From positions 1-53,862 of IMG/VR virus record IMGVR_UViG_3300046425_000186: a stretch of DNA of 53,862 bases, one strand, 5' to 3'. The first letter of the stretch is position 1, and each line of letters opens with the position of its first letter. This document shows, one piece after another, positions 1-53,862 of this stretch. Position numbers and translations under genes: made by a program. Below the pieces are notes generated by a model. It searched no databases. It had not been told where the DNA came from and was given only the letters and a program-made list of their open reading frames with translations. Source of the stretch: a virus (Duplodnaviria > Caudoviricetes).

Positions 1-50
1 AATGGGTAATTTAAATATTTATATAGACGTAATAACATAAAAACAAAAAA

Positions 51-368
51 ATGATAACATACGATTGGAATTGTAAAACAGTAGATGTGCACCCTCAAGC
101 TGAAGGCGAAACAAACGTAGTATATAACGTGCACTGGATCGTAACAGGTACAGAAGGAGAATACGCGGCGAATAGTATTGGAACTCAAATAGTAGCTTTA
201 GATCCTGAAACTTCTTTTATCCCTTTTGACGAACTAACAAACGAAATAGTTGTAGAGTGGACAAAAGACGCAATGGGTGAAGAGCAGGTTCAAAGTATCG
301 AAGACAATATTGCTTCACAAATTGATGAACTAGAAAACCCAACATCTGTAACTATGACAATAACATAA
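51..368 (+). CDS. Small acidic phage hypothetical protein
   Basis: 105-aa ORF with A-rich leader and phage-like codon use; no catalytic motif recognised. Confidence 0.75.
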   Translation: MITYDWNCKTVDVHPQAEGETNVVYNVHWIVTGTEGEYAANSIGTQIVALDPETSFIPFDELTNEIVVEWTKDAMGEEQVQSIEDNIASQIDELENPTSVTMTIT

Positions 369-386
369 TTAGTAAAAATTACTAAA

Positions 387-400
387 AACAAGTAATAATA
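387..400 (+). promoter_or_regulatory. Motif A copy 1 (AACAAGTAATAATA), putative phage middle/late promoter
   Basis: Intergenic; same consensus AACAWGTRATWMTA at 9057, 19764, 27106 (+) and 48709-48722 (-), always oriented with the downstream gene. Confidence 0.6.
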
Positions 401-457
401 TATATATACCCTACTCGGGAAAGAGTAATAACCAAATAATAATTAAAACCAATACCA

Positions 458-778
458 ATGACGTATTTTTATTACAAGACTAATACGTGGAGTAGTCAAC
501 CACAAGCATCCGAAAACCAAATAAAACTTTGGAAGCATTTATCTAAAAAGAAAAACTGGAGAATTGTTCAACTACCAAATGGATTTTACCAAACAGAATA
601 CAAAGACGTTGAATGTGATTGTAATCCAGAAAAAGACACTTGCTGTGAAAAATGGCATGATGTAACTAGAAGAGAAACTATAGAAGGAGCTGAAGCCGCT
701 ATAGATGGATCTGTTGATCATTATTCAAAAAAAATAGAGTTTTTAAAAGGACCAAAAGTAGTTAAAACTTTTAAATAA
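458..778 (+). CDS. Phage hypothetical protein
   Basis: 106-aa ORF upstream of groEL; contains a Cys-rich segment CDCNPEKDTCC. Confidence 0.75.
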   Translation: MTYFYYKTNTWSSQPQASENQIKLWKHLSKKKNWRIVQLPNGFYQTEYKDVECDCNPEKDTCCEKWHDVTRRETIEGAEAAIDGSVDHYSKKIEFLKGPKVVKTFK

Positions 779-803
779 AATAAATATAATTTAATTAAAT
801 AAA

Positions 804-2360
804 ATGTCAGACAAGATAGTTAAAAATCTTAGCTTTGGGGACGATGCTAGGAATAAAGTTTTTAATGGTATTGACAAATTAGCAAATGCTGTTAGCTCAA
901 CGCTTGGCGCTGGAGGTAGTTGTGTTTTGCTAGAAGATCAATATGGAAATCCAACAATAACAAAAGATGGTGTAACAGTTGCTGAAAGCGTAGTGTTAAT
1001 AGACCCGGTAGAAAATTTAGGTTGTAACTTGTTAAAACAAGCTGCAAAAAAAACTGTTAAAGAAGCGGGAGATGGCACTACCACAGCTACTGTTTTAGCT
1101 CATTCAATACTTTATGAAGCAAATAAAGTTAAATCAGAGCTAAGCGTAAGAGAATTAAAAAAAGATATAAACAATTCTGTTGAAAGAGTTGTTGATTATT
1201 TAAATAAAATATCTATACCTGTTAAAGATGATATGATAAAGCAAATAGCTACTATATCAACAAATAACGACAAAGAACTAGGCGACTTAATAGGCAAAGC
1301 TTTTGAAAACGTTAAAAACACAGGTGTGGTAATAATGGAACAATCTGATTCTGGTAAAACAGAAATAGAAACAATAGAAGGTTCTCAATATTTTAAAGGT
1401 TTAACAAGTCCTCATTTTGTTACTAATAAAATTAAAAAAACCGCAGAGTTAAACAATCCTCTTGTTTTATTAGTAGAAAATAATGTTGAAAACATAAGAC
1501 AGATACAAAGTGTTTTAGAATATGTTATAAAAAACAATAAGTCACTTTTAATAATAGCGGATTTAAGTCCTGAGGTTTTATCAGCATTAGCAATGAATAA
1601 AACAAAAGGAAACATAAAAGTTAATGTTATAGACGCGCCTGTTTTAGGTGTAAATAGAAAACAAATGTTTGATGACATCGCTTTATTAACAGGAGCAACA
1701 TTGATAAACGAAGACTTGGGTGATGATATGGATTTAATAGATATAGATCATCTAGGCACGTGTTTTAAGTCTATAACAAGTCAAACTGATACTATATTAC
1801 AGTTTAAAGAACAAAGTTCTGAATGTGCTGAAATAATTAAAGATATAGAAAAAAAGCTTTTAACTTGCAAAATACCTGATCAAGTTATAAGTTTAGAAAA
1901 AAGATTAGCAATGCTTTCGTCTAGAATATCTGTAGTAAAAGTTGGAGCTAATTCTGAAATAGAACTTAAAGAAAAAATGGATAGAGTGGAAGATGCTATC
2001 TGTGCTACAAAAGCCGCCGTTAAAGAAGGTATTGTTCCAGGTGGTGGTATTGCGCTTCTAAACGCTTCTCAAAAAGTAAAAGCTTATTCATTAGGCGAAA
2101 AACTATTGTTAAGTGCTATAACCGCACCATACAAGACTATTCTTTCTAATGCAAGCGTTGATAACTTAGATTACCCTAATAAAAAAGGTCAAGGTTACGA
2201 CGTGGTTACAGGAAAAATGGTTAATATGATTAAAAGTGGTATTATAGATCCACTGCTAGTTACTAAAAGTGCATTAAAAAATGCGGCTTCTGTGGCAACA
2301 ACTATACTCTCTACTAATTGTGTAATAAACAACGTTAGAATAAATGAAAGCAATAGGTAG
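804..2360 (+). CDS. groEL: Chaperonin GroEL (Cpn60)
   Basis: ITKDGVTVA, AGDGTTTATVLA, DRVEDAICAT, GIVPGGG and GIIDP motifs; lacks the C-terminal GGM tail. Confidence 0.98.
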   Translation: MSDKIVKNLSFGDDARNKVFNGIDKLANAVSSTLGAGGSCVLLEDQYGNPTITKDGVTVAESVVLIDPVENLGCNLLKQAAKKTVKEAGDGTTTATVLAHSILYEANKVKSELSVRELKKDINNSVERVVDYLNKISIPVKDDMIKQIATISTNNDKELGDLIGKAFENVKNTGVVIMEQSDSGKTEIETIEGSQYFKGLTSPHFVTNKIKKTAELNNPLVLLVENNVENIRQIQSVLEYVIKNNKSLLIIADLSPEVLSALAMNKTKGNIKVNVIDAPVLGVNRKQMFDDIALLTGATLINEDLGDDMDLIDIDHLGTCFKSITSQTDTILQFKEQSSECAEIIKDIEKKLLTCKIPDQVISLEKRLAMLSSRISVVKVGANSEIELKEKMDRVEDAICATKAAVKEGIVPGGGIALLNASQKVKAYSLGEKLLLSAITAPYKTILSNASVDNLDYPNKKGQGYDVVTGKMVNMIKSGIIDPLLVTKSALKNAASVATTILSTNCVINNVRINESNR

Positions 2361-2604
2361 AAACTTAATAATATTAGTTAAAAAAGAGGGTAATACTAAA
2401 ACAAAAGGTGGTTTACTTTTATCTGAAAATCAAAAAAATGATTTAAGATACAGAAAAGCAATAGTCGTTTCAGTAGGAAATGAAGTTTCTGGCATTGAAG
2501 AAAATGATGAAATATTTTTTGACAGACATGCTGGACATAAAATAGAATTTGAAAAAAATATATATCACGTTATAAAGTCACAAGACGTGGTCGTTGTTGT
2601 ATGA
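2344..2604 (+). CDS. groES: Co-chaperonin GroES (Cpn10)
   Basis: Mobile loop TKGGLLL, AIVVSVG, 86 aa; overlaps the end of groEL. Confidence 0.93.
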   Translation: MKAIGRNLIILVKKEGNTKTKGGLLLSENQKNDLRYRKAIVVSVGNEVSGIEENDEIFFDRHAGHKIEFEKNIYHVIKSQDVVVVV

Positions 2605-3047
2605 GAAAGCTAGATGCAGAAGATATCAAAGAATTGAATCTGCTAAAACACTACCGTATAATACGCAAATGGGCTTGTAAAAACAACGGCTTAACTGACG
2701 CGGAGTTGGAATTATTAATATATTTAGAAGCTATAGATTATTTTACAAAAAAAGATTTTATAGAAGGTACGTATTCTTATAGTTGGAATAATAGAAGATG
2801 GAATAAATTAATAAAAAACAACTGGATAGTTGTTTGGAGAAACAGAAACAGAACAACACAAAAGTATAATATATATAAGGTTTCTTTCAAATTTAAGCAA
2901 CTTATAAATAGAATATACAAAATAATGCTTGGTGAAGAAGATATACCTACTAGCGAAAGAAGAAACAACATTATGAAAGGCAAAAGCTATATAGATAAAG
3001 TTTTAACAAGGTCTATACATAATGTAAATAAAGACAAAAATAGATAA
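2601..3047 (+). CDS. Basic hypothetical protein, possible winged-helix DNA-binding protein
   Basis: 148 aa, ATGA overlap with groES; GLTDAELELLIYL resembles the first helix of MarR/wHTH folds (weak). Confidence 0.6.
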   Translation: MRKLDAEDIKELNLLKHYRIIRKWACKNNGLTDAELELLIYLEAIDYFTKKDFIEGTYSYSWNNRRWNKLIKNNWIVVWRNRNRTTQKYNIYKVSFKFKQLINRIYKIMLGEEDIPTSERRNNIMKGKSYIDKVLTRSIHNVNKDKNR

Positions 3048-3048
3048 A

Positions 3049-4146
3049 ATGAGTTTTAAATCTAACAGACTTTACTCCAGAAATGAGAACTTGCAAAACT
3101 ACGTTGATACAAACGAGGCTAGAACAAAGGCTTCTTTTGAACAAGGTGGTTTTAATGATGGTACTCCATGGTGGCAAAAAGAATCTTACTTAAAAGCTAC
3201 GGGTAAAGGAACTGGTGATATGGAAAAACCTGTTGAAAAGCAAGTTTGGGCTAATGGCATGGGCGATAATATTGTTGGTGCTTATGAAAGTTGGCAGTTG
3301 CCAGATGATTTAAGGTATGATAATAGATATGTTTCTGATAAAGACAAACAGGGTATGGATTATTTTAAATTTCAAAATAAAAAAAGATATCAAGATCAAC
3401 AACAACAACTACAAACATACGGAACAGCCGGTCAACCAGTAATTTCAAATGAAACTATGAATACAAATAACACAGACAATAACCAACAGTTTGGAATGGC
3501 AGACAACGCTATGGCACAACAACCTCAAGGTAATACTTTTTCAATGGGTGCTATAAATGCTGCTAGCAATATTTATGGAAATTTAGCAGAAAGAACCGCC
3601 TCTGTAAACTCACCTAGCCCGCTAGCTTTAAAAACAAATATTGATCCTTCTAAGGTTTATAGTGCGGTTAATGAGTTAAAAAATACAATGTCACTTGGAG
3701 CTCTTGATAGCAAAACTAATTACATGAGAGATACAGGCCGAACTGGTTCAACTTTATCTTTACCTAGTTTACCAACTAGAAATACAGGTGGAAGTGCTAG
3801 TGGCGGAAGTTATTCTAACCCTAGAGGAGTTTCGAGTACTTCACCAGGAACAAACGCAACTGTGAACACAGGCGAAAATGATAACAAAAATAGCGGCTAT
3901 TCTTTTTTAGATAATAATATGGATATTAAAGTAACAAATCCATATAAAGACCCTTTTTGGGGAACTTACAAAAGAGATAAACAAACTTTCGCAAATAGAA
4001 TTCAAGATGCTAAGGACAAAGGGCAACTAAACAAAGCCGCTAGAATAACAAGAAGAAGAGATAACTGGCAAGACAGGCAAACAGGTAAAGGTACTGGTGT
4101 CGGTAATTTCTTAAGATCTATTAATATATTTAAAGGTAAAAACTAA
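3049..4146 (+). CDS. Low-complexity (Q/N/G/S-rich) hypothetical protein, possible internal virion protein
   Basis: 365-aa ORF that looks largely disordered by composition; contains SPSPLALK. Confidence 0.7.
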   Translation: MSFKSNRLYSRNENLQNYVDTNEARTKASFEQGGFNDGTPWWQKESYLKATGKGTGDMEKPVEKQVWANGMGDNIVGAYESWQLPDDLRYDNRYVSDKDKQGMDYFKFQNKKRYQDQQQQLQTYGTAGQPVISNETMNTNNTDNNQQFGMADNAMAQQPQGNTFSMGAINAASNIYGNLAERTASVNSPSPLALKTNIDPSKVYSAVNELKNTMSLGALDSKTNYMRDTGRTGSTLSLPSLPTRNTGGSASGGSYSNPRGVSSTSPGTNATVNTGENDNKNSGYSFLDNNMDIKVTNPYKDPFWGTYKRDKQTFANRIQDAKDKGQLNKAARITRRRDNWQDRQTGKGTGVGNFLRSINIFKGKN

Positions 4147-4151
4147 AAATT

Positions 4152-4358
4152 ATGAATCACGACATTGAAAAAATAAAAAGCAATCCAAAATTAGACGGCC
4201 AAATTGGTGAAAACGCTATATGGGACGGACCTCTAGACAAAACTGGATTTCCAATGGGCAAAGGATCAAGCAGTGGTATATATGGACTTCAAGTTTCAAA
4301 AGCACCTTGTGAGTGCGGAGCTGGTATGCCAATTACTAAAAGAGCAAAACTAGGATAA
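4152..4358 (+). CDS. Small hypothetical protein
   Basis: 68-aa ORF in a tightly packed co-directional cluster. Confidence 0.7.
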   Translation: MNHDIEKIKSNPKLDGQIGENAIWDGPLDKTGFPMGKGSSSGIYGLQVSKAPCECGAGMPITKRAKLG

Positions 4359-4513
4359 TGGCAACTTCACCAATAAAAAAAATAAGTTCAGCTTGCAAGT
4401 CTGCAGCTAAAAGAAAGTTTAAAGTATGGCCAAGCGCTTATGCTTCTGGTTGGGGAGTGCGCTGCACAAAAGCTGGAGGTCCTAGTAAATTTGGTAGTAA
4501 AAAGAAAAAATAA
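4358..4513 (+). CDS. Small basic protein (51 aa) absent from the ORF track
   Basis: Translates as MATSPIKKISSACKSAAKRKFKVWPSAYASGWGVRCTKAGGPSKFGSKKKK; TAATG overlaps with both neighbours. Confidence 0.8.
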   Translation: MATSPIKKISSACKSAAKRKFKVWPSAYASGWGVRCTKAGGPSKFGSKKKK

Positions 4514-4884
4514 TGCAAGGATATAAGCAACCTTTTAATTCACCTGTCTTAAAAAGATGTTGGTCTGGTTATTCTGCGGTAGAAGGTAAAGATCCATATA
4601 GTAAAGGTAGCTGTAAAAAAAACTCGCCAATTAAAAAGAAAAAACAAAAAGGCGGAGGAACCACTAAAACTTGTTTACCAGCTTCTAAAATAAGAAGTAT
4701 GAGTAAAGAACAAAGACAAAAGCTGGTTAACTCAAAAAAAGCAGCTGGAGCTAAAGGTAAATATAAAAGATCATCAAAAACTAATGTAAAAGGTGCTCGT
4801 AAAAAAGGCGCTACATTACGTGACTGGTTTGAAAAAGAAGACTGGAGAAGAGTAGATGATCCATCAAAAAAATGCGGAGAATAA
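4513..4884 (+). CDS. Lys-rich small phage protein
   Basis: 123 aa, very basic; CWSGY..GSC, TCLPASK and LRDWFEKEDW segments resemble small basic phage proteins. Confidence 0.75.
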   Translation: MQGYKQPFNSPVLKRCWSGYSAVEGKDPYSKGSCKKNSPIKKKKQKGGGTTKTCLPASKIRSMSKEQRQKLVNSKKAAGAKGKYKRSSKTNVKGARKKGATLRDWFEKEDWRRVDDPSKKCGE

Positions 4885-4887
4885 ATC

Positions 4888-5193
4888 ATGACTTGGCTAA
4901 AAAGAATAAAAGAATCATCATCAATAGAATCACCGTTACATAAAAACGAGCCTAGAAAAACTACCAAAGGTAAGGGTAGAAACTTTAGAACCACTAAAGA
5001 AGGCGCCGGCATGACAGAAAAAGGTGTTAAAGAATATAGAAAGAAAAACCCTGGTAGTAAGCTTAAAACAGCTGTAACAGGAAAAGTAAAACCAGGCAGC
5101 AAAGCTGCTAAACGTAGAAAATCTTTTTGCGCTAGATCCAAAGGTTGGACAGGAGAAAGAGGTAGAGCAGCGCGTAAACGCTGGAAATGTTAA
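4888..5193 (+). CDS. Lys/Arg-rich small phage protein (DUF6321-like)
   Basis: GMTEKGVKEYR..NPGSKLK..RRKSFCAR..RWKC pattern recalled from a common phage family. Confidence 0.7.
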   Translation: MTWLKRIKESSSIESPLHKNEPRKTTKGKGRNFRTTKEGAGMTEKGVKEYRKKNPGSKLKTAVTGKVKPGSKAAKRRKSFCARSKGWTGERGRAARKRWKC

Positions 5194-5204
5194 AATAAAA
5201 AATT

Positions 5205-5549
5205 ATGCCATCACCAATTAGAAAACATCACGACAAAAAAAACGTATTACAAGACGATGGGTCTTCAATACAAGTATCATCAAGCGATCTACAAAAAAGA
5301 GGTGTAGATGCTATTAAAAGTCAAATGTTAAAAAACAATCCTCCAGGAAGTGCAGGAAGAAGAAATGTTTATGACAACTTAGACTGGAAATATGATAACA
5401 CTATACCAAAAACATTTGGAGAAAAAGTAAGTGACTTTGCTAATACTGCTAAGAATTTTGTTAATAAGAATAAATTTAAATTTGCAGATGCTGCAACTGG
5501 TGGATTATTTAGTATTGGTAAAAGCGTAGTAGATAAACTCAAACAATAA
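5205..5549 (+). CDS. Hypothetical protein
   Basis: 114-aa ORF starting MPSPIRK. Confidence 0.7.
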   Translation: MPSPIRKHHDKKNVLQDDGSSIQVSSSDLQKRGVDAIKSQMLKNNPPGSAGRRNVYDNLDWKYDNTIPKTFGEKVSDFANTAKNFVNKNKFKFADAATGGLFSIGKSVVDKLKQ

Positions 5550-5573
5550 CAACACAAAACAAAACAAAACAAA

Positions 5574-6131
5574 ATGGGAAATTATTCAGGAAACCACCCG
5601 AGATATTCTTCGGGACAAAAATATGATGCTAGAGAAGCTTATAATAAAGATCTTACTGCTAAAGCTAGACTACATTATTTAGAAAACAGTGAGCACGATA
5701 AGCATAGTCATCCGGCTAAAAAACATTGCGTAGCTAAAATGTACGGAGAACCAGTTGCTAAAATGTATGGAGATCCAGCTGCTAAAAAATTAGCTGTAAA
5801 AGATATGCCAGATGCTCAAAGAAAAGCTGTAATGGCTAGTAAAGCTGAATCCGCTGCTAAAATGGATCACGCTCCTAAAAATTTAGGTTTTATAAAAGCT
5901 GAAACATTAAAGAAAAATCCAGATGCAACAACAATGGAAGTAGACGGTAAAACAATGCCTATAAAAAACTTAGCTGATTCAAGTGATATTAAAGACATGT
6001 CTGGAGCTTATAACGCAATGGGCGATGCTAATGATCCAGCTATGATGAAAGGAGATCCTATCATGCTTAAAAAGATCCATGCATTAAAAATGAAAGTTGA
6101 CAAAGGACTTGAATTTGGATTAAAAGGATAA
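5574..6131 (+). CDS. Hypothetical protein with internal P-x-x-K/M repeats
   Basis: 185 aa; VAKMYGEP/VAKMYGDP tandem; (CAAAA)n leader. Confidence 0.75.
   Translation: MGNYSGNHPRYSSGQKYDAREAYNKDLTAKARLHYLENSEHDKHSHPAKKHCVAKMYGEPVAKMYGDPAAKKLAVKDMPDAQRKAVMASKAESAAKMDHAPKNLGFIKAETLKKNPDATTMEVDGKTMPIKNLADSSDIKDMSGAYNAMGDANDPAMMKGDPIMLKKIHALKMKVDKGLEFGLKG
5730..5777 (+). repeat. Two-copy imperfect 24-nt in-frame tandem repeat
   Basis: gtagctaaaatgtacggagaacca / gttgctaaaatgtatggagatcca. Confidence 0.85.
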
Positions 6132-6192
6132 CAGTAGGGGTGCTGTAAAACCCAAGTCAAACAAATCATTAACAAAAACAAAACAAAACAAA

Positions 6193-6606
6193 ATGGCAAA
6201 ATTCATTAAATTTAACGTAGTAAACACTGCTGATGCAGCTGCTTTACTAACTCAAGGTACAAAATTAATCAATGTTGATCACATTGGAGACGTGTCTTAC
6301 AATGCTTCAACAGGTGTTGTAACCGCAGTTTTAACTGCTGCTGCAGGTGCTTTTGGGGATGCTGCGGCTTCTGCAGGTATTTCTGCAAGAGTTTTAACAG
6401 CTACTGTTACAACAACAAAAGATGGAGGTGCTGGAGTACCAACTATTACAGACGGTGCTTACGCTCCAGACAAGGCTATCTATTCAGCTATGACTGCTAA
6501 CCCAGGTGGAGTTGTATCTACAGCTCAACTAGGAAAAGATCAAGCTGCTACACCAAAGCAAATGTACTGGTCAACTTGGTCCGTTGGAACTGTTGACGAC
6601 GTATAA
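6193..6606 (+). CDS. Ala/Gly/Thr-rich protein, probable minor structural/decoration protein
   Basis: 137 aa with structural-protein-like composition and codon use similar to the capsid gene; followed by a terminator. Confidence 0.55.
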   Translation: MAKFIKFNVVNTADAAALLTQGTKLINVDHIGDVSYNASTGVVTAVLTAAAGAFGDAAASAGISARVLTATVTTTKDGGAGVPTITDGAYAPDKAIYSAMTANPGGVVSTAQLGKDQAATPKQMYWSTWSVGTVDDV

Positions 6607-6630
6607 AAACTAACCATCAATTAAATATAT

Positions 6631-6662
6631 CCTCGCGGCTCAACAGTCGCGGGGTTTATTTA
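6631..6662 (+). terminator. Intrinsic terminator
   Basis: Hairpin CCTCGCGGCT-caac-AGTCGCGGGG (with G-U pairs) followed by TTTATTT. Confidence 0.75.
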
Positions 6663-6676
6663 TAAAAAAACAATAT

Positions 6677-7144
6677 ATGGGTTCACCTATAAAACACTGT
6701 TGGAGTTCTTTAATGCACAGTTCTAGTTGGAACAAAGCAAGAAAAAGATCTGGCTCTGGAACTGGAAATGACGCTTCGTTGAAAGCAGCTAAAAAGAAAA
6801 GAACTTCTCCTTTAAAAATGGGTTTTAAAATGAAAGGGTCTCCATATATTAAAGAAGAATACAATACACCTATAATGCATGTAGACATGGGTGATGATAC
6901 TTTAGGTATGGCTACTAGTAATGGAAGTATACTTATAAACAAAGACATAAAAGACCCAAAGCAAAAACAAGACGTTATAGATCATGAAATGGTTCATATT
7001 AAGCAAATAAAAGATGGTCGACTTGCTTATGACGATGATAACGTTTATTGGAAAGGTAAAAAATATTCTAGATCTCAAATGAACGAAGGAGCTAAAAATT
7101 TACCTTGGGAAAAAGAAGCTTACGATAAAACTAAAAATGCTTAG
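6677..7144 (+). CDS. Zincin-like metalloprotease
   Basis: HEMVH (HExxH) plus a downstream PWEKEAY glutamate; possible internal start at MGFKMKGSP. Confidence 0.75.
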   Translation: MGSPIKHCWSSLMHSSSWNKARKRSGSGTGNDASLKAAKKKRTSPLKMGFKMKGSPYIKEEYNTPIMHVDMGDDTLGMATSNGSILINKDIKDPKQKQDVIDHEMVHIKQIKDGRLAYDDDNVYWKGKKYSRSQMNEGAKNLPWEKEAYDKTKNA

Positions 7145-7146
7145 TT

Positions 7147-9045
7147 ATGGGATTAAAAAAAGGTTATTTTAAAAATTTAAAAGGTGGTGTGAATCATAGT
7201 CCACTTAGAATGCACAAAGGTAAACCTCATAGTAAAAAAGATTTTAAAGGTTTACTAGCACATAAGCTTGCTACTCAAGAATACTCTTCAGTCGATGAAA
7301 GACTACAAAACCTACCCGCTTCAGATAATCTAGCTATAGAAAAATTTATAAAAAACAACAATATATCTTCAGAAAATTTAAAAAACAATGCGGCTGTAAT
7401 CAGAGAGCGGAACAAGAAGAAAATACAAGAAAATCAAAACAAAAACAGAGCAACTATTAGCCAAGGGCCTGTAACAGCACAAGAAAAAAAACAAAGAGAA
7501 ATAGAAAACAAAAGAGGTGAAGAGATTTATAACGCATCATTAAACTTGCTAGAAAGACCTTTAGCTTACTTAAGTGATCCCTCTGCTATTTTAGGTGATA
7601 TGGGTATTAATTCTTTTTTAGGTTTTGATACTGGAAACACAACACAGTTAGCTAGAGATATAGAAACAATGAGGCAAAATCCTGACTTGTCTTATTTTGA
7701 TAAACTAAAAGCTAAAACCAAAATGGGTGTTGATATGGTTCCAGCAGCAACTCTTAATACCGCGTTAGGTATGATAGGCGCTGGAGGTGTGGGCACTGGA
7801 GTCAAAGGAGCTACTAGTTATGTTGGAAATGTTATAAATAACACTGTTAATCCTTTAGCTGGACTAGGAAAACCTACACTAAACGCATTAAGCGGAGCCT
7901 TAACAAACAATATTGACGACGTTGGTGTAGATGCTGTTCAACAAGCAATAAACACTCAAAGAGGAACTACGGGTGTAAATTACAATCTAGACAATATAAG
8001 AAATATTGGAGATTTTTCTTTTGATATTAGTAGTTTACCTGAAAGAACTACAACTGATAACGCCGCGCTTGATTTTATTAATCAAAAAATACTTGGATCT
8101 GACAAAAAATTAGGTATCGCATTAGAACCATTAGCAAGAGAATTAAGAAAAGGAGCTACTACGGTTAGAGAAGCCAGAGAGTTCGCTGCTAATAACATGC
8201 AGTCAGATCAAGGGCAACAAAGATTGACTGATTTAATTACAGAAACAATTGATAGTAGAGCTAAGATTCCAGCTAACCTTAACTCGTTTAAAGACTTTGA
8301 ATTAGTTAAAAAAATGTCCCCTAAAACTAAACAAGAATATGTTGATTATTTTAAAAAACGCCACCAAGAAAAGTTAACTAACGCAAAAAGTATTAATGAA
8401 TTAGTAGATGAACTAGCTTTTGATTCCCAAGGTAACTATAATCCAAGCGCAGCAGTTAAAGCTATTTACGGAAACAATAAAAATATTCCAAAATCTATAA
8501 TTGATAATGCTTTTTGGGATAGTAAAACTAAAACTCCAGTTTTAGGTGCTAATTTTACAGGATCAAGCCCAACAGCATATCATGAATTACTTGGTCACGG
8601 TGGTCAAGAAATTGATGGTTTAGGATATATAAGTTCTGATAATACATTACGAAATCTATCACAAAGAAACACTTTTACACCAGATCAGGATTATTTTAAT
8701 ACCGGTAGTGGAGGTAGAGAACCATACGCTTTTGCTCAAGAATTAAAAAAATCACTTTATGACGAAGGTCTTCTTAAAAACAATAATGGAACTTGGGAAA
8801 CTATCACGCCAGAAATGCTTGAAAAAGCTAGAAATATATTTAAAAAATCACCAAAAGGAAATATATCTGGACCACAAGATGGTGGAAGGTTTTTTAATGA
8901 AGTTAGAGCATTAGAATTTGTAGAAGATCTTGAAGGTTTATCTAAAGAAATGAATAAATTAATTGGTGCAAACAATCCTGGTGATCCAGATGGTAAAAAC
9001 AAATTTGATATGCTAAAAGCTAACTCAATGGAAGTTAACACGTAA
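7147..9045 (+). CDS. Large hypothetical protein with C-terminal zincin-like motif
   Basis: 632 aa; AYHELLGHG and downstream REPYA; central Gly/Ala-rich hydrophobic stretch. Confidence 0.65.
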   Translation: MGLKKGYFKNLKGGVNHSPLRMHKGKPHSKKDFKGLLAHKLATQEYSSVDERLQNLPASDNLAIEKFIKNNNISSENLKNNAAVIRERNKKKIQENQNKNRATISQGPVTAQEKKQREIENKRGEEIYNASLNLLERPLAYLSDPSAILGDMGINSFLGFDTGNTTQLARDIETMRQNPDLSYFDKLKAKTKMGVDMVPAATLNTALGMIGAGGVGTGVKGATSYVGNVINNTVNPLAGLGKPTLNALSGALTNNIDDVGVDAVQQAINTQRGTTGVNYNLDNIRNIGDFSFDISSLPERTTTDNAALDFINQKILGSDKKLGIALEPLARELRKGATTVREAREFAANNMQSDQGQQRLTDLITETIDSRAKIPANLNSFKDFELVKKMSPKTKQEYVDYFKKRHQEKLTNAKSINELVDELAFDSQGNYNPSAAVKAIYGNNKNIPKSIIDNAFWDSKTKTPVLGANFTGSSPTAYHELLGHGGQEIDGLGYISSDNTLRNLSQRNTFTPDQDYFNTGSGGREPYAFAQELKKSLYDEGLLKNNNGTWETITPEMLEKARNIFKKSPKGNISGPQDGGRFFNEVRALEFVEDLEGLSKEMNKLIGANNPGDPDGKNKFDMLKANSMEVNT

Positions 9046-9056
9046 TATTTCGCAAT

Positions 9057-9070
9057 AACATGTGATAATA
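9057..9070 (+). promoter_or_regulatory. Motif A copy 2 (AACATGTGATAATA), upstream of gldL
   Basis: Matches the consensus; a weaker copy AACACGTAATATT lies at 9037-9049. Confidence 0.55.
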
Positions 9071-9119
9071 CTATTGTAAGGGTTTATATTGAATTCTTAT
9101 AACAATTAAATTAAATATT

Positions 9120-9554
9120 ATGTTAAAAAACTTAAGCTTAACAAACATGCTCTATGGAATTGGAGCTGCGATTGTTATTTTAGGAGCATTGTTTAAAATA
9201 CAACACTGGAATGGTGGCTCTTTATTATTAACAATAGGTATGGTAACAGAGGCGGTTGTATTTATTTATTCTGCTTTTGAAAAAAAGAAAAAAGAAATAG
9301 ATGAGTCACGCACAACTGATCCATACAATCCTAAAGCTATTATAGAGGCTCAAAAAGAATACGTTAAAGAAATTAAAGATGCTATTAAAAATATTTCTTT
9401 AATTAATGAAGTTCATAAAAATCAACTTAAACTTGTTAAAGGCTCAACTGATGCTTATAAAAAAATTAATACAGAAGCTAATTCTTTAGCTCAACACACT
9501 TATTTTATGAGTAAAACTTATTATTCAATATTAAAAGCAATGAAAAGCAAGTAA
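9120..9554 (+). CDS. gldL: Phage-encoded GldL/PorL homologue (T9SS/gliding motor inner-membrane subunit), shortened
   Basis: NMLYGIGAAIVILGALFKIQHW..LLTIGMVTEAVVFIYSAFE matches the GldL two-TM signature including the TM2 Glu; C-terminal YYSILKAM resembles the GldL YGxMLxAM end. Confidence 0.9.
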   Translation: MLKNLSLTNMLYGIGAAIVILGALFKIQHWNGGSLLLTIGMVTEAVVFIYSAFEKKKKEIDESRTTDPYNPKAIIEAQKEYVKEIKDAIKNISLINEVHKNQLKLVKGSTDAYKKINTEANSLAQHTYFMSKTYYSILKAMKSK

Positions 9555-9556
9555 CT

Positions 9557-9958
9557 ATGAAAAAAATTTGGCAATGGCTTACAGGTTCCGTCATAAAAGA
9601 AGTTGGCGAGGTTTTAGACAATCTTACAACAACTAAAGAGGAAAAGCTTGAAGCTCAGCGTCTTATTACAGAAATATTAGAAAAAGCCGACAAAGAAGCA
9701 CAAGAGCAAGTTACAGCAAGGTGGCAAGCGGATATGGCGTCAGATAGTAAACTATCTAAAAACATACGCCCTATGGTCTTAATATACCTAACAGTAATAT
9801 TTACAGCTTGTGCTTTTTTTCATGGTAATATAGGTGAATTTAAAATATCAGAAGAATATATACCAATATTCCAAACACTTCTAGTAACTGTTTATGGTGC
9901 TTATTTTGTTGGAAGAAGTTGGGAAAAAACAAAAAAAATAACAAACAAAAAAGATTAA
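9557..9958 (+). CDS. Holin (GTA 3TM-holin-like family)
   Basis: RWQADMASDSKLSKNIRP followed by two hydrophobic helices, YFVGRSWEK and a basic tail. Confidence 0.75.
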   Translation: MKKIWQWLTGSVIKEVGEVLDNLTTTKEEKLEAQRLITEILEKADKEAQEQVTARWQADMASDSKLSKNIRPMVLIYLTVIFTACAFFHGNIGEFKISEEYIPIFQTLLVTVYGAYFVGRSWEKTKKITNKKD

Positions 9959-9961
9959 ATA

Positions 9962-10267
9962 ATGGGACAATACGGAAATCAACCTGATTTTATAACTAAC
10001 GACATACAAACTGTAACACCAGTTGCCGCAGCTTCTTTAACTGCAGCAGATTCATTAAATGGATCAATTATATATGTAGGTACAAGCTCTAGCGCTGATC
10101 TTCAAGTTATACCTGCTGGATCTGTTGGATCTAGTGGTTCTGGTTTACCTGGTTTAGCTCAAGCAATTACGTTTAAAAATGTACCGCAAGGAGAGTGGTT
10201 TCCTGTGGTTGTTGACTACGTTTTGTCTAATGCTACAACAGCAACCGACTTGGTAGCAGGAAAATAA
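9962..10267 (+). CDS. Small Gly/Ser/Ala-rich protein, possibly structural
   Basis: 101-aa ORF with beta-rich-looking composition. Confidence 0.6.
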   Translation: MGQYGNQPDFITNDIQTVTPVAAASLTAADSLNGSIIYVGTSSSADLQVIPAGSVGSSGSGLPGLAQAITFKNVPQGEWFPVVVDYVLSNATTATDLVAGK

Positions 10268-10311
10268 AGTATAGAAAATCTATACGTTTTTAAATTAAAT
10301 TAAATTAAATT

Positions 10312-10560
10312 ATGGCTAAAAAAGTTAAAAAACTTAAAAAAGAAGAATTAGAATTGTTAAATAAGCAACAAGCAGATATAGGTGAAATGCTTAAAAGTCT
10401 TGGTATTTTAGATGTTCAAAAAATGAATTTACACTCTAGAGTGAAGATACTAAGTGACGAAATTGAATCTACTAAAAAAGATTTAGAAGATAAATATGGT
10501 TCTGTTAATATAGATTTATCAACAGGTGAAATAACTCCAATAGAAAAAGAAAATGCCTAG
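10312..10560 (+). CDS. Coiled-coil hypothetical protein
   Basis: 82 aa, heptad pattern ending YGSVNIDLSTGEI; (TAAAT)4 leader. Confidence 0.75.
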   Translation: MAKKVKKLKKEELELLNKQQADIGEMLKSLGILDVQKMNLHSRVKILSDEIESTKKDLEDKYGSVNIDLSTGEITPIEKENA

Positions 10561-10780
10561 TAATATAAGAAAAATTAGCATTGGTTCTGATTATAAAAAC
10601 GATGCAATGCATTATTCTGTTGGTCAAATAGTTTACGGTGGTCACGAAATATCACATATACTTTTAGATGAATTTGATAATTCTTATAATATACACATAA
10701 AAAAGAACAACGAGGTATTGCCATGGAAGAAGTTTAATTCTAACATGGCTATATCAGTTGAGTATGATTTAGAGTACTAA
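10553..10780 (+). CDS. Hypothetical protein
   Basis: 75 aa, overlaps both neighbours. Confidence 0.75.
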   Translation: MPSNIRKISIGSDYKNDAMHYSVGQIVYGGHEISHILLDEFDNSYNIHIKKNNEVLPWKKFNSNMAISVEYDLEY

Positions 10781-11385
10781 TGAAAAGTCTATATGATTTT
10801 ATTGTAAAACCTATAGGCGAAACTTACAACAATGAAATTAATATTGATAAAAAAAAATTAATATTAAATAGTAAGATTGAAAGTTGGAAGTTTGTAAACA
10901 GGTTTGCAGAAGTAGTAGAAATACCAAAAGCATTTAAAACACCTATAAAAAAAGGTGACACGGTCATTGTTCATCAAAATGTTTTTAGAACATTTTATGA
11001 TATGAAAGGTCGAAAAAAAAAATCAAGATCTTATTTTAAAGATAATTTATACTTTTGTTCAGTAGATCAAATTTATTTATATAAAAATAAAAATGGTTAT
11101 AATTCTTTTGGTGAAAGATGTTTTATACAACCTATAAAAAACAATGACTATTTAACTGCAGATAAAGAGCAAAAGCTTGTTGGTATATTAAAATACGGAA
11201 ATAAGTCCTTAGAGTCGCTAGAAATAAACGAGGGAGACATTGTGGGTTATACGCCTGACGGTGAATGGGAATTTTTAATTGAAAACAAGCGACTATATTG
11301 TATGAAATCAAATGATATTGTAATTAAATATGAATACAAAGGAGACGAAAAAGAATATAATCCAAGCTGGTCAAAAAGCAGTTGA
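10780..11385 (+). CDS. Hypothetical protein with two tandem GroES-like halves
   Basis: Half 1: FIVKP..AEVVEIP..IKKGDTVIV; half 2: CFIQP..GILKYG..INEGDIVGY..LYCMKSNDIV. Confidence 0.55.
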   Translation: MKSLYDFIVKPIGETYNNEINIDKKKLILNSKIESWKFVNRFAEVVEIPKAFKTPIKKGDTVIVHQNVFRTFYDMKGRKKKSRSYFKDNLYFCSVDQIYLYKNKNGYNSFGERCFIQPIKNNDYLTADKEQKLVGILKYGNKSLESLEINEGDIVGYTPDGEWEFLIENKRLYCMKSNDIVIKYEYKGDEKEYNPSWSKSS

Positions 11386-11605
11386 AGAATTAATTAAAGT
11401 AGCAAAAGAAGCTATTGTTGACTCAGATGACGACATATCAGCTGACAGACTTAAAAATGCCGCTGCTACTAAAAAACTAGCTATATTTGACGCTTTTGAA
11501 ATATTGAGTCGTATTGAAGAAGAAGAAAACTTGTTAAACGAAAAACCTAAAGAAGTTAAAGAAGAAAAAACTTTTAAGGGTTTTGCTGAAGGAAGATCTA
11601 AGTAA
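11330..11605 (+). CDS. Putative terminase small subunit
   Basis: 91-aa helical protein directly upstream of, and overlapping, terL; positional inference only. Confidence 0.5.
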   Translation: MNTKETKKNIIQAGQKAVEELIKVAKEAIVDSDDDISADRLKNAAATKKLAIFDAFEILSRIEEEENLLNEKPKEVKEEKTFKGFAEGRSK

Positions 11606-13815
11606 TGTACGAACAGAGTCTATATAAAGTTTTAAAAGATCATATAAAACCTAAAGTTCTTAAAAGAATGAATAGGTATAAAAAGTGGGAATATGGTTAT
11701 AATGAAGAACACGACATTGTAGTTATAAGTAAAGATGGTACTATTGGTGAGGTTTATGAAATACAAAATTTAAAAATTGCTTTACCTAAAGCTGATAATG
11801 TTTATTCTTTTGATTCTGACACATGGGAATATACTGAATACCCAAAAGAATTAAAAAAAATAAAATCAGTTTTTGATTGGGAAGAATATCCAATAGAATT
11901 TAAAGAAAAATGGTATGATTACATTGATAACGAATTTAATAAAAGAGAACAAGGGTTTTGGTTCTATAATAAGGGCTTGGCTACTTACATTACTGGTACT
12001 CACTTTATGTACTTGCAGTGGAGCAAAATTGACGTTGGGCAGCCAGACTTTAGGGAATCAAATAGATTATTCTACATTTTCTGGGAAGCTTGCAAAGCAG
12101 ACTCACGATGTTATGGAATGTGTTATCTTAAAAACAGACGTTCCGGATTTTCTTTTATGTCTTCAGCGGAAACCGTTAACATGGCGACAATTACGTCAGA
12201 TGCACGGTACGGTATCTTGTCTAAGTCTGGCCCCGATGCTAAGAAAATGTTCACAGACAAAGTCGTACCTATATCCGTCAACTACCCGTTCTTTTTTAAA
12301 CCCATCCAGGACGGTATGGACAGGCCCAAAACAGAACTTGCCTATAGAGTACCAGCGACAAAATACACAAGAAGAAAACTTGAAACAAACCAAAAGGTTC
12401 AAGAACTTGACGGGCTTGACACAACAATAGATTGGAAAAACACCGGTGATAACTCTTATGATGGTGAAAAACTAAAACTACTTGTACACGATGAAAGTGG
12501 TAAGTGGGAAAAACCTAATAACATATTAAACAACTGGAGAGTTACAAAAACCTGTTTAAGATTAGGTGGTAGAATTATAGGTAAATGCATGATGGGATCA
12601 ACATCAAATGCACTGGATAAAGGAGGTAGTAATTTTAAAAAACTATATAATGATTCAGACGTCAGAGAAAGAAACGCCAATGGAGAGACTCGCTCAGGAT
12701 TATATTCTTTGTTCATACCTATGGAATGGAACTACGAAGGCTACATTGATTCTTATGGCTTACCTGTCTTCGAAACTCCAAGTGAAAATACGAAAGGTCC
12801 GCATGGAAGAAAAATAAAAATAAGTGTACTAGAGTATTGGCAAAATGAAGTTGATGGATTAAAAAAAGATCAAGATGCTTTAAATGAGTTTTATAGACAA
12901 TTTCCAAGAACCGAACAACACGCTTTTAGAGATGAAGCAAAACAATCTTTATTTAATTTAACAAAGATATATGAGCAAATAGATTTTAATCAAGATTTTA
13001 AAAATGACCTGCTCGTTACAAAAGGATCTTTTCAATGGCAAAACGGAGTTAAAGATAGTAAAGTTTTATTTGTTCCTAATAAAAATGGAAGATTTAACAT
13101 ATCATGGGTACCTCCTGTAAGATTACAAAATATAGTAATAAATAAAAACGGAATTAAATATCCAGGTAATGAGCACATTGGTGCTTTTGGATGTGATCCA
13201 TATGATATATCTGGTACAGTAGACTCTAGAGGATCAAATGGTTCTCTACATGGTTTAACTAAATTTTCAATGGAAGACGCGCCTAATAGTATGTTTTTTT
13301 TAGAATACATAGCTAGACCTCAAACAGCTGAGATATTTTTTGAAGATGTACTTATGGCTTGTATATTTTATGGTATGCCAATATTAGCTGAAAATAACAA
13401 ACCAAGATTATTATATCATTTTAAAAGAAGAGGTTATAGAGGTTATTCTATGAACAGACCAGATAAGGTGTATATGAAATTGTCAGTTACAGAGAAAGAA
13501 ATAGGTGGTATACCTAATTCTAGTCAAGATATAAAACAAGCGCATGCCGCAGCTATAGAGTCTTATATAGAAACTTATGTAGGTAATTTAGGTGAAAAAT
13601 ACGGTGATATGTATTTTCAAAAAACATTAGAAGATTGGTCGAGATTTGATATAAACAACAGAACAAAACACGATGCTTCTATAAGTTCCGGTCTAGCAAT
13701 AATGGCTTGTAATAAAAACTTATACACACCTGTATTTAAAAGAAAAGTAGAGGTTAAAAATTTAGGTTTTAAAAAATACGATAATAAAGGATTTAGTTCA
13801 AAAATAATAAGATAA
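11605..13815 (+). CDS. terL: Terminase large subunit
   Basis: Walker A-like KNRRSGFS, Walker B LLVHDE, GST motif III, RNase H-like FGCDPY and HDASIS; precedes the portal gene. Confidence 0.92.
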   Translation: MYEQSLYKVLKDHIKPKVLKRMNRYKKWEYGYNEEHDIVVISKDGTIGEVYEIQNLKIALPKADNVYSFDSDTWEYTEYPKELKKIKSVFDWEEYPIEFKEKWYDYIDNEFNKREQGFWFYNKGLATYITGTHFMYLQWSKIDVGQPDFRESNRLFYIFWEACKADSRCYGMCYLKNRRSGFSFMSSAETVNMATITSDARYGILSKSGPDAKKMFTDKVVPISVNYPFFFKPIQDGMDRPKTELAYRVPATKYTRRKLETNQKVQELDGLDTTIDWKNTGDNSYDGEKLKLLVHDESGKWEKPNNILNNWRVTKTCLRLGGRIIGKCMMGSTSNALDKGGSNFKKLYNDSDVRERNANGETRSGLYSLFIPMEWNYEGYIDSYGLPVFETPSENTKGPHGRKIKISVLEYWQNEVDGLKKDQDALNEFYRQFPRTEQHAFRDEAKQSLFNLTKIYEQIDFNQDFKNDLLVTKGSFQWQNGVKDSKVLFVPNKNGRFNISWVPPVRLQNIVINKNGIKYPGNEHIGAFGCDPYDISGTVDSRGSNGSLHGLTKFSMEDAPNSMFFLEYIARPQTAEIFFEDVLMACIFYGMPILAENNKPRLLYHFKRRGYRGYSMNRPDKVYMKLSVTEKEIGGIPNSSQDIKQAHAAAIESYIETYVGNLGEKYGDMYFQKTLEDWSRFDINNRTKHDASISSGLAIMACNKNLYTPVFKRKVEVKNLGFKKYDNKGFSSKIIR

Positions 13816-16230
13816 ATGATTTACACTAATTACGCAGGTTCGTTTCCTAGTCAGGTTGTATCTGATGAAGAAAAGCAAAGTTATGATTATGGTTACGCCG
13901 TGGGTAGAGCTATTGAAGGGGAGTGGTTTTCTGGAGATAGAGGAGGTTTAGGTAATAGATATCAAAATAGTTGGTTAAACTTTCACAGATTAAGACTGTA
14001 TGCTAGAGGTGAACAACCTGTTCAAAAATATAAAGATGAATTAGCTGTCAATGGCGATTTATCTTACTTAAATTTAGACTGGAAACCTGTTCCAATAATA
14101 CCAAAATTTGTTGACATTATAGTTAACGGAATGTCACAAAAAATATTTGATATTAAAGCTTTTGCTCAAGATCCAGAATCTTTAAAGAAAAGAACTAAAT
14201 ACGCAGATGCTATAATGCGTGATATGTATGCTAAAGAAATAATTGAAGCTACAAATCAAGCCACTGGCATGAATTTTTTTAACACAAATGACACTGATAA
14301 TTTACCAGAAAACCAGCAAGAGTTAGATCTTCACATGCAATTAAGTTATAAGCAGTCTATAGAAATAGCAGAAGAAGAAGCTATTGAAAATGTTTTAGCT
14401 TATAATAAATACGACTTAGTAAAGAAAAGGTTAATACAAGATTTAGCTATAATTGGAATAGGGGCTGTCAAAACAGATTTTAATTTAGCAAATGGCGTTA
14501 CCGTTAACTATGTAGACCCTGCTAATTTGGTTTATTCCTATACAGAAGATCCTAATTTTGATGATATATATTATGCTGGAGAGGTTAAATCAATAAGTTT
14601 AGTTGAATTAAAAAAACAATTTCCTGGACTATCAGACGCTGAATTACAAAAAATTGAAAAATTTCCAGGTGATGCTAATTATACTAGAAATTTTTATGCA
14701 CAACAAGATTCTTATAATCAAGTACAAGTTTTGTATTTTGAATATAAGACATACAGTAATCAAATATTTAAAATAAAACAAACAGATCAAGGTCTTGAAA
14801 AAGCTTTAGAAAAACCAGACACTTTTAATCCTCAACCAAATGATAATTTTGAAAGAGTAGGTAGAAGTATAGAAGTATTATACACTGGCGCTAAAATACT
14901 AGGACACGAAATGATGTTAGAGTGGAAAATGTCAGAAAATATGACAAGACCAAATTCTAATTTAACAAAAGTTAACATGAATTATTCTATATGTGCACCG
15001 CGCATGTATAAAGGAATGATAGAGTCAACAGTTAGCAGAATAACAGGTTTTGCAGACATGATACAGTTAACTCATTTAAAACTACAACAGGTATTGTCTA
15101 GAATGGTTCCAGATGGCGTTTTTGTAGATGTAGATGGTTTAGCTGAGGTTGATTTAGGTAACGGAACAAATTATAACGCCTCTGAAGCTTTAAACATGTA
15201 TTTTCAAACTGGTTCTATAGTTGGAAGATCTATGACTCAAGACGGTGACTTAAACAGAGCTAAAGTACCTATTCAAGAACTTCAAACAAGTAGCGGTGGT
15301 GCTAAAATACAAAGTTTAATACAAACATATCAGTATTATCTTCAAATGATACGTGACGTGACTGGTTTAAACGAAGCTTCAGATGCTAGCACGCCTAGCA
15401 AAGACGCACTTGTAGGTTTACAAAAATTAGCTGCAGCAAATTCAAACACAGCACTAAGGCATGTTATGCAAGGTGGTTTATATTTAACCTTAAGAACTTG
15501 TGAAAACATAGCATTAAGAATAGCTGATGCTTTAGAATATCCACTAACTAGAGCCGCTTTAATAGACTCCATATCGTCATATAACACTGGTACATTAGAA
15601 GAGTTGCAAGAAAAAAATCTACAAGATTTTGGAATATTCTTAGAATTAGAACCAGACGAAGAAGCTAAAGCTCAATTAGAGCAAAATATACAAATAGCTC
15701 TACAGTCAGGTGGTATAGATTTAGATGATGCCATAGACATTAGACAGGTTAAAAACATAAAACTAGCAAACGCTTTGTTGAAACAAAAAAGAAAAGCTAA
15801 GGCTAGACAAGATCAAGCTAATCAACAAGCTAATATTCAAGCTCAAGCTCAGGCTAACGCTCAAGCTTCAGAAGCTGCTATAACAGCAGAAATGCAAAAA
15901 CAACAAGCTTTAGCTGAAACAACCATACAAATAGAAACTTCTAAAATGCAGCTTGAAATGAAAAAAATGCTTCAAGAAGCAGAAATAAAGAAAGGTTTAA
16001 TGGCTGAAGAGTTTAGTTATAATATGCAATTAGCTAGAATAAAATCTAGCGCTGAAACAACTAAAGAGCAAGAAATAGAAGATAGAAAAGATAATAGAAT
16101 AAAGATGCAAGGAACTCAAGAATCTAAGCTAATAAATCAAAGACAAAACAACACACTACCTCAAGATTTTGAATCAGCAGGGTTTGACAATTTAGGAGGT
16201 TTTGGATTAGAGCAATTTGATCCTAGATAA
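13816..16230 (+). CDS. Portal protein
   Basis: 804 aa between terL and scaffold/capsid; IRDVTGLNE segment and a Q/A-rich C-terminal coiled coil typical of podovirus portals. Confidence 0.85.
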   Translation: MIYTNYAGSFPSQVVSDEEKQSYDYGYAVGRAIEGEWFSGDRGGLGNRYQNSWLNFHRLRLYARGEQPVQKYKDELAVNGDLSYLNLDWKPVPIIPKFVDIIVNGMSQKIFDIKAFAQDPESLKKRTKYADAIMRDMYAKEIIEATNQATGMNFFNTNDTDNLPENQQELDLHMQLSYKQSIEIAEEEAIENVLAYNKYDLVKKRLIQDLAIIGIGAVKTDFNLANGVTVNYVDPANLVYSYTEDPNFDDIYYAGEVKSISLVELKKQFPGLSDAELQKIEKFPGDANYTRNFYAQQDSYNQVQVLYFEYKTYSNQIFKIKQTDQGLEKALEKPDTFNPQPNDNFERVGRSIEVLYTGAKILGHEMMLEWKMSENMTRPNSNLTKVNMNYSICAPRMYKGMIESTVSRITGFADMIQLTHLKLQQVLSRMVPDGVFVDVDGLAEVDLGNGTNYNASEALNMYFQTGSIVGRSMTQDGDLNRAKVPIQELQTSSGGAKIQSLIQTYQYYLQMIRDVTGLNEASDASTPSKDALVGLQKLAAANSNTALRHVMQGGLYLTLRTCENIALRIADALEYPLTRAALIDSISSYNTGTLEELQEKNLQDFGIFLELEPDEEAKAQLEQNIQIALQSGGIDLDDAIDIRQVKNIKLANALLKQKRKAKARQDQANQQANIQAQAQANAQASEAAITAEMQKQQALAETTIQIETSKMQLEMKKMLQEAEIKKGLMAEEFSYNMQLARIKSSAETTKEQEIEDRKDNRIKMQGTQESKLINQRQNNTLPQDFESAGFDNLGGFGLEQFDPR

Positions 16231-16263
16231 AAACAATTATCAATTTTTTAATTATATTATATT

Positions 16264-17472
16264 ATGTCAGAAGAAACAAAAACAAATGAACCTGTTAAAC
16301 AGGAAGGTGACTTTAAATTAAAACAAAAAAGAAAAACACCTAAAAAATTATCAGCCCCAGAAGAAACAATAAAAATGGATTTTGCGGCTGTTGCTAAAAA
16401 AGAAGAACCAGTAAAGGTTGATTTAAGTAAAGTAAAAAAAGAAGAAGATGCCGTTCAAAAGCAAGAAACAGAGAGCAGCGTGCTACGCGAAGAAGGATCC
16501 GAGGTGGGATTGCAAGAAGTGGGACAAGGAAACGAAAAGCCCATTGAAAGTCCTATTGAAGAAGTGCAGAAAGTAGAAGAAGAAACAAAAAAAGCTGAAC
16601 AAGAAGTAAAAGAAGCAATAAGAGATGAAAAGGTGTTAGGAAAAAAACTACCTGAAAACATTGAAAAATTAGTTTCTTTTATGGAAGAAATGCCAGGTGC
16701 TACTATCGAAGATTATGTTAGATTAAATGCTAATTATGAAAACATAGATAATAACACTTTACTTAGAGAATATTACAGAAATACTCGTCCACATTTAGAA
16801 TACGAAGAAGTTAATTTCTTGTTAGAAGATAATTTTTCATATGATGAAGAGTTGGACGATGAAAAAGATGTTAGAAAAAAGAAACTAGCATATAAAGAAG
16901 AAATTGGAAAAGCTAAAAGCTTTTTAGAAGGTTTGAAAAATAAATATTATGATGAGATCAAGTTGAAATCATCATTTAATGAAGACCAACAAAAAGCAAT
17001 TGACTTTTTTAATAGATATAATGAAGATCAAAAAATGGTGACTCAGCAGCGTCAAGCTTTTGAAAAAGTAACTAAAGATACTTTTAATGAAAATTTCGAA
17101 GGTTTCGATTTTAATTTAGGAGACAAAAACTTTAGATATGGAGTAAAAAATCCTGATGATGTTGTTAAAAACCAATTAGACATTACTGATTTTGTTAAGA
17201 CGTTCTTAAACGAAAACAATGAGCTAATTAATCCAAAAGGTTACCATAAAGCCATGTATGCTGCTAGAAACGCAGATACTATAGCTAAACATTTTTATGA
17301 ACAAGGCAAAGCTGACGCTGTAAAAGACGTTATAGCTAAGTCTAAAAACATATCTAATGAACCTAGAAAAGAAGGGGTAAATGGAAATGTTTTTGTAAAC
17401 GGATTAAAAGTTAAAGCTATAAGTGGCGCTGATTCTTCAAAACTTAAAATAAGAAGAAAAAAATTTAACTAA
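16264..17472 (+). CDS. Putative capsid scaffolding protein
   Basis: Glu-rich, helical, 402 aa, located between portal and major capsid genes. Confidence 0.65.
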   Translation: MSEETKTNEPVKQEGDFKLKQKRKTPKKLSAPEETIKMDFAAVAKKEEPVKVDLSKVKKEEDAVQKQETESSVLREEGSEVGLQEVGQGNEKPIESPIEEVQKVEEETKKAEQEVKEAIRDEKVLGKKLPENIEKLVSFMEEMPGATIEDYVRLNANYENIDNNTLLREYYRNTRPHLEYEEVNFLLEDNFSYDEELDDEKDVRKKKLAYKEEIGKAKSFLEGLKNKYYDEIKLKSSFNEDQQKAIDFFNRYNEDQKMVTQQRQAFEKVTKDTFNENFEGFDFNLGDKNFRYGVKNPDDVVKNQLDITDFVKTFLNENNELINPKGYHKAMYAARNADTIAKHFYEQGKADAVKDVIAKSKNISNEPRKEGVNGNVFVNGLKVKAISGADSSKLKIRRKKFN

Positions 17473-17487
17473 AAAAATTAAAAAATT

Positions 17488-18933
17488 ATGAGTTTACAAC
17501 CTCAATTTGGGAGCTTAATCCCATCTCAAAAACAAGAAGTGCTCAACAGCAACTATTTACAGTGGACTGACAAAGCGGGTGCTAACTTCGTGGATTTTGC
17601 ACAACAATATCTACCTGAAGTATACGAACAAGAAGTAGAGCGTTACGGAAACCGTACGTTATCTGGATTCTTACGAATGGTTGGCGCTGAAATGCCAATG
17701 ACATCTGATCAAGTTATCTGGTCTGAGCAAAACAGATTACATATTGCTTATGAAGACTTAACTCCTGCTTATGGAGCTAGCAATGTTATCAATTTTACTG
17801 GAACTCCTGCTGACGTAATTAACGTTATTTCTGTTGGTGCAACAGTTGTAGTTTTAGATAATTTTGGAAACGAAGCAAAATGTTATGTTAGTGCTACTGT
17901 ACCTGGTGGAGCTGGTGTTGGACAAATTACAGCACTACCTTATACTGCCGCTACTTTAGCTGCTGCTGGATTAACTGGTACTGTAAAGGTATTTGTATAT
18001 GGTTCTGAATATGTAAAAGGATCTACTACACCTAACTACAACGCTGCTAATCAAACAGATGGATATATTAGTGTTGATCCTCAGTTTACTCAATATCATA
18101 ATTCACCAATCATAATCAGAAACAAATACGTTGTAAACGGTTCTGATATGGCTCAAATTGGTTGGGTTGAAGTTGCTACTGAAGATGGAACATCTGGATA
18201 TTTATGGTACTTAAAAGCTGAGTCTGAAACAAGACTACGTTTTGAAGATTACCTAGAAATGTCATTAGTTGAAGGTGAAAAAGTAGACACAAATAGCTCT
18301 GCTATTACTGGCATAGCTGGTACTCAAGGTCTTTTCGCTGCAATCGAAGAAAGAGGTAACGTAAACACTGGTTTTACTGCTGCTGCTGGAATTGATTCTT
18401 TCGACGCTATCCTTAAAAACCTAGATACTCAAGGGGCTATTGAAGAAAACATGTTATTCTTACAAAGACAAACTGCTTTGGATTTTGATGACATGCTATC
18501 TGCAATCTCTGGAGGTGCTCAAGGCGGTACTGCTTATGGATTATTTGAAAACTCTGAAGATATGGCTTTAAATCTTGGATTTAGCGGTTTCCGTAGAGGA
18601 TCTTATGATTTCTATAAAACAGACTGGAAATACTTAAATGATGCTTCAACTCGTGGTGCTCTTACAGGACCATCTTCAATTGAAGGTGTTTTAATTCCTG
18701 CTGGAACATCAACTGTTTATGATCAAATCTTAGGAACTAATATCCGTCGTCCATTCTTGCACGTACGATACAGAGCTTCTCAAGGAGATGATAGACGTAT
18801 GAAGTCGTGGTTAACTGGTTCTGCTGGTGGAGCTTTTACATCTGATTTAGATGCTATGGAAGTAAACTTCCTATCTGAAAGATGTTTAGTAACACAAGCT
18901 GCTAACAACTTCGTATTATTTAAAGGATTATAA
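17488..18933 (+). CDS. Major capsid protein
   Basis: 481 aa after the scaffold gene; codon bias of a highly expressed gene; GLFAAI..G segment; strong terminator downstream. Confidence 0.85.
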   Translation: MSLQPQFGSLIPSQKQEVLNSNYLQWTDKAGANFVDFAQQYLPEVYEQEVERYGNRTLSGFLRMVGAEMPMTSDQVIWSEQNRLHIAYEDLTPAYGASNVINFTGTPADVINVISVGATVVVLDNFGNEAKCYVSATVPGGAGVGQITALPYTAATLAAAGLTGTVKVFVYGSEYVKGSTTPNYNAANQTDGYISVDPQFTQYHNSPIIIRNKYVVNGSDMAQIGWVEVATEDGTSGYLWYLKAESETRLRFEDYLEMSLVEGEKVDTNSSAITGIAGTQGLFAAIEERGNVNTGFTAAAGIDSFDAILKNLDTQGAIEENMLFLQRQTALDFDDMLSAISGGAQGGTAYGLFENSEDMALNLGFSGFRRGSYDFYKTDWKYLNDASTRGALTGPSSIEGVLIPAGTSTVYDQILGTNIRRPFLHVRYRASQGDDRRMKSWLTGSAGGAFTSDLDAMEVNFLSERCLVTQAANNFVLFKGL

Positions 18934-18941
18934 AAAATCCT

Positions 18942-18987
18942 GTAAGTTTTACCCTTGATGAATCTTCAAGGGTAATTCTTACTTTTT
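18942..18987 (+). terminator. Intrinsic terminator after the capsid gene
   Basis: GTAAG-tt-TTACCCTTGA-loop-TCAAGGGTAA-tt-CTTAC followed by TTTTT. Confidence 0.85.
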
Positions 18988-19009
18988 AACTATTTAATTA
19001 TATTATATT

Positions 19010-19765
19010 ATGAAAAAAGAAAATAAAAAAAATTGGGAAATAAAAGATAGAAGATATATATTAAAAAATGGAATAGAACCATTAACCTATACAATACCTT
19101 CTAAACATACAAAAAAACACGCTTTATTATATTTTGATCAAGAAAGCGGAAAACAAAGAGAAATTAGATACGCAACTAATCAAGACTCTTGTTTTGTTGA
19201 TGAGCAAAAAGGCGAAGCTACATTAGGACATATTATATTTAAAGATGGCGTTTTAATGGTACCAAAACAAAAACAAAACCTACAAAAACTTCTTTCACTT
19301 TACCACCCTTTAAAAGATAAAAGTTTTTTTGAATTTGATCCTGTTGAAGTTGCTGTTGATGAATTAGATTTATTAAATCTTCAAGTTGATGCTCTTAATG
19401 CAGCTAGAAATATTGATATTGATATGGCAGAAGCCATAATGAGAGTTGAAATAGGATCTAAAGTTACAAAAATGAGTTCTAAAGAACTTAAAAGAGATTT
19501 ATTAATATTCGCTAGATCAAATCCAGGTTTATTTATTGAATTAGTTAACGATGAAAATGTTCAATTAAGAAACTTTGCTGTTAAAGCTGTAGAGGCAAAT
19601 ATAATAGATCTATCTCAAGATCAAAGATATTTTACTTGGGCTTCTAATGGAAAGAAACTAATGAGTGTTCCTTTTGATGAAAATCCTTACTCTGCAATGG
19701 CTGCTTTTTTCAAAACAGACGAAGGAGTAGAAATATTTAAGTCTATAGAGAAAAAACTTAAATAA
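19010..19765 (+). CDS. Hypothetical protein of the head module
   Basis: 251-aa ORF after the capsid gene; no motif recognised. Confidence 0.75.
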   Translation: MKKENKKNWEIKDRRYILKNGIEPLTYTIPSKHTKKHALLYFDQESGKQREIRYATNQDSCFVDEQKGEATLGHIIFKDGVLMVPKQKQNLQKLLSLYHPLKDKSFFEFDPVEVAVDELDLLNLQVDALNAARNIDIDMAEAIMRVEIGSKVTKMSSKELKRDLLIFARSNPGLFIELVNDENVQLRNFAVKAVEANIIDLSQDQRYFTWASNGKKLMSVPFDENPYSAMAAFFKTDEGVEIFKSIEKKLK

Positions 19766-19777
19766 CATGTAATACTA
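19764..19777 (+). promoter_or_regulatory. Motif A copy 3 (AACATGTAATACTA)
   Basis: Matches the consensus; upstream of the ring/tail genes. Confidence 0.6.
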
Positions 19778-19780
19778 ATA

Positions 19781-19814
19781 TATTAGAGTGCCACCAAGCG
19801 TGGCGCTTTAGTAT
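19781..19814 (+). terminator. Stem-loop (terminator or RNA-stabilising hairpin)
   Basis: TATTAGAGTGCCAC-caagc-GTGGCGCTTTAGTA inverted repeat with G-U pairs; no clear U-tract. Confidence 0.55.
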
Positions 19815-19834
19815 ATTATAATAAAAAAATAAAA

Positions 19835-20779
19835 ATGGCGATAAACGTAGATCAAGTTTATAAAACAGTCTTGTTAATCATTAACAAAGAGCAAAGAGGT
19901 TATTTAACACCAAATGAATTTAATAAACTTGCAACCCAAGTTCAATTAGATATAGTTGATGGTTATTTTGATACTATAAATCAACAAATGCGTGTTCCTC
20001 AAAATGACAGTGAATATGGTGATCGCTACAAAACAGTTCAAGAAAAATTAGATAAATTTAAAACTATAGGCTCATGCGGATATACCGCGCCCGTAGGCAC
20101 ATCACCAGGATATTTTACCCCACCAAACTCTTCAGGGGTTTCAACAGGTTCACAAACCTTTGCGACTATACTAAATGCAACATCATATCCTTTAACAACA
20201 ATAACTCAAGCCCAAGTAGAAACAAGCAACGTAGTTGTAACACTAGAACAACCCACGGGTTCACCTGGAGTTGCTTATTCTGATTATACAATAACTGGTG
20301 GAGCTTTACAATTAACAGCGGGTGCATTAGCTGCGGGAAATACTATTAGGATAGTTTTATATCCTATTGATTTTTATAAACTAGGTACAGTTTTATATAA
20401 AGAAGATAAAGCTGTAGAAATGGTTCAAAGAAACGAATTAGCTTTAATGAATTTATCACCAATAACTAAACCTTCAGAATATTTTCCTGTTTTTGTTTAT
20501 GAAAACAACCAAATAATAATATATCCTCAATCAGTAAGTGGTAGCGTTCAAGCAACTTATGTAAGAAAACCAGCTGATGTTGTTTGGAATTTTGACTCTA
20601 CAGCAGGCTACTACGTGTGGGATCCATCTACCTCTGTTGATTTTGAGTTAGATCCAACAGAGCAAACAAGCGTTATATTACAAGTATTAAAATACGCTGG
20701 AGTTGTAATAAAAGATCCTATGATTATACAAGCTGCTTCTGCAGAAATACAAAAAGAAGAACAAAACGAAAGAACTTAA
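19835..20779 (+). CDS. Head-tail adaptor/ring protein
   Basis: N-terminal INKEQRGYLTPNEFN and C-terminal YVRKP..W..DFEL pattern recalled from Bacteroidota podovirus (crAss-related) ring proteins; position fits. Confidence 0.65.
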   Translation: MAINVDQVYKTVLLIINKEQRGYLTPNEFNKLATQVQLDIVDGYFDTINQQMRVPQNDSEYGDRYKTVQEKLDKFKTIGSCGYTAPVGTSPGYFTPPNSSGVSTGSQTFATILNATSYPLTTITQAQVETSNVVVTLEQPTGSPGVAYSDYTITGGALQLTAGALAAGNTIRIVLYPIDFYKLGTVLYKEDKAVEMVQRNELALMNLSPITKPSEYFPVFVYENNQIIIYPQSVSGSVQATYVRKPADVVWNFDSTAGYYVWDPSTSVDFELDPTEQTSVILQVLKYAGVVIKDPMIIQAASAEIQKEEQNERT

Positions 20780-20785
20780 TAGAAT

Positions 20786-22054
20786 ATGGCTATATTACCA
20801 CCAAACAACGGATTAATAAACGAAACAGCTCAACAATATTATCAAGGAGCTCAAGGTTTTAGAGCAAATTCAAGCAATACTACAAGTCAAGAGTTTGTTA
20901 CAACTTTTGACACTGACTTATATTTAGGTAGTTGGGATTCTAGTAATCCAGACTATAGTTTAAATAATTTCAAAGTTTATACAAGTCAAACAGGTTTAGC
21001 TGGGTCTTATACAGAGTGGTTGACAAACATGTCTTTAAGCTCTGACAATAAGACAGTAAAACTAACAACAGCGCCTGGCGCAAACGCGTATGTTGTTGTT
21101 CAGTTAAAAATACTTACAGGAGGAAAGTATGGTCAAACAGAAGCAGAAAAAGCATATGGTGAAGCAACTGAAGATAATTACGGAAGTTATCAGTACATAA
21201 AACTAAATGACATAATAAATAATTTTCAAGTAGGCTATGTTGGTAAAGATAAATTACTTCCAAACGCTAAAAGAAGTGATATTATATTTTTTGCTAAAAG
21301 AGCAATGCAGGAATTTAGTTACGACACATTAAAAAGCATTAAGTCGTCAGAATTAACAATACCACATAATCTAACTTTAGTCATACCTCAAGATTATGTT
21401 AATTATGTTAGGTGTTCTTGGATAGATGATTTAGGTGTAAAACATATTATATATCCAACTAACAATATTACGATTAGTCCATATTACACACAGTTGCAAG
21501 ATTCTTCTGGCATACCAACTCAAGATAATTTTGGAAACGACCTAGAGGGAACTTCAATAACGCAAGAAAGATGGCACAACGCTGACGACAATTTAGTAGA
21601 TGGTGCTGTTAACATGGGAGGTGATTTTACAGCAGATGACTGGTATGGATATGGGTATGGTTGGGGCATAACAGGTGGTTATGGATATGGCCAAAGATAT
21701 GGTTTAGAACCACAAGCAGCACAAGGTAACGGTTGGTTTAACATAAATGAAAGAGAAAATAAACTATCATTTTCCAGTAACCTTGTAGGAAAGTTAATTG
21801 TATTTGAGTATATATCAGACGGTTTAGCTTACGATTTAGACAGTAGAGTTCCTAAGCTTGCTGAAGATGCTATGTATGCTGCTATATTGTATTCTTTAAT
21901 ATCTGGAAGAATAAATCAACCAGAGTACGTCGTACAAAGACTAAGAAAAGATAAGATATCTAAACTAAGAAATGCTAAAATAAGATTATCTAATATTAAG
22001 CTTGGTGAAATAACACAAGTTATGAGAGGTAAGTCTAAATGGATAAAAAATTAA
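20786..22054 (+). CDS. Tail ring/tubular structural protein
   Basis: 422 aa; AKRAMQEFSYD, IPQDYVNYVR and EYISDGL segments; position between adaptor and tail genes. Confidence 0.6.
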   Translation: MAILPPNNGLINETAQQYYQGAQGFRANSSNTTSQEFVTTFDTDLYLGSWDSSNPDYSLNNFKVYTSQTGLAGSYTEWLTNMSLSSDNKTVKLTTAPGANAYVVVQLKILTGGKYGQTEAEKAYGEATEDNYGSYQYIKLNDIINNFQVGYVGKDKLLPNAKRSDIIFFAKRAMQEFSYDTLKSIKSSELTIPHNLTLVIPQDYVNYVRCSWIDDLGVKHIIYPTNNITISPYYTQLQDSSGIPTQDNFGNDLEGTSITQERWHNADDNLVDGAVNMGGDFTADDWYGYGYGWGITGGYGYGQRYGLEPQAAQGNGWFNINERENKLSFSSNLVGKLIVFEYISDGLAYDLDSRVPKLAEDAMYAAILYSLISGRINQPEYVVQRLRKDKISKLRNAKIRLSNIKLGEITQVMRGKSKWIKN

Positions 22055-22057
22055 TAC

Positions 22058-25000
22058 ATGGCAGAAGCTAAAAATAGTTTCATTAAGTCTAAAATGAATA
22101 AAGACTTAGATGAAAGATTAATTCCAAATAACGAATATAGAGATGCTTTAAATGTAGCTGTATCTAGATCAGAAGGTAGTGATGTTGGTGCTTTAGAAGT
22201 TGTTATCGGTAATGGAACTACTGGTAGGTCTTCTGAAACTGGTCATAAAATAATAGGTACTTATGCCGATGAAGCTAATAATAGACTTTATTATTTTAGA
22301 ACGAATTGGAATTCACAAAGTAGACCTAATATAAACTCAGGTGCAATATGTACTATAGGGTTTTTAAACACACTTTCAAATTCAGACACAACTATAGTTA
22401 GTGGTTATTTTCTTAATTTTTCACAAACACATTTAATATATGGTGTAAGTCTTATAGAAAATCAACTTTTTTTTACAGACAATAGAAACCAACCTAGAAA
22501 AATAAATGTAGACACGGCAACAGCTGATCCTAATTATTACTTTAACGAAGATCAAATGTCTGTAGCTAAATTCGCACCTTACACACCTCCACATTTTTTA
22601 AATTTAAGAGCTCAAGCAGAACAAAGATTTGTAGATTTAATAGATCCTTTATATCCATCTACAATGTCAGATGCTGCTGATCCACAGGTTGTTGAAATTG
22701 GTACTTATAAAATATCTCAAAGCAACTTAGCCGTAAAGAAGTACAGAAATGGAGACGAAATAACAGAAGCTAGAACTTTAATAGACTGGCAACAAGCTGA
22801 TACAGATCAAAAAGGAGCTTGGTGTTATTATGCTAATTATAACGGAAACGGTGTTACTTACGGGCTTCTTTATAATAAATGGGCTGTTATAGACGCTAGA
22901 GGTTTAGCGCCAATAGGTCATAGAATACCATCAGTTCAAGACTGGAATAACATAATTTCAGCAGGAGGAACAACAGGTAGTCTTTATAAAAGCCCTTTTC
23001 TGTGGGACGATCAAACAACTGGTTATGTTGCTGGTACTAATTTATTAGGTACAAATATACTACCAGGAGGTATGCGACAAGGAACGAGTACATATCCTGA
23101 TGGTTTTGTTGATTTAACAGCAAGAACAGGTTTTTGGACCAGTGATGCTATTACTGCTGGTAGCGCACCTTATGTTGATTTTCAAGCTAGTAACACTATA
23201 GATACTACATCAACTGCTAACACAATAATAGGTTACTCTGTTAGAGTTTTAAGAAATGATAATTATACAGGTTGGAATGGAGATCCTGATTATTTAACCG
23301 AAAGGTTTGTTAGATTTGCATATAGATTTAAATTTGATGATAACGAATATTCTATAATTTCACCTTTTAGTCAAGATGTTTTTATACCATACCAAGAAGG
23401 TGAATTTGTAAACGAAGATGAAAACGAAGCTTTTATAACAACCATAGTTGAGTTTATGCAAAACTCTATAAACAATGCTGTTTTAAATATAGAATTGCCT
23501 TGTATAGATATAATCAACAATTACAAAATAAAAGCTATAGATATAATATTTAAACAATCTGACACTCAAGCTTATCAAGTTATAGAAACAGTTAGGGTTG
23601 ATTCTAATTTTATAGCAAGTTTAAATAATACTAATATATATCAATACTCTTACGAGTCAACTATACCTATAAAAACTCTTCCAGCGGTGCAGTCTACTAG
23701 GGTTTTTGACAAAGTACCTGTTAAAGCTTTAGCTCAGGAAACAGCTGGAAATAGAATAATATATGGAAACTACTTAGAAGGTTACAGCGCACCTAATGGT
23801 TTAGATTATTATGTAGGTGTTGATCAAAAATCTGCTCAACAGTTTATAGAATATCCTCAACACCATATAAAGCAAAACAGAAATTACCAAGTTGGTATAA
23901 TATTAGCTGATAGATATGGTAGACAAACAGATATAGTGCTTTCTAATTTTGATGGAGTTTTAGATGAAAATGGAGATCCTAGACCTGGCTCTAACTATTT
24001 TAATGACTATAAAGACGTTGGTTTTGCAAATGATTTACCTTTGTGGCATGGTGATAATTTAGTTTTAAATTACTTACAACAAATACCAGAAGGCGACATA
24101 GGTATATCAGGATATCCAGGTGTTTATGCTAAAGGTAATTATTACGAAGTAGATACCGAATCAACGCAACCACCAAGTGCTTTATATCCAACTTTTATAC
24201 CTCTTTCAACTCAATATTTTAAATTTACAACCGCAAACGCTGGTACTACATTTGATAGTTATTTTACATACGCAGACGCTATTGATTCAGACAACACGTT
24301 TAACGTATATATTGACTATAACAATGGTTTTAAGTTAATAGAATCTACTGAATATACAATATCTGATAATTCTAATTATTTAAGAGTTACACTAAACACG
24401 GCTATAACCGCGCCTCAAGTTGTAAAATTAGAAATATTATATACATCTGATAGGAGATATAAGTACAGTACTGGGGCTGCTTCAAGTACAAATAGACCTT
24501 TATTCCCTGATTGGCCAACCACTTATTCTCAATACTATGCGATTGGTAAAAAACTAAATGGCTTATATATAGATTATACAGAAATAACTAGTGTTACACC
24601 TATAAGTGATGCTAATGGCGTTAGAGCTGTAGAGTTTTTTACAAAAGAAGAAGTAAGTTTAGATTATGTTTTTGATAATTCACCGGGTAGTGCAACAACT
24701 GGCCTACCCGCTAAGACGGGTTTAAATGTTTATGCTACGTATGATATTAATCCAAATGGATTTTTTGTTTACAAGACAGCTGTAAAACAACAACAACAAG
24801 ACTATTATAATGTTTTTCTACCTGGTATTATAAATGGTTATCCAATAGATGAAGAAACTTTAGAGCAAAATGAAGTTGCTAATATTGTTTTAATAACAGA
24901 CAATATAAATAAAGTTCCTAGAAACTTAGAAGATGTAGGACCAAATCAAAATCAGTTTACAAGTGATGTTTCTATGTGGCCTAGAGTTACAAATATACCA

Positions 25001-27085
25001 GGTGTTGAATCAACAACTGTTACTTATGAAACATTTAATAAGCAAGTTGATCCTGAATCTGCTGCCGATCAAGTAAATTTAGTCGGAGGTATAAATGATT
25101 TATATCCTGGTTTAAGTGATTCTAGCGGTCAAGGATTTATAAACGAATACGCTATATATAGTTTTGATACAAAACCTGTTTTAGCTAAAATATCAACACA
25201 AAAAGCTGTTGGATTAGGTGAACAATCTTATACCGCACCAGACGATATAAACTTTACAGGTAATTATCCTTATCCACCAAATATGGGGTTAGCTATTTAC
25301 GAAACAGCTCCATATATATCACCATTAGAAATATTTTATGAGTCTTCTACGTCTGATAGAATATCTGATTTAAATCTGTCTATACAAAATACTAGTAACA
25401 ATATAACTGGTTTAAATAATTTTACAGTTTCTTTTCTAGAATCAATGGCTTCTGGAACAGCTATAACTAGTGATATATTTCCAGTTGCAAATGGAGTAAA
25501 CTTAGCAAATACAACACTCGTTAGTTACACTGTTTTTGCTTATGACGCTAATGGTAATTTAGACACAACTATTCCACAAGCTAGTAGGTTTGTTATCGAT
25601 CCGGGTGGTTCAACAGGTAGTTATATAGTTAAAACAAACGATAGATTTTACGCTGGATCTTCTCAGGAACCTAATTATAATGTAGCGACCAGGGGTAAGT
25701 TTCAATTTACCTTAACCTTAGCTCAACTCGATGGTACACAAGTAGATCAGTCTTTTATAGTTCAACTAGAAAATGTTGTTCCTATTGTTCAAAATCCTAT
25801 AGTAGATAGAACTGGATTTGTTCTTACCACAAACACGTCTATAGTGAGTTCTGCTGATTCGCCAAGAGGAAGAAATGGTTCAGCTAGACAATACAATGCA
25901 CCGTACAACGATTCTGATCCTACTGGTAGAGAGTTTTTATCTAGTAGTCTTCAGTCTGGCTGGCAAGTTGTTAACATCACAAAAACAAATGCTACATCAG
26001 GTAATACAGTTGAAGTAACAACTTCAACAACACCTTCTGTAAGCGATTGGGTTTCTACTTATCAGTCTTCAGCAGATTGGCCTACTTTTCAAGAGGGTCA
26101 AGCTGGTGGAAGTGGATCTGACGAGTGGATTGGTTTTAATTTAAATGGTCAATTAGGCTCTAACGGTCAAAATCCAGGTCCTTTAAATGAACCTGGCTAT
26201 TCTTACGAAATAAACATGTCTTTAAAAGACAGTTTACAAGCTTATAATACAACTGTAGATAGCGCTTATGCTGCTAAAATAACATATGGTGTTAGTGTTA
26301 CAACATATTTTGGTCAAGTTATAATAGCTAAATATAGTAATTCAGACACTGGATTTACAAATGTTTTATCAGGAACTACAATTACAGGTACAGCGACAAA
26401 AGATGGTTATTACCAAATGCAGAACTGGACTGATCAAGCTGTGTATGTATACGCTTACTGTTCAATAAGAAACACAAACGGCGCGACAAAACGATCAAGT
26501 TTTCAATATCCATTAAATCCAACTACAGCACCTAGATATGGTAACAATAGCACAAACTTTACTGATAGTCAAGGTAATAGTTTTGGAATAGGCGTGGGTA
26601 ATTCCGTTCCAGCAGCTGTTAGTCTTTTTAGTAACAATTATTATCCCCCACCTCAAAGTTCAACAGGTGACGCCGCTGGACCTTATCAATGGGTAAGAGT
26701 TGGTGACCTACAACCTTTTACAGCTGCTTCAGGAGGAATGTCGCAAGCTAACTTTACAAATGCAATAGGCGGAGGATTGAGACCAGGAATGAGATCTAGT
26801 GGTGGTACTTATGGTTCTTATGACTTTTCAGCTTGCGCTATGGTTAATATAGGTTTTAGAGCAAATTCAAATGGCGCTACAGGTGATTATAATTTAGTGT
26901 GGAACAATACACCAAATTCAAGCATGCCTTCACCACCTTATTACACTGGAAACCAACCACCAACATCTTCTTCTTTAACCTCTGTAACTATCAGCCCTCC
27001 AATGTTTGTTGGTTCTAACGGTCAATTTAGCGGATATCCAACAATAGGCATGTCTGATTCTGCTGGACAATTTATTGGTCCTTAA
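22058..27085 (+). CDS. Large tail (nozzle/muzzle-type) protein, N-terminal part, with an inserted FISUMP domain
   Basis: 1675 aa; N-terminal KMNKDLDERL..YRDALN and LFFTDNRNQPRKIN motifs; FISUMP signature at about 22688-23254; T/S/G/N-rich C-terminus. Confidence 0.7.
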   Translation: MAEAKNSFIKSKMNKDLDERLIPNNEYRDALNVAVSRSEGSDVGALEVVIGNGTTGRSSETGHKIIGTYADEANNRLYYFRTNWNSQSRPNINSGAICTIGFLNTLSNSDTTIVSGYFLNFSQTHLIYGVSLIENQLFFTDNRNQPRKINVDTATADPNYYFNEDQMSVAKFAPYTPPHFLNLRAQAEQRFVDLIDPLYPSTMSDAADPQVVEIGTYKISQSNLAVKKYRNGDEITEARTLIDWQQADTDQKGAWCYYANYNGNGVTYGLLYNKWAVIDARGLAPIGHRIPSVQDWNNIISAGGTTGSLYKSPFLWDDQTTGYVAGTNLLGTNILPGGMRQGTSTYPDGFVDLTARTGFWTSDAITAGSAPYVDFQASNTIDTTSTANTIIGYSVRVLRNDNYTGWNGDPDYLTERFVRFAYRFKFDDNEYSIISPFSQDVFIPYQEGEFVNEDENEAFITTIVEFMQNSINNAVLNIELPCIDIINNYKIKAIDIIFKQSDTQAYQVIETVRVDSNFIASLNNTNIYQYSYESTIPIKTLPAVQSTRVFDKVPVKALAQETAGNRIIYGNYLEGYSAPNGLDYYVGVDQKSAQQFIEYPQHHIKQNRNYQVGIILADRYGRQTDIVLSNFDGVLDENGDPRPGSNYFNDYKDVGFANDLPLWHGDNLVLNYLQQIPEGDIGISGYPGVYAKGNYYEVDTESTQPPSALYPTFIPLSTQYFKFTTANAGTTFDSYFTYADAIDSDNTFNVYIDYNNGFKLIESTEYTISDNSNYLRVTLNTAITAPQVVKLEILYTSDRRYKYSTGAASSTNRPLFPDWPTTYSQYYAIGKKLNGLYIDYTEITSVTPISDANGVRAVEFFTKEEVSLDYVFDNSPGSATTGLPAKTGLNVYATYDINPNGFFVYKTAVKQQQQDYYNVFLPGIINGYPIDEETLEQNEVANIVLITDNINKVPRNLEDVGPNQNQFTSDVSMWPRVTNIPGVESTTVTYETFNKQVDPESAADQVNLVGGINDLYPGLSDSSGQGFINEYAIYSFDTKPVLAKISTQKAVGLGEQSYTAPDDINFTGNYPYPPNMGLAIYETAPYISPLEIFYESSTSDRISDLNLSIQNTSNNITGLNNFTVSFLESMASGTAITSDIFPVANGVNLANTTLVSYTVFAYDANGNLDTTIPQASRFVIDPGGSTGSYIVKTNDRFYAGSSQEPNYNVATRGKFQFTLTLAQLDGTQVDQSFIVQLENVVPIVQNPIVDRTGFVLTTNTSIVSSADSPRGRNGSARQYNAPYNDSDPTGREFLSSSLQSGWQVVNITKTNATSGNTVEVTTSTTPSVSDWVSTYQSSADWPTFQEGQAGGSGSDEWIGFNLNGQLGSNGQNPGPLNEPGYSYEINMSLKDSLQAYNTTVDSAYAAKITYGVSVTTYFGQVIIAKYSNSDTGFTNVLSGTTITGTATKDGYYQMQNWTDQAVYVYAYCSIRNTNGATKRSSFQYPLNPTTAPRYGNNSTNFTDSQGNSFGIGVGNSVPAAVSLFSNNYYPPPQSSTGDAAGPYQWVRVGDLQPFTAASGGMSQANFTNAIGGGLRPGMRSSGGTYGSYDFSACAMVNIGFRANSNGATGDYNLVWNNTPNSSMPSPPYYTGNQPPTSSSLTSVTISPPMFVGSNGQFSGYPTIGMSDSAGQFIGP

Positions 27086-27105
27086 TTTAAGTAATTAATA
27101 AAATA

Positions 27106-27119
27106 AACAAGTAATTATA
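27106..27119 (+). promoter_or_regulatory. Motif A copy 4 (AACAAGTAATTATA)
   Basis: Matches the consensus; lies in the 41-nt gap between two tail genes. Confidence 0.6.
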
Positions 27120-27126
27120 CTATAGT

Positions 27127-28398
27127 ATGGCAGTAAAAACACCAGTAAAATACTACAATACCTTTGTTTTAAAAAAAATAATACAAGGAGATGTTTCACC
27201 TATTTACAACTGGTATATAGAAGAGGCTAGAATTAGAGGTGGTTATAACAATGTTCAAACAGGTTTATCACCTAGAGCTTATTTAAGAGCTGAAGATAAT
27301 TTGCAAGAAGAACTTGGTAATTCTTTAATATATTCAGGTATATTAAACTCTAGAACAGGTGTAAACCAAACCAACCAATTTCCTTCTGGTGAAGAAATAA
27401 CTAGAACTGTTGACCCTCAAAAAGGCACTGTACAGAAATTATATGCTGAAGATACTAATTTAATTATATTTCAAGAAAACAAAGTTAATAGAGCTCTTAT
27501 AGATAAAGACGCTATATATACTCAAGAAGGTCAACCTATACAAACAGCTTCTAACGTTGTTATTGGAGCTATAACACCTTATGCTGGTGAATTTGGTATA
27601 TCTAAAAACCCTGAAAGTTTTGCAGTATATGGATATAGAAAATACTTTACAGACTCTAATCAAGGCGCTGTACTTAGATTGTCACAAGACGGTATAACAG
27701 AGATATCATCGTATGGTATGTATGATTATTTTAGAGATAATTTCGCAACGTTAAGTGGCGGACTTTCTATTGGGGGTTGGGATATACATAATAAGTGCTA
27801 TACACTGTCGTTACAATCAGCAGCATCAGGAACTCCAGTTCAAACACTTAGTTTTGATGAGCAAATTCAAGGTTGGACTAGTAGATATAGTTATAGCCCT
27901 AACAATATAGTTAGTGTGCAAAATAATTTTTACACAACAAATGAAGGAGGTATATATCAACACTATAGAAGCAATCTACCTAGAGCTAATTTTTACGGAA
28001 CACAATATGACGCTAGCGTTAAAACTATATTTAACACTCAACCTTCATTAGTTAAAAACTTTCAGACAATTAACTACGAAGGTGGTAATAATTGGGCTAT
28101 GACTAGCATATCAACAAACTCTGGTGATTCAGCTTTACCTATAGCAGTATATGTTATGCCTACAACAATAACTGAGCTAGATGATCAGTTGTTTAAAAAT
28201 GAATTTAAAAGAAAAGAAGATAAATACTTTGCTAATTTAGTTAATTCAACTGCTTTTTCACAAGGTGAAATTGTTTTTGGTAATTCTATTTCAGGAATAA
28301 AAGGGTATACTGCAGAAGTAACTTTTACGTGCAGTAATGCGCAAGACAAAAGCGAATTGTTCGCTATATCAACAAATTACAAAGAGTCTTCATATTAA
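27127..28398 (+). CDS. Tail (nozzle/muzzle-type) protein, C-terminal-like part
   Basis: 423 aa; LIYSG..NQF, YAGEFGISKNPESF, YFTD..GAVLRLS.DGIT.IS beta-propeller-type segments. Confidence 0.65.
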   Translation: MAVKTPVKYYNTFVLKKIIQGDVSPIYNWYIEEARIRGGYNNVQTGLSPRAYLRAEDNLQEELGNSLIYSGILNSRTGVNQTNQFPSGEEITRTVDPQKGTVQKLYAEDTNLIIFQENKVNRALIDKDAIYTQEGQPIQTASNVVIGAITPYAGEFGISKNPESFAVYGYRKYFTDSNQGAVLRLSQDGITEISSYGMYDYFRDNFATLSGGLSIGGWDIHNKCYTLSLQSAASGTPVQTLSFDEQIQGWTSRYSYSPNNIVSVQNNFYTTNEGGIYQHYRSNLPRANFYGTQYDASVKTIFNTQPSLVKNFQTINYEGGNNWAMTSISTNSGDSALPIAVYVMPTTITELDDQLFKNEFKRKEDKYFANLVNSTAFSQGEIVFGNSISGIKGYTAEVTFTCSNAQDKSELFAISTNYKESSY

Positions 28399-28407
28399 CA
28401 TTATTTA

Positions 28408-28812
28408 ATGATAGAAATAAAAAATATAGATTTAAATTTATATTTTAATAAAATAAACAAATGGTTTAAACACCATAATAAAATAGATTTAAATATAAAA
28501 TTATTACCACAAGAAAAAAAATATTGTTTAGCGGTTTTTGTAGACAATAAAATAGTAGCATGTACTTTTATATATACTACAAACTCTCTTGTTTGGTATT
28601 GCGACTTCTTAATAGCAGATCCTTTTTATAGGAGAAAAGATAGAGAAGAAGTTTTAATAAAATTAATAGATGAAGCAGTAGAGTCTTCGTTAAAAAATGG
28701 AGCAGAAGCTGTTTGGTGTACAACGCCTTATGATTCAGTTCTTGATAAATTAAAAAAATTAAACTATAGTGTTGCAGACAAAAAACACTATATAGTATAT
28801 AAAAACAAATAA
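28408..28812 (+). CDS. GNAT-fold acetyltransferase-like protein
   Basis: 134 aa; beta hairpin LAVFVDNKIVACTFIY, ADPFYRRKD loop, helix, GAEAVW strand, KKLNY ending. Confidence 0.6.
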   Translation: MIEIKNIDLNLYFNKINKWFKHHNKIDLNIKLLPQEKKYCLAVFVDNKIVACTFIYTTNSLVWYCDFLIADPFYRRKDREEVLIKLIDEAVESSLKNGAEAVWCTTPYDSVLDKLKKLNYSVADKKHYIVYKNK

Positions 28813-28815
28813 TAA

Positions 28816-29508
28816 ATGGGAGCAGCAGCAGCAATAGGCGGTATAGTTCAAGGCATCGGAGGTGCTATAGGAGCTAACCAGGCTAAGAAAAGAGCACAAG
28901 GTGCTAGAAATGACGCTATGGCAGAAAAAAGACGTCTAGAAACAGAACTAGAAGCTTTAGAAAATAGCAGACAACCTATAATAAACCCTTATGCTAATGT
29001 AACTGATACTAGTGGTAACATTAGTAATACATATGCTAATTTGGGTGTTGCTACTCAAGCAGCTGAATTTCAGGCAGAGCAAGCGGAAATATCACTAGCC
29101 AACACGTTAGATACCTTAAGGGCAACGGGTGCATCTGCTGGTGGGGCAACCGCTTTAGCTCAAGCCGCCTTGCAAAGTAAAAAACAAATTTCTGCTAGTT
29201 TAGAAATGCAAGAAGCTAAAAATCAACAGTTGTACGCTAAAGGAGAGCAACAGTATCAAACGCTTAAAATGCAAGAAGCTCAAAGGCTTCAAAACGCTGA
29301 AGTTATGGGTAAACAGTTTACTTTCTCAGCACAAGAGACAAGAGAAAATCAACAGTTGAACAGAAAAGCTGGACAATTAGACATTGCTAACGCTCAAGCG
29401 CAACAAGCTCAATCTAGTTATGCAAGAGCTCAAGGTGCTAGAGACGGCGCTGTTATGGGTGGTATAACAAGCGTTATAGGTGGAGTTGGAAGTATAATGT
29501 CAAAATAA
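28816..29508 (+). CDS. Putative internal virion/DNA ejection protein
   Basis: Gly/Ala-rich hydrophobic termini (MGAAAAIGGIVQGIGGAIG) flanking a Q/A-rich coiled coil. Confidence 0.65.
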   Translation: MGAAAAIGGIVQGIGGAIGANQAKKRAQGARNDAMAEKRRLETELEALENSRQPIINPYANVTDTSGNISNTYANLGVATQAAEFQAEQAEISLANTLDTLRATGASAGGATALAQAALQSKKQISASLEMQEAKNQQLYAKGEQQYQTLKMQEAQRLQNAEVMGKQFTFSAQETRENQQLNRKAGQLDIANAQAQQAQSSYARAQGARDGAVMGGITSVIGGVGSIMSK

Positions 29509-29517
29509 AAAAATAAT

Positions 29518-31233
29518 ATGAGTTACGAAAATCCAAGACAATTATATACCGGTATAGATCCAGCCTCTGCTTATCTTGAAGGATTTCAAAAACAATCCGC
29601 TATAGATGAAAAACGTAGAAAAGAACTAGAAGCAGAACAAGAAAGAAAAAGAGCTGAAGAGCAAAGGTTGATAGAAAAAATGCAGCGCGTTCAAGGTGAT
29701 GCTGATGTGTGGAATTTAGAGCAAATGAATAAATTAGCTACTGCTCCAAAAACATCTGCGATACAAGACGAGCTGATGAAAACATTAAACGATAGAATAG
29801 ATATAGCCACTCAAGCTCAAATATATTTAAAGACTCAATTTGGAGATCAAGAAAAAAGAAACTCAGCAAAAAAAGCAATACAAGATTACTACGATTTATT
29901 AAACTTAACAAGTGAAACAACAAAAAGTTTTGTAGCTACTGGACAATATTGGAAAGAAAACGCAACTCAAATAGGTAGTAAAATAACGATACTAGGAGAC
30001 ACTCCAGAAGATATAGCTAATAATCAATTTTTAGTAAATTCTTTGGGTGGTATATATAGTAATGCAGACTTTGAAATGGTTTATGATCAAGAAAAAAACG
30101 ATATAATGGTAAAAGTTTCTGGTTATGAACCTAAAAGAATGCAAGACGGTAAACTCGTAGAAGGAGATTATAGAGAAAAATATATAAGTGCTAGAGCGTG
30201 GAATGCAAACGTAAATGAAGGTGATAATTTTTCTTTTATATCTACAGTACCTCAACTTGTTAACGAATCTTTAGAAATGATGAAACCTGCTGATAGAACA
30301 AAAGCAGGTAATGGTTTAGGTATTTTACTAGCAAATGGTCAATTCTCAGATAAATATTGGAGTGATCAAATTATATTTAGAGATAGAATAAATTACGAAG
30401 GTAGTAAAAGCTCTAAAAAAACAGAAGAAATAAGACAGTATTTAAACTTAGATAAAGTTAGAGAAGACATGCAGTCTATATTGACTGCTAAAGTAAAAGG
30501 TGTTAATTCAAATGTTCAACAAGCTGCTAACGGTTGGAATATAGATTTAAAAAAGCTTAACGAAGGTATTGAAAATGATTATCAAAATGTTCAACCTACA
30601 GAAGAACAATACAAAGAAGCGTTATTTAATCAGTTGATAGAATCAACAACAACAGGTTTAGTTCAAGATGAACAAGGAAGATGGTATAAATCTGGAAGCA
30701 AAAGTATAATTCAACCAAAACCTAAAAAAGTAATAACACCTAACATAGGTTATAGAGCTCAATACTATAATAATATAATCCTTGGTGGAGATAATCCAAC
30801 TCAAGTTGTATTAGATAATATGTTTAAAATTGAAGGACCAAAAGGTAGATATATGCCTAAAGAAGAAATTTATGAATTTTGGTTAGACAATGAGCATAAT
30901 AAGAAAGTTGCAAACTCCAAATCAAACAGAGATTACTATAAAGACAAAGGTATGGATCCTAGAGAAGTATTTGAAAAACTAGCTCCAAAAGATGGTCTTT
31001 ATAAAATAATAAATAGCAAGCCTGTTTATGCTGGTGATTACAATTTTGATTCAGCTGTTGATAGATTAGAATTTGCTTTAGACAATACAACACAGTCAGA
31101 AAGAAAAGCTATTGAAAATGAAACTATATTAATGACTAGAGCTAGAAAAATAGATTGGATGAATTCTAATCCAAAAAAACAAGGTGAGACAGACGCTGAG
31201 TATGTTAAAAGAATGGAAAAAGCATTAAAATAA
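29518..31233 (+). CDS. Putative internal virion protein
   Basis: 571 aa, helical; middle gene of a small-medium-giant series after the tail genes. Confidence 0.55.
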   Translation: MSYENPRQLYTGIDPASAYLEGFQKQSAIDEKRRKELEAEQERKRAEEQRLIEKMQRVQGDADVWNLEQMNKLATAPKTSAIQDELMKTLNDRIDIATQAQIYLKTQFGDQEKRNSAKKAIQDYYDLLNLTSETTKSFVATGQYWKENATQIGSKITILGDTPEDIANNQFLVNSLGGIYSNADFEMVYDQEKNDIMVKVSGYEPKRMQDGKLVEGDYREKYISARAWNANVNEGDNFSFISTVPQLVNESLEMMKPADRTKAGNGLGILLANGQFSDKYWSDQIIFRDRINYEGSKSSKKTEEIRQYLNLDKVREDMQSILTAKVKGVNSNVQQAANGWNIDLKKLNEGIENDYQNVQPTEEQYKEALFNQLIESTTTGLVQDEQGRWYKSGSKSIIQPKPKKVITPNIGYRAQYYNNIILGGDNPTQVVLDNMFKIEGPKGRYMPKEEIYEFWLDNEHNKKVANSKSNRDYYKDKGMDPREVFEKLAPKDGLYKIINSKPVYAGDYNFDSAVDRLEFALDNTTQSERKAIENETILMTRARKIDWMNSNPKKQGETDAEYVKRMEKALK

Positions 31234-31238
31234 AATAA

Positions 31239-34200
31239 ATGGAAATATATATTTTACCAAATGGAGAGGAAGTTGATTTGACTAATTATCCAGAACAACA
31301 AAAAATAATTTTCTTGTCTGAAAACCCAGGTGCAAAATTAAAAAAAGTGGAGGGTGTTGCAGCGGGTGCAAATGCGATGCCTTCAAACAACATGTTCGCA
31401 CCGAGTCAAGATGGGGAGTTAGTTTTGGAAAATACTTCATCGGTATCTCCAGGTAGTTTAGATATAAACAATTTTGAGTATTTTAATCCAAACGTAGATG
31501 AAAATTTAAAATCAGAAATAGGAGAGTCTATTAATAGATTTGACAAAGATAGTCTACTTAAACAAAACCAATTTGGTTTATTTGAAGATGAAAACATACA
31601 ACTAGCTATAGACAATAGTTTTATAAATGATCAAGATCTTATAGATGCTGGTTATAAAGATGATCCTTCAGGTTTATCTACTATAAATCCTATACCTAAA
31701 TATAAAAGAGATAAAGCAAGAAGTAGAATTGCTACTTTTCAAAGTAAAGGTAAAGATGAAATACAAACTTATATAGATATTCAAAAATTAAATCAACCTT
31801 ATATATATGAAGAGTTTGATCCTCAGGATAATTTTGTAAATGAAGTATATGGAGATGTATATCTAGATAACATGAATCAAGTTGACTTTGCTGGCTTTAT
31901 GAAAAATAAAGGCTACGATGAAGATCTTAAAAGATTCTTAGAGCTTGAAATGGATAAAAAATCTTATAGTAATGCTTATGATCCAGAACTTGCTTATGAA
32001 AGAAGAAAATTAAAATATTTTAATTTATATTTAAACGAGCAAATACAAAGAGACATTAAGCAACAAAAACTAATGTTTCAATCTGAAACTGGTATAGATC
32101 CAAATTCTCTTAATAAAAAATTTCAAATATCTCCTGAAAATATAAAATTAAACCAATACGAGTCTTACGTTAGAAAAGAGTTTCCTGTTATATCTGCTAA
32201 AATGCAAGAAGCAGACGAAAGAGACAATATAGAGTATCAAAAGCTTTTAAAATCTAATGGTAATATTGGCGCAGGTCAATTTCTTTTAAATATTACAGGA
32301 AGTGGTTGGAATGGAATTAGTGATAGAATAGAAGAACTTAGTGCGTCTTTTTATGGCATATTACCCGGTGATTATTTTGAAGGTGTTTCTGAGTCTATAA
32401 GAGAAGAACTTGCTTTAGAAAAGCTAGGTATGGAAGGTAATTGGAAACATTACACTGGTCCTGGTCGTTTTGTAACTGGTTTAGGTAATTCTATAGTAGA
32501 CACGGAAACTAATACTACTTATTTAGTAACAAAAGATGGTAGAATATTAGACAAAACAAGATCTTTAGATGCTACAAACTTTTTAACTCAAGAAAAAGCA
32601 GACAAAATAAGAAAAGAAGCTAGAGAAAGAGGTATTAAAGACAAGGCTTTTAGTGTTTTAGGCGCTTTTGATTCTGGGGCTAACGTAATAGGTGATTTGT
32701 TTGTGCAAATAGCTATGACTAGAGGCATGGGTAACGGTATTAGGGCTGTTGGTGGTTTTACTAATGGTATGGGTATTCTTGGAAAAACAAGAAGCTTTTT
32801 GAAATCTATACCAATAAAAAGATCTATGGCAGACGCTATCATAGCGCAAGGCACTATGGGCTTTTCTAGAGGTTATGAACAAACACTAGCTCAAGCTAGA
32901 CAAATGGGGATAAATGATCAAGATGCTTCAGAGTTAGCTGCTGTTGCTTCTATACAAACTGGTATACTTTACGCATTAACAGCTCCTATATCTCCACAAA
33001 CAAAAGCTACAGATGCTATTTTTGGAAAATTAACTACAAAAAACTTTGTAGGAAACGCACTAAAAGAATATACAAAAAAAGGTAAAAGCTCTTTTATAGA
33101 TTATTTTAGAAGCGGAAAACTTGGTACTATTGTTAATTTAGGTGGAGAAGGTTTGAAAGAAGTTTTTCAAGAAAACGTACAGCAGATAGGCGAAGTGTTT
33201 GCAGTAAATAAAAATATAAACGAAATAGCTGGTAAAAAAATATTGAAAGATACTATGAGTATGCAAGATTTTCTTGATACTACTATACTTTCTTTTTTTG
33301 CCGGCGCTATAATGCCAGGTGCTGGAGTAACATTAAATTTAGCAAAGCAAACAGCTAGACAGATGTTAGGTATGTCAGCTGTTGATAGATTTAATAATTT
33401 AAGTTACTTAGCTTATAAAAAAGAAGATGTTAAAAATCTATTAGCAAAACAAGTTAATCAAGGTATATATACGCAACAAGAAGCGGATCAAGTTTTAGAA
33501 GAAATAAATGCTTTTAATAACAATATAAATAGAATGCCTCAAGATTTATCAGCTGAAGCTGCTAGTCAAATACTAGGAGATGTTAATGAAGTTGGTAGAC
33601 TTAGACAACAAAGAAAAACAGAAGATCCATCTTTTCACTCAGAAACAGACGCAAGAATAGCGGCGTTAGATGAAAAAATAAAAACAGCTTACTATAATGA
33701 TATAACAAAAAGAAAAAGCGGTATTATAGAAAAAGCTATAAAAAAAGGTAAGTTCAAAAATATATCATGGAACGAATTTGAATCAACTGAAAACCTTGTT
33801 GATTTTTTAGTTGAAGAATTAGGTTATACAAAAGCAAAAGCGACTTCAACAGCTCAAAAATATGGAACTACAATACAGAGAGGTGATCAGCAATATATAG
33901 TTATAAACAACGAAAAAGCTTCTAAAGATGGTAAAGTCACTGTAAAAGAGCACGAATTTTTACACGGTGTAATGTATGAGACTATAAGAAATAACCCTGA
34001 AGCTCAAATGTTGTTAGGTAAATCTCTTTTAGCTGAAGTAATGAAAATACAAGACAAATTAGACTCTAATGATTCTCTTGAAAAAGCTTTACCAGATGAG
34101 TTTTTAAAAGACTTTACTAGTTATATTACATTTTATAACGACATGATAAAAGGCTTTGACGCTGATTTAAAATCTGGAGTTATAACTAAACAAGAGTATG

Positions 34201-37200
34201 ATAGAAAAGTATCAGAAGCTGTTGGAAACCAATGGGAAGAAGTTTTAACACTTTACTCTGATGCTATAACAGTTGGCGCTGTTACTTACGAAGCAGATAC
34301 TTTTACAAAAATAGCAGACACAATAAGACAAGTTTTACAGTTTTTAGGTTTTAAAAATATAAAATTTAATTCTGCTAGAGATGTTTATAACTTTATAAAA
34401 GATTACAATAGTAGTATAAATTCAAGAATACTTACAGCAGATAAAAACAAAGCTTTAATTAAAGTAGCTGAAAAAGGAGCCCAAATAGACACGGAGGCTT
34501 TAGAAAAAGAGTCTCAAGAGTTTGTTGATAAAAATAAAAAGAAAGCTCCACAGGAACCTGTTGTAGACAGAGAACCAACTCTTGATGAAATACAAGACAT
34601 AGAAGATAATTTTAATTTTGATGAAAAGTTTTCTTTAAAACCAAAGAAAAGAACAAGTTCAGAAGAATTTAAATCAAGAGTTAATTCTTTTTACAATAAA
34701 AATATATGGGGTAAATCATCAGGTGTTGATAACGTTTTATACGATATATTAAATGAGTACGAAAAACCTATACTAGATAAAGCATCTGTTTTATATGGAA
34801 ATCTACCTGATTATAGTGTTGAAGATATGCTTGCTGAAACTTCTATAGCATTAATACCACATGTTAGAAATTTTAATAAAGAATTTTTAGAACTTAGAGA
34901 AAAGAAAAGAGAAGAACTTAAACAAAAAGGATTTTCTTCTTCTGAGATAAATAATACTTTAAATAAGCTAGACGAAAAAGGATATAAAAATTCTAAGGGT
35001 GAAACTATATTAGAAAACAATAATCTTAATGGCTGGATAAACAGTCAATTAAGAAATAAAATGAAACAAGCTCTTAAAACAGGCAATGTTACTAGTCAAA
35101 AGTTTACAGATGAAATAGATGAAAGAGCAACTTCTATTGAAACATCAAATGAAACTAATATTCAAGAACAAAAAGAAGAGTTTGAAAAAAATCAAGATGA
35201 ATTAATAACTCTGTTAAAAGATCCTGCGTTTGGATTTTCTAATAGCGATGGTGATCCTATATTAATAGAAGGTGTACCAGTTGGTGGTGATTTTGCTTTA
35301 AATGCAGATGATCCTTCTATAGCTGTAAATAAAAAGCTAAAGTCAGTTACAGATCCAGCTATTAAAAAACAATTAGAGCAAGAAAAAAGAGATTTAAAAA
35401 GAGGTTTAGAGCTTGAAGCTAAAGAAAGATTGACAGACGAAGAGGTAAAAGAATTAAAAGAATTAAAATCTTTTAAAACATACAGCGTTGCTTCGGGAGG
35501 TTTTATAAAAACTTATAAAGCATATTCTCAAGAAATAAACCCAGCTGCGATTATTGCCGCTGAAGTTAGAAGAGAAATATTATCAGCACCAAACATAGAA
35601 ACTTTAGATTTTAGAAATTTTAAAGAAAAATTAGCTATATTATCTCAAACTCTTTCAAGAAGAATGACGTTTAAAAATAGCACAGATTTAGAATCTTTTA
35701 TGTTCAACAATTGGAAAACTATATGGGAAGTTATCAACAATCCTATTGACCCAGTTACAGGTGAGTCTACCTATGCTATAAAGAAAGTTCCACCAAGATT
35801 AAAAACTACAGATGATCAAGGTAGACCTCAAAAAACAAAAGATATAAATGTTGTTACTTTTTTACAGAGTTATTTTGGTGTAGATGAAGCAACTAGAATA
35901 ATAAGAACGTATAGTAAAAATCCCAATGTTTTATTAAAAAAGCTATTACCAGTTGAACTAGGTAGAACAGGTAACAAACTTTGGGCTACAGCTTATTTTG
36001 ATAGAAGAACAGCTTTAATGGAATTGTTTGGAGATGTTTTAGTTCTTCAAGAAGCTAGAAACTCTTTAAGAAACGATGCTTTCTTAAATGAAATATCTAA
36101 AAGAAATGTAAACCTATACAACGATTTACAAAATATAAACATAAGAAACAAGGTAATAAGCAACTTTGCTAAAGGAAAATCTGATAAAGTTAAATTTAGC
36201 ATGAGCAATGGAACTAGAAATAATGCTAAGCTAAATTCTTATCTTAGATACTCTAATGATCCTAATCAACAGTTTTTTACTGCTAAAATAATGGATCAAG
36301 CATCTAGGCAAGTGTCTAAATTTAGTCAAAAAAGAAACAAATTTAAAGTTCCTGACCTAGGTAAGATGAACGATAGAGCAGTTTCTTATTATTTAATAGA
36401 TAAAATATCTCAAGGATATAGTGAATTTGAATTTAAAAATGCTAATAATAAAAAAGGTAAAATAACAAAAGGTGTTTTAGATGTTACTAAATTTTCTTTA
36501 GAAAATAATAAAAATTATAGTAATAATTTAAATACAGCATTTAATCAAATAATTGAAGAAAATACTGGTATTGCTGTAGAGGAAACCTTTTCTAAAGCAA
36601 GAGCAGAACAGATGGCTAAAAATATTTCTAAAAAAATATATTTACCACCTGCAGATTCTGATTTTTTAGGTTTAATGCTTATGGTTGCTTCGGGTAGAGG
36701 TAAAAAAGGAGATCGACAAGTAGATTGGGTAACAGAAAATATAATAAAACCGTATTCAGAAGGTAACTTAGATTTAATAAATGCTAGAAACTCAGCACAT
36801 AGAGATTGGAAAAACTTATTTGACAAACCAACAAAAAAACTACTAAGAGAAGATTCTAGTTATTCTGGTTTTAGTAATGATCAAGCTATAAGAGTTTATT
36901 TATGGAAAAAAGCTGGATATCAAATACCAGATTTAGAATCTAAAGATATATTTAATTTATCTGAAGTGGTTAGAACAAATCCAAAATTAAGAAAACTAGC
37001 TCAAAAAATATCATTACTAGCTAAACAACCTAATGGATATATAGAACCACCTCAGCAATGGGTTGATGGTAATATACTTTCAGACGTTCAATCTATATTA
37101 ACTAAATTAAATAGAGCTAAATATTTACAAAGATGGAAACAAAATGTTGATTTGATATTTAACAAAGAAACAATGGCTAAATTACAAGCCGCCTATGGTA

Positions 37201-38600
37201 CTCCTTATGTTGATGCTCTAACAGATGTTTTAGGTAGAATGCAAACCGGCACAAACAAACCTAAAGGTTTAGATAAAGCAACTAGAGGTTGGGTTGACTG
37301 GCTTAATGGTTCTGTAGGTGTTACTATGTTTTTCAACATGAGATCTGCTTTACTACAAACAATATCAGCTACGAACTTTATTAATATGACATTTAATAAT
37401 CCTTTAGCTGCTGGTAAAGCTATATTAAATGTTCCACAAATGGTTAAAGATTTTAAAACACTTTGGAACTCTCCTTATTTAAAAGATAGAAGATCTGGTT
37501 TATTAAGTGACTTACAGGAAGCAGAGTTTGTAGATGTTTTGAATAGTCCTAATAATAAAACATGGGCACAAAAAACAAAAGGTTTAATATTTTGGGCTCT
37601 TAAAAAAGGTTTTATACCAACAAGAGCTGCTGATAGTTTAGCAATAACATTAGGTGGAACTACTTTTTATAGAAATAGAATAAATGATTTAGTTAAAAAA
37701 GGAGTTGATAAAGCAGAAGCCGAAAAACAAGCTATGTTAGAGTTTTATGAAACAGCTGAAATAAGTCAACAGTCGGCAGATCCATCTAAAATCTCTCAAA
37801 ACCAAGCGTCTGTTAAAGGTAGATTACTTTTAGCATTTCAAAACACACCACTACAATACTCTAGAATAATAAAACGTTCAGCTTTAAATATTGCAAAAAA
37901 TAGAGGTAGTTTTGCTGGTAATGTTTCTAAAATAGTTTATTACGCGGCTATTCAAAATTTTATATTCAACTTCTTGCAAAACGCTTTATTTAGAATGTGG
38001 GACGATGATGATGAAAGATATATAGATTATACACAAAGTAAAACTAGAGCTGCTAATAGTATGCTAGATACTTTAATAAGAGGAGCTGGTTTGTATGGAG
38101 CTTATGTTGCTGCAGTAAAAAACGTTGGACTAAAAGCCTACGAGCTTAGTCAAGGACCAAGACGTGGTAGAGGAAAAGAATATCAACTAGTTATAGAAGC
38201 TTTAAATGTTTCTGCACCTATAGGTATTAAGGCAAGAAAATTAGCTAGAGCTTATCAGTCTTATAGTTATAAGTCAGAATACTTTGATTATTGGGGTTGG
38301 AATCCAATAAAAAATCCTTACGCTTTAGAGGCTCTTACAACTTTAACATCAGCAACTTTAAATATACCACTTGATAGACTAATGATAAAAGCAGAAAACG
38401 CGGCGGCTGTGTTAGACAGTCAATATGAAACATGGCAAAGGATTGCTTTCTTTTTTGGTTATAGTAAATGGAATTTAGATTTAGACGAAGATCAATACGA
38501 GAATAATAATAATATAAACAATCCTTTTGGTTTAGATTTTGGTGGAGAACTAAATGACCTAGATATAGATTTAAACTTAGATATAGATATAGATTTATAA
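31239..38600 (+). CDS. Giant multidomain putative internal virion/ejection protein with zincin motif and sigma-region-2-like segment
   Basis: 2453 aa; HEFLH at 33951-33965; four KFS motifs; sigma2-like segment at about 34728-35078; helical C-terminal domain. Confidence 0.7.
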   Translation: MEIYILPNGEEVDLTNYPEQQKIIFLSENPGAKLKKVEGVAAGANAMPSNNMFAPSQDGELVLENTSSVSPGSLDINNFEYFNPNVDENLKSEIGESINRFDKDSLLKQNQFGLFEDENIQLAIDNSFINDQDLIDAGYKDDPSGLSTINPIPKYKRDKARSRIATFQSKGKDEIQTYIDIQKLNQPYIYEEFDPQDNFVNEVYGDVYLDNMNQVDFAGFMKNKGYDEDLKRFLELEMDKKSYSNAYDPELAYERRKLKYFNLYLNEQIQRDIKQQKLMFQSETGIDPNSLNKKFQISPENIKLNQYESYVRKEFPVISAKMQEADERDNIEYQKLLKSNGNIGAGQFLLNITGSGWNGISDRIEELSASFYGILPGDYFEGVSESIREELALEKLGMEGNWKHYTGPGRFVTGLGNSIVDTETNTTYLVTKDGRILDKTRSLDATNFLTQEKADKIRKEARERGIKDKAFSVLGAFDSGANVIGDLFVQIAMTRGMGNGIRAVGGFTNGMGILGKTRSFLKSIPIKRSMADAIIAQGTMGFSRGYEQTLAQARQMGINDQDASELAAVASIQTGILYALTAPISPQTKATDAIFGKLTTKNFVGNALKEYTKKGKSSFIDYFRSGKLGTIVNLGGEGLKEVFQENVQQIGEVFAVNKNINEIAGKKILKDTMSMQDFLDTTILSFFAGAIMPGAGVTLNLAKQTARQMLGMSAVDRFNNLSYLAYKKEDVKNLLAKQVNQGIYTQQEADQVLEEINAFNNNINRMPQDLSAEAASQILGDVNEVGRLRQQRKTEDPSFHSETDARIAALDEKIKTAYYNDITKRKSGIIEKAIKKGKFKNISWNEFESTENLVDFLVEELGYTKAKATSTAQKYGTTIQRGDQQYIVINNEKASKDGKVTVKEHEFLHGVMYETIRNNPEAQMLLGKSLLAEVMKIQDKLDSNDSLEKALPDEFLKDFTSYITFYNDMIKGFDADLKSGVITKQEYDRKVSEAVGNQWEEVLTLYSDAITVGAVTYEADTFTKIADTIRQVLQFLGFKNIKFNSARDVYNFIKDYNSSINSRILTADKNKALIKVAEKGAQIDTEALEKESQEFVDKNKKKAPQEPVVDREPTLDEIQDIEDNFNFDEKFSLKPKKRTSSEEFKSRVNSFYNKNIWGKSSGVDNVLYDILNEYEKPILDKASVLYGNLPDYSVEDMLAETSIALIPHVRNFNKEFLELREKKREELKQKGFSSSEINNTLNKLDEKGYKNSKGETILENNNLNGWINSQLRNKMKQALKTGNVTSQKFTDEIDERATSIETSNETNIQEQKEEFEKNQDELITLLKDPAFGFSNSDGDPILIEGVPVGGDFALNADDPSIAVNKKLKSVTDPAIKKQLEQEKRDLKRGLELEAKERLTDEEVKELKELKSFKTYSVASGGFIKTYKAYSQEINPAAIIAAEVRREILSAPNIETLDFRNFKEKLAILSQTLSRRMTFKNSTDLESFMFNNWKTIWEVINNPIDPVTGESTYAIKKVPPRLKTTDDQGRPQKTKDINVVTFLQSYFGVDEATRIIRTYSKNPNVLLKKLLPVELGRTGNKLWATAYFDRRTALMELFGDVLVLQEARNSLRNDAFLNEISKRNVNLYNDLQNINIRNKVISNFAKGKSDKVKFSMSNGTRNNAKLNSYLRYSNDPNQQFFTAKIMDQASRQVSKFSQKRNKFKVPDLGKMNDRAVSYYLIDKISQGYSEFEFKNANNKKGKITKGVLDVTKFSLENNKNYSNNLNTAFNQIIEENTGIAVEETFSKARAEQMAKNISKKIYLPPADSDFLGLMLMVASGRGKKGDRQVDWVTENIIKPYSEGNLDLINARNSAHRDWKNLFDKPTKKLLREDSSYSGFSNDQAIRVYLWKKAGYQIPDLESKDIFNLSEVVRTNPKLRKLAQKISLLAKQPNGYIEPPQQWVDGNILSDVQSILTKLNRAKYLQRWKQNVDLIFNKETMAKLQAAYGTPYVDALTDVLGRMQTGTNKPKGLDKATRGWVDWLNGSVGVTMFFNMRSALLQTISATNFINMTFNNPLAAGKAILNVPQMVKDFKTLWNSPYLKDRRSGLLSDLQEAEFVDVLNSPNNKTWAQKTKGLIFWALKKGFIPTRAADSLAITLGGTTFYRNRINDLVKKGVDKAEAEKQAMLEFYETAEISQQSADPSKISQNQASVKGRLLLAFQNTPLQYSRIIKRSALNIAKNRGSFAGNVSKIVYYAAIQNFIFNFLQNALFRMWDDDDERYIDYTQSKTRAANSMLDTLIRGAGLYGAYVAAVKNVGLKAYELSQGPRRGRGKEYQLVIEALNVSAPIGIKARKLARAYQSYSYKSEYFDYWGWNPIKNPYALEALTTLTSATLNIPLDRLMIKAENAAAVLDSQYETWQRIAFFFGYSKWNLDLDEDQYENNNNINNPFGLDFGGELNDLDIDLNLDIDIDL

Positions 38601-38604
38601 AAAT

Positions 38605-38961
38605 ATGAAACACTTTAAAATAGAAGAATTTGATTGTCCAGGTTTGCCAGGTAGTGGCGAAATAATGGATCAGTGTTTTTTAAAAATGCTAGACAAAGCA
38701 AGAGAAATATACGGTAGACCTATGCGTGTAAACTCAGGTTATAGAACAAAAGAACATAATGCTAAGATTGGTGGGGTTAAAAACTCTTCTCATATACTAG
38801 GCATTGCTGCAGACATAAGCTGTAAAACATCTAAAGATAGATTTGATATGGTGAACGCCTTTATAGAGGCTGGATTTAAAAGAATAGGTGTAGGAAGTAG
38901 TTTTATACATGTAGACATAGACGAAAACAAATCACAAAACTTAATTTGGACTTATTATTAA
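38605..38961 (+). CDS. Endolysin, peptidase M15 family
   Basis: NSGYR..HN..GG..SSH..G.AADI..FIHVD zinc D-Ala-D-Ala peptidase motifs. Confidence 0.9.
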   Translation: MKHFKIEEFDCPGLPGSGEIMDQCFLKMLDKAREIYGRPMRVNSGYRTKEHNAKIGGVKNSSHILGIAADISCKTSKDRFDMVNAFIEAGFKRIGVGSSFIHVDIDENKSQNLIWTYY

Positions 38962-38970
38962 AATAAAAAA

Positions 38971-39126
38971 ATGGATTTTCAACAAATAAAACTTTACATT
39001 ATAAATGCTTCAACTCTAGGTGTTACAACCTTTACAAATATTGAAATGGGTTTAAAGATAATATTATTATTGGTAACAATAGGTTACACTCTAGATAAAT
39101 GGATTAAACTAAAAAAAAATAAATAA
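38971..39126 (+). CDS. Small membrane protein (51 aa), holin candidate; absent from the ORF track
   Basis: MDFQQIKLYIINASTLGVTTFTNIEMGLKIILLLVTIGYTLDKWIKLKKNK; hydrophobic helix, basic tail, adjacent to the endolysin. Confidence 0.7.
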   Translation: MDFQQIKLYIINASTLGVTTFTNIEMGLKIILLLVTIGYTLDKWIKLKKNK

Positions 39127-39127
39127 C

Positions 39128-39364
39128 ATGTGGAAATTAACAAAACAATACTGGATAGATGTTTGGAATTTACTTTGGAGTAAAACAAGCATAGACGAAA
39201 AAGCTATTGCAACTTTAAAAGAAATAAAGAAAAGATATAAATTAACTACTCAAGAGTTAAAAGATGTTGCAGACGCTATTAAAGAGGTTGGTAATCAAAT
39301 AGGAGATATTGATGATGCTCTAGCTGGTAATTCTAGAAAAGGCAGAAAAAAGGGAACAAAATAA
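39128..39364 (+). CDS. Hypothetical protein, last gene of the + arm
   Basis: 78 aa; amphipathic Trp-rich N-terminus and a coiled coil. Confidence 0.7.
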   Translation: MWKLTKQYWIDVWNLLWSKTSIDEKAIATLKEIKKRYKLTTQELKDVADAIKEVGNQIGDIDDALAGNSRKGRKKGTK

Positions 39365-39399
39365 AACTGGGCGTACCATACCCAAAAGTTCCTGTAACC

Positions 39400-39432
39400 A
39401 AGAAAGGGCCCTCATTACGAGAGCCCTTTCTT
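39400..39432. terminator. Probable bidirectional terminator between the convergent arms
   Basis: AAGAAAGGGC-cCTC-attac-GAGa-GCCCTTTCTT hairpin at the strand switch. Confidence 0.8.
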
Positions 39433-39505
39433 AATATGTATAGATTATTTAATTTTTTATACACATTAGTTATTGTATGTATAAAAAAGTCATAACTCTT
39501 AGCCT

Positions 39506-41227
39506 TTAGCCATCACAAGCTAAACAATCTTCACTCATTGCTTGTTGTGCTATATCCCCACGGAGCACTGACTCTGTCCTTGTATAATATAAAGTTTTAA
39601 TACCATTTTTCCAAGCCTGCATGTGAACTTGATTAATCCATTTGGGTGTTGCTACGCTAGGAAATGCTAGATTTAAACTTACTGATTGATCAATATATTG
39701 CTGTCTTATACCAGCTTGATTAACTAACTCTAACTGATTTATCTCTTTGAAAGTTTTAAATACTTCTTTAGCTTGTATATTGTGAGGTCCAACCACAACC
39801 CCATCAAGCTCAGGTAAACCCTGAATACTACCACCATCTGCCAAAATTTTGTCCCAAGTTTCATTGTTGTTTATTTTAAGTTTTCTTAATAATTTTAATA
39901 ATGTAGGGTTTTTTCTTATGAACGTTCCCTTGGCTGATTGCTCTGTAAATACATTAGCAGCCCAAGGCTCTATTCCAGGCGAGATGTTCCCACTAAGCTT
40001 TGAATTACTAACAGTGGGAGCAATAGCGCGGAGGTGAGTATTACGCACGCCAGTAGAAGCACACCACAGAGGCTCGCCATAAATTTCAGCAAGATCTCTG
40101 GAAGCTCTTTCACTTTCGATTTTAATCTGCGAAAAGATTTTCCTAGTTTCAAACTGAGCGAGGAGACCTTCAAAAGGAATACCATTTTCTTGGAGATACG
40201 TATGCCATCCGAGTACACCCAACCCAAGTGCTCGTCCTTTAGTAGCAGAACGAACGGCGTTTTCAAAACCTCTAAGTCCCTTTGCTCTTTGAATAAATTC
40301 CTCCATAACGCCATCGAGAAACCATATAGCGTCGTATATAAGATTAGTACCTTTCCACTCTTCATATTTTGCTAGATTTAATGATGATAAACAACAAACA
40401 AAGCTGTGGTTTTCATCCGTATGTAATGTAATTTCTGAACATATATTTGTCATATGTACTTTTAGTCCGTTTTCTTTGTATGCTTTTGGATTTGATTTGT
40501 TAACATTTCCTTTAAACATGATATACGGCTCTCCAGTAGCTTTTCGTTTTCTAAGTAGTTTACTCCATCTATTTCTAGCCGTAGCATCTCCTTGTTCAAG
40601 CTTACGCATAAACTTATCACCAACAACTGCGCATTGATGTAAGTTAAGCGACTGTCTATTAACATCTCCTTTTGGTTCTCTGATTTCAAGCCACTCTTCA
40701 AAATCGTCGTGCTCAATATTAATGTTAACTGAAGCAGCTCCTCGTCTGACAGATCCTTGATTAGTTGCAAGAATTGTTGAGTCGTATATCTTGCAGAATG
40801 GGACGACCCCATCTGATGTTCCATTTCCTGTAATTTTAGCGCCAGCGGGTCTAATCATGTTAACTCCTATGCCAACTCCACCGCCGTGCTTAGCGAGCAG
40901 CATCATTTCTAAATTTTTATGACCTATGTCTTGTATACTATCTGCGACATCAATTCCAAAACAACTTATAGGAAGACCTCTATCAGTACCAGTGTTACTA
41001 AGAACAGGACTAGCAAGGCAAAGCCAACCATTCCAAATATACTCAAAGAATCTTTCTGCCATTTCCGGTTTATATAATCTTCTTGCGACCGTTTTTGATA
41101 CTCTTTCATATGCTTGCTTAGGAGATTCTCCAGCAAGTAAATATCCTCCTGAGATAGTTTTTTTGTAGACATCCGTGTCTCCCCACTTTGGATAGTCTTC
41201 TCCTTTTTTCCATTCATTATTCCACAT
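39506..41227 (-). CDS. nrdA: Ribonucleotide reductase class I, alpha subunit
   Basis: PISCF, TNICSEI, VCCLSSLN, APTVS, KTLYY and C-terminal CLAC; no ATP-cone. Confidence 0.97.
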   Translation of the reverse strand: MWNNEWKKGEDYPKWGDTDVYKKTISGGYLLAGESPKQAYERVSKTVARRLYKPEMAERFFEYIWNGWLCLASPVLSNTGTDRGLPISCFGIDVADSIQDIGHKNLEMMLLAKHGGGVGIGVNMIRPAGAKITGNGTSDGVVPFCKIYDSTILATNQGSVRRGAASVNINIEHDDFEEWLEIREPKGDVNRQSLNLHQCAVVGDKFMRKLEQGDATARNRWSKLLRKRKATGEPYIMFKGNVNKSNPKAYKENGLKVHMTNICSEITLHTDENHSFVCCLSSLNLAKYEEWKGTNLIYDAIWFLDGVMEEFIQRAKGLRGFENAVRSATKGRALGLGVLGWHTYLQENGIPFEGLLAQFETRKIFSQIKIESERASRDLAEIYGEPLWCASTGVRNTHLRAIAPTVSNSKLSGNISPGIEPWAANVFTEQSAKGTFIRKNPTLLKLLRKLKINNNETWDKILADGGSIQGLPELDGVVVGPHNIQAKEVFKTFKEINQLELVNQAGIRQQYIDQSVSLNLAFPSVATPKWINQVHMQAWKNGIKTLYYTRTESVLRGDIAQQAMSEDCLACDG

Positions 41228-41494
41228 TTATATAATTGTTAAGTGTTTTATCCATGCTATTAATCCGTTCGTGTTTAAAGCTACAAGATTCCATTGTTTT
41301 CTTGAAGCTGTTTGTACCATTACTAATATAAAGCCAATTATATAAAGTTTAGGCTCTATAGTCCATTGAGCAGCGATTAAAAAACCACTGCCCATATAAC
41401 CAGATCTAGTTGCTAGTCTCTTCCAAGGACTTAGTCTTTTTTGTCTTACTAGACTTTTCAGTAATGTCCTTTTTAATTTTTTTAATTGCATCAT
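41228..41494 (-). CDS. Small membrane protein (start uncertain)
   Basis: Hydrophobic segments in the C-terminal 55 aa; fills the gap before nrdA; 5' part overlaps the upstream gene. Confidence 0.6.
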   Translation of the reverse strand: MMQLKKLKRTLLKSLVRQKRLSPWKRLATRSGYMGSGFLIAAQWTIEPKLYIIGFILVMVQTASRKQWNLVALNTNGLIAWIKHLTII

Positions 41495-41636
41495 CGTAAC
41501 CTGGTATTAATTTTAAAGTTTCTAAAGTTCCTATAGCTAAGTCTCTTACGTTGCTTAATTCGTTTAATAAATGCTGCATAATTCTATTTTGAGCATCTAT
41601 TTTATTTTTCATTTCTATTAATTTACTCTCTTTCAT
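41406..41636 (-). CDS. Coiled-coil hypothetical protein
   Basis: 76-aa ORF between nrdB and nrdA. Confidence 0.7.
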   Translation of the reverse strand: MKESKLIEMKNKIDAQNRIMQHLLNELSNVRDLAIGTLETLKLIPGYDDAIKKIKKDITEKSSKTKKTKSLEETSN

Positions 41637-41710
41637 ATAGATCTTTTTTTATATCATTTTCCGTTATGTCTATACCAAGGTTAATACCTTTTTCATAAAC
41701 TCTACACCAA

Positions 41711-42679
41711 TTACCAAATGTTGTCAAAGTCTTCGCCTTCGTTAGCTTTTGAATAATCCGTCGGCCGTATTGCGAAAAAATCAGTATGAGTGACCCCGCC
41801 GGTAAGATGATAGAACCAATCAAGATTAGACGCTGCATCTTTGTCATACGCGAAGTACGAGCCAAGGTCGATGTAACCAAGTTCAACCAGTTTTTCATTT
41901 GCTCTCTTTTTTATAAAATGTTTTAAATCATTAGACTTAATACCTTCGATATCACCCATTTCAAACATCTTGTCTATATATCTAGTTTCAAGTGATACCA
42001 TGGTTTCTGCAGCTTTTATTATATCTTCTCGACATAAATTCAATAATTGATTGTTTTCACTGCACATATCGCGAAAAAGCTTACAGCCCATTTTACTGTG
42101 TAAACTTTCATCACGAACAGACCATTTCATTTGTTGTCCGATACCTTTGAGTAAATTACGAAGCTGAAAACTATAAAGCACTGCAAAAGCACTATACAGG
42201 CTAACTCCTTCAGCGAAGGCTGAAAATACAGCCAAGCTTTTCGCAATACCAATAGAATTATCACCGTCGTAAGCAACCAAATTATCAAATCTAGCAGCCG
42301 TGGCTGGTTCGTGTAAAAATGCTTCATAATCTTCTAATCCTAATGTTTCGTTTAAATAACTATAAGCAACAGCGTGAACTGTTTCTTGAGATCCAAACAT
42401 CATTGCCATCTGTTGTATTTCGTGTTTAGGAAACCACCCGACAACCTTCTGCGTCCAATAATCCGACACTGCACATTCAGTTTGTGCGAAGCCGAGTAAT
42501 ATGTTTCCAACCAAGTTTTTCTCTTTCTCATTTAATTTTTCTTTCCAATCTTTAATATCACTTTGCATTGAAATTTCAGTATGTAACCAAAATGCTTGTG
42601 CTTGCTTTAACCAACCTTCTGTATAGTATTCAGGGTATTCAAACGGTTTGTACGCTACGCGCTCATCAAATAAACCCAT
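41711..42679 (-). CDS. nrdB: Ribonucleotide reductase class I, beta subunit
   Basis: Di-metal motifs ETVH..AYS, EG..LYSAF, RDESLH; C-terminal DFF..RPTDY. Confidence 0.97.
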   Translation of the reverse strand: MGLFDERVAYKPFEYPEYYTEGWLKQAQAFWLHTEISMQSDIKDWKEKLNEKEKNLVGNILLGFAQTECAVSDYWTQKVVGWFPKHEIQQMAMMFGSQETVHAVAYSYLNETLGLEDYEAFLHEPATAARFDNLVAYDGDNSIGIAKSLAVFSAFAEGVSLYSAFAVLYSFQLRNLLKGIGQQMKWSVRDESLHSKMGCKLFRDMCSENNQLLNLCREDIIKAAETMVSLETRYIDKMFEMGDIEGIKSNDLKHFIKKRANEKLVELGYIDLGSYFAYDKDAASNLDWFYHLTGGVTHTDFFAIRPTDYSKANEGEDFDNIW

Positions 42680-42828
42680 TACTTATAAATTGTTAAACAT
42701 AAATCAATAAAAGGTATATATAAAACCCATGAAACTCTTTCTTCTTCATCATAAGTTCTTAATCCAAATAGAATGCCTGGGTAAAAGCCAACTTCTAAAG
42801 ACCAAGAAATATTATTATTTTCAGCCAT
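42679..42828 (-). CDS. Small hypothetical protein (49 aa), absent from the ORF track
   Basis: MAENNNISWSLEVGFYPGILFGLRTYDEEERVSWVLYIPFIDLCLTIYK; TAATG overlap with nrdB. Confidence 0.7.
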   Translation of the reverse strand: MAENNNISWSLEVGFYPGILFGLRTYDEEERVSWVLYIPFIDLCLTIYK

Positions 42829-42994
42829 ATACTTTAATTTTATATTCGTTTTGTAATTCTACTAGTTCTTTGTATTTTATTTTACCTCGCATCTCCCAAC
42901 TCCAACTACACCATTTTTCAATTTGACGCTCAGCATATTTTTGTCTAGCTATCCTTTTCGCTTCGAAAGGATTAGCTTTATTGTTTCGTCGCAT
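42821..42994 (-). CDS. Small hypothetical protein (57 aa), absent from the ORF track
   Basis: MRRNNKANPFEAKRIARQKYAERQIEKWCSWSWEMRGKIKYKELVELQNEYKIKVYG; fills the gap with overlaps on both sides. Confidence 0.6.
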   Translation of the reverse strand: MRRNNKANPFEAKRIARQKYAERQIEKWCSWSWEMRGKIKYKELVELQNEYKIKVYG

Positions 42995-43407
42995 TCTTTT
43001 TGATTTTGTGGTTTATACAGTGTATAATTAGGAAACTGATTCATAACAAGTCTTTTAAACAACTTCCAACGCATTGGAAAAGATTCATTAGCTCTACCTT
43101 TTGTTTCAATTATAAAATCATCACCAATAAAATCAGGTGTGTATTTTATAGGTAATATGCGTTTGCAACCCCTGTTTTTGTAATCACCCTTGCCATTACT
43201 ACATCTCTCGTACACCTCGTTTTCAAAATGAAAACCGGCTAATAAAACAAAAGTTTCTCCTTCATATTTGGCTTTTATTTTTTCTTTTTTCAAAGCCATA
43301 TACATATAACGCTCAAGGCCAGACGCAAAGTTAATACCATCATATGACACTTTCTTTGACTGTACTGGACCGCGTTTCTTCTTTCTTTTATAAGGTTTCC
43401 GCTTCAT
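42949..43407 (-). CDS. T7 endonuclease I-like Holliday junction resolvase
   Basis: FASGLE, KYE, YTPDF..IIETKG PD-(D/E)xK signature. Confidence 0.85.
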   Translation of the reverse strand: MKRKPYKRKKKRGPVQSKKVSYDGINFASGLERYMYMALKKEKIKAKYEGETFVLLAGFHFENEVYERCSNGKGDYKNRGCKRILPIKYTPDFIGDDFIIETKGRANESFPMRWKLFKRLVMNQFPNYTLYKPQNQKECDETIKLILSKRKG

Positions 43408-43702
43408 TTATTTCTATATCATGATAGTGTAAACCATCGTTACCATTTTGACCTACAACGTTTATTCTATTAATCATACACTCTTCAATCTCATCTTGCA
43501 AACAACGTTTTGCAGCTTCAATATATAATAAAGCATCCATCAACTCTTCTTGCACATCAATTAAAAAACGATTAAGATCTTTTTCTTGACCTTCAATTTC
43601 TTGCATCATTGTAGCTCCGTATTTTTGTTGACCAATAATACTGCGTTGATCCATTTTTTTTAGTACTGATAATACTATTTCATCTTTAGTGTTTATCTTC
43701 AT
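43388..43702 (-). CDS. Small helical protein, possible all-alpha NTP pyrophosphatase fold
   Basis: R...G..KYG.T and QEELMDALLY acidic helix. Confidence 0.5.
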   Translation of the reverse strand: MKINTKDEIVLSVLKKMDQRSIIGQQKYGATMMQEIEGQEKDLNRFLIDVQEELMDALLYIEAAKRCLQDEIEECMINRINVVGQNGNDGLHYHDIEINEAETL

Positions 43703-44475
43703 TATAATGTATTTTTTACAAATGTTCCATTAATCATTTTACCTTTTCTTTTAGATATTTCATTGTAAGCATAATCTATACAATCTTCAATTTTCATATC
43801 TTCTAATGTAGCTAGATTTGTTAATACAACTACTATGTCACCTATTGCATCATATATTTCTTTTCTGTCTTTTTTTAATATTGCTTCTGCTAACTCACCA
43901 GCTTCTTCCATTAATTTAACATATTGTGTATGTGAATTACCTTTACTTGTTATACCCCTACTGTCAGCCCATTCTCTTATTAAATTAAATCTTGATATTT
44001 CAGGATCACTTGAAGGGTTATGATCTGGATTTAAAAAACATTCATAAAAAGCCTTATTATAAATAAAACATCTTTCATTATCAAACATAGACGCTTTAGC
44101 GTTTGCTAATATCCAGTTAATAGTTTGTTTTGTTATATTAAAGTCTCCGTATGTTGTTTTCCATTTTAAACCAGTATTATCCATTAATCTACCTTTTAAT
44201 TTATTTAATGGACAAGGAAAAGTTGATGTTTGTTCTGTAGAATTTATTTTCATTTTATTTAATAAAGGTTTTAATTTATTGTACTTGTGAAGATCAGTTT
44301 TGTAGCCATAAGACTTTTGAAGTTCTATTTCACGGTCTGATATATAATCTATATCGTCTGACTGTTCAAGAACTTCATACTCACCCTCCTTATATCCTTG
44401 TATAAGGGTAACTCTGGTATTAAGATTACGTGTAACGCCTATCTTTTTACCTGGAATGTGATAAATATAATACAT
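43702..44475 (-). CDS. mazG: MazG-like nucleotide pyrophosphohydrolase with GIY-YIG-like N-terminus
   Basis: C-terminal KLMEEAGELAEA..DAIGDIVVVL; N-terminal YYIYH..KIGVT..L..R..E. Confidence 0.75.
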   Translation of the reverse strand: MYYIYHIPGKKIGVTRNLNTRVTLIQGYKEGEYEVLEQSDDIDYISDREIELQKSYGYKTDLHKYNKLKPLLNKMKINSTEQTSTFPCPLNKLKGRLMDNTGLKWKTTYGDFNITKQTINWILANAKASMFDNERCFIYNKAFYECFLNPDHNPSSDPEISRFNLIREWADSRGITSKGNSHTQYVKLMEEAGELAEAILKKDRKEIYDAIGDIVVVLTNLATLEDMKIEDCIDYAYNEISKRKGKMINGTFVKNTL

Positions 44476-44479
44476 AAAT

Positions 44480-45121
44480 TTATAGTTTGTCGTTATATAA
44501 GTGCATGTTGTGTGCGTGGTGGTAATACCAGCCTATTTCTAAATTTAATCTGTCTGCAATCATTTTTTGTAATGATGAAAACTGATACTGATCATTGCAG
44601 AAACCGTACCAGATGTCATTAGAACGCATATAGACAGACATACACAAACGTTTGTCTATAATCGTAAACTGTATTGCATAAGTACAAGGTGTATCTGTTT
44701 TGTATTTATCATACTCTTTGCCGTCATAAATAGATATAGCAGCGTGACGGGTTTTTTTGTTTGATTTTAATTTAGCACAAACATAATCTATTTGAGCTTT
44801 ACGCTTCCATTGATAACCGTAATTTGAATTAACATTGCCATGCTCATCAGCCATACGTTTCCATATTTTTGGTATTTTTCCATATAACTCGCCAAGCTTG
44901 CTTATATTTGGATCGCCAGACAAATACCATTGCCATTCAGCTTCAGCGTATTTTAAACTCCAATTACGCTGCTCATTTTTTATGTGATTATCTTGTGGGT
45001 CTAAAATATAGAAACCACAATTAAACAAAGCTTTTGTATTGTCAAAGTCTAGGCCTCTTATTAAAGCTTCATCTAGCAATGCTTCATACGCTTCATTAGC
45101 GTTTTGATAACTGTTTCTCAT
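44480..45121 (-). CDS. Thymidylate-synthase-superfamily enzyme, probable dCMP (hydroxy)methylase
   Basis: AEAEW, NYG, PCT catalytic Cys, MRSNDIWYGFCND, HNMHLY; start taken at ATG 45121 (MRNSYQ) to reduce overlap. Confidence 0.8.
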   Translation of the reverse strand: MRNSYQNANEAYEALLDEALIRGLDFDNTKALFNCGFYILDPQDNHIKNEQRNWSLKYAEAEWQWYLSGDPNISKLGELYGKIPKIWKRMADEHGNVNSNYGYQWKRKAQIDYVCAKLKSNKKTRHAAISIYDGKEYDKYKTDTPCTYAIQFTIIDKRLCMSVYMRSNDIWYGFCNDQYQFSSLQKMIADRLNLEIGWYYHHAHNMHLYNDKL

Positions 45122-45347
45122 AATAATATTTATAATATTCATAGATCGTATTCCATATAGTGTGTTTGCTATACACGCTCGGCGATCTATTTGTTTTTCC
45201 ATTAATTATAATATCTATATACCAAGCCGCTTCATTTTTAGCAAATGGTGATATATAAATATTATTATTTATACACCAATGATAAGCTTTAAATTCTAAC
45301 TCATCAGGAGTGTAAATTCCCATATTTACTTTTTTACCCCAAGCCAT
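45096..45347 (-). CDS. Hypothetical protein
   Basis: 83-aa aromatic-rich ORF abutting the primase-helicase stop. Confidence 0.7.
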   Translation of the reverse strand: MAWGKKVNMGIYTPDELEFKAYHWCINNNIYISPFAKNEAAWYIDIIINGKTNRSPSVYSKHTIWNTIYEYYKYYYEKQLSKR

Positions 45348-47075
45348 TTATTCCCAAGGCATTGGATCGTCTAAACTAATTGTTTGATGAGGAATAAAAC
45401 AACCTGACTTAGGTTCCCATTTAAAATGAGCTTCAGCTCCGTTTTCACCGAGGTTTTGAAACTTTACTTTAAGAACTTTAGCTTTAACTGTTTTAGCTTC
45501 ATAGTCTCTATGTATCAACAACCCATGATAACTAGCATCATACCATTCACCACCGCCTTTAATGTTATACATTGTTGGCTCTTCAATTTTACCTTCTTTG
45601 TCTTTATACATTTTAGTTGGGTGAGCTACAATAAAAACTAATACATCAAACTTTTTAGCAAACGTTTCTATTTTAGTTAAATACTCCATCGTATACCTAT
45701 TAACGTCTTCTGTCTTACAGTCTACATCTCTAACTTTATTAAATGGATCTATAACTAAACATTTAATACCTTTGCGCTTAACTAGCTCAGCACCTTTTTT
45801 AAGCACGGACTCAAGCGTGTAACGCTCCATATCAATGTGAAAGAAATTACTATTACAATGATCTGCAACTTGATTCCATTTACTACCACCAATATCTGCT
45901 TGCGTTGGCATACCTTGCCAAACTTTACGCATCAACTTGTGTGCGTGAAGGTATGTCGGTACATTTTCCGGACTAGCGAACGCCGTTTTCCAGCCATAGT
46001 TTTGGTTATACCCAACAACCATTTGGTCGACAAAATCTGATTTGCCGCTACTCGGAATACCAGTAACAGTAATGAACTGACCAGTATAAGTTGAAAAGAT
46101 GTCATCAAAATTTTGAAGACCAATTTGATATCCAGGTTTAAACCCGTTACGAACAAAGTCTGTGACTTCGTCTTCAATGTCCCTAAATGTCGTGACATTT
46201 TCAAGTGGTACCGGTTTTGACCTTGCAATACGCTCTGCCAATTTTTCTGTTCCATATTTTATTAAATATTCATTAGCATCTTTACAATCATCAAATGTAG
46301 CTAAATAACAAACCTCAGATCCTAGTCTTCTAATTAATTCAGCTTGTAGCGCTTGACCAGCTTCGTCTGAATCTACCGCTAAAATAACTTTTTCTTTGTC
46401 TTCGAAATAATCTATACAATTGTCTAAATAATCTAAATTGTTAGTATTAAGTGTAGCACCATTAGGAACAGATATTGCATTTTCAATACCCGCTTCATGT
46501 AAAGCTAGCACGTCCATTTCGCCTTCAACTATAACGCAATACTCATAGCCTACTATGCTGTCTATATTGTAGAATACTTTTTCAGCACCCTTATATAATT
46601 TAAAGTTTTTTCTTCCATCGCGGTATTTAATGTTAGTTAATTCACCGCCCATAAAATAATTAAACTTTATTACATTCTCGGTTTTACCGGTTTGTGGCAT
46701 ATACTCAGGACCTTCGCTAATTTCTAAATCAGTTAAAGTTTGAGTTCCTATACCTCTTGCATTAAACCATTCAATTACTTTATCACTTAAAAACTCAGGA
46801 TATTCTTTAGAATTAGGAGGACCTAGTGGTTTCACATATTCTTTTTCAGCTTTACCCTTACGCTGATAAGTGTGTAATTGAAATGATTTATTACAATTGT
46901 GGCAAGTACCGAGACCACGTTCCCAATCATATGAAGCACATTTTTTCTTGTGATTCTTGGGTTGTCTACATTTGGTAGAATCAGGACATACGCCTTGTGT
47001 TTTACCAACTTCTAGACCATGTTGATTGAATTCATCAATCAAAAATCCATTAATCTCTTTATCTTCTACTTGCAT
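45348..47075 (-). CDS. DNA primase-helicase (T7 gp4/Twinkle-like)
   Basis: N-terminal Zn finger (CP..C..CHNC), TOPRIM EGEMD and DSDEAG, Walker A GIPSSGKS, LVIDP, VAHP. Confidence 0.95.
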   Translation of the reverse strand: MQVEDKEINGFLIDEFNQHGLEVGKTQGVCPDSTKCRQPKNHKKKCASYDWERGLGTCHNCNKSFQLHTYQRKGKAEKEYVKPLGPPNSKEYPEFLSDKVIEWFNARGIGTQTLTDLEISEGPEYMPQTGKTENVIKFNYFMGGELTNIKYRDGRKNFKLYKGAEKVFYNIDSIVGYEYCVIVEGEMDVLALHEAGIENAISVPNGATLNTNNLDYLDNCIDYFEDKEKVILAVDSDEAGQALQAELIRRLGSEVCYLATFDDCKDANEYLIKYGTEKLAERIARSKPVPLENVTTFRDIEDEVTDFVRNGFKPGYQIGLQNFDDIFSTYTGQFITVTGIPSSGKSDFVDQMVVGYNQNYGWKTAFASPENVPTYLHAHKLMRKVWQGMPTQADIGGSKWNQVADHCNSNFFHIDMERYTLESVLKKGAELVKRKGIKCLVIDPFNKVRDVDCKTEDVNRYTMEYLTKIETFAKKFDVLVFIVAHPTKMYKDKEGKIEEPTMYNIKGGGEWYDASYHGLLIHRDYEAKTVKAKVLKVKFQNLGENGAEAHFKWEPKSGCFIPHQTISLDDPMPWE

Positions 47076-47085
47076 TTAATTTAAT

Positions 47086-47400
47086 TTAAAACGGTAGATC
47101 ATCTTCAACCGCGTCAGGAGCAACAACAGCCGCTCTTGTTGGTTCATCTTGTCTTGGAGCTGCTGCTACATTTTCTCCGTTTGTCCAAACCACTTGAACA
47201 TTACCTAAATAAGTTTTAGCTGCTTTACTTTCTCTTTCTTCTTTTGTTTGACTTATAACAATTGGTCCTTGATTTCCAAATTGATCTAAGTCATCATTTA
47301 AAGTTATTACTATAGGAAGATATTTACCTTTTTTACCTTCAATAACTTTTGATTTATCAATATTACTTAAATTGATACTTGCTTTAATTATACTTGCCAT
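47086..47400 (-). CDS. ssb: Single-stranded DNA-binding protein
   Basis: 104 aa, OB-fold-like strands, acidic tail ending EDDLPF; lies in the recombination/replication cluster. Confidence 0.8.
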   Translation of the reverse strand: MASIIKASINLSNIDKSKVIEGKKGKYLPIVITLNDDLDQFGNQGPIVISQTKEERESKAAKTYLGNVQVVWTNGENVAAAPRQDEPTRAAVVAPDAVEDDLPF

Positions 47401-47402
47401 AA

Positions 47403-48134
47403 TTATAAAGTTTGATTAATAAAATATTGTTGAGGATCAAAGTCCTCTGATTCATAAAATAATTTATATTGTTCTACTGCTCTTTCTACTTTGTTTTTAC
47501 CACGCGCTAAAAAATCAGGTGAGCAATCAAAAATACCTATTTGATGCGTAGTTTTATCTATTGCTATAAATATTAATTCATATCCAAATAGATGTTGATA
47601 AATATAAGCTTGACTGTCGTAATTATATTTAGAAGCTGAATATCTAAATTTATGAAGATCAGCTGTTGTTTTTAAATCTACTATCAATCTTTCGTCATGA
47701 TTAACAATATCAGCTTTGCCTTTCCATTTTAAACCTTCTAACTCTGTTATTCCAGGTTTTTCATATTCAACGTTTATACCTCGTATAAGATCAACACATG
47801 CTTTATTTTTTAGCATTTTATCTATCATAAGTTCTAACTTGTCAACTTCACTTTGTAACAAACACATTTCACCTCCAGATATTTCTTTATATAACTTTGT
47901 GTTTCTTGTTGTAGCATCTATTATTTTAAACTTCTTAAGTTTATCTGGCTCTAATATAGCTGTGTGAAAATAACCACCAATTAAAAAAGCTGGTATTTGT
48001 TTTTGTTCTTGTCTTAGACTAAGAGGATCTGTTAATAGCTTGCTAATGTCAGAATTGCTAAGATACTTTTTACCAAAATCACCATAATAATGTTTATCGT
48101 CTTTTAGTTTTTTTACAATTTGTTTTTCAGTCAT
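47403..48134 (-). CDS. RecE/exonuclease VIII-like PD-(D/E)xK nuclease
   Basis: LSNSDI, G..FHTAILEP, KGKADI..IVDLKTT, Y..QA.IY. Confidence 0.85.
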   Translation of the reverse strand: MTEKQIVKKLKDDKHYYGDFGKKYLSNSDISKLLTDPLSLRQEQKQIPAFLIGGYFHTAILEPDKLKKFKIIDATTRNTKLYKEISGGEMCLLQSEVDKLELMIDKMLKNKACVDLIRGINVEYEKPGITELEGLKWKGKADIVNHDERLIVDLKTTADLHKFRYSASKYNYDSQAYIYQHLFGYELIFIAIDKTTHQIGIFDCSPDFLARGKNKVERAVEQYKLFYESEDFDPQQYFINQTL

Positions 48135-48682
48135 TATAGAGTATTTAACATTCCTTCTATTTCTTTAGAAATATTGTATTTTGCTTTAATAGCTTCTAAT
48201 TTACCACCTGATATTATGTATTGAACCGCTTTTTCATATGCTGGATCTTTTTTCGAGGTTATGGTGCTTTTAGTTTTAGCTTTTGGCGCTTTGCCGTGAT
48301 TGTTTGACGCATCTGAGTCTTGCGTGTCGTCTATTAGGAATAAATTACCTAATGCATATTTCTTCCCGTAACTTGAAGCACTACCAAACTGTTGCGGAGT
48401 CTGCATACCTTTTTGATTTAGATCAACGCCAACTAAAGCTGAGGCATGTATTGATTCTTTACCATCGCTTATTGTAGCTGTTGAACAAATTATAGGTATG
48501 TTGCTAACATCAATTAATTGTTCATCAATTGTTACTGATACTCCTAACTCTAATAGAAAGGGCTTTGTTGCTTCGAGAATGTCTTCGGCTGATCTGAAGT
48601 AATATTTGCCGAAGGAGTTAAATCTACTTTTCTTCGATTTAAACTTTGTTTGAATTGTAGCTAATTTTTCGTTTATGTTCAT
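48134..48682 (-). CDS. erf: ERF-family single-strand annealing protein
   Basis: FNSFGKYYFRSAEDIL and QQFGSASSYGKKYALGNLFLIDD..D.D signature. Confidence 0.9.
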   Translation of the reverse strand: MNINEKLATIQTKFKSKKSRFNSFGKYYFRSAEDILEATKPFLLELGVSVTIDEQLIDVSNIPIICSTATISDGKESIHASALVGVDLNQKGMQTPQQFGSASSYGKKYALGNLFLIDDTQDSDASNNHGKAPKAKTKSTITSKKDPAYEKAVQYIISGGKLEAIKAKYNISKEIEGMLNTL

Positions 48683-48708
48683 TCGTTTTTATTTAAATTG
48701 CTTATTAT

Positions 48709-48722
48709 TATAATTACATGTT
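48709..48722 (-). promoter_or_regulatory. Motif A copy 5 (AACATGTAATTATA on - strand)
   Basis: Matches the consensus; upstream of the erf/replication operon. Confidence 0.6.
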
Positions 48723-48758
48723 TATATTATCTTTTACGTTTTTTTTTAATTCCGTGTA
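48723..48758 (-). promoter_or_regulatory. Motif B copy 1: TACACGGA-N18-AGATAATATA, putative early promoter
   Basis: Both boxes and the 18-nt spacer length are identical in three copies. Confidence 0.8.
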
Positions 48759-48766
48759 GCCGTAAC

Positions 48767-49519
48767 TTAAAGAAAGTCAAGCACTTGCGAGTGATCAACA
48801 CTGTCTATTAATTTTTGTACAGCTTGTTTTTTTAACTCTGAAACACGAACATACGCACTGACGCCTCTTATACCTAGTTTACCTGCTATATAATTAGCAG
48901 AATGTTTTTCACAGTCTAAACCATAAGACAATCTTAAAACCTCGTATTCAATACCTGTTAAATGTTTTTTCATTAAACTCTTTAAATACATGTTAAGTAT
49001 TTGTATGTTATATGGCTCTGATTTGTCTGCTATTTGATTTATCATATTTTCTTCGTCGTTAACAGGTTGTGCATCTATACTTAAAAACATAGAATTAAAA
49101 AACATAGCAACCATTTTTTTGTCTTTAGGATTTTTACGTATTTCATTAATTTTATGTTCTGGTATTCTTATGTTACCTCTTAATGAATCTATTTTTCTTC
49201 TAATAGCACCTTTTATTCTTTTACTAAAAAAGCTTTTTAATGTTTTTTCAATATCTTCTGAATCTATTAATCTTTCCCAATCTAATTTATCAACTGCTTT
49301 TACTAAAGCTAAACTACCAATTTGAAATAAATCCATTATTGTTAAAACACCAACAGCTTGTTGTGATGTTGATTGTTTTCTAGCCATAGCTTCAACAAGA
49401 GGTATAAATTTAACAACTAATTCATCTCTTGTGTAGTAATCGTAAAATTTTTGAGGTGGCATTGAAGATTTAATATCTTCCTTATATCTTATATAATTCT
49501 GTATGTTATATTTCTTCAT
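48767..49519 (-). CDS. Sigma-70 family RNA polymerase sigma factor
   Basis: Region 2 (DLFQIGSLALVKAVDK..RIKGAIRR), IRIP, LSID and region 4 HTH (EYEVLRLSYGL..IAGKLGI..RVSELKKQAVQKL). Confidence 0.9.
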   Translation of the reverse strand: MKKYNIQNYIRYKEDIKSSMPPQKFYDYYTRDELVVKFIPLVEAMARKQSTSQQAVGVLTIMDLFQIGSLALVKAVDKLDWERLIDSEDIEKTLKSFFSKRIKGAIRRKIDSLRGNIRIPEHKINEIRKNPKDKKMVAMFFNSMFLSIDAQPVNDEENMINQIADKSEPYNIQILNMYLKSLMKKHLTGIEYEVLRLSYGLDCEKHSANYIAGKLGIRGVSAYVRVSELKKQAVQKLIDSVDHSQVLDFL

Positions 49520-50126
49520 TTAATATATCTTTTTCTTTTTTTAATTCGTTATTAATATTTCTTATTACAGTTCTTTCTGAACAATTTAACAAACCTGCGA
49601 CTTTACTCCAAGTTATTTTTTTGCCATAATAAATTAAATCTAGCATACATTGATATATAGCCTCTTCATCTATACGCCTTGATCTTCCAATTAATTTACC
49701 TACAATACTCATTTTTTGATCAAAAGATAAACCACAAAAATCTTTAAATATTATTTTACGCTTTTTATTTATAGGTGGTTCACCACCGCTTTCAAACACG
49801 TCGTCTATCATTGACTCTAGCTTATTATCACTAATAAAAAAAGTAACAAAACCGTTTTCTTTATCAGCTATAAACCTGTATACTTTAGTAGGTAATAAAC
49901 CCCCAGGTCTGTCTTGATTTAGAAAATACAAAACATAAAAATGCCACTTTAAAGATTTGTACGTAGTAATCTTAGCCTTGCTATTAAACAAGTGATAACA
50001 TTCGTGCGTACCATCTTCATAGTATTTATAATGCTCGGTTTCTATGTTTGGCACGTCGTTAACTGGATCTTTTCTGTATATAACATGCCTGTCATTCAAC
50101 CATTTCATATTTCTTTCACGTGACAT
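49506..50126 (-). CDS. Hypothetical protein with C-terminal helix-turn-helix
   Basis: ITWSKVAGLLNCSERTVIRN HTH. Confidence 0.7.
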   Translation of the reverse strand: MSRERNMKWLNDRHVIYRKDPVNDVPNIETEHYKYYEDGTHECYHLFNSKAKITTYKSLKWHFYVLYFLNQDRPGGLLPTKVYRFIADKENGFVTFFISDNKLESMIDDVFESGGEPPINKKRKIIFKDFCGLSFDQKMSIVGKLIGRSRRIDEEAIYQCMLDLIYYGKKITWSKVAGLLNCSERTVIRNINNELKKEKDILNEEI

Positions 50127-50251
50127 TAGCCTCTTACTTTCTTATTATTATAGGCTTTTGTCTGCCTAGGTTTTACAAAATTTTTAATTTTGGTTTTAAC
50201 TCCAAAAACATCCGTAAGCATTAAATGCTTGTATATTTTATATCTACTCAT
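50126..50251 (-). CDS. Small basic protein (41 aa), absent from the ORF track
   Basis: MSRYKIYKHLMLTDVFGVKTKIKNFVKPRQTKAYNNKKVRG; fills the gap with overlaps at both ends. Confidence 0.55.
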   Translation of the reverse strand: MSRYKIYKHLMLTDVFGVKTKIKNFVKPRQTKAYNNKKVRG

Positions 50252-50582
50252 ATATTATTGTTAATTTAACTTTATTCCATTTACCGCCTTTTACATCTTT
50301 GTTCACAAGAAAATCTATACGGTTTTTCCATCTCTTGTTCATTCTATCTTCAACAGTCCATACTCCATCAAAACCACCTGCATTCTCAACACAAACTTTT
50401 GTTCCAAAAACAAAACCATGTTTTTCTAAATCTCTTGAAACAGCTATCCATTTATGACCTTGAGGATTTTTTTCGTTTATAGTTTTAAGAGAAGCTGTTG
50501 TAAGATAATCAGCATTGCACTGAGCAGGATCAGCGTGGTATATTGTTGCTGTTACTACTATTGTTGTTAAAAGTTTAAGCAT
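50244..50582 (-). CDS. 3D-domain (MltA/RlpA-like double-psi barrel) protein
   Basis: VTATIY..TAS..IAVSRDL..FGTKV..VEDRM..RIDF pattern. Confidence 0.8.
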   Translation of the reverse strand: MLKLLTTIVVTATIYHADPAQCNADYLTTASLKTINEKNPQGHKWIAVSRDLEKHGFVFGTKVCVENAGGFDGVWTVEDRMNKRWKNRIDFLVNKDVKGGKWNKVKLTIIYE

Positions 50583-51058
50583 GATCTATGTATTTTTTGT
50601 TCATTTGTATTTGCTACACTATGTTTTTCGCCTTCATAATAATTCCAATATGCTTCAACACTATTGTTTTCAACTTTATATTCATCAGGCATACACTGTG
50701 GTGGTTCTGTAAAAAAACCATCAGGTATACCTTTAGGTATAAACATTAAAGGTGTTTTGCATTTAGTTATTGTTAAATGTTCTTTACCATATCGATCTGT
50801 GTATTCTTTGCCAAGCGCTACCATATGATTATATAACCACAAATACTGGCTTCTATTACCTCTACACCATATTGTTGATGGGTGATTGTAGTGTGCTTTT
50901 TTGTATGGTACAAAAGTCTGGTAGTCATACAACTCAGCGTAATGATGATGCGCTGTACAAAGCATCTGGGCTGATTCTAAGATCATTTTAACCACGTGCT
51001 TATTGTATTGTATCTGCGCAGCTTTAACTGGATCTCTGTGTAAATAAAATATATTCAT
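50567..51058 (-). CDS. Pyrimidine-dimer DNA glycosylase/endonuclease V-like protein
   Basis: MNIFYL..P..AAQ..KHVVKMILESAQML and YKKAHYNHPSTIW motifs. Confidence 0.8.
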   Translation of the reverse strand: MNIFYLHRDPVKAAQIQYNKHVVKMILESAQMLCTAHHHYAELYDYQTFVPYKKAHYNHPSTIWCRGNRSQYLWLYNHMVALGKEYTDRYGKEHLTITKCKTPLMFIPKGIPDGFFTEPPQCMPDEYKVENNSVEAYWNYYEGEKHSVANTNEQKIHRSCLNF

Positions 51059-51059
51059 A

Positions 51060-51248
51060 TCATTTCTTTTGTTGTTTATAATCTATAATAAAACCAGTAA
51101 AAACTATTATATTCATACCTATACTAGCTATTATCTCGTGTATATCTTTATAATCTGATATTGATAAGTGTACGTGACCTACAACCCAAAAAGGTATTGC
51201 AAGATTTTGACTAATCCAGACTATCGTGAATTTTATAAATCTAATCAT
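51060..51248 (-). CDS. Small two-helix membrane protein
   Basis: 62 aa with two hydrophobic segments. Confidence 0.65.
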   Translation of the reverse strand: MIRFIKFTIVWISQNLAIPFWVVGHVHLSISDYKDIHEIIASIGMNIIVFTGFIIDYKQQKK

Positions 51249-51274
51249 ATGTATATGTAGTTATGCTATACACA

Positions 51275-51556
51275 TTACTTAATGTTGTATTTCTTTTTAT
51301 ATTTTTCTATTACTATTAATAAACGACTTGCAGCCGCATAATCTTCTTTTTCTTCTAAATCTTTTAGATCTTGATAAAGATTATTTAACTCTTCTTCTAT
51401 TAATTCTTTTTGAGTTATTGTTCCAAATTCTAGATCTGGGTTTTGTTGGGATAACTCTCTTAATTCTTCTTTAAATTCTTTATCGTACTGTTGTTGTCGC
51501 TCTATTATTTTATCTACAATAATATCAGCTAATCTATTCATTTGTTCTTCTGTCAT
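51275..51556 (-). CDS. Coiled-coil protein with C-terminal UVR-like hairpin
   Basis: LKDLEEKEDYAAASRL resembles the UVR (UvrB/C) consensus A...EdYE.Aa.l. Confidence 0.6.
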   Translation of the reverse strand: MTEEQMNRLADIIVDKIIERQQQYDKEFKEELRELSQQNPDLEFGTITQKELIEEELNNLYQDLKDLEEKEDYAAASRLLIVIEKYKKKYNIK

Positions 51557-51591
51557 ATATTATCTATTTAGTAACTCGTTAAGTCCGTGTA
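51556..51591 (-). promoter_or_regulatory. Motif B copy 2
   Basis: TACACGGA (51591-51584), 18 nt, AGATAATATA (51565-51556). Confidence 0.8.
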
Positions 51592-51614
51592 TTTGTTTAG
51601 TGTGCTATTGTCTG

Positions 51615-51719
51615 TCATAATAAACCCATTGACCATTTTTTAACTATAAAACATAAGTAGCATAATAGCATTAAAAATAAAATAGAAAATATTTGATTCT
51701 TATCTATATTATTTTTCAC
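51615..51719 (-). CDS. Possible 34-aa membrane peptide (GTG start)
   Basis: MKNNIDKNQIFSILFLMLLCYLCFIVKKWSMGLL; begins immediately after the upstream stop codon. Confidence 0.35.
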   Translation of the reverse strand: MKNNIDKNQIFSILFLMLLCYLCFIVKKWSMGLL

Positions 51720-51989
51720 TTAGTTTAAGTTTGTTAATTTATATTTACCTGATTTAATTTTTTCTCTTGTTTCGTCTATGTATTCATTTAGAAACATATT
51801 ACGATATTTACCTGTTGTTCTTGAATAATCCCAGTAATATTCATCTAATTCTGTTTTACCATAATAAGGTTTGTAAGCTATTATACTGTTATAGCTTTGA
51901 AAATATATACCTTTAGGTGTTATGATTTGATACTGATTAGGAACTGATCTATTAGAGTTTCCATACATTGGTTTTACTTTTATTTTCAT
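51720..51989 (-). CDS. Hypothetical early protein
   Basis: 89 aa; FQSYNSIIA..WDYSRTTGKYRN.FL pattern seen in phage early genes. Confidence 0.75.
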   Translation of the reverse strand: MKIKVKPMYGNSNRSVPNQYQIITPKGIYFQSYNSIIAYKPYYGKTELDEYYWDYSRTTGKYRNMFLNEYIDETREKIKSGKYKLTNLN

Positions 51990-52180
51990 AATAATTCTTC
52001 TTTTAAATCTTCTAGAGCTATTTTATAACCAAAGTTCATAGCCATTTGCATTAGTAAAAAGTCATTAGATCCGTGGTTTGCTTCGGCAAATGACGCTAAA
52101 TATTCTCTATCATGAGGTGTTGCTACAATACCTCGATCAAGCATTTTGTTTTTGTTATCTAAAAATTCTTGAACTTTCAT
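51986..52180 (-). CDS. Hypothetical early protein
   Basis: 64 aa with ATGA overlaps. Confidence 0.7.
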   Translation of the reverse strand: MKVQEFLDNKNKMLDRGIVATPHDREYLASFAEANHGSNDFLLMQMAMNFGYKIALEDLKEELL

Positions 52181-52332
52181 AATTTATCTAGTGTTTTTTT
52201 GTTTAGTATTATAGGTGATTCATCTTTGTGTGTTGATACAAAGTATATACCGTTTGTTTCTTTAATTAATACTGGTTTATTTTTAAACTTTTTAGGATAT
52301 TTATCCCTTACGTATTTTTCTATTTTATCCAT
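52177..52332 (-). CDS. Small hypothetical protein (51 aa), absent from the ORF track
   Basis: MDKIEKYVRDKYPKKFKNKPVLIKETNGIYFVSTHKDESPIILNKKTLDKL; fills the gap, ATGA overlap. Confidence 0.7.
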   Translation of the reverse strand: MDKIEKYVRDKYPKKFKNKPVLIKETNGIYFVSTHKDESPIILNKKTLDKL

Positions 52333-52334
52333 AA

Positions 52335-52793
52335 TTATTCTTCTTCTTCTTGATTTTCGTATTCATAACCTTCGTCTATTAATTCGTTTTCTGTTTCTTC
52401 AATTAGTCTTTCATATAAGTAGTCATAAGCCGATTCAGCTGCCCCGTGTACATAATCATCTTGCAAACAGTCTACATATATTCTAGCGCCATCAATCAAC
52501 GCATCTTCTAATCTTTCGTGTAGATCGCTGTCATAGTAGTAAACATCTTCGTTTATACTAGGACTACTTGAGTTATTTGTAGCAATATAAACTTCATAAC
52601 CATCAGCAGTTGACTCTGAATATATAAAGAAATCTGCATTATCGTTCCAGTCTTCGCTGATTTCTGCATCGTAGTATTCGCATACTTTTTTAAGCATAAA
52701 CTCGTAAGTCATGCCTTCATCGTGTGTAATTGGATAGCCTTTTTTAGCTAGCCTTTTTTGAATTAATTCTTCTGTTAAAATTTTAGTTTCCAT
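52335..52793 (-). CDS. Highly acidic hypothetical protein
   Basis: 152 aa, strongly D/E/Y-rich. Confidence 0.75.
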   Translation of the reverse strand: METKILTEELIQKRLAKKGYPITHDEGMTYEFMLKKVCEYYDAEISEDWNDNADFFIYSESTADGYEVYIATNNSSSPSINEDVYYYDSDLHERLEDALIDGARIYVDCLQDDYVHGAAESAYDYLYERLIEETENELIDEGYEYENQEEEE

Positions 52794-53022
52794 ATTCTAT
52801 TTTATTATTATTAGTTACCATCCATTCTATATTTTCTATACTGTGACCAGCGCCGATCAAGAAAGCTTCGCAACTTTCACCGTCAGGGTTCCAAGAACCA
52901 GAAATACTTGACCAGTTTTCGTCATTACATAATACGCTAATGTCATACTTATATGCTTTACCGTCTAAAAAGTCTAGCACAAAAATACACATAGTGTTTT
53001 GCTCTTTAATTGTATCACTCAT
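52783..53022 (-). CDS. Hypothetical early protein
   Basis: 79 aa, overlaps neighbours. Confidence 0.7.
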   Translation of the reverse strand: MSDTIKEQNTMCIFVLDFLDGKAYKYDISVLCNDENWSSISGSWNPDGESCEAFLIGAGHSIENIEWMVTNNNKIEYGN

Positions 53023-53266
53023 AATCTTTAGATGTTAAAATATTGTCGCCATACTTAAAATCCCAAACAGATGTTTTTATAAGTTCTAAGTGCGTAAACG
53101 TATAAAGCGAACTAATTGTACTGATAGATAGATCGCTGTAAAACGTAGTTCCTTCTAGTTTTTCAACTATATAATCTACAGATGTTTTGTACTTTTCATT
53201 TTTTTCTGAATGCAAAGCTTCTTTGATTTCAGGTTTTAATCTTTGATAAACTGTTAGTCTTCCCAT
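53015..53266 (-). CDS. Hypothetical early protein
   Basis: 83 aa, first gene after motif B copy 3. Confidence 0.7.
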   Translation of the reverse strand: MGRLTVYQRLKPEIKEALHSEKNEKYKTSVDYIVEKLEGTTFYSDLSISTISSLYTFTHLELIKTSVWDFKYGDNILTSKDYE

Positions 53267-53279
53267 GTTTTTAATTTAT

Positions 53280-53315
53280 TATATTATCTATTAGTATTTA
53301 TATTTCCTCCGTGTA
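53280..53315 (-). promoter_or_regulatory. Motif B copy 3
   Basis: TACACGGA (53315-53308), 18 nt, AGATAATATA (53289-53280). Confidence 0.8.
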
Positions 53316-53402
53316 GTCGTCAAAGTCTGCATGTTCAAGACATTGGCTACATAAGCTATCGCTTAAATAACTAGGTTCGGCTCCGCAGCAGTTGCTATAC
53401 AT
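53298..53402 (-). CDS. 34-aa Cys-rich (zinc-finger-like) microprotein, absent from the ORF track
   Basis: MYSNCCGAEPSYLSDSLCSQCLEHADFDDYTEEI; CC..CxxC..H. Confidence 0.65.
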   Translation of the reverse strand: MYSNCCGAEPSYLSDSLCSQCLEHADFDDYTEEI

Positions 53403-53589
53403 ATCTTTCAAGTATTAAGTCAATATCAATATCAAGGCGATTAATTTCATCACCCATTTCTTTAAATTGTTTAAGCGCTCTTACTTCGTAGCTGCTTAGT
53501 GAATCGCACTCACCATCTTCAATAGCATTAATGCAATCTCTCATATCATTTACCGTATTTTCAAATCGGCAATAACTCATGTTTGGCAT
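53395..53589 (-). CDS. Hypothetical early protein
   Basis: 64 aa beginning MPNMSYCRFENT. Confidence 0.75.
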   Translation of the reverse strand: MPNMSYCRFENTVNDMRDCINAIEDGECDSLSSYEVRALKQFKEMGDEINRLDIDIDLILERYV

Positions 53590-53592
53590 AAT

Positions 53593-53745
53593 TTATTCTT
53601 TTGTTAGTTCTACAATTTCTTTACATGCTTCTAAAACGTCTTCAAAGTAATCGTTCTCTAAGTAGTCTGCATCTTCATCGCCTGAGGCGTCTGCGTACTT
53701 AATAGTGTTTAACAACTCATCTAGTTGTTGATAAAGGTATTTCAT
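53593..53745 (-). CDS. Small acidic protein (50 aa), absent from the ORF track
   Basis: MKYLYQQLDELLNTIKYADASGDEDADYLENDYFEDVLEACKEIVELTKE. Confidence 0.65.
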   Translation of the reverse strand: MKYLYQQLDELLNTIKYADASGDEDADYLENDYFEDVLEACKEIVELTKE

Positions 53746-53764
53746 AGTTATAATTTAAAATTAG

Positions 53765-53837
53765 TTGCGCTGGCCGGATTCGAACCGACGACCTCAAGGT
53801 TATGAGCCTTGCGAGCTGGCCACTGCTCTACAGCGCG
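53765..53837 (-). tRNA. tRNA-Met(CAT), initiator (fMet) type
   Basis: Cloverleaf CGCGCTG/CAGCGCA acceptor with C1:A72 mismatch, A11:U24, anticodon loop CTCATAA, GGTTCGAATCC T-arm; CCA not encoded. Confidence 0.95.
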
Positions 53838-53862
53838 ATGTAATATTTTAACAGTAAGCATT

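What the first reader, a model, noticed from the sequence alone, without database searches (positions are those of the whole stretch)
9120..9554. Stand-alone phage GldL: candidate hijacker of the host T9SS/gliding motor
Seen: a 144-aa protein with the GldL two-TM signature. It keeps the polar intramembrane residues N9, Y12, K26 and E44 and a GldL-like C-terminal helix (YYSILKAM). The cytoplasmic coiled coil is shorter than in cellular GldL (about 215 aa in F. johnsoniae, from memory). No gldK, gldM or gldN is present in the window, and the gene has its own motif-A site. Known: GldL5-GldM2 is the proton-driven motor for type IX secretion and gliding; the TM2 glutamate (E49 in F. johnsoniae) is essential; gld mutants of F. 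johnsoniae resist several phages. Inference: the phage subunit co-assembles into host pentamers and jams or retunes the motor. That could give superinfection exclusion, stop motility and secretion, or spare proton-motive force. I know of no characterised phage GldL.
Basis: partly seen in the sequence, partly recalled or inferred. Interest (0 to 1): 0.88.

Follow-up and report, generated by a model that had tools for sequence, protein, structure and literature searches.

The report
Phage-borne mini GldL motor subunit
A marine phage of flavobacteria carries a shortened copy of GldL, the stator protein of the proton-driven motor behind gliding and type IX secretion, and close relatives of this phage carry the partner GldM as well, so these viruses appear to bring parts of a host rotary motor with them.

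Summary
The ORF at 9120-9554 (+) is real and is a true GldL derivative. It scores above the curated cut-offs of Pfam GldL_N and NCBIfam TIGR03513. It keeps the equivalents of F. johnsoniae N10, Y13, K27, H30, E49 and E59. It lacks the cytoplasmic 'cage' motif and about 60 further residues.

The window is a podophage record of the Cellulophaga phi38:1 / Flavobacterium 'elemo' group. Contigs from independent runs bridge both gene junctions, so the gene is not an assembly chimera.

Short GldLs of this type form one clade nested in Flavobacteriaceae GldL. Their membrane hairpin is under strong purifying selection.

A sister phage lineage (TerL 74% identical) has, at the same genome position, a mini-GldL followed by a full-length four-domain GldM. 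Short GldLs are also the only copy in two cellular gldKLMN operons.

No assembly or phenotype was shown.

I found no paper on phage-encoded GldL or GldM. Interest is high.

The parts
9120..9554 (+). Mini-GldL gene, 144 aa: a host-derived stator subunit of the type IX secretion / gliding motor with an internal deletion.
   Evidence: ORF. GldL_N 87.2 bits, TIGR03513 91.6 bits against a 68.3 cut-off. PDB GldL/PorL hits. Alignments A1 and A4. dN/dS 0.15-0.40 over the whole gene.
9138..9278 (+). Two-helix membrane hairpin: residues 7-28 and 33-53, with the periplasmic loop K26-H29-W30. It carries N9, Y12, K26, H29 and E44.
   Evidence: AF2 model helices H7-28 and H33-53. Invariant columns of A4. 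About 64-71% identical to cellular Flavobacteriaceae GldL over residues 5-63. dN/dS 0.02-0.25.
9279..9329 (+). Short, low-confidence linker (residues 54-70). It stands where cellular GldL has the cage motif and about 60 more residues. E54 corresponds to Fj E59.
   Evidence: Gap in alignments A1 and A4. pLDDT below 50 at residues 57-66. Mapping to 6ys8.
9330..9551 (+). Cytoplasmic helical part (residues 71-143). It holds the conserved AQKEY..N helix (Y81, A88, N96) and the terminal Y-x-S-I-L-K-A-M helix typical of this phage clade.
   Evidence: AF2 predicts one helix, 71-143. Second stretches against 7sau, 7sat and 6ys8. Alignment. dN/dS 0.42-1.03.
9046..9119 (+). 74-nt intergenic region upstream of the gene. 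It is a breakpoint of mosaicism between related phages. An AT-rich word lies at 9106-9116.
   Evidence: Sequence. Loose ends of contigs at 9098/9099 in three runs. The word is not above chance.
9557..9958 (+). Holin gene, 133 aa, starting 2 nt after the GldL stop codon.
   Evidence: phrog_3427 holin, E 9e-28. PF11351 GTA_holin_3TM, 27.5 bits against a 24.8 cut-off.
7147..9045 (+). 632-aa protein of unknown function with an HExxH motif (HELLGH). It is highly variable between otherwise near-identical relatives. In the window type and in L187, a large homologue of this protein lies directly upstream of GldL.
   Evidence: ORF and sequence. No Pfam family. Synteny and 40-76% identity. 32% identity to the L187 protein over 333 residues.
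38605..38961 (+). Endolysin candidate (Peptidase_M15_3), 29 kb away from the holin.
   Evidence: PF08291, 64.4 bits.
11605..13815 (+). Large terminase subunit, used to place the phage among relatives.
   Evidence: phrog_6681, E 1.8e-164. 87 phage records match, all with named hosts in Flavobacteriia.

Best explanation
The gene encodes a streamlined but functional GldL. It was captured from a Flavobacteriaceae host by an ancestor of this group of marine podophages.

Proposed mechanism: after infection, the protein inserts into the inner membrane and forms the pentameric ring around a GldM dimer. In this phage the GldM would be the host's. In the sister lineage it would be the phage's own. The resulting proton-conducting 5:2 units would plug into the host's outer-membrane T9SS/gliding apparatus. 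The phage would thereby keep the motor under its own control during infection, sustaining or retuning secretion and gliding, perhaps freed from the host-side inputs that act on the deleted cytoplasmic segment.

Shown: the protein is a GldL; it keeps all residues known to be needed for function; it is under selection; it sits on real phages; sister phages carry gldL plus gldM.

Inferred: assembly with GldM, activity, and the benefit to the phage.
For: 1. Full family membership, with N9, Y12, K26, H29, E44 and E54 matching Fj N10, Y13, K27, H30, E49 and E59. These positions were shown by mutation to matter for gliding or secretion. Source: passages of preprint 10.1101/2020.05.11.089193 and of PMC8986121.

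2. N9, K26, H29 and E44 are invariant, and Y12 nearly so, in 52 aligned phage and cellular sequences. The membrane hairpin has dN/dS 0.02-0.25, against 0.42-1.03 for the cytoplasmic part.

3. The sister phage L190/L191 is 74% identical in TerL and 62% in portal. At the same position upstream of the 75-aa / GroES-like / TerL block it has a 133-aa mini-GldL directly followed by a 530-aa GldM. That GldM has all four Pfam GldM domains and keeps R9 and Y17. A third contig holds a 91%-identical GldM.

4. Short GldLs are the only copy in cellular gldK-L-M-N operons. One is 172 aa, in a 1.9-Mb Flavobacteriaceae genome. One is 151 aa, on the Cardinium cBtQ1 plasmid (passages of PMC4007549).

5. In F. 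johnsoniae, deleting the cage gave only a small gliding defect, and replacing it with a GSS linker gave none (section 6 of preprint 10.1101/2022.01.28.478170).

6. The gene is widespread and persistent. 49 of the 120 listed 90%-identity clusters are short phage-type forms or fragments of them. 16 IMG/VR contigs carry this type.
Against: - No call shows assembly with GldM or GldL, or any activity.
- The deletion here is larger than the cage deletion tested in F. johnsoniae. It removes about 60 further residues whose role is unknown.
- The cytoplasmic part evolves fast (dN/dS 0.42-1.03). Its terminal helix has changed from VYGGML.AM to YxSILKAM. Both would also fit a decoy that has lost host contacts.
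- This lineage lacks gldM. If gldM was once present and then lost, the function may have shifted.
- The phage carries no recognisable T9SS cargo, so the benefit of a running motor is unexplained.
- The gene is packed against the holin in all 13 window-type loci examined.
- Whether the short cellular GldLs are functional has not been tested. The Cardinium paper itself doubts that secretion works there.
Confidence: 0.5

Rival explanations
1. Dominant-negative subunit. The mini-GldL mixes into host GldL rings, or captures host GldM, and yields motors that cannot be anchored or regulated. This stops gliding and T9SS export. The possible gains are superinfection exclusion, because receptors are no longer delivered or moved, or saving of proton-motive force.
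For: - The membrane hairpin is 64-71% identical to host-type GldL, so co-assembly is plausible by homology.
- The cytoplasmic tail, which the 2020 preprint proposes holds GldL stationary, is shortened by about 60 residues and lacks the cage.
- The cytoplasmic part is weakly constrained and its C-terminal motif is altered.
- Mutations in gliding/T9SS genes give phage resistance in Flavobacterium. I saw only the titles and abstract openings of PMC9804748 and 10.1101/2020.10.02.323337 in the search listing.
Against: - A plug does not need the proton-relay residues, yet Y12, K26, H29, E44 and E54 are kept. They could, however, also serve binding.
- Sister phages carry a complete GldM with R9 and Y17 next to a mini-GldL. 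That is more than a poison needs.
- Short GldLs work as sole copies in two cellular operons, at least as judged by their retention.
Confidence: 0.25
2. Lysis-timing or proton-motive-force device. GldL rings, without or with GldM, conduct or gate protons and so tune when the adjacent holin fires. Alternatively the protein binds the holin as an antiholin-like partner.
For: - The stop codon lies 2 nt before the holin start.
- GldL is directly followed by the holin homologue in 13 of 13 window-type loci examined.
- In L187 an amidase-type endolysin candidate lies between GldL and the holin. That name rests on my reading of the sequence, not on a family search.
- In L016-L020 the module of large protein, GldL and holin varies together, while the flanks are 90-97% identical.
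Against: - The 13 loci are one lineage, so the adjacency is a single observation.
- In L191 the holin sits about 3.7 kb upstream in its own M15 / 99-aa / holin block, separated from GldL by three genes, and GldL is followed by GldM instead.
- The window's endolysin is 29 kb away.
- The relative MW202828.1 has neither gene at this site.
- The protein shows no similarity to holin or antiholin families. Its only PHROG hit is a weak tape-measure match.
Confidence: 0.1
3. Passenger or decaying remnant of a captured gldLM fragment, with no function of its own.
For: - The internal deletion and, in this lineage, the absence of gldM.
- A further-truncated 109-110-aa form exists.
Against: - The frame is intact in all copies seen.
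- dN/dS is 0.02-0.25 on the hairpin.
- The gene is conserved down to 58% identity across 16 IMG/VR contigs and dozens of metagenome clusters.
- It is better conserved than the neighbouring holin in several relatives: 73-87% against 54%.
Confidence: 0.05

Closest known systems
Cellular GldL/PorL, stator of the GldL5GldM2 motor (F. johnsoniae GldL, PDB 6ys8; also 7sau, 7sat, 7saz, 7sax)
   Same: - Two-helix hairpin with N, Y, K, H, E and E at the functional positions.
- The two C-terminal cytoplasmic helices.
- Scores above the curated family cut-offs.
   Different: - 144 aa against about 205-215 aa in Flavobacteriaceae.
- The cage motif and about 60 further residues are missing.
- The terminal helix reads YxSILKAM.
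- It is encoded by a phage, beside a holin, without gldK, gldM or gldN.
Mini-GldL plus GldM pair of the sister phages (IMG/VR loci L190/L191, L195; protein cluster P0289)
   Same: - Same phage group and the same genome position.
- Same kind of internal deletion in GldL.
- One common origin of all phage mini-GldLs is not rejected (p-AU 0.627).
   Different: - That lineage keeps a full-length GldM and the cellular-type C-terminus VYGGMLSAM.
- Its holin lies elsewhere.
- Free tree searches do not join it to the window's clade.
Naturally short cellular GldLs: Cardinium cBtQ1 (151 aa, plasmid gldKLMN) and a 1.9-Mb Flavobacteriaceae genome (172 aa)
   Same: The middle of the cytoplasmic domain is missing, while the hairpin and terminal helices are kept.
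   Different: - They sit in gldK-L-M-N operons as the only copy.
- The 172-aa form keeps a cage-like stretch, EYKWERAFPVL.
Phage-encoded T9SS cargo proteins ('Cryophage', PMC7468147)
   Same: A phage of Bacteroidota exploiting the host T9SS (passages read).
   Different: Those are substrates with C-terminal sorting domains. Here it is a part of the machine itself, and no such cargo is found in the window.
Host-derived auxiliary genes of phages, such as cyanophage psbA, and phage inhibitors of type IV pili (Tip, Aqs1). Both are recalled from memory and come from no call.
   Same: They work like either of the two main readings: a phage copy of a host membrane-machine subunit that sustains the machine, or a phage protein that disables a motility organelle.
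   Different: Different protein families. No ion-driven motor subunit is involved in either, as far as I recall.

Membership tests
GldL/PorL (Pfam PF22827 GldL_N; NCBIfam TIGR03513) | N-terminal two-helix hairpin scoring above the Pfam gathering threshold | tested here: met
   87.2 bits against 24, residues 11-64. 88.6 bits in the six-frame search of the record.
GldL/PorL (Pfam PF22827 GldL_N; NCBIfam TIGR03513) | Whole-protein equivalog model above its curated cut-off | tested here: met
   TIGR03513 91.6 bits against 68.3, two stretches.
GldL/PorL (Pfam PF22827 GldL_N; NCBIfam TIGR03513) | Invariant TM2 glutamate (Fj E49) and the functional Y13, K27, H30, N10 and E59 | tested here: met
   E44, Y12, K26, H29, N9 and E54 by alignment to 6ys8 and to 51 relatives. 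Roles taken.
GldL/PorL (Pfam PF22827 GldL_N; NCBIfam TIGR03513) | Membrane-proximal cytoplasmic cage (Fj E64-L74; Asp/Trp/Tyr network) | tested here: not met
   The DWSLVYPEL stretch is absent; the window has EIDESRTTDPYNP. Cage described.
GldL/PorL (Pfam PF22827 GldL_N; NCBIfam TIGR03513) | Full-length cytoplasmic domain of about 150 residues | tested here: not met
   About 90 residues. Query 63-75 stands for 6ys8 68-138. Gap in A1 and A4.
GldL/PorL (Pfam PF22827 GldL_N; NCBIfam TIGR03513) | Conserved C-terminal helices (AQKKY..N..LN..Y and ..LN.VYGGML.AM) | tested here: met
   Y81, A88 and N96 are conserved. The terminal helix is present in the altered form YYSILKAM.
GldL/PorL (Pfam PF22827 GldL_N; NCBIfam TIGR03513) | Encoded in a gldK-gldL-gldM-gldN operon | tested here: not met
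   No GldM, GldK or GldN in the window, and no GldM in four relatives' records. The sister phage L191 has gldL-gldM.
GldL/PorL (Pfam PF22827 GldL_N; NCBIfam TIGR03513) | Forms a pentamer around a GldM dimer and conducts protons | not testable with these tools
   This needs co-purification, cryo-EM or genetics. No call here bears on it.
Host-derived auxiliary gene of a phage | Lies on a bona fide phage genome and not on an assembly chimera | tested here: met
   TerL, portal and GroEL are present, and the record is a virus record. Contigs of other runs lie on 8375-11000, 8910-10612 and 8000-9493 without a difference.
Host-derived auxiliary gene of a phage | Nested within the homologues of the host group, and under purifying selection | tested here: met
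   The clade of short forms (SH-aLRT 91 and 95) lies inside the Flavobacteriaceae side of the tree (99*). dN/dS.
Holin / antiholin | Similarity to a lysis family, or adjacency to lysis genes conserved across lineages | tested here: not met
   No lysis family matched. The adjacency holds in the window type only (13 of 13 loci) and not in L187 or L191.

The most novel reading that the evidence does not exclude
A group of marine flavobacterial podophages encodes parts of an ion-driven rotary motor and uses them as a working, virus-controlled engine. Some lineages carry stator plus axle (gldL plus gldM). The window's lineage carries a minimal stator that captures the host axle. During infection the phage-made units would drive the host's type IX secretion/gliding apparatus on the phage's terms, or drive a phage-specific envelope process. 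As far as my searches went, this would be the first virus-encoded proton-motor component. It would also be a naturally minimised GldL that shows which parts of the stator are dispensable.
Probability: 0.45. Interest if true: 0.88.

Novelty: new variant of a known kind. Interest (0 to 1): 0.78.

Why it matters
GldLM is one of the few known classes of ion-driven rotary motor. It powers both protein export and gliding in Bacteroidota, which are major degraders of marine polymers.

A phage copy of its stator, and in sister phages of stator plus axle, would mean that viruses manipulate this motor directly. That adds a new kind of host take-over in an abundant marine phage group. It also bears on how infection changes particle colonisation, enzyme secretion and phage receptor display.

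For motor research, the phage and short cellular forms are natural deletion experiments. They mark about 60 cytoplasmic residues and the cage as dispensable or regulatory. The hairpin is kept nearly unchanged.

The question is directly testable in F. johnsoniae genetics.

Tried and rejected
**Complex prediction.** I sent four copies of window GldL residues 1-68 with two copies of Winogradskyella GldM residues 1-225, each as its own alignment. The answer was 'no answer (no support, and no evidence against)', with scores 0.10 and 0.14 against a mark of 0.32. I do not use it either way. The native 5:2 stoichiometry could not be sent.

**Expression.** No RNA holder was listed among the sequencing runs, so expression is untested.

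**Promoter or 'motif-A'.** The upstream word TTAAATTAAAT is not above chance. I ran no promoter scan, because the tool's consensus is sigma-70 and, from memory, Bacteroidota promoters differ.

**Phage database.** A tblastn search of 50,697 phage records gave one hit, MT839621.1. Its ORFs look like a bacterial porK-porL-porM-porN fragment filed as 'Bacteriophage sp.', by my reading of the ORFs and with no family search. I rejected it as a phage GldL. Records very near the window may be left out of that collection.

**Context of other short forms.** The genomic context of the 125-129-aa forms (P0046, P0063, P0104, P0159) and of the 149-aa P0193 cluster could not be obtained. Whether they are phage-borne rests only on contig sizes of 55-67 kb.

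**Upstream 632-aa protein.** It has no Pfam family. There is no BLAST similarity between it and the 308-aa HExxH protein of L191, nor to the 648-aa protein of MW202828.1. The Atlas gave only leads under 0.9, namely viral hypotheticals and LPD23 at 0.88. I name no family.

**PorX docking.** The published PorL hydrophobic patch (P. gingivalis residues 279-298) lies in a PorL-specific tail that I could not map onto this protein. I make no claim about PorX binding.

**Origin of the two phage types.** Free trees place the gldLM-type apart from the window's clade. The AU test does not reject one clade (after an unfinished run). The number of captures is therefore left open.

**Not seen.** The extended-data phenotype tables of the 2020 preprint are images, and supplements are closed, so I did not see the full mutant table.
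Full report
**The observation**

The ORF at 9120-9554 on the + strand is there as described: 144 aa with an ATG start. It is a GldL by every sequence test I could run.
- Pfam GldL_N scores 87.2 bits against a cut-off of 24.
- The NCBIfam equivalog TIGR03513 (PorL/GldL) scores 91.6 bits against 68.3, in two stretches.
- Five solved GldL/PorL chains match, at E 2e-17 to 1e-7.

The alignment to F. johnsoniae GldL (6ys8) puts N9, Y12, K26, H29 and E44 on N10, Y13, K27, H30 and E49. A second stretch aligns residues 75-131 with 6ys8 residues 138-194. E54 falls on E59 by my count.

The literature gives the roles of these residues.
- E49 is invariant and essential, Y13, K27 and H30 substitutions slow or impair the motor, and N10 was targeted (passages of preprint 10.1101/2020.05.11.089193).
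- E49A and E59 substitutions abolish adhesion or gliding (passage of PMC8986121).

**What is missing**

Alignments with cellular GldLs (A1 with 17 rows; A4 with 52 rows) show one internal deletion. It removes the membrane-proximal cage motif (DWSLVYPEL in Flavobacteriaceae) and about 60 following residues.

The hairpin, the SAFE motif, the AQKKY..N helix and the terminal helix remain. The terminal helix reads YYSILKAM in place of VYGGML.AM.

An AlphaFold2 model (mean pLDDT 72.7, pTM 0.28) gives helices 7-28 and 33-53, a low-confidence linker, and one long helix 71-143.

In F. johnsoniae, deleting the cage alone caused a small gliding defect, and a GSS linker of equal length caused none (section 6 of preprint 10.1101/2022.01.28.478170). 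The larger deletion seen here has not been tested in what I read.

**The genome**

The window is a whole IMG/VR virus record: linear, 84% complete by CheckV. It encodes:
- GroEL, a GroES-like protein, TerL, portal and a virion protein;
- a Cpn10;
- a crAss muzzle C-terminal domain and an M15 endolysin at 38605-38961.

TerL matches 87 phage records. All hosts named in them are Flavobacteriia (Flavobacterium, Cellulophaga, Tenacibaculum, Maribacter). The best match is MW202828.1 at 64%.

This fits 'group 2' of putative Flavobacteriaceae phages, with GroEL and related to Cellulophaga phi38:1 (passage of PMC5332604).

None of those cultured relatives matched the GldL. A tblastn search of all 50,697 phage records gave a single hit. 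By my reading of its ORFs, that record is a bacterial porKLMN fragment filed as a phage.

The window holds no GldM, GldK, GldN or T9SS sorting domain. Four relatives' records, one of them 93% complete, also lack GldM.

**Not an artefact, and common**

The stretch 7200-12000 is held by 20 listed run rows.
- 15 rows hold half or more of the sampled words.
- The rows come from 16 studies.
- 7 rows may be the source of the window.

I laid four runs that are not marked as possible sources.
- A 2951-nt contig lies on 8375-11000 without a difference.
- A 1703-nt contig lies on 8910-10612 without a difference.
- A 1771-nt contig lies on 8000-9493 without a difference.

Both junctions of the gene are therefore bridged independently.

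The protein search gave 1246 proteins at E <= 0.001 among 1273 candidates. 49 of the 120 listed clusters are short phage-type forms or fragments of them. 16 IMG/VR contigs carry this type.

**Evolution**

There are three size classes: 140-148 aa, 125-129 aa and 109-110 aa. All share the derived terminal motif Y-x-S-[IVM]-L-K.
- In trees with 80 cellular GldLs the short forms are one clade (SH-aLRT 91; 95).
- The clade sits on a long branch inside the Flavobacteriaceae side of the tree (99*).
- These are quick searches, and long-branch warnings apply.

The closest cellular hairpins are in Winogradskyella, Olleya, Bizionia, Psychroserpens, Kordia and relatives, at 64-71% over residues 5-63.

Among 401 Flavobacteriaceae genomes, 391 have a match. 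None resembles the phage form along its whole length, except for one short cellular GldL.

Nei-Gojobori dN/dS was computed for 8 window-versus-relative pairs and 3 further pairs.

| Region | dN/dS |
|---|---|
| whole gene | 0.15-0.40 |
| residues 1-56 | 0.02-0.25 |
| remainder | 0.42-1.03 |

The pairs are not independent. Recombination inside the gene is evident: for window against L002, dS is 1.04 in the first part and 0.083 in the second.

**Context**

In 13 of 13 window-type loci the gene order is: large variable protein, GldL, holin, a small protein, an 82-aa protein, a 75-aa protein, the GroES-like protein, a 91-aa protein, TerL.

In L016-L020 the flanking genes are 90-97% identical to the window. 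The large protein (about 40%), GldL (58%) and holin (35%) are not. This part is therefore a mosaic module. Contig loose ends at 9098/9099 in three runs agree with that.

The holin call rests on phrog_3427 (E 9e-28) and PF11351.

The adjacency does not hold outside this lineage.
- In L187 a 110-aa GldL is separated from the holin by three genes, one of which I read as an amidase-type endolysin.
- The relative MW202828.1 has neither gene at this site.

**The decisive relative**

The representative search (1683 proteins at E <= 0.001) revealed further short GldL families. One of them is a 133-aa cluster, P0289, seen on 96 contigs, the longest 60 kb. It lies on IMG/VR contigs L190/L191.

These contigs are the same phage group: TerL 74%, portal 62%, GroEL 59% and holin 72% identical to the window.

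Directly upstream of the 90-aa, 75-aa, GroES-like, 90-aa, TerL block they encode the mini-GldL, followed after 42 nt by a 530-aa GldM.
- That GldM has all four Pfam GldM domains above their thresholds.
- It keeps the invariant R9 and Y17.
- It is 38-42% identical to cellular GldMs over its full length.

L190 and L191 are 99.7% identical and come from two samples. L195, from a third sample, holds a 91%-identical GldM with the same downstream genes.

In L191 the holin lies in a separate block of M15, a 99-aa gene and the holin, about 3.7 kb upstream.

Free trees do not join this GldL to the window's clade. A tree that holds all phage forms together is not rejected and scored higher (p-AU 0.627).

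**Short GldLs in cells**

- A 1.9-Mb Flavobacteriaceae genome has a 172-aa GldL as its only match, inside gldK-gldL-gldM-gldN.
- The 151-aa GldL of Cardinium cBtQ1 lies in a gldKLMN operon on a multicopy plasmid (passages of PMC4007549).

Loss of the middle of the cytoplasmic domain is therefore tolerated where GldL is the only copy. Function has not been tested in either case.

**Mechanism**

Shown:
- the protein is a GldL;
- it keeps all residues known to be needed;
- its hairpin is strongly constrained;
- it is on real, abundant phages;
- sister phages carry stator and axle together.

Inferred: the protein forms rings around GldM and conducts protons.

I rank the readings as follows.

| Reading | Estimate | Main point |
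|---|---|---|
| Active, streamlined stator that keeps or retunes the host T9SS/gliding motor under phage control | about 0.5 | favoured by the evidence listed above |
| Lysis or proton-motive-force role with the holin | about 0.1 | the adjacency is confined to one lineage |
| Functionless remnant | about 0.05 | contradicted by the constraint on the hairpin |

The benefit of a running motor is unexplained. No T9SS cargo is encoded here, whereas phage-encoded cargo is known elsewhere (PMC7468147).

**Novelty**

I ran four full-text searches:
- 'GldL' with 'phage' gave 49 papers;
- 'GldL' with 'viral' gave 44;
- 'type IX secretion' with 'phage-encoded' and 'gliding' gave 8;
- 'gliding motility' with 'auxiliary metabolic gene' and 'virus' gave 7.

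I read passages of the likeliest papers. None describes a phage-encoded GldL or GldM. Subscription papers and supplements were not covered.

**Limits**

- The host is inferred, not known.
- The contexts of two other short families could not be fetched.
- No expression data were obtained.

Noticed in passing
L191:8001-10037 (also L190; L195:2-991): Sister phages carry a 133-aa mini-GldL directly followed by a full-length GldM (530 aa) with four domains. It lies at the genome position where the window has GldL and the holin.
   Followed up: yes
L102 (MT839621.1) 4477-9817: A GenBank record labelled 'Bacteriophage sp.' from faecal samples reads as a bacterial porP-like / porK / porL / porM / porN fragment. 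This is my reading of the ORFs. It looks like host DNA filed as phage.
   Followed up: partly
window 7147-9045: A 632-aa protein with an HExxH motif and no Pfam family lies directly upstream of GldL. It is the most variable gene of the region, at about 40% identity in relatives whose flanks are 90-97% identical. The Atlas gives only weak leads: viral hypotheticals, and LPD23 at 0.88.
   Followed up: partly
window 9120-9554 against L002:6001-6432: Recombination inside the GldL gene. Synonymous divergence is 1.04 in codons 1-56 but 0.083 in the rest.
   Followed up: no
window 9098-9099 and 9557: In several runs, contigs of related phages diverge from the window exactly at these gene boundaries (loose ends). 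These are mosaic breakpoints around GldL.
   Followed up: no
window 10290-10310 (+) and 47074-47089 (-): Short (TTAAA)n runs lie immediately upstream of the start codons at 10312 and 47075. A single unit pair lies upstream of GldL (9106-9116) and near 771-805, before GroEL. As a word it is not above chance.
   Followed up: partly
window 804-2360, 2344-2604, 10780-11385: The phage encodes GroEL, a Cpn10 and a second, 201-aa GroES-like protein.
   Followed up: no
window 27127-28398: A crAss-virus muzzle protein C-terminal domain (PF25729, 36.7 bits) occurs in a 54-kb marine flavobacterial podophage.
   Followed up: no
window 38605-39117: The M15 endolysin candidate lies 29 kb from the holin. It is followed by a small ORF (38971-39117) that is 49% identical to a 55-aa hydrophobic ORF found beside the lysis genes of L187.
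   Followed up: no
L203:4662-5180 (G358:C18): A 1.9-Mb Flavobacteriaceae genome has a naturally short, 172-aa GldL as its only copy, inside gldK-L-M-N.
   Followed up: yes
G007 (Olleya marilimosa): C4:274530-274625, C4:120917-121033, C2:283357-283818: Besides its GldL, this genome has four weak GldL_N matches (24.9-31.7 bits, just over the cut-off) in other small ORFs, two of them in one 200-aa frame. These may be GldL_N-like hairpin paralogues.
   Followed up: no
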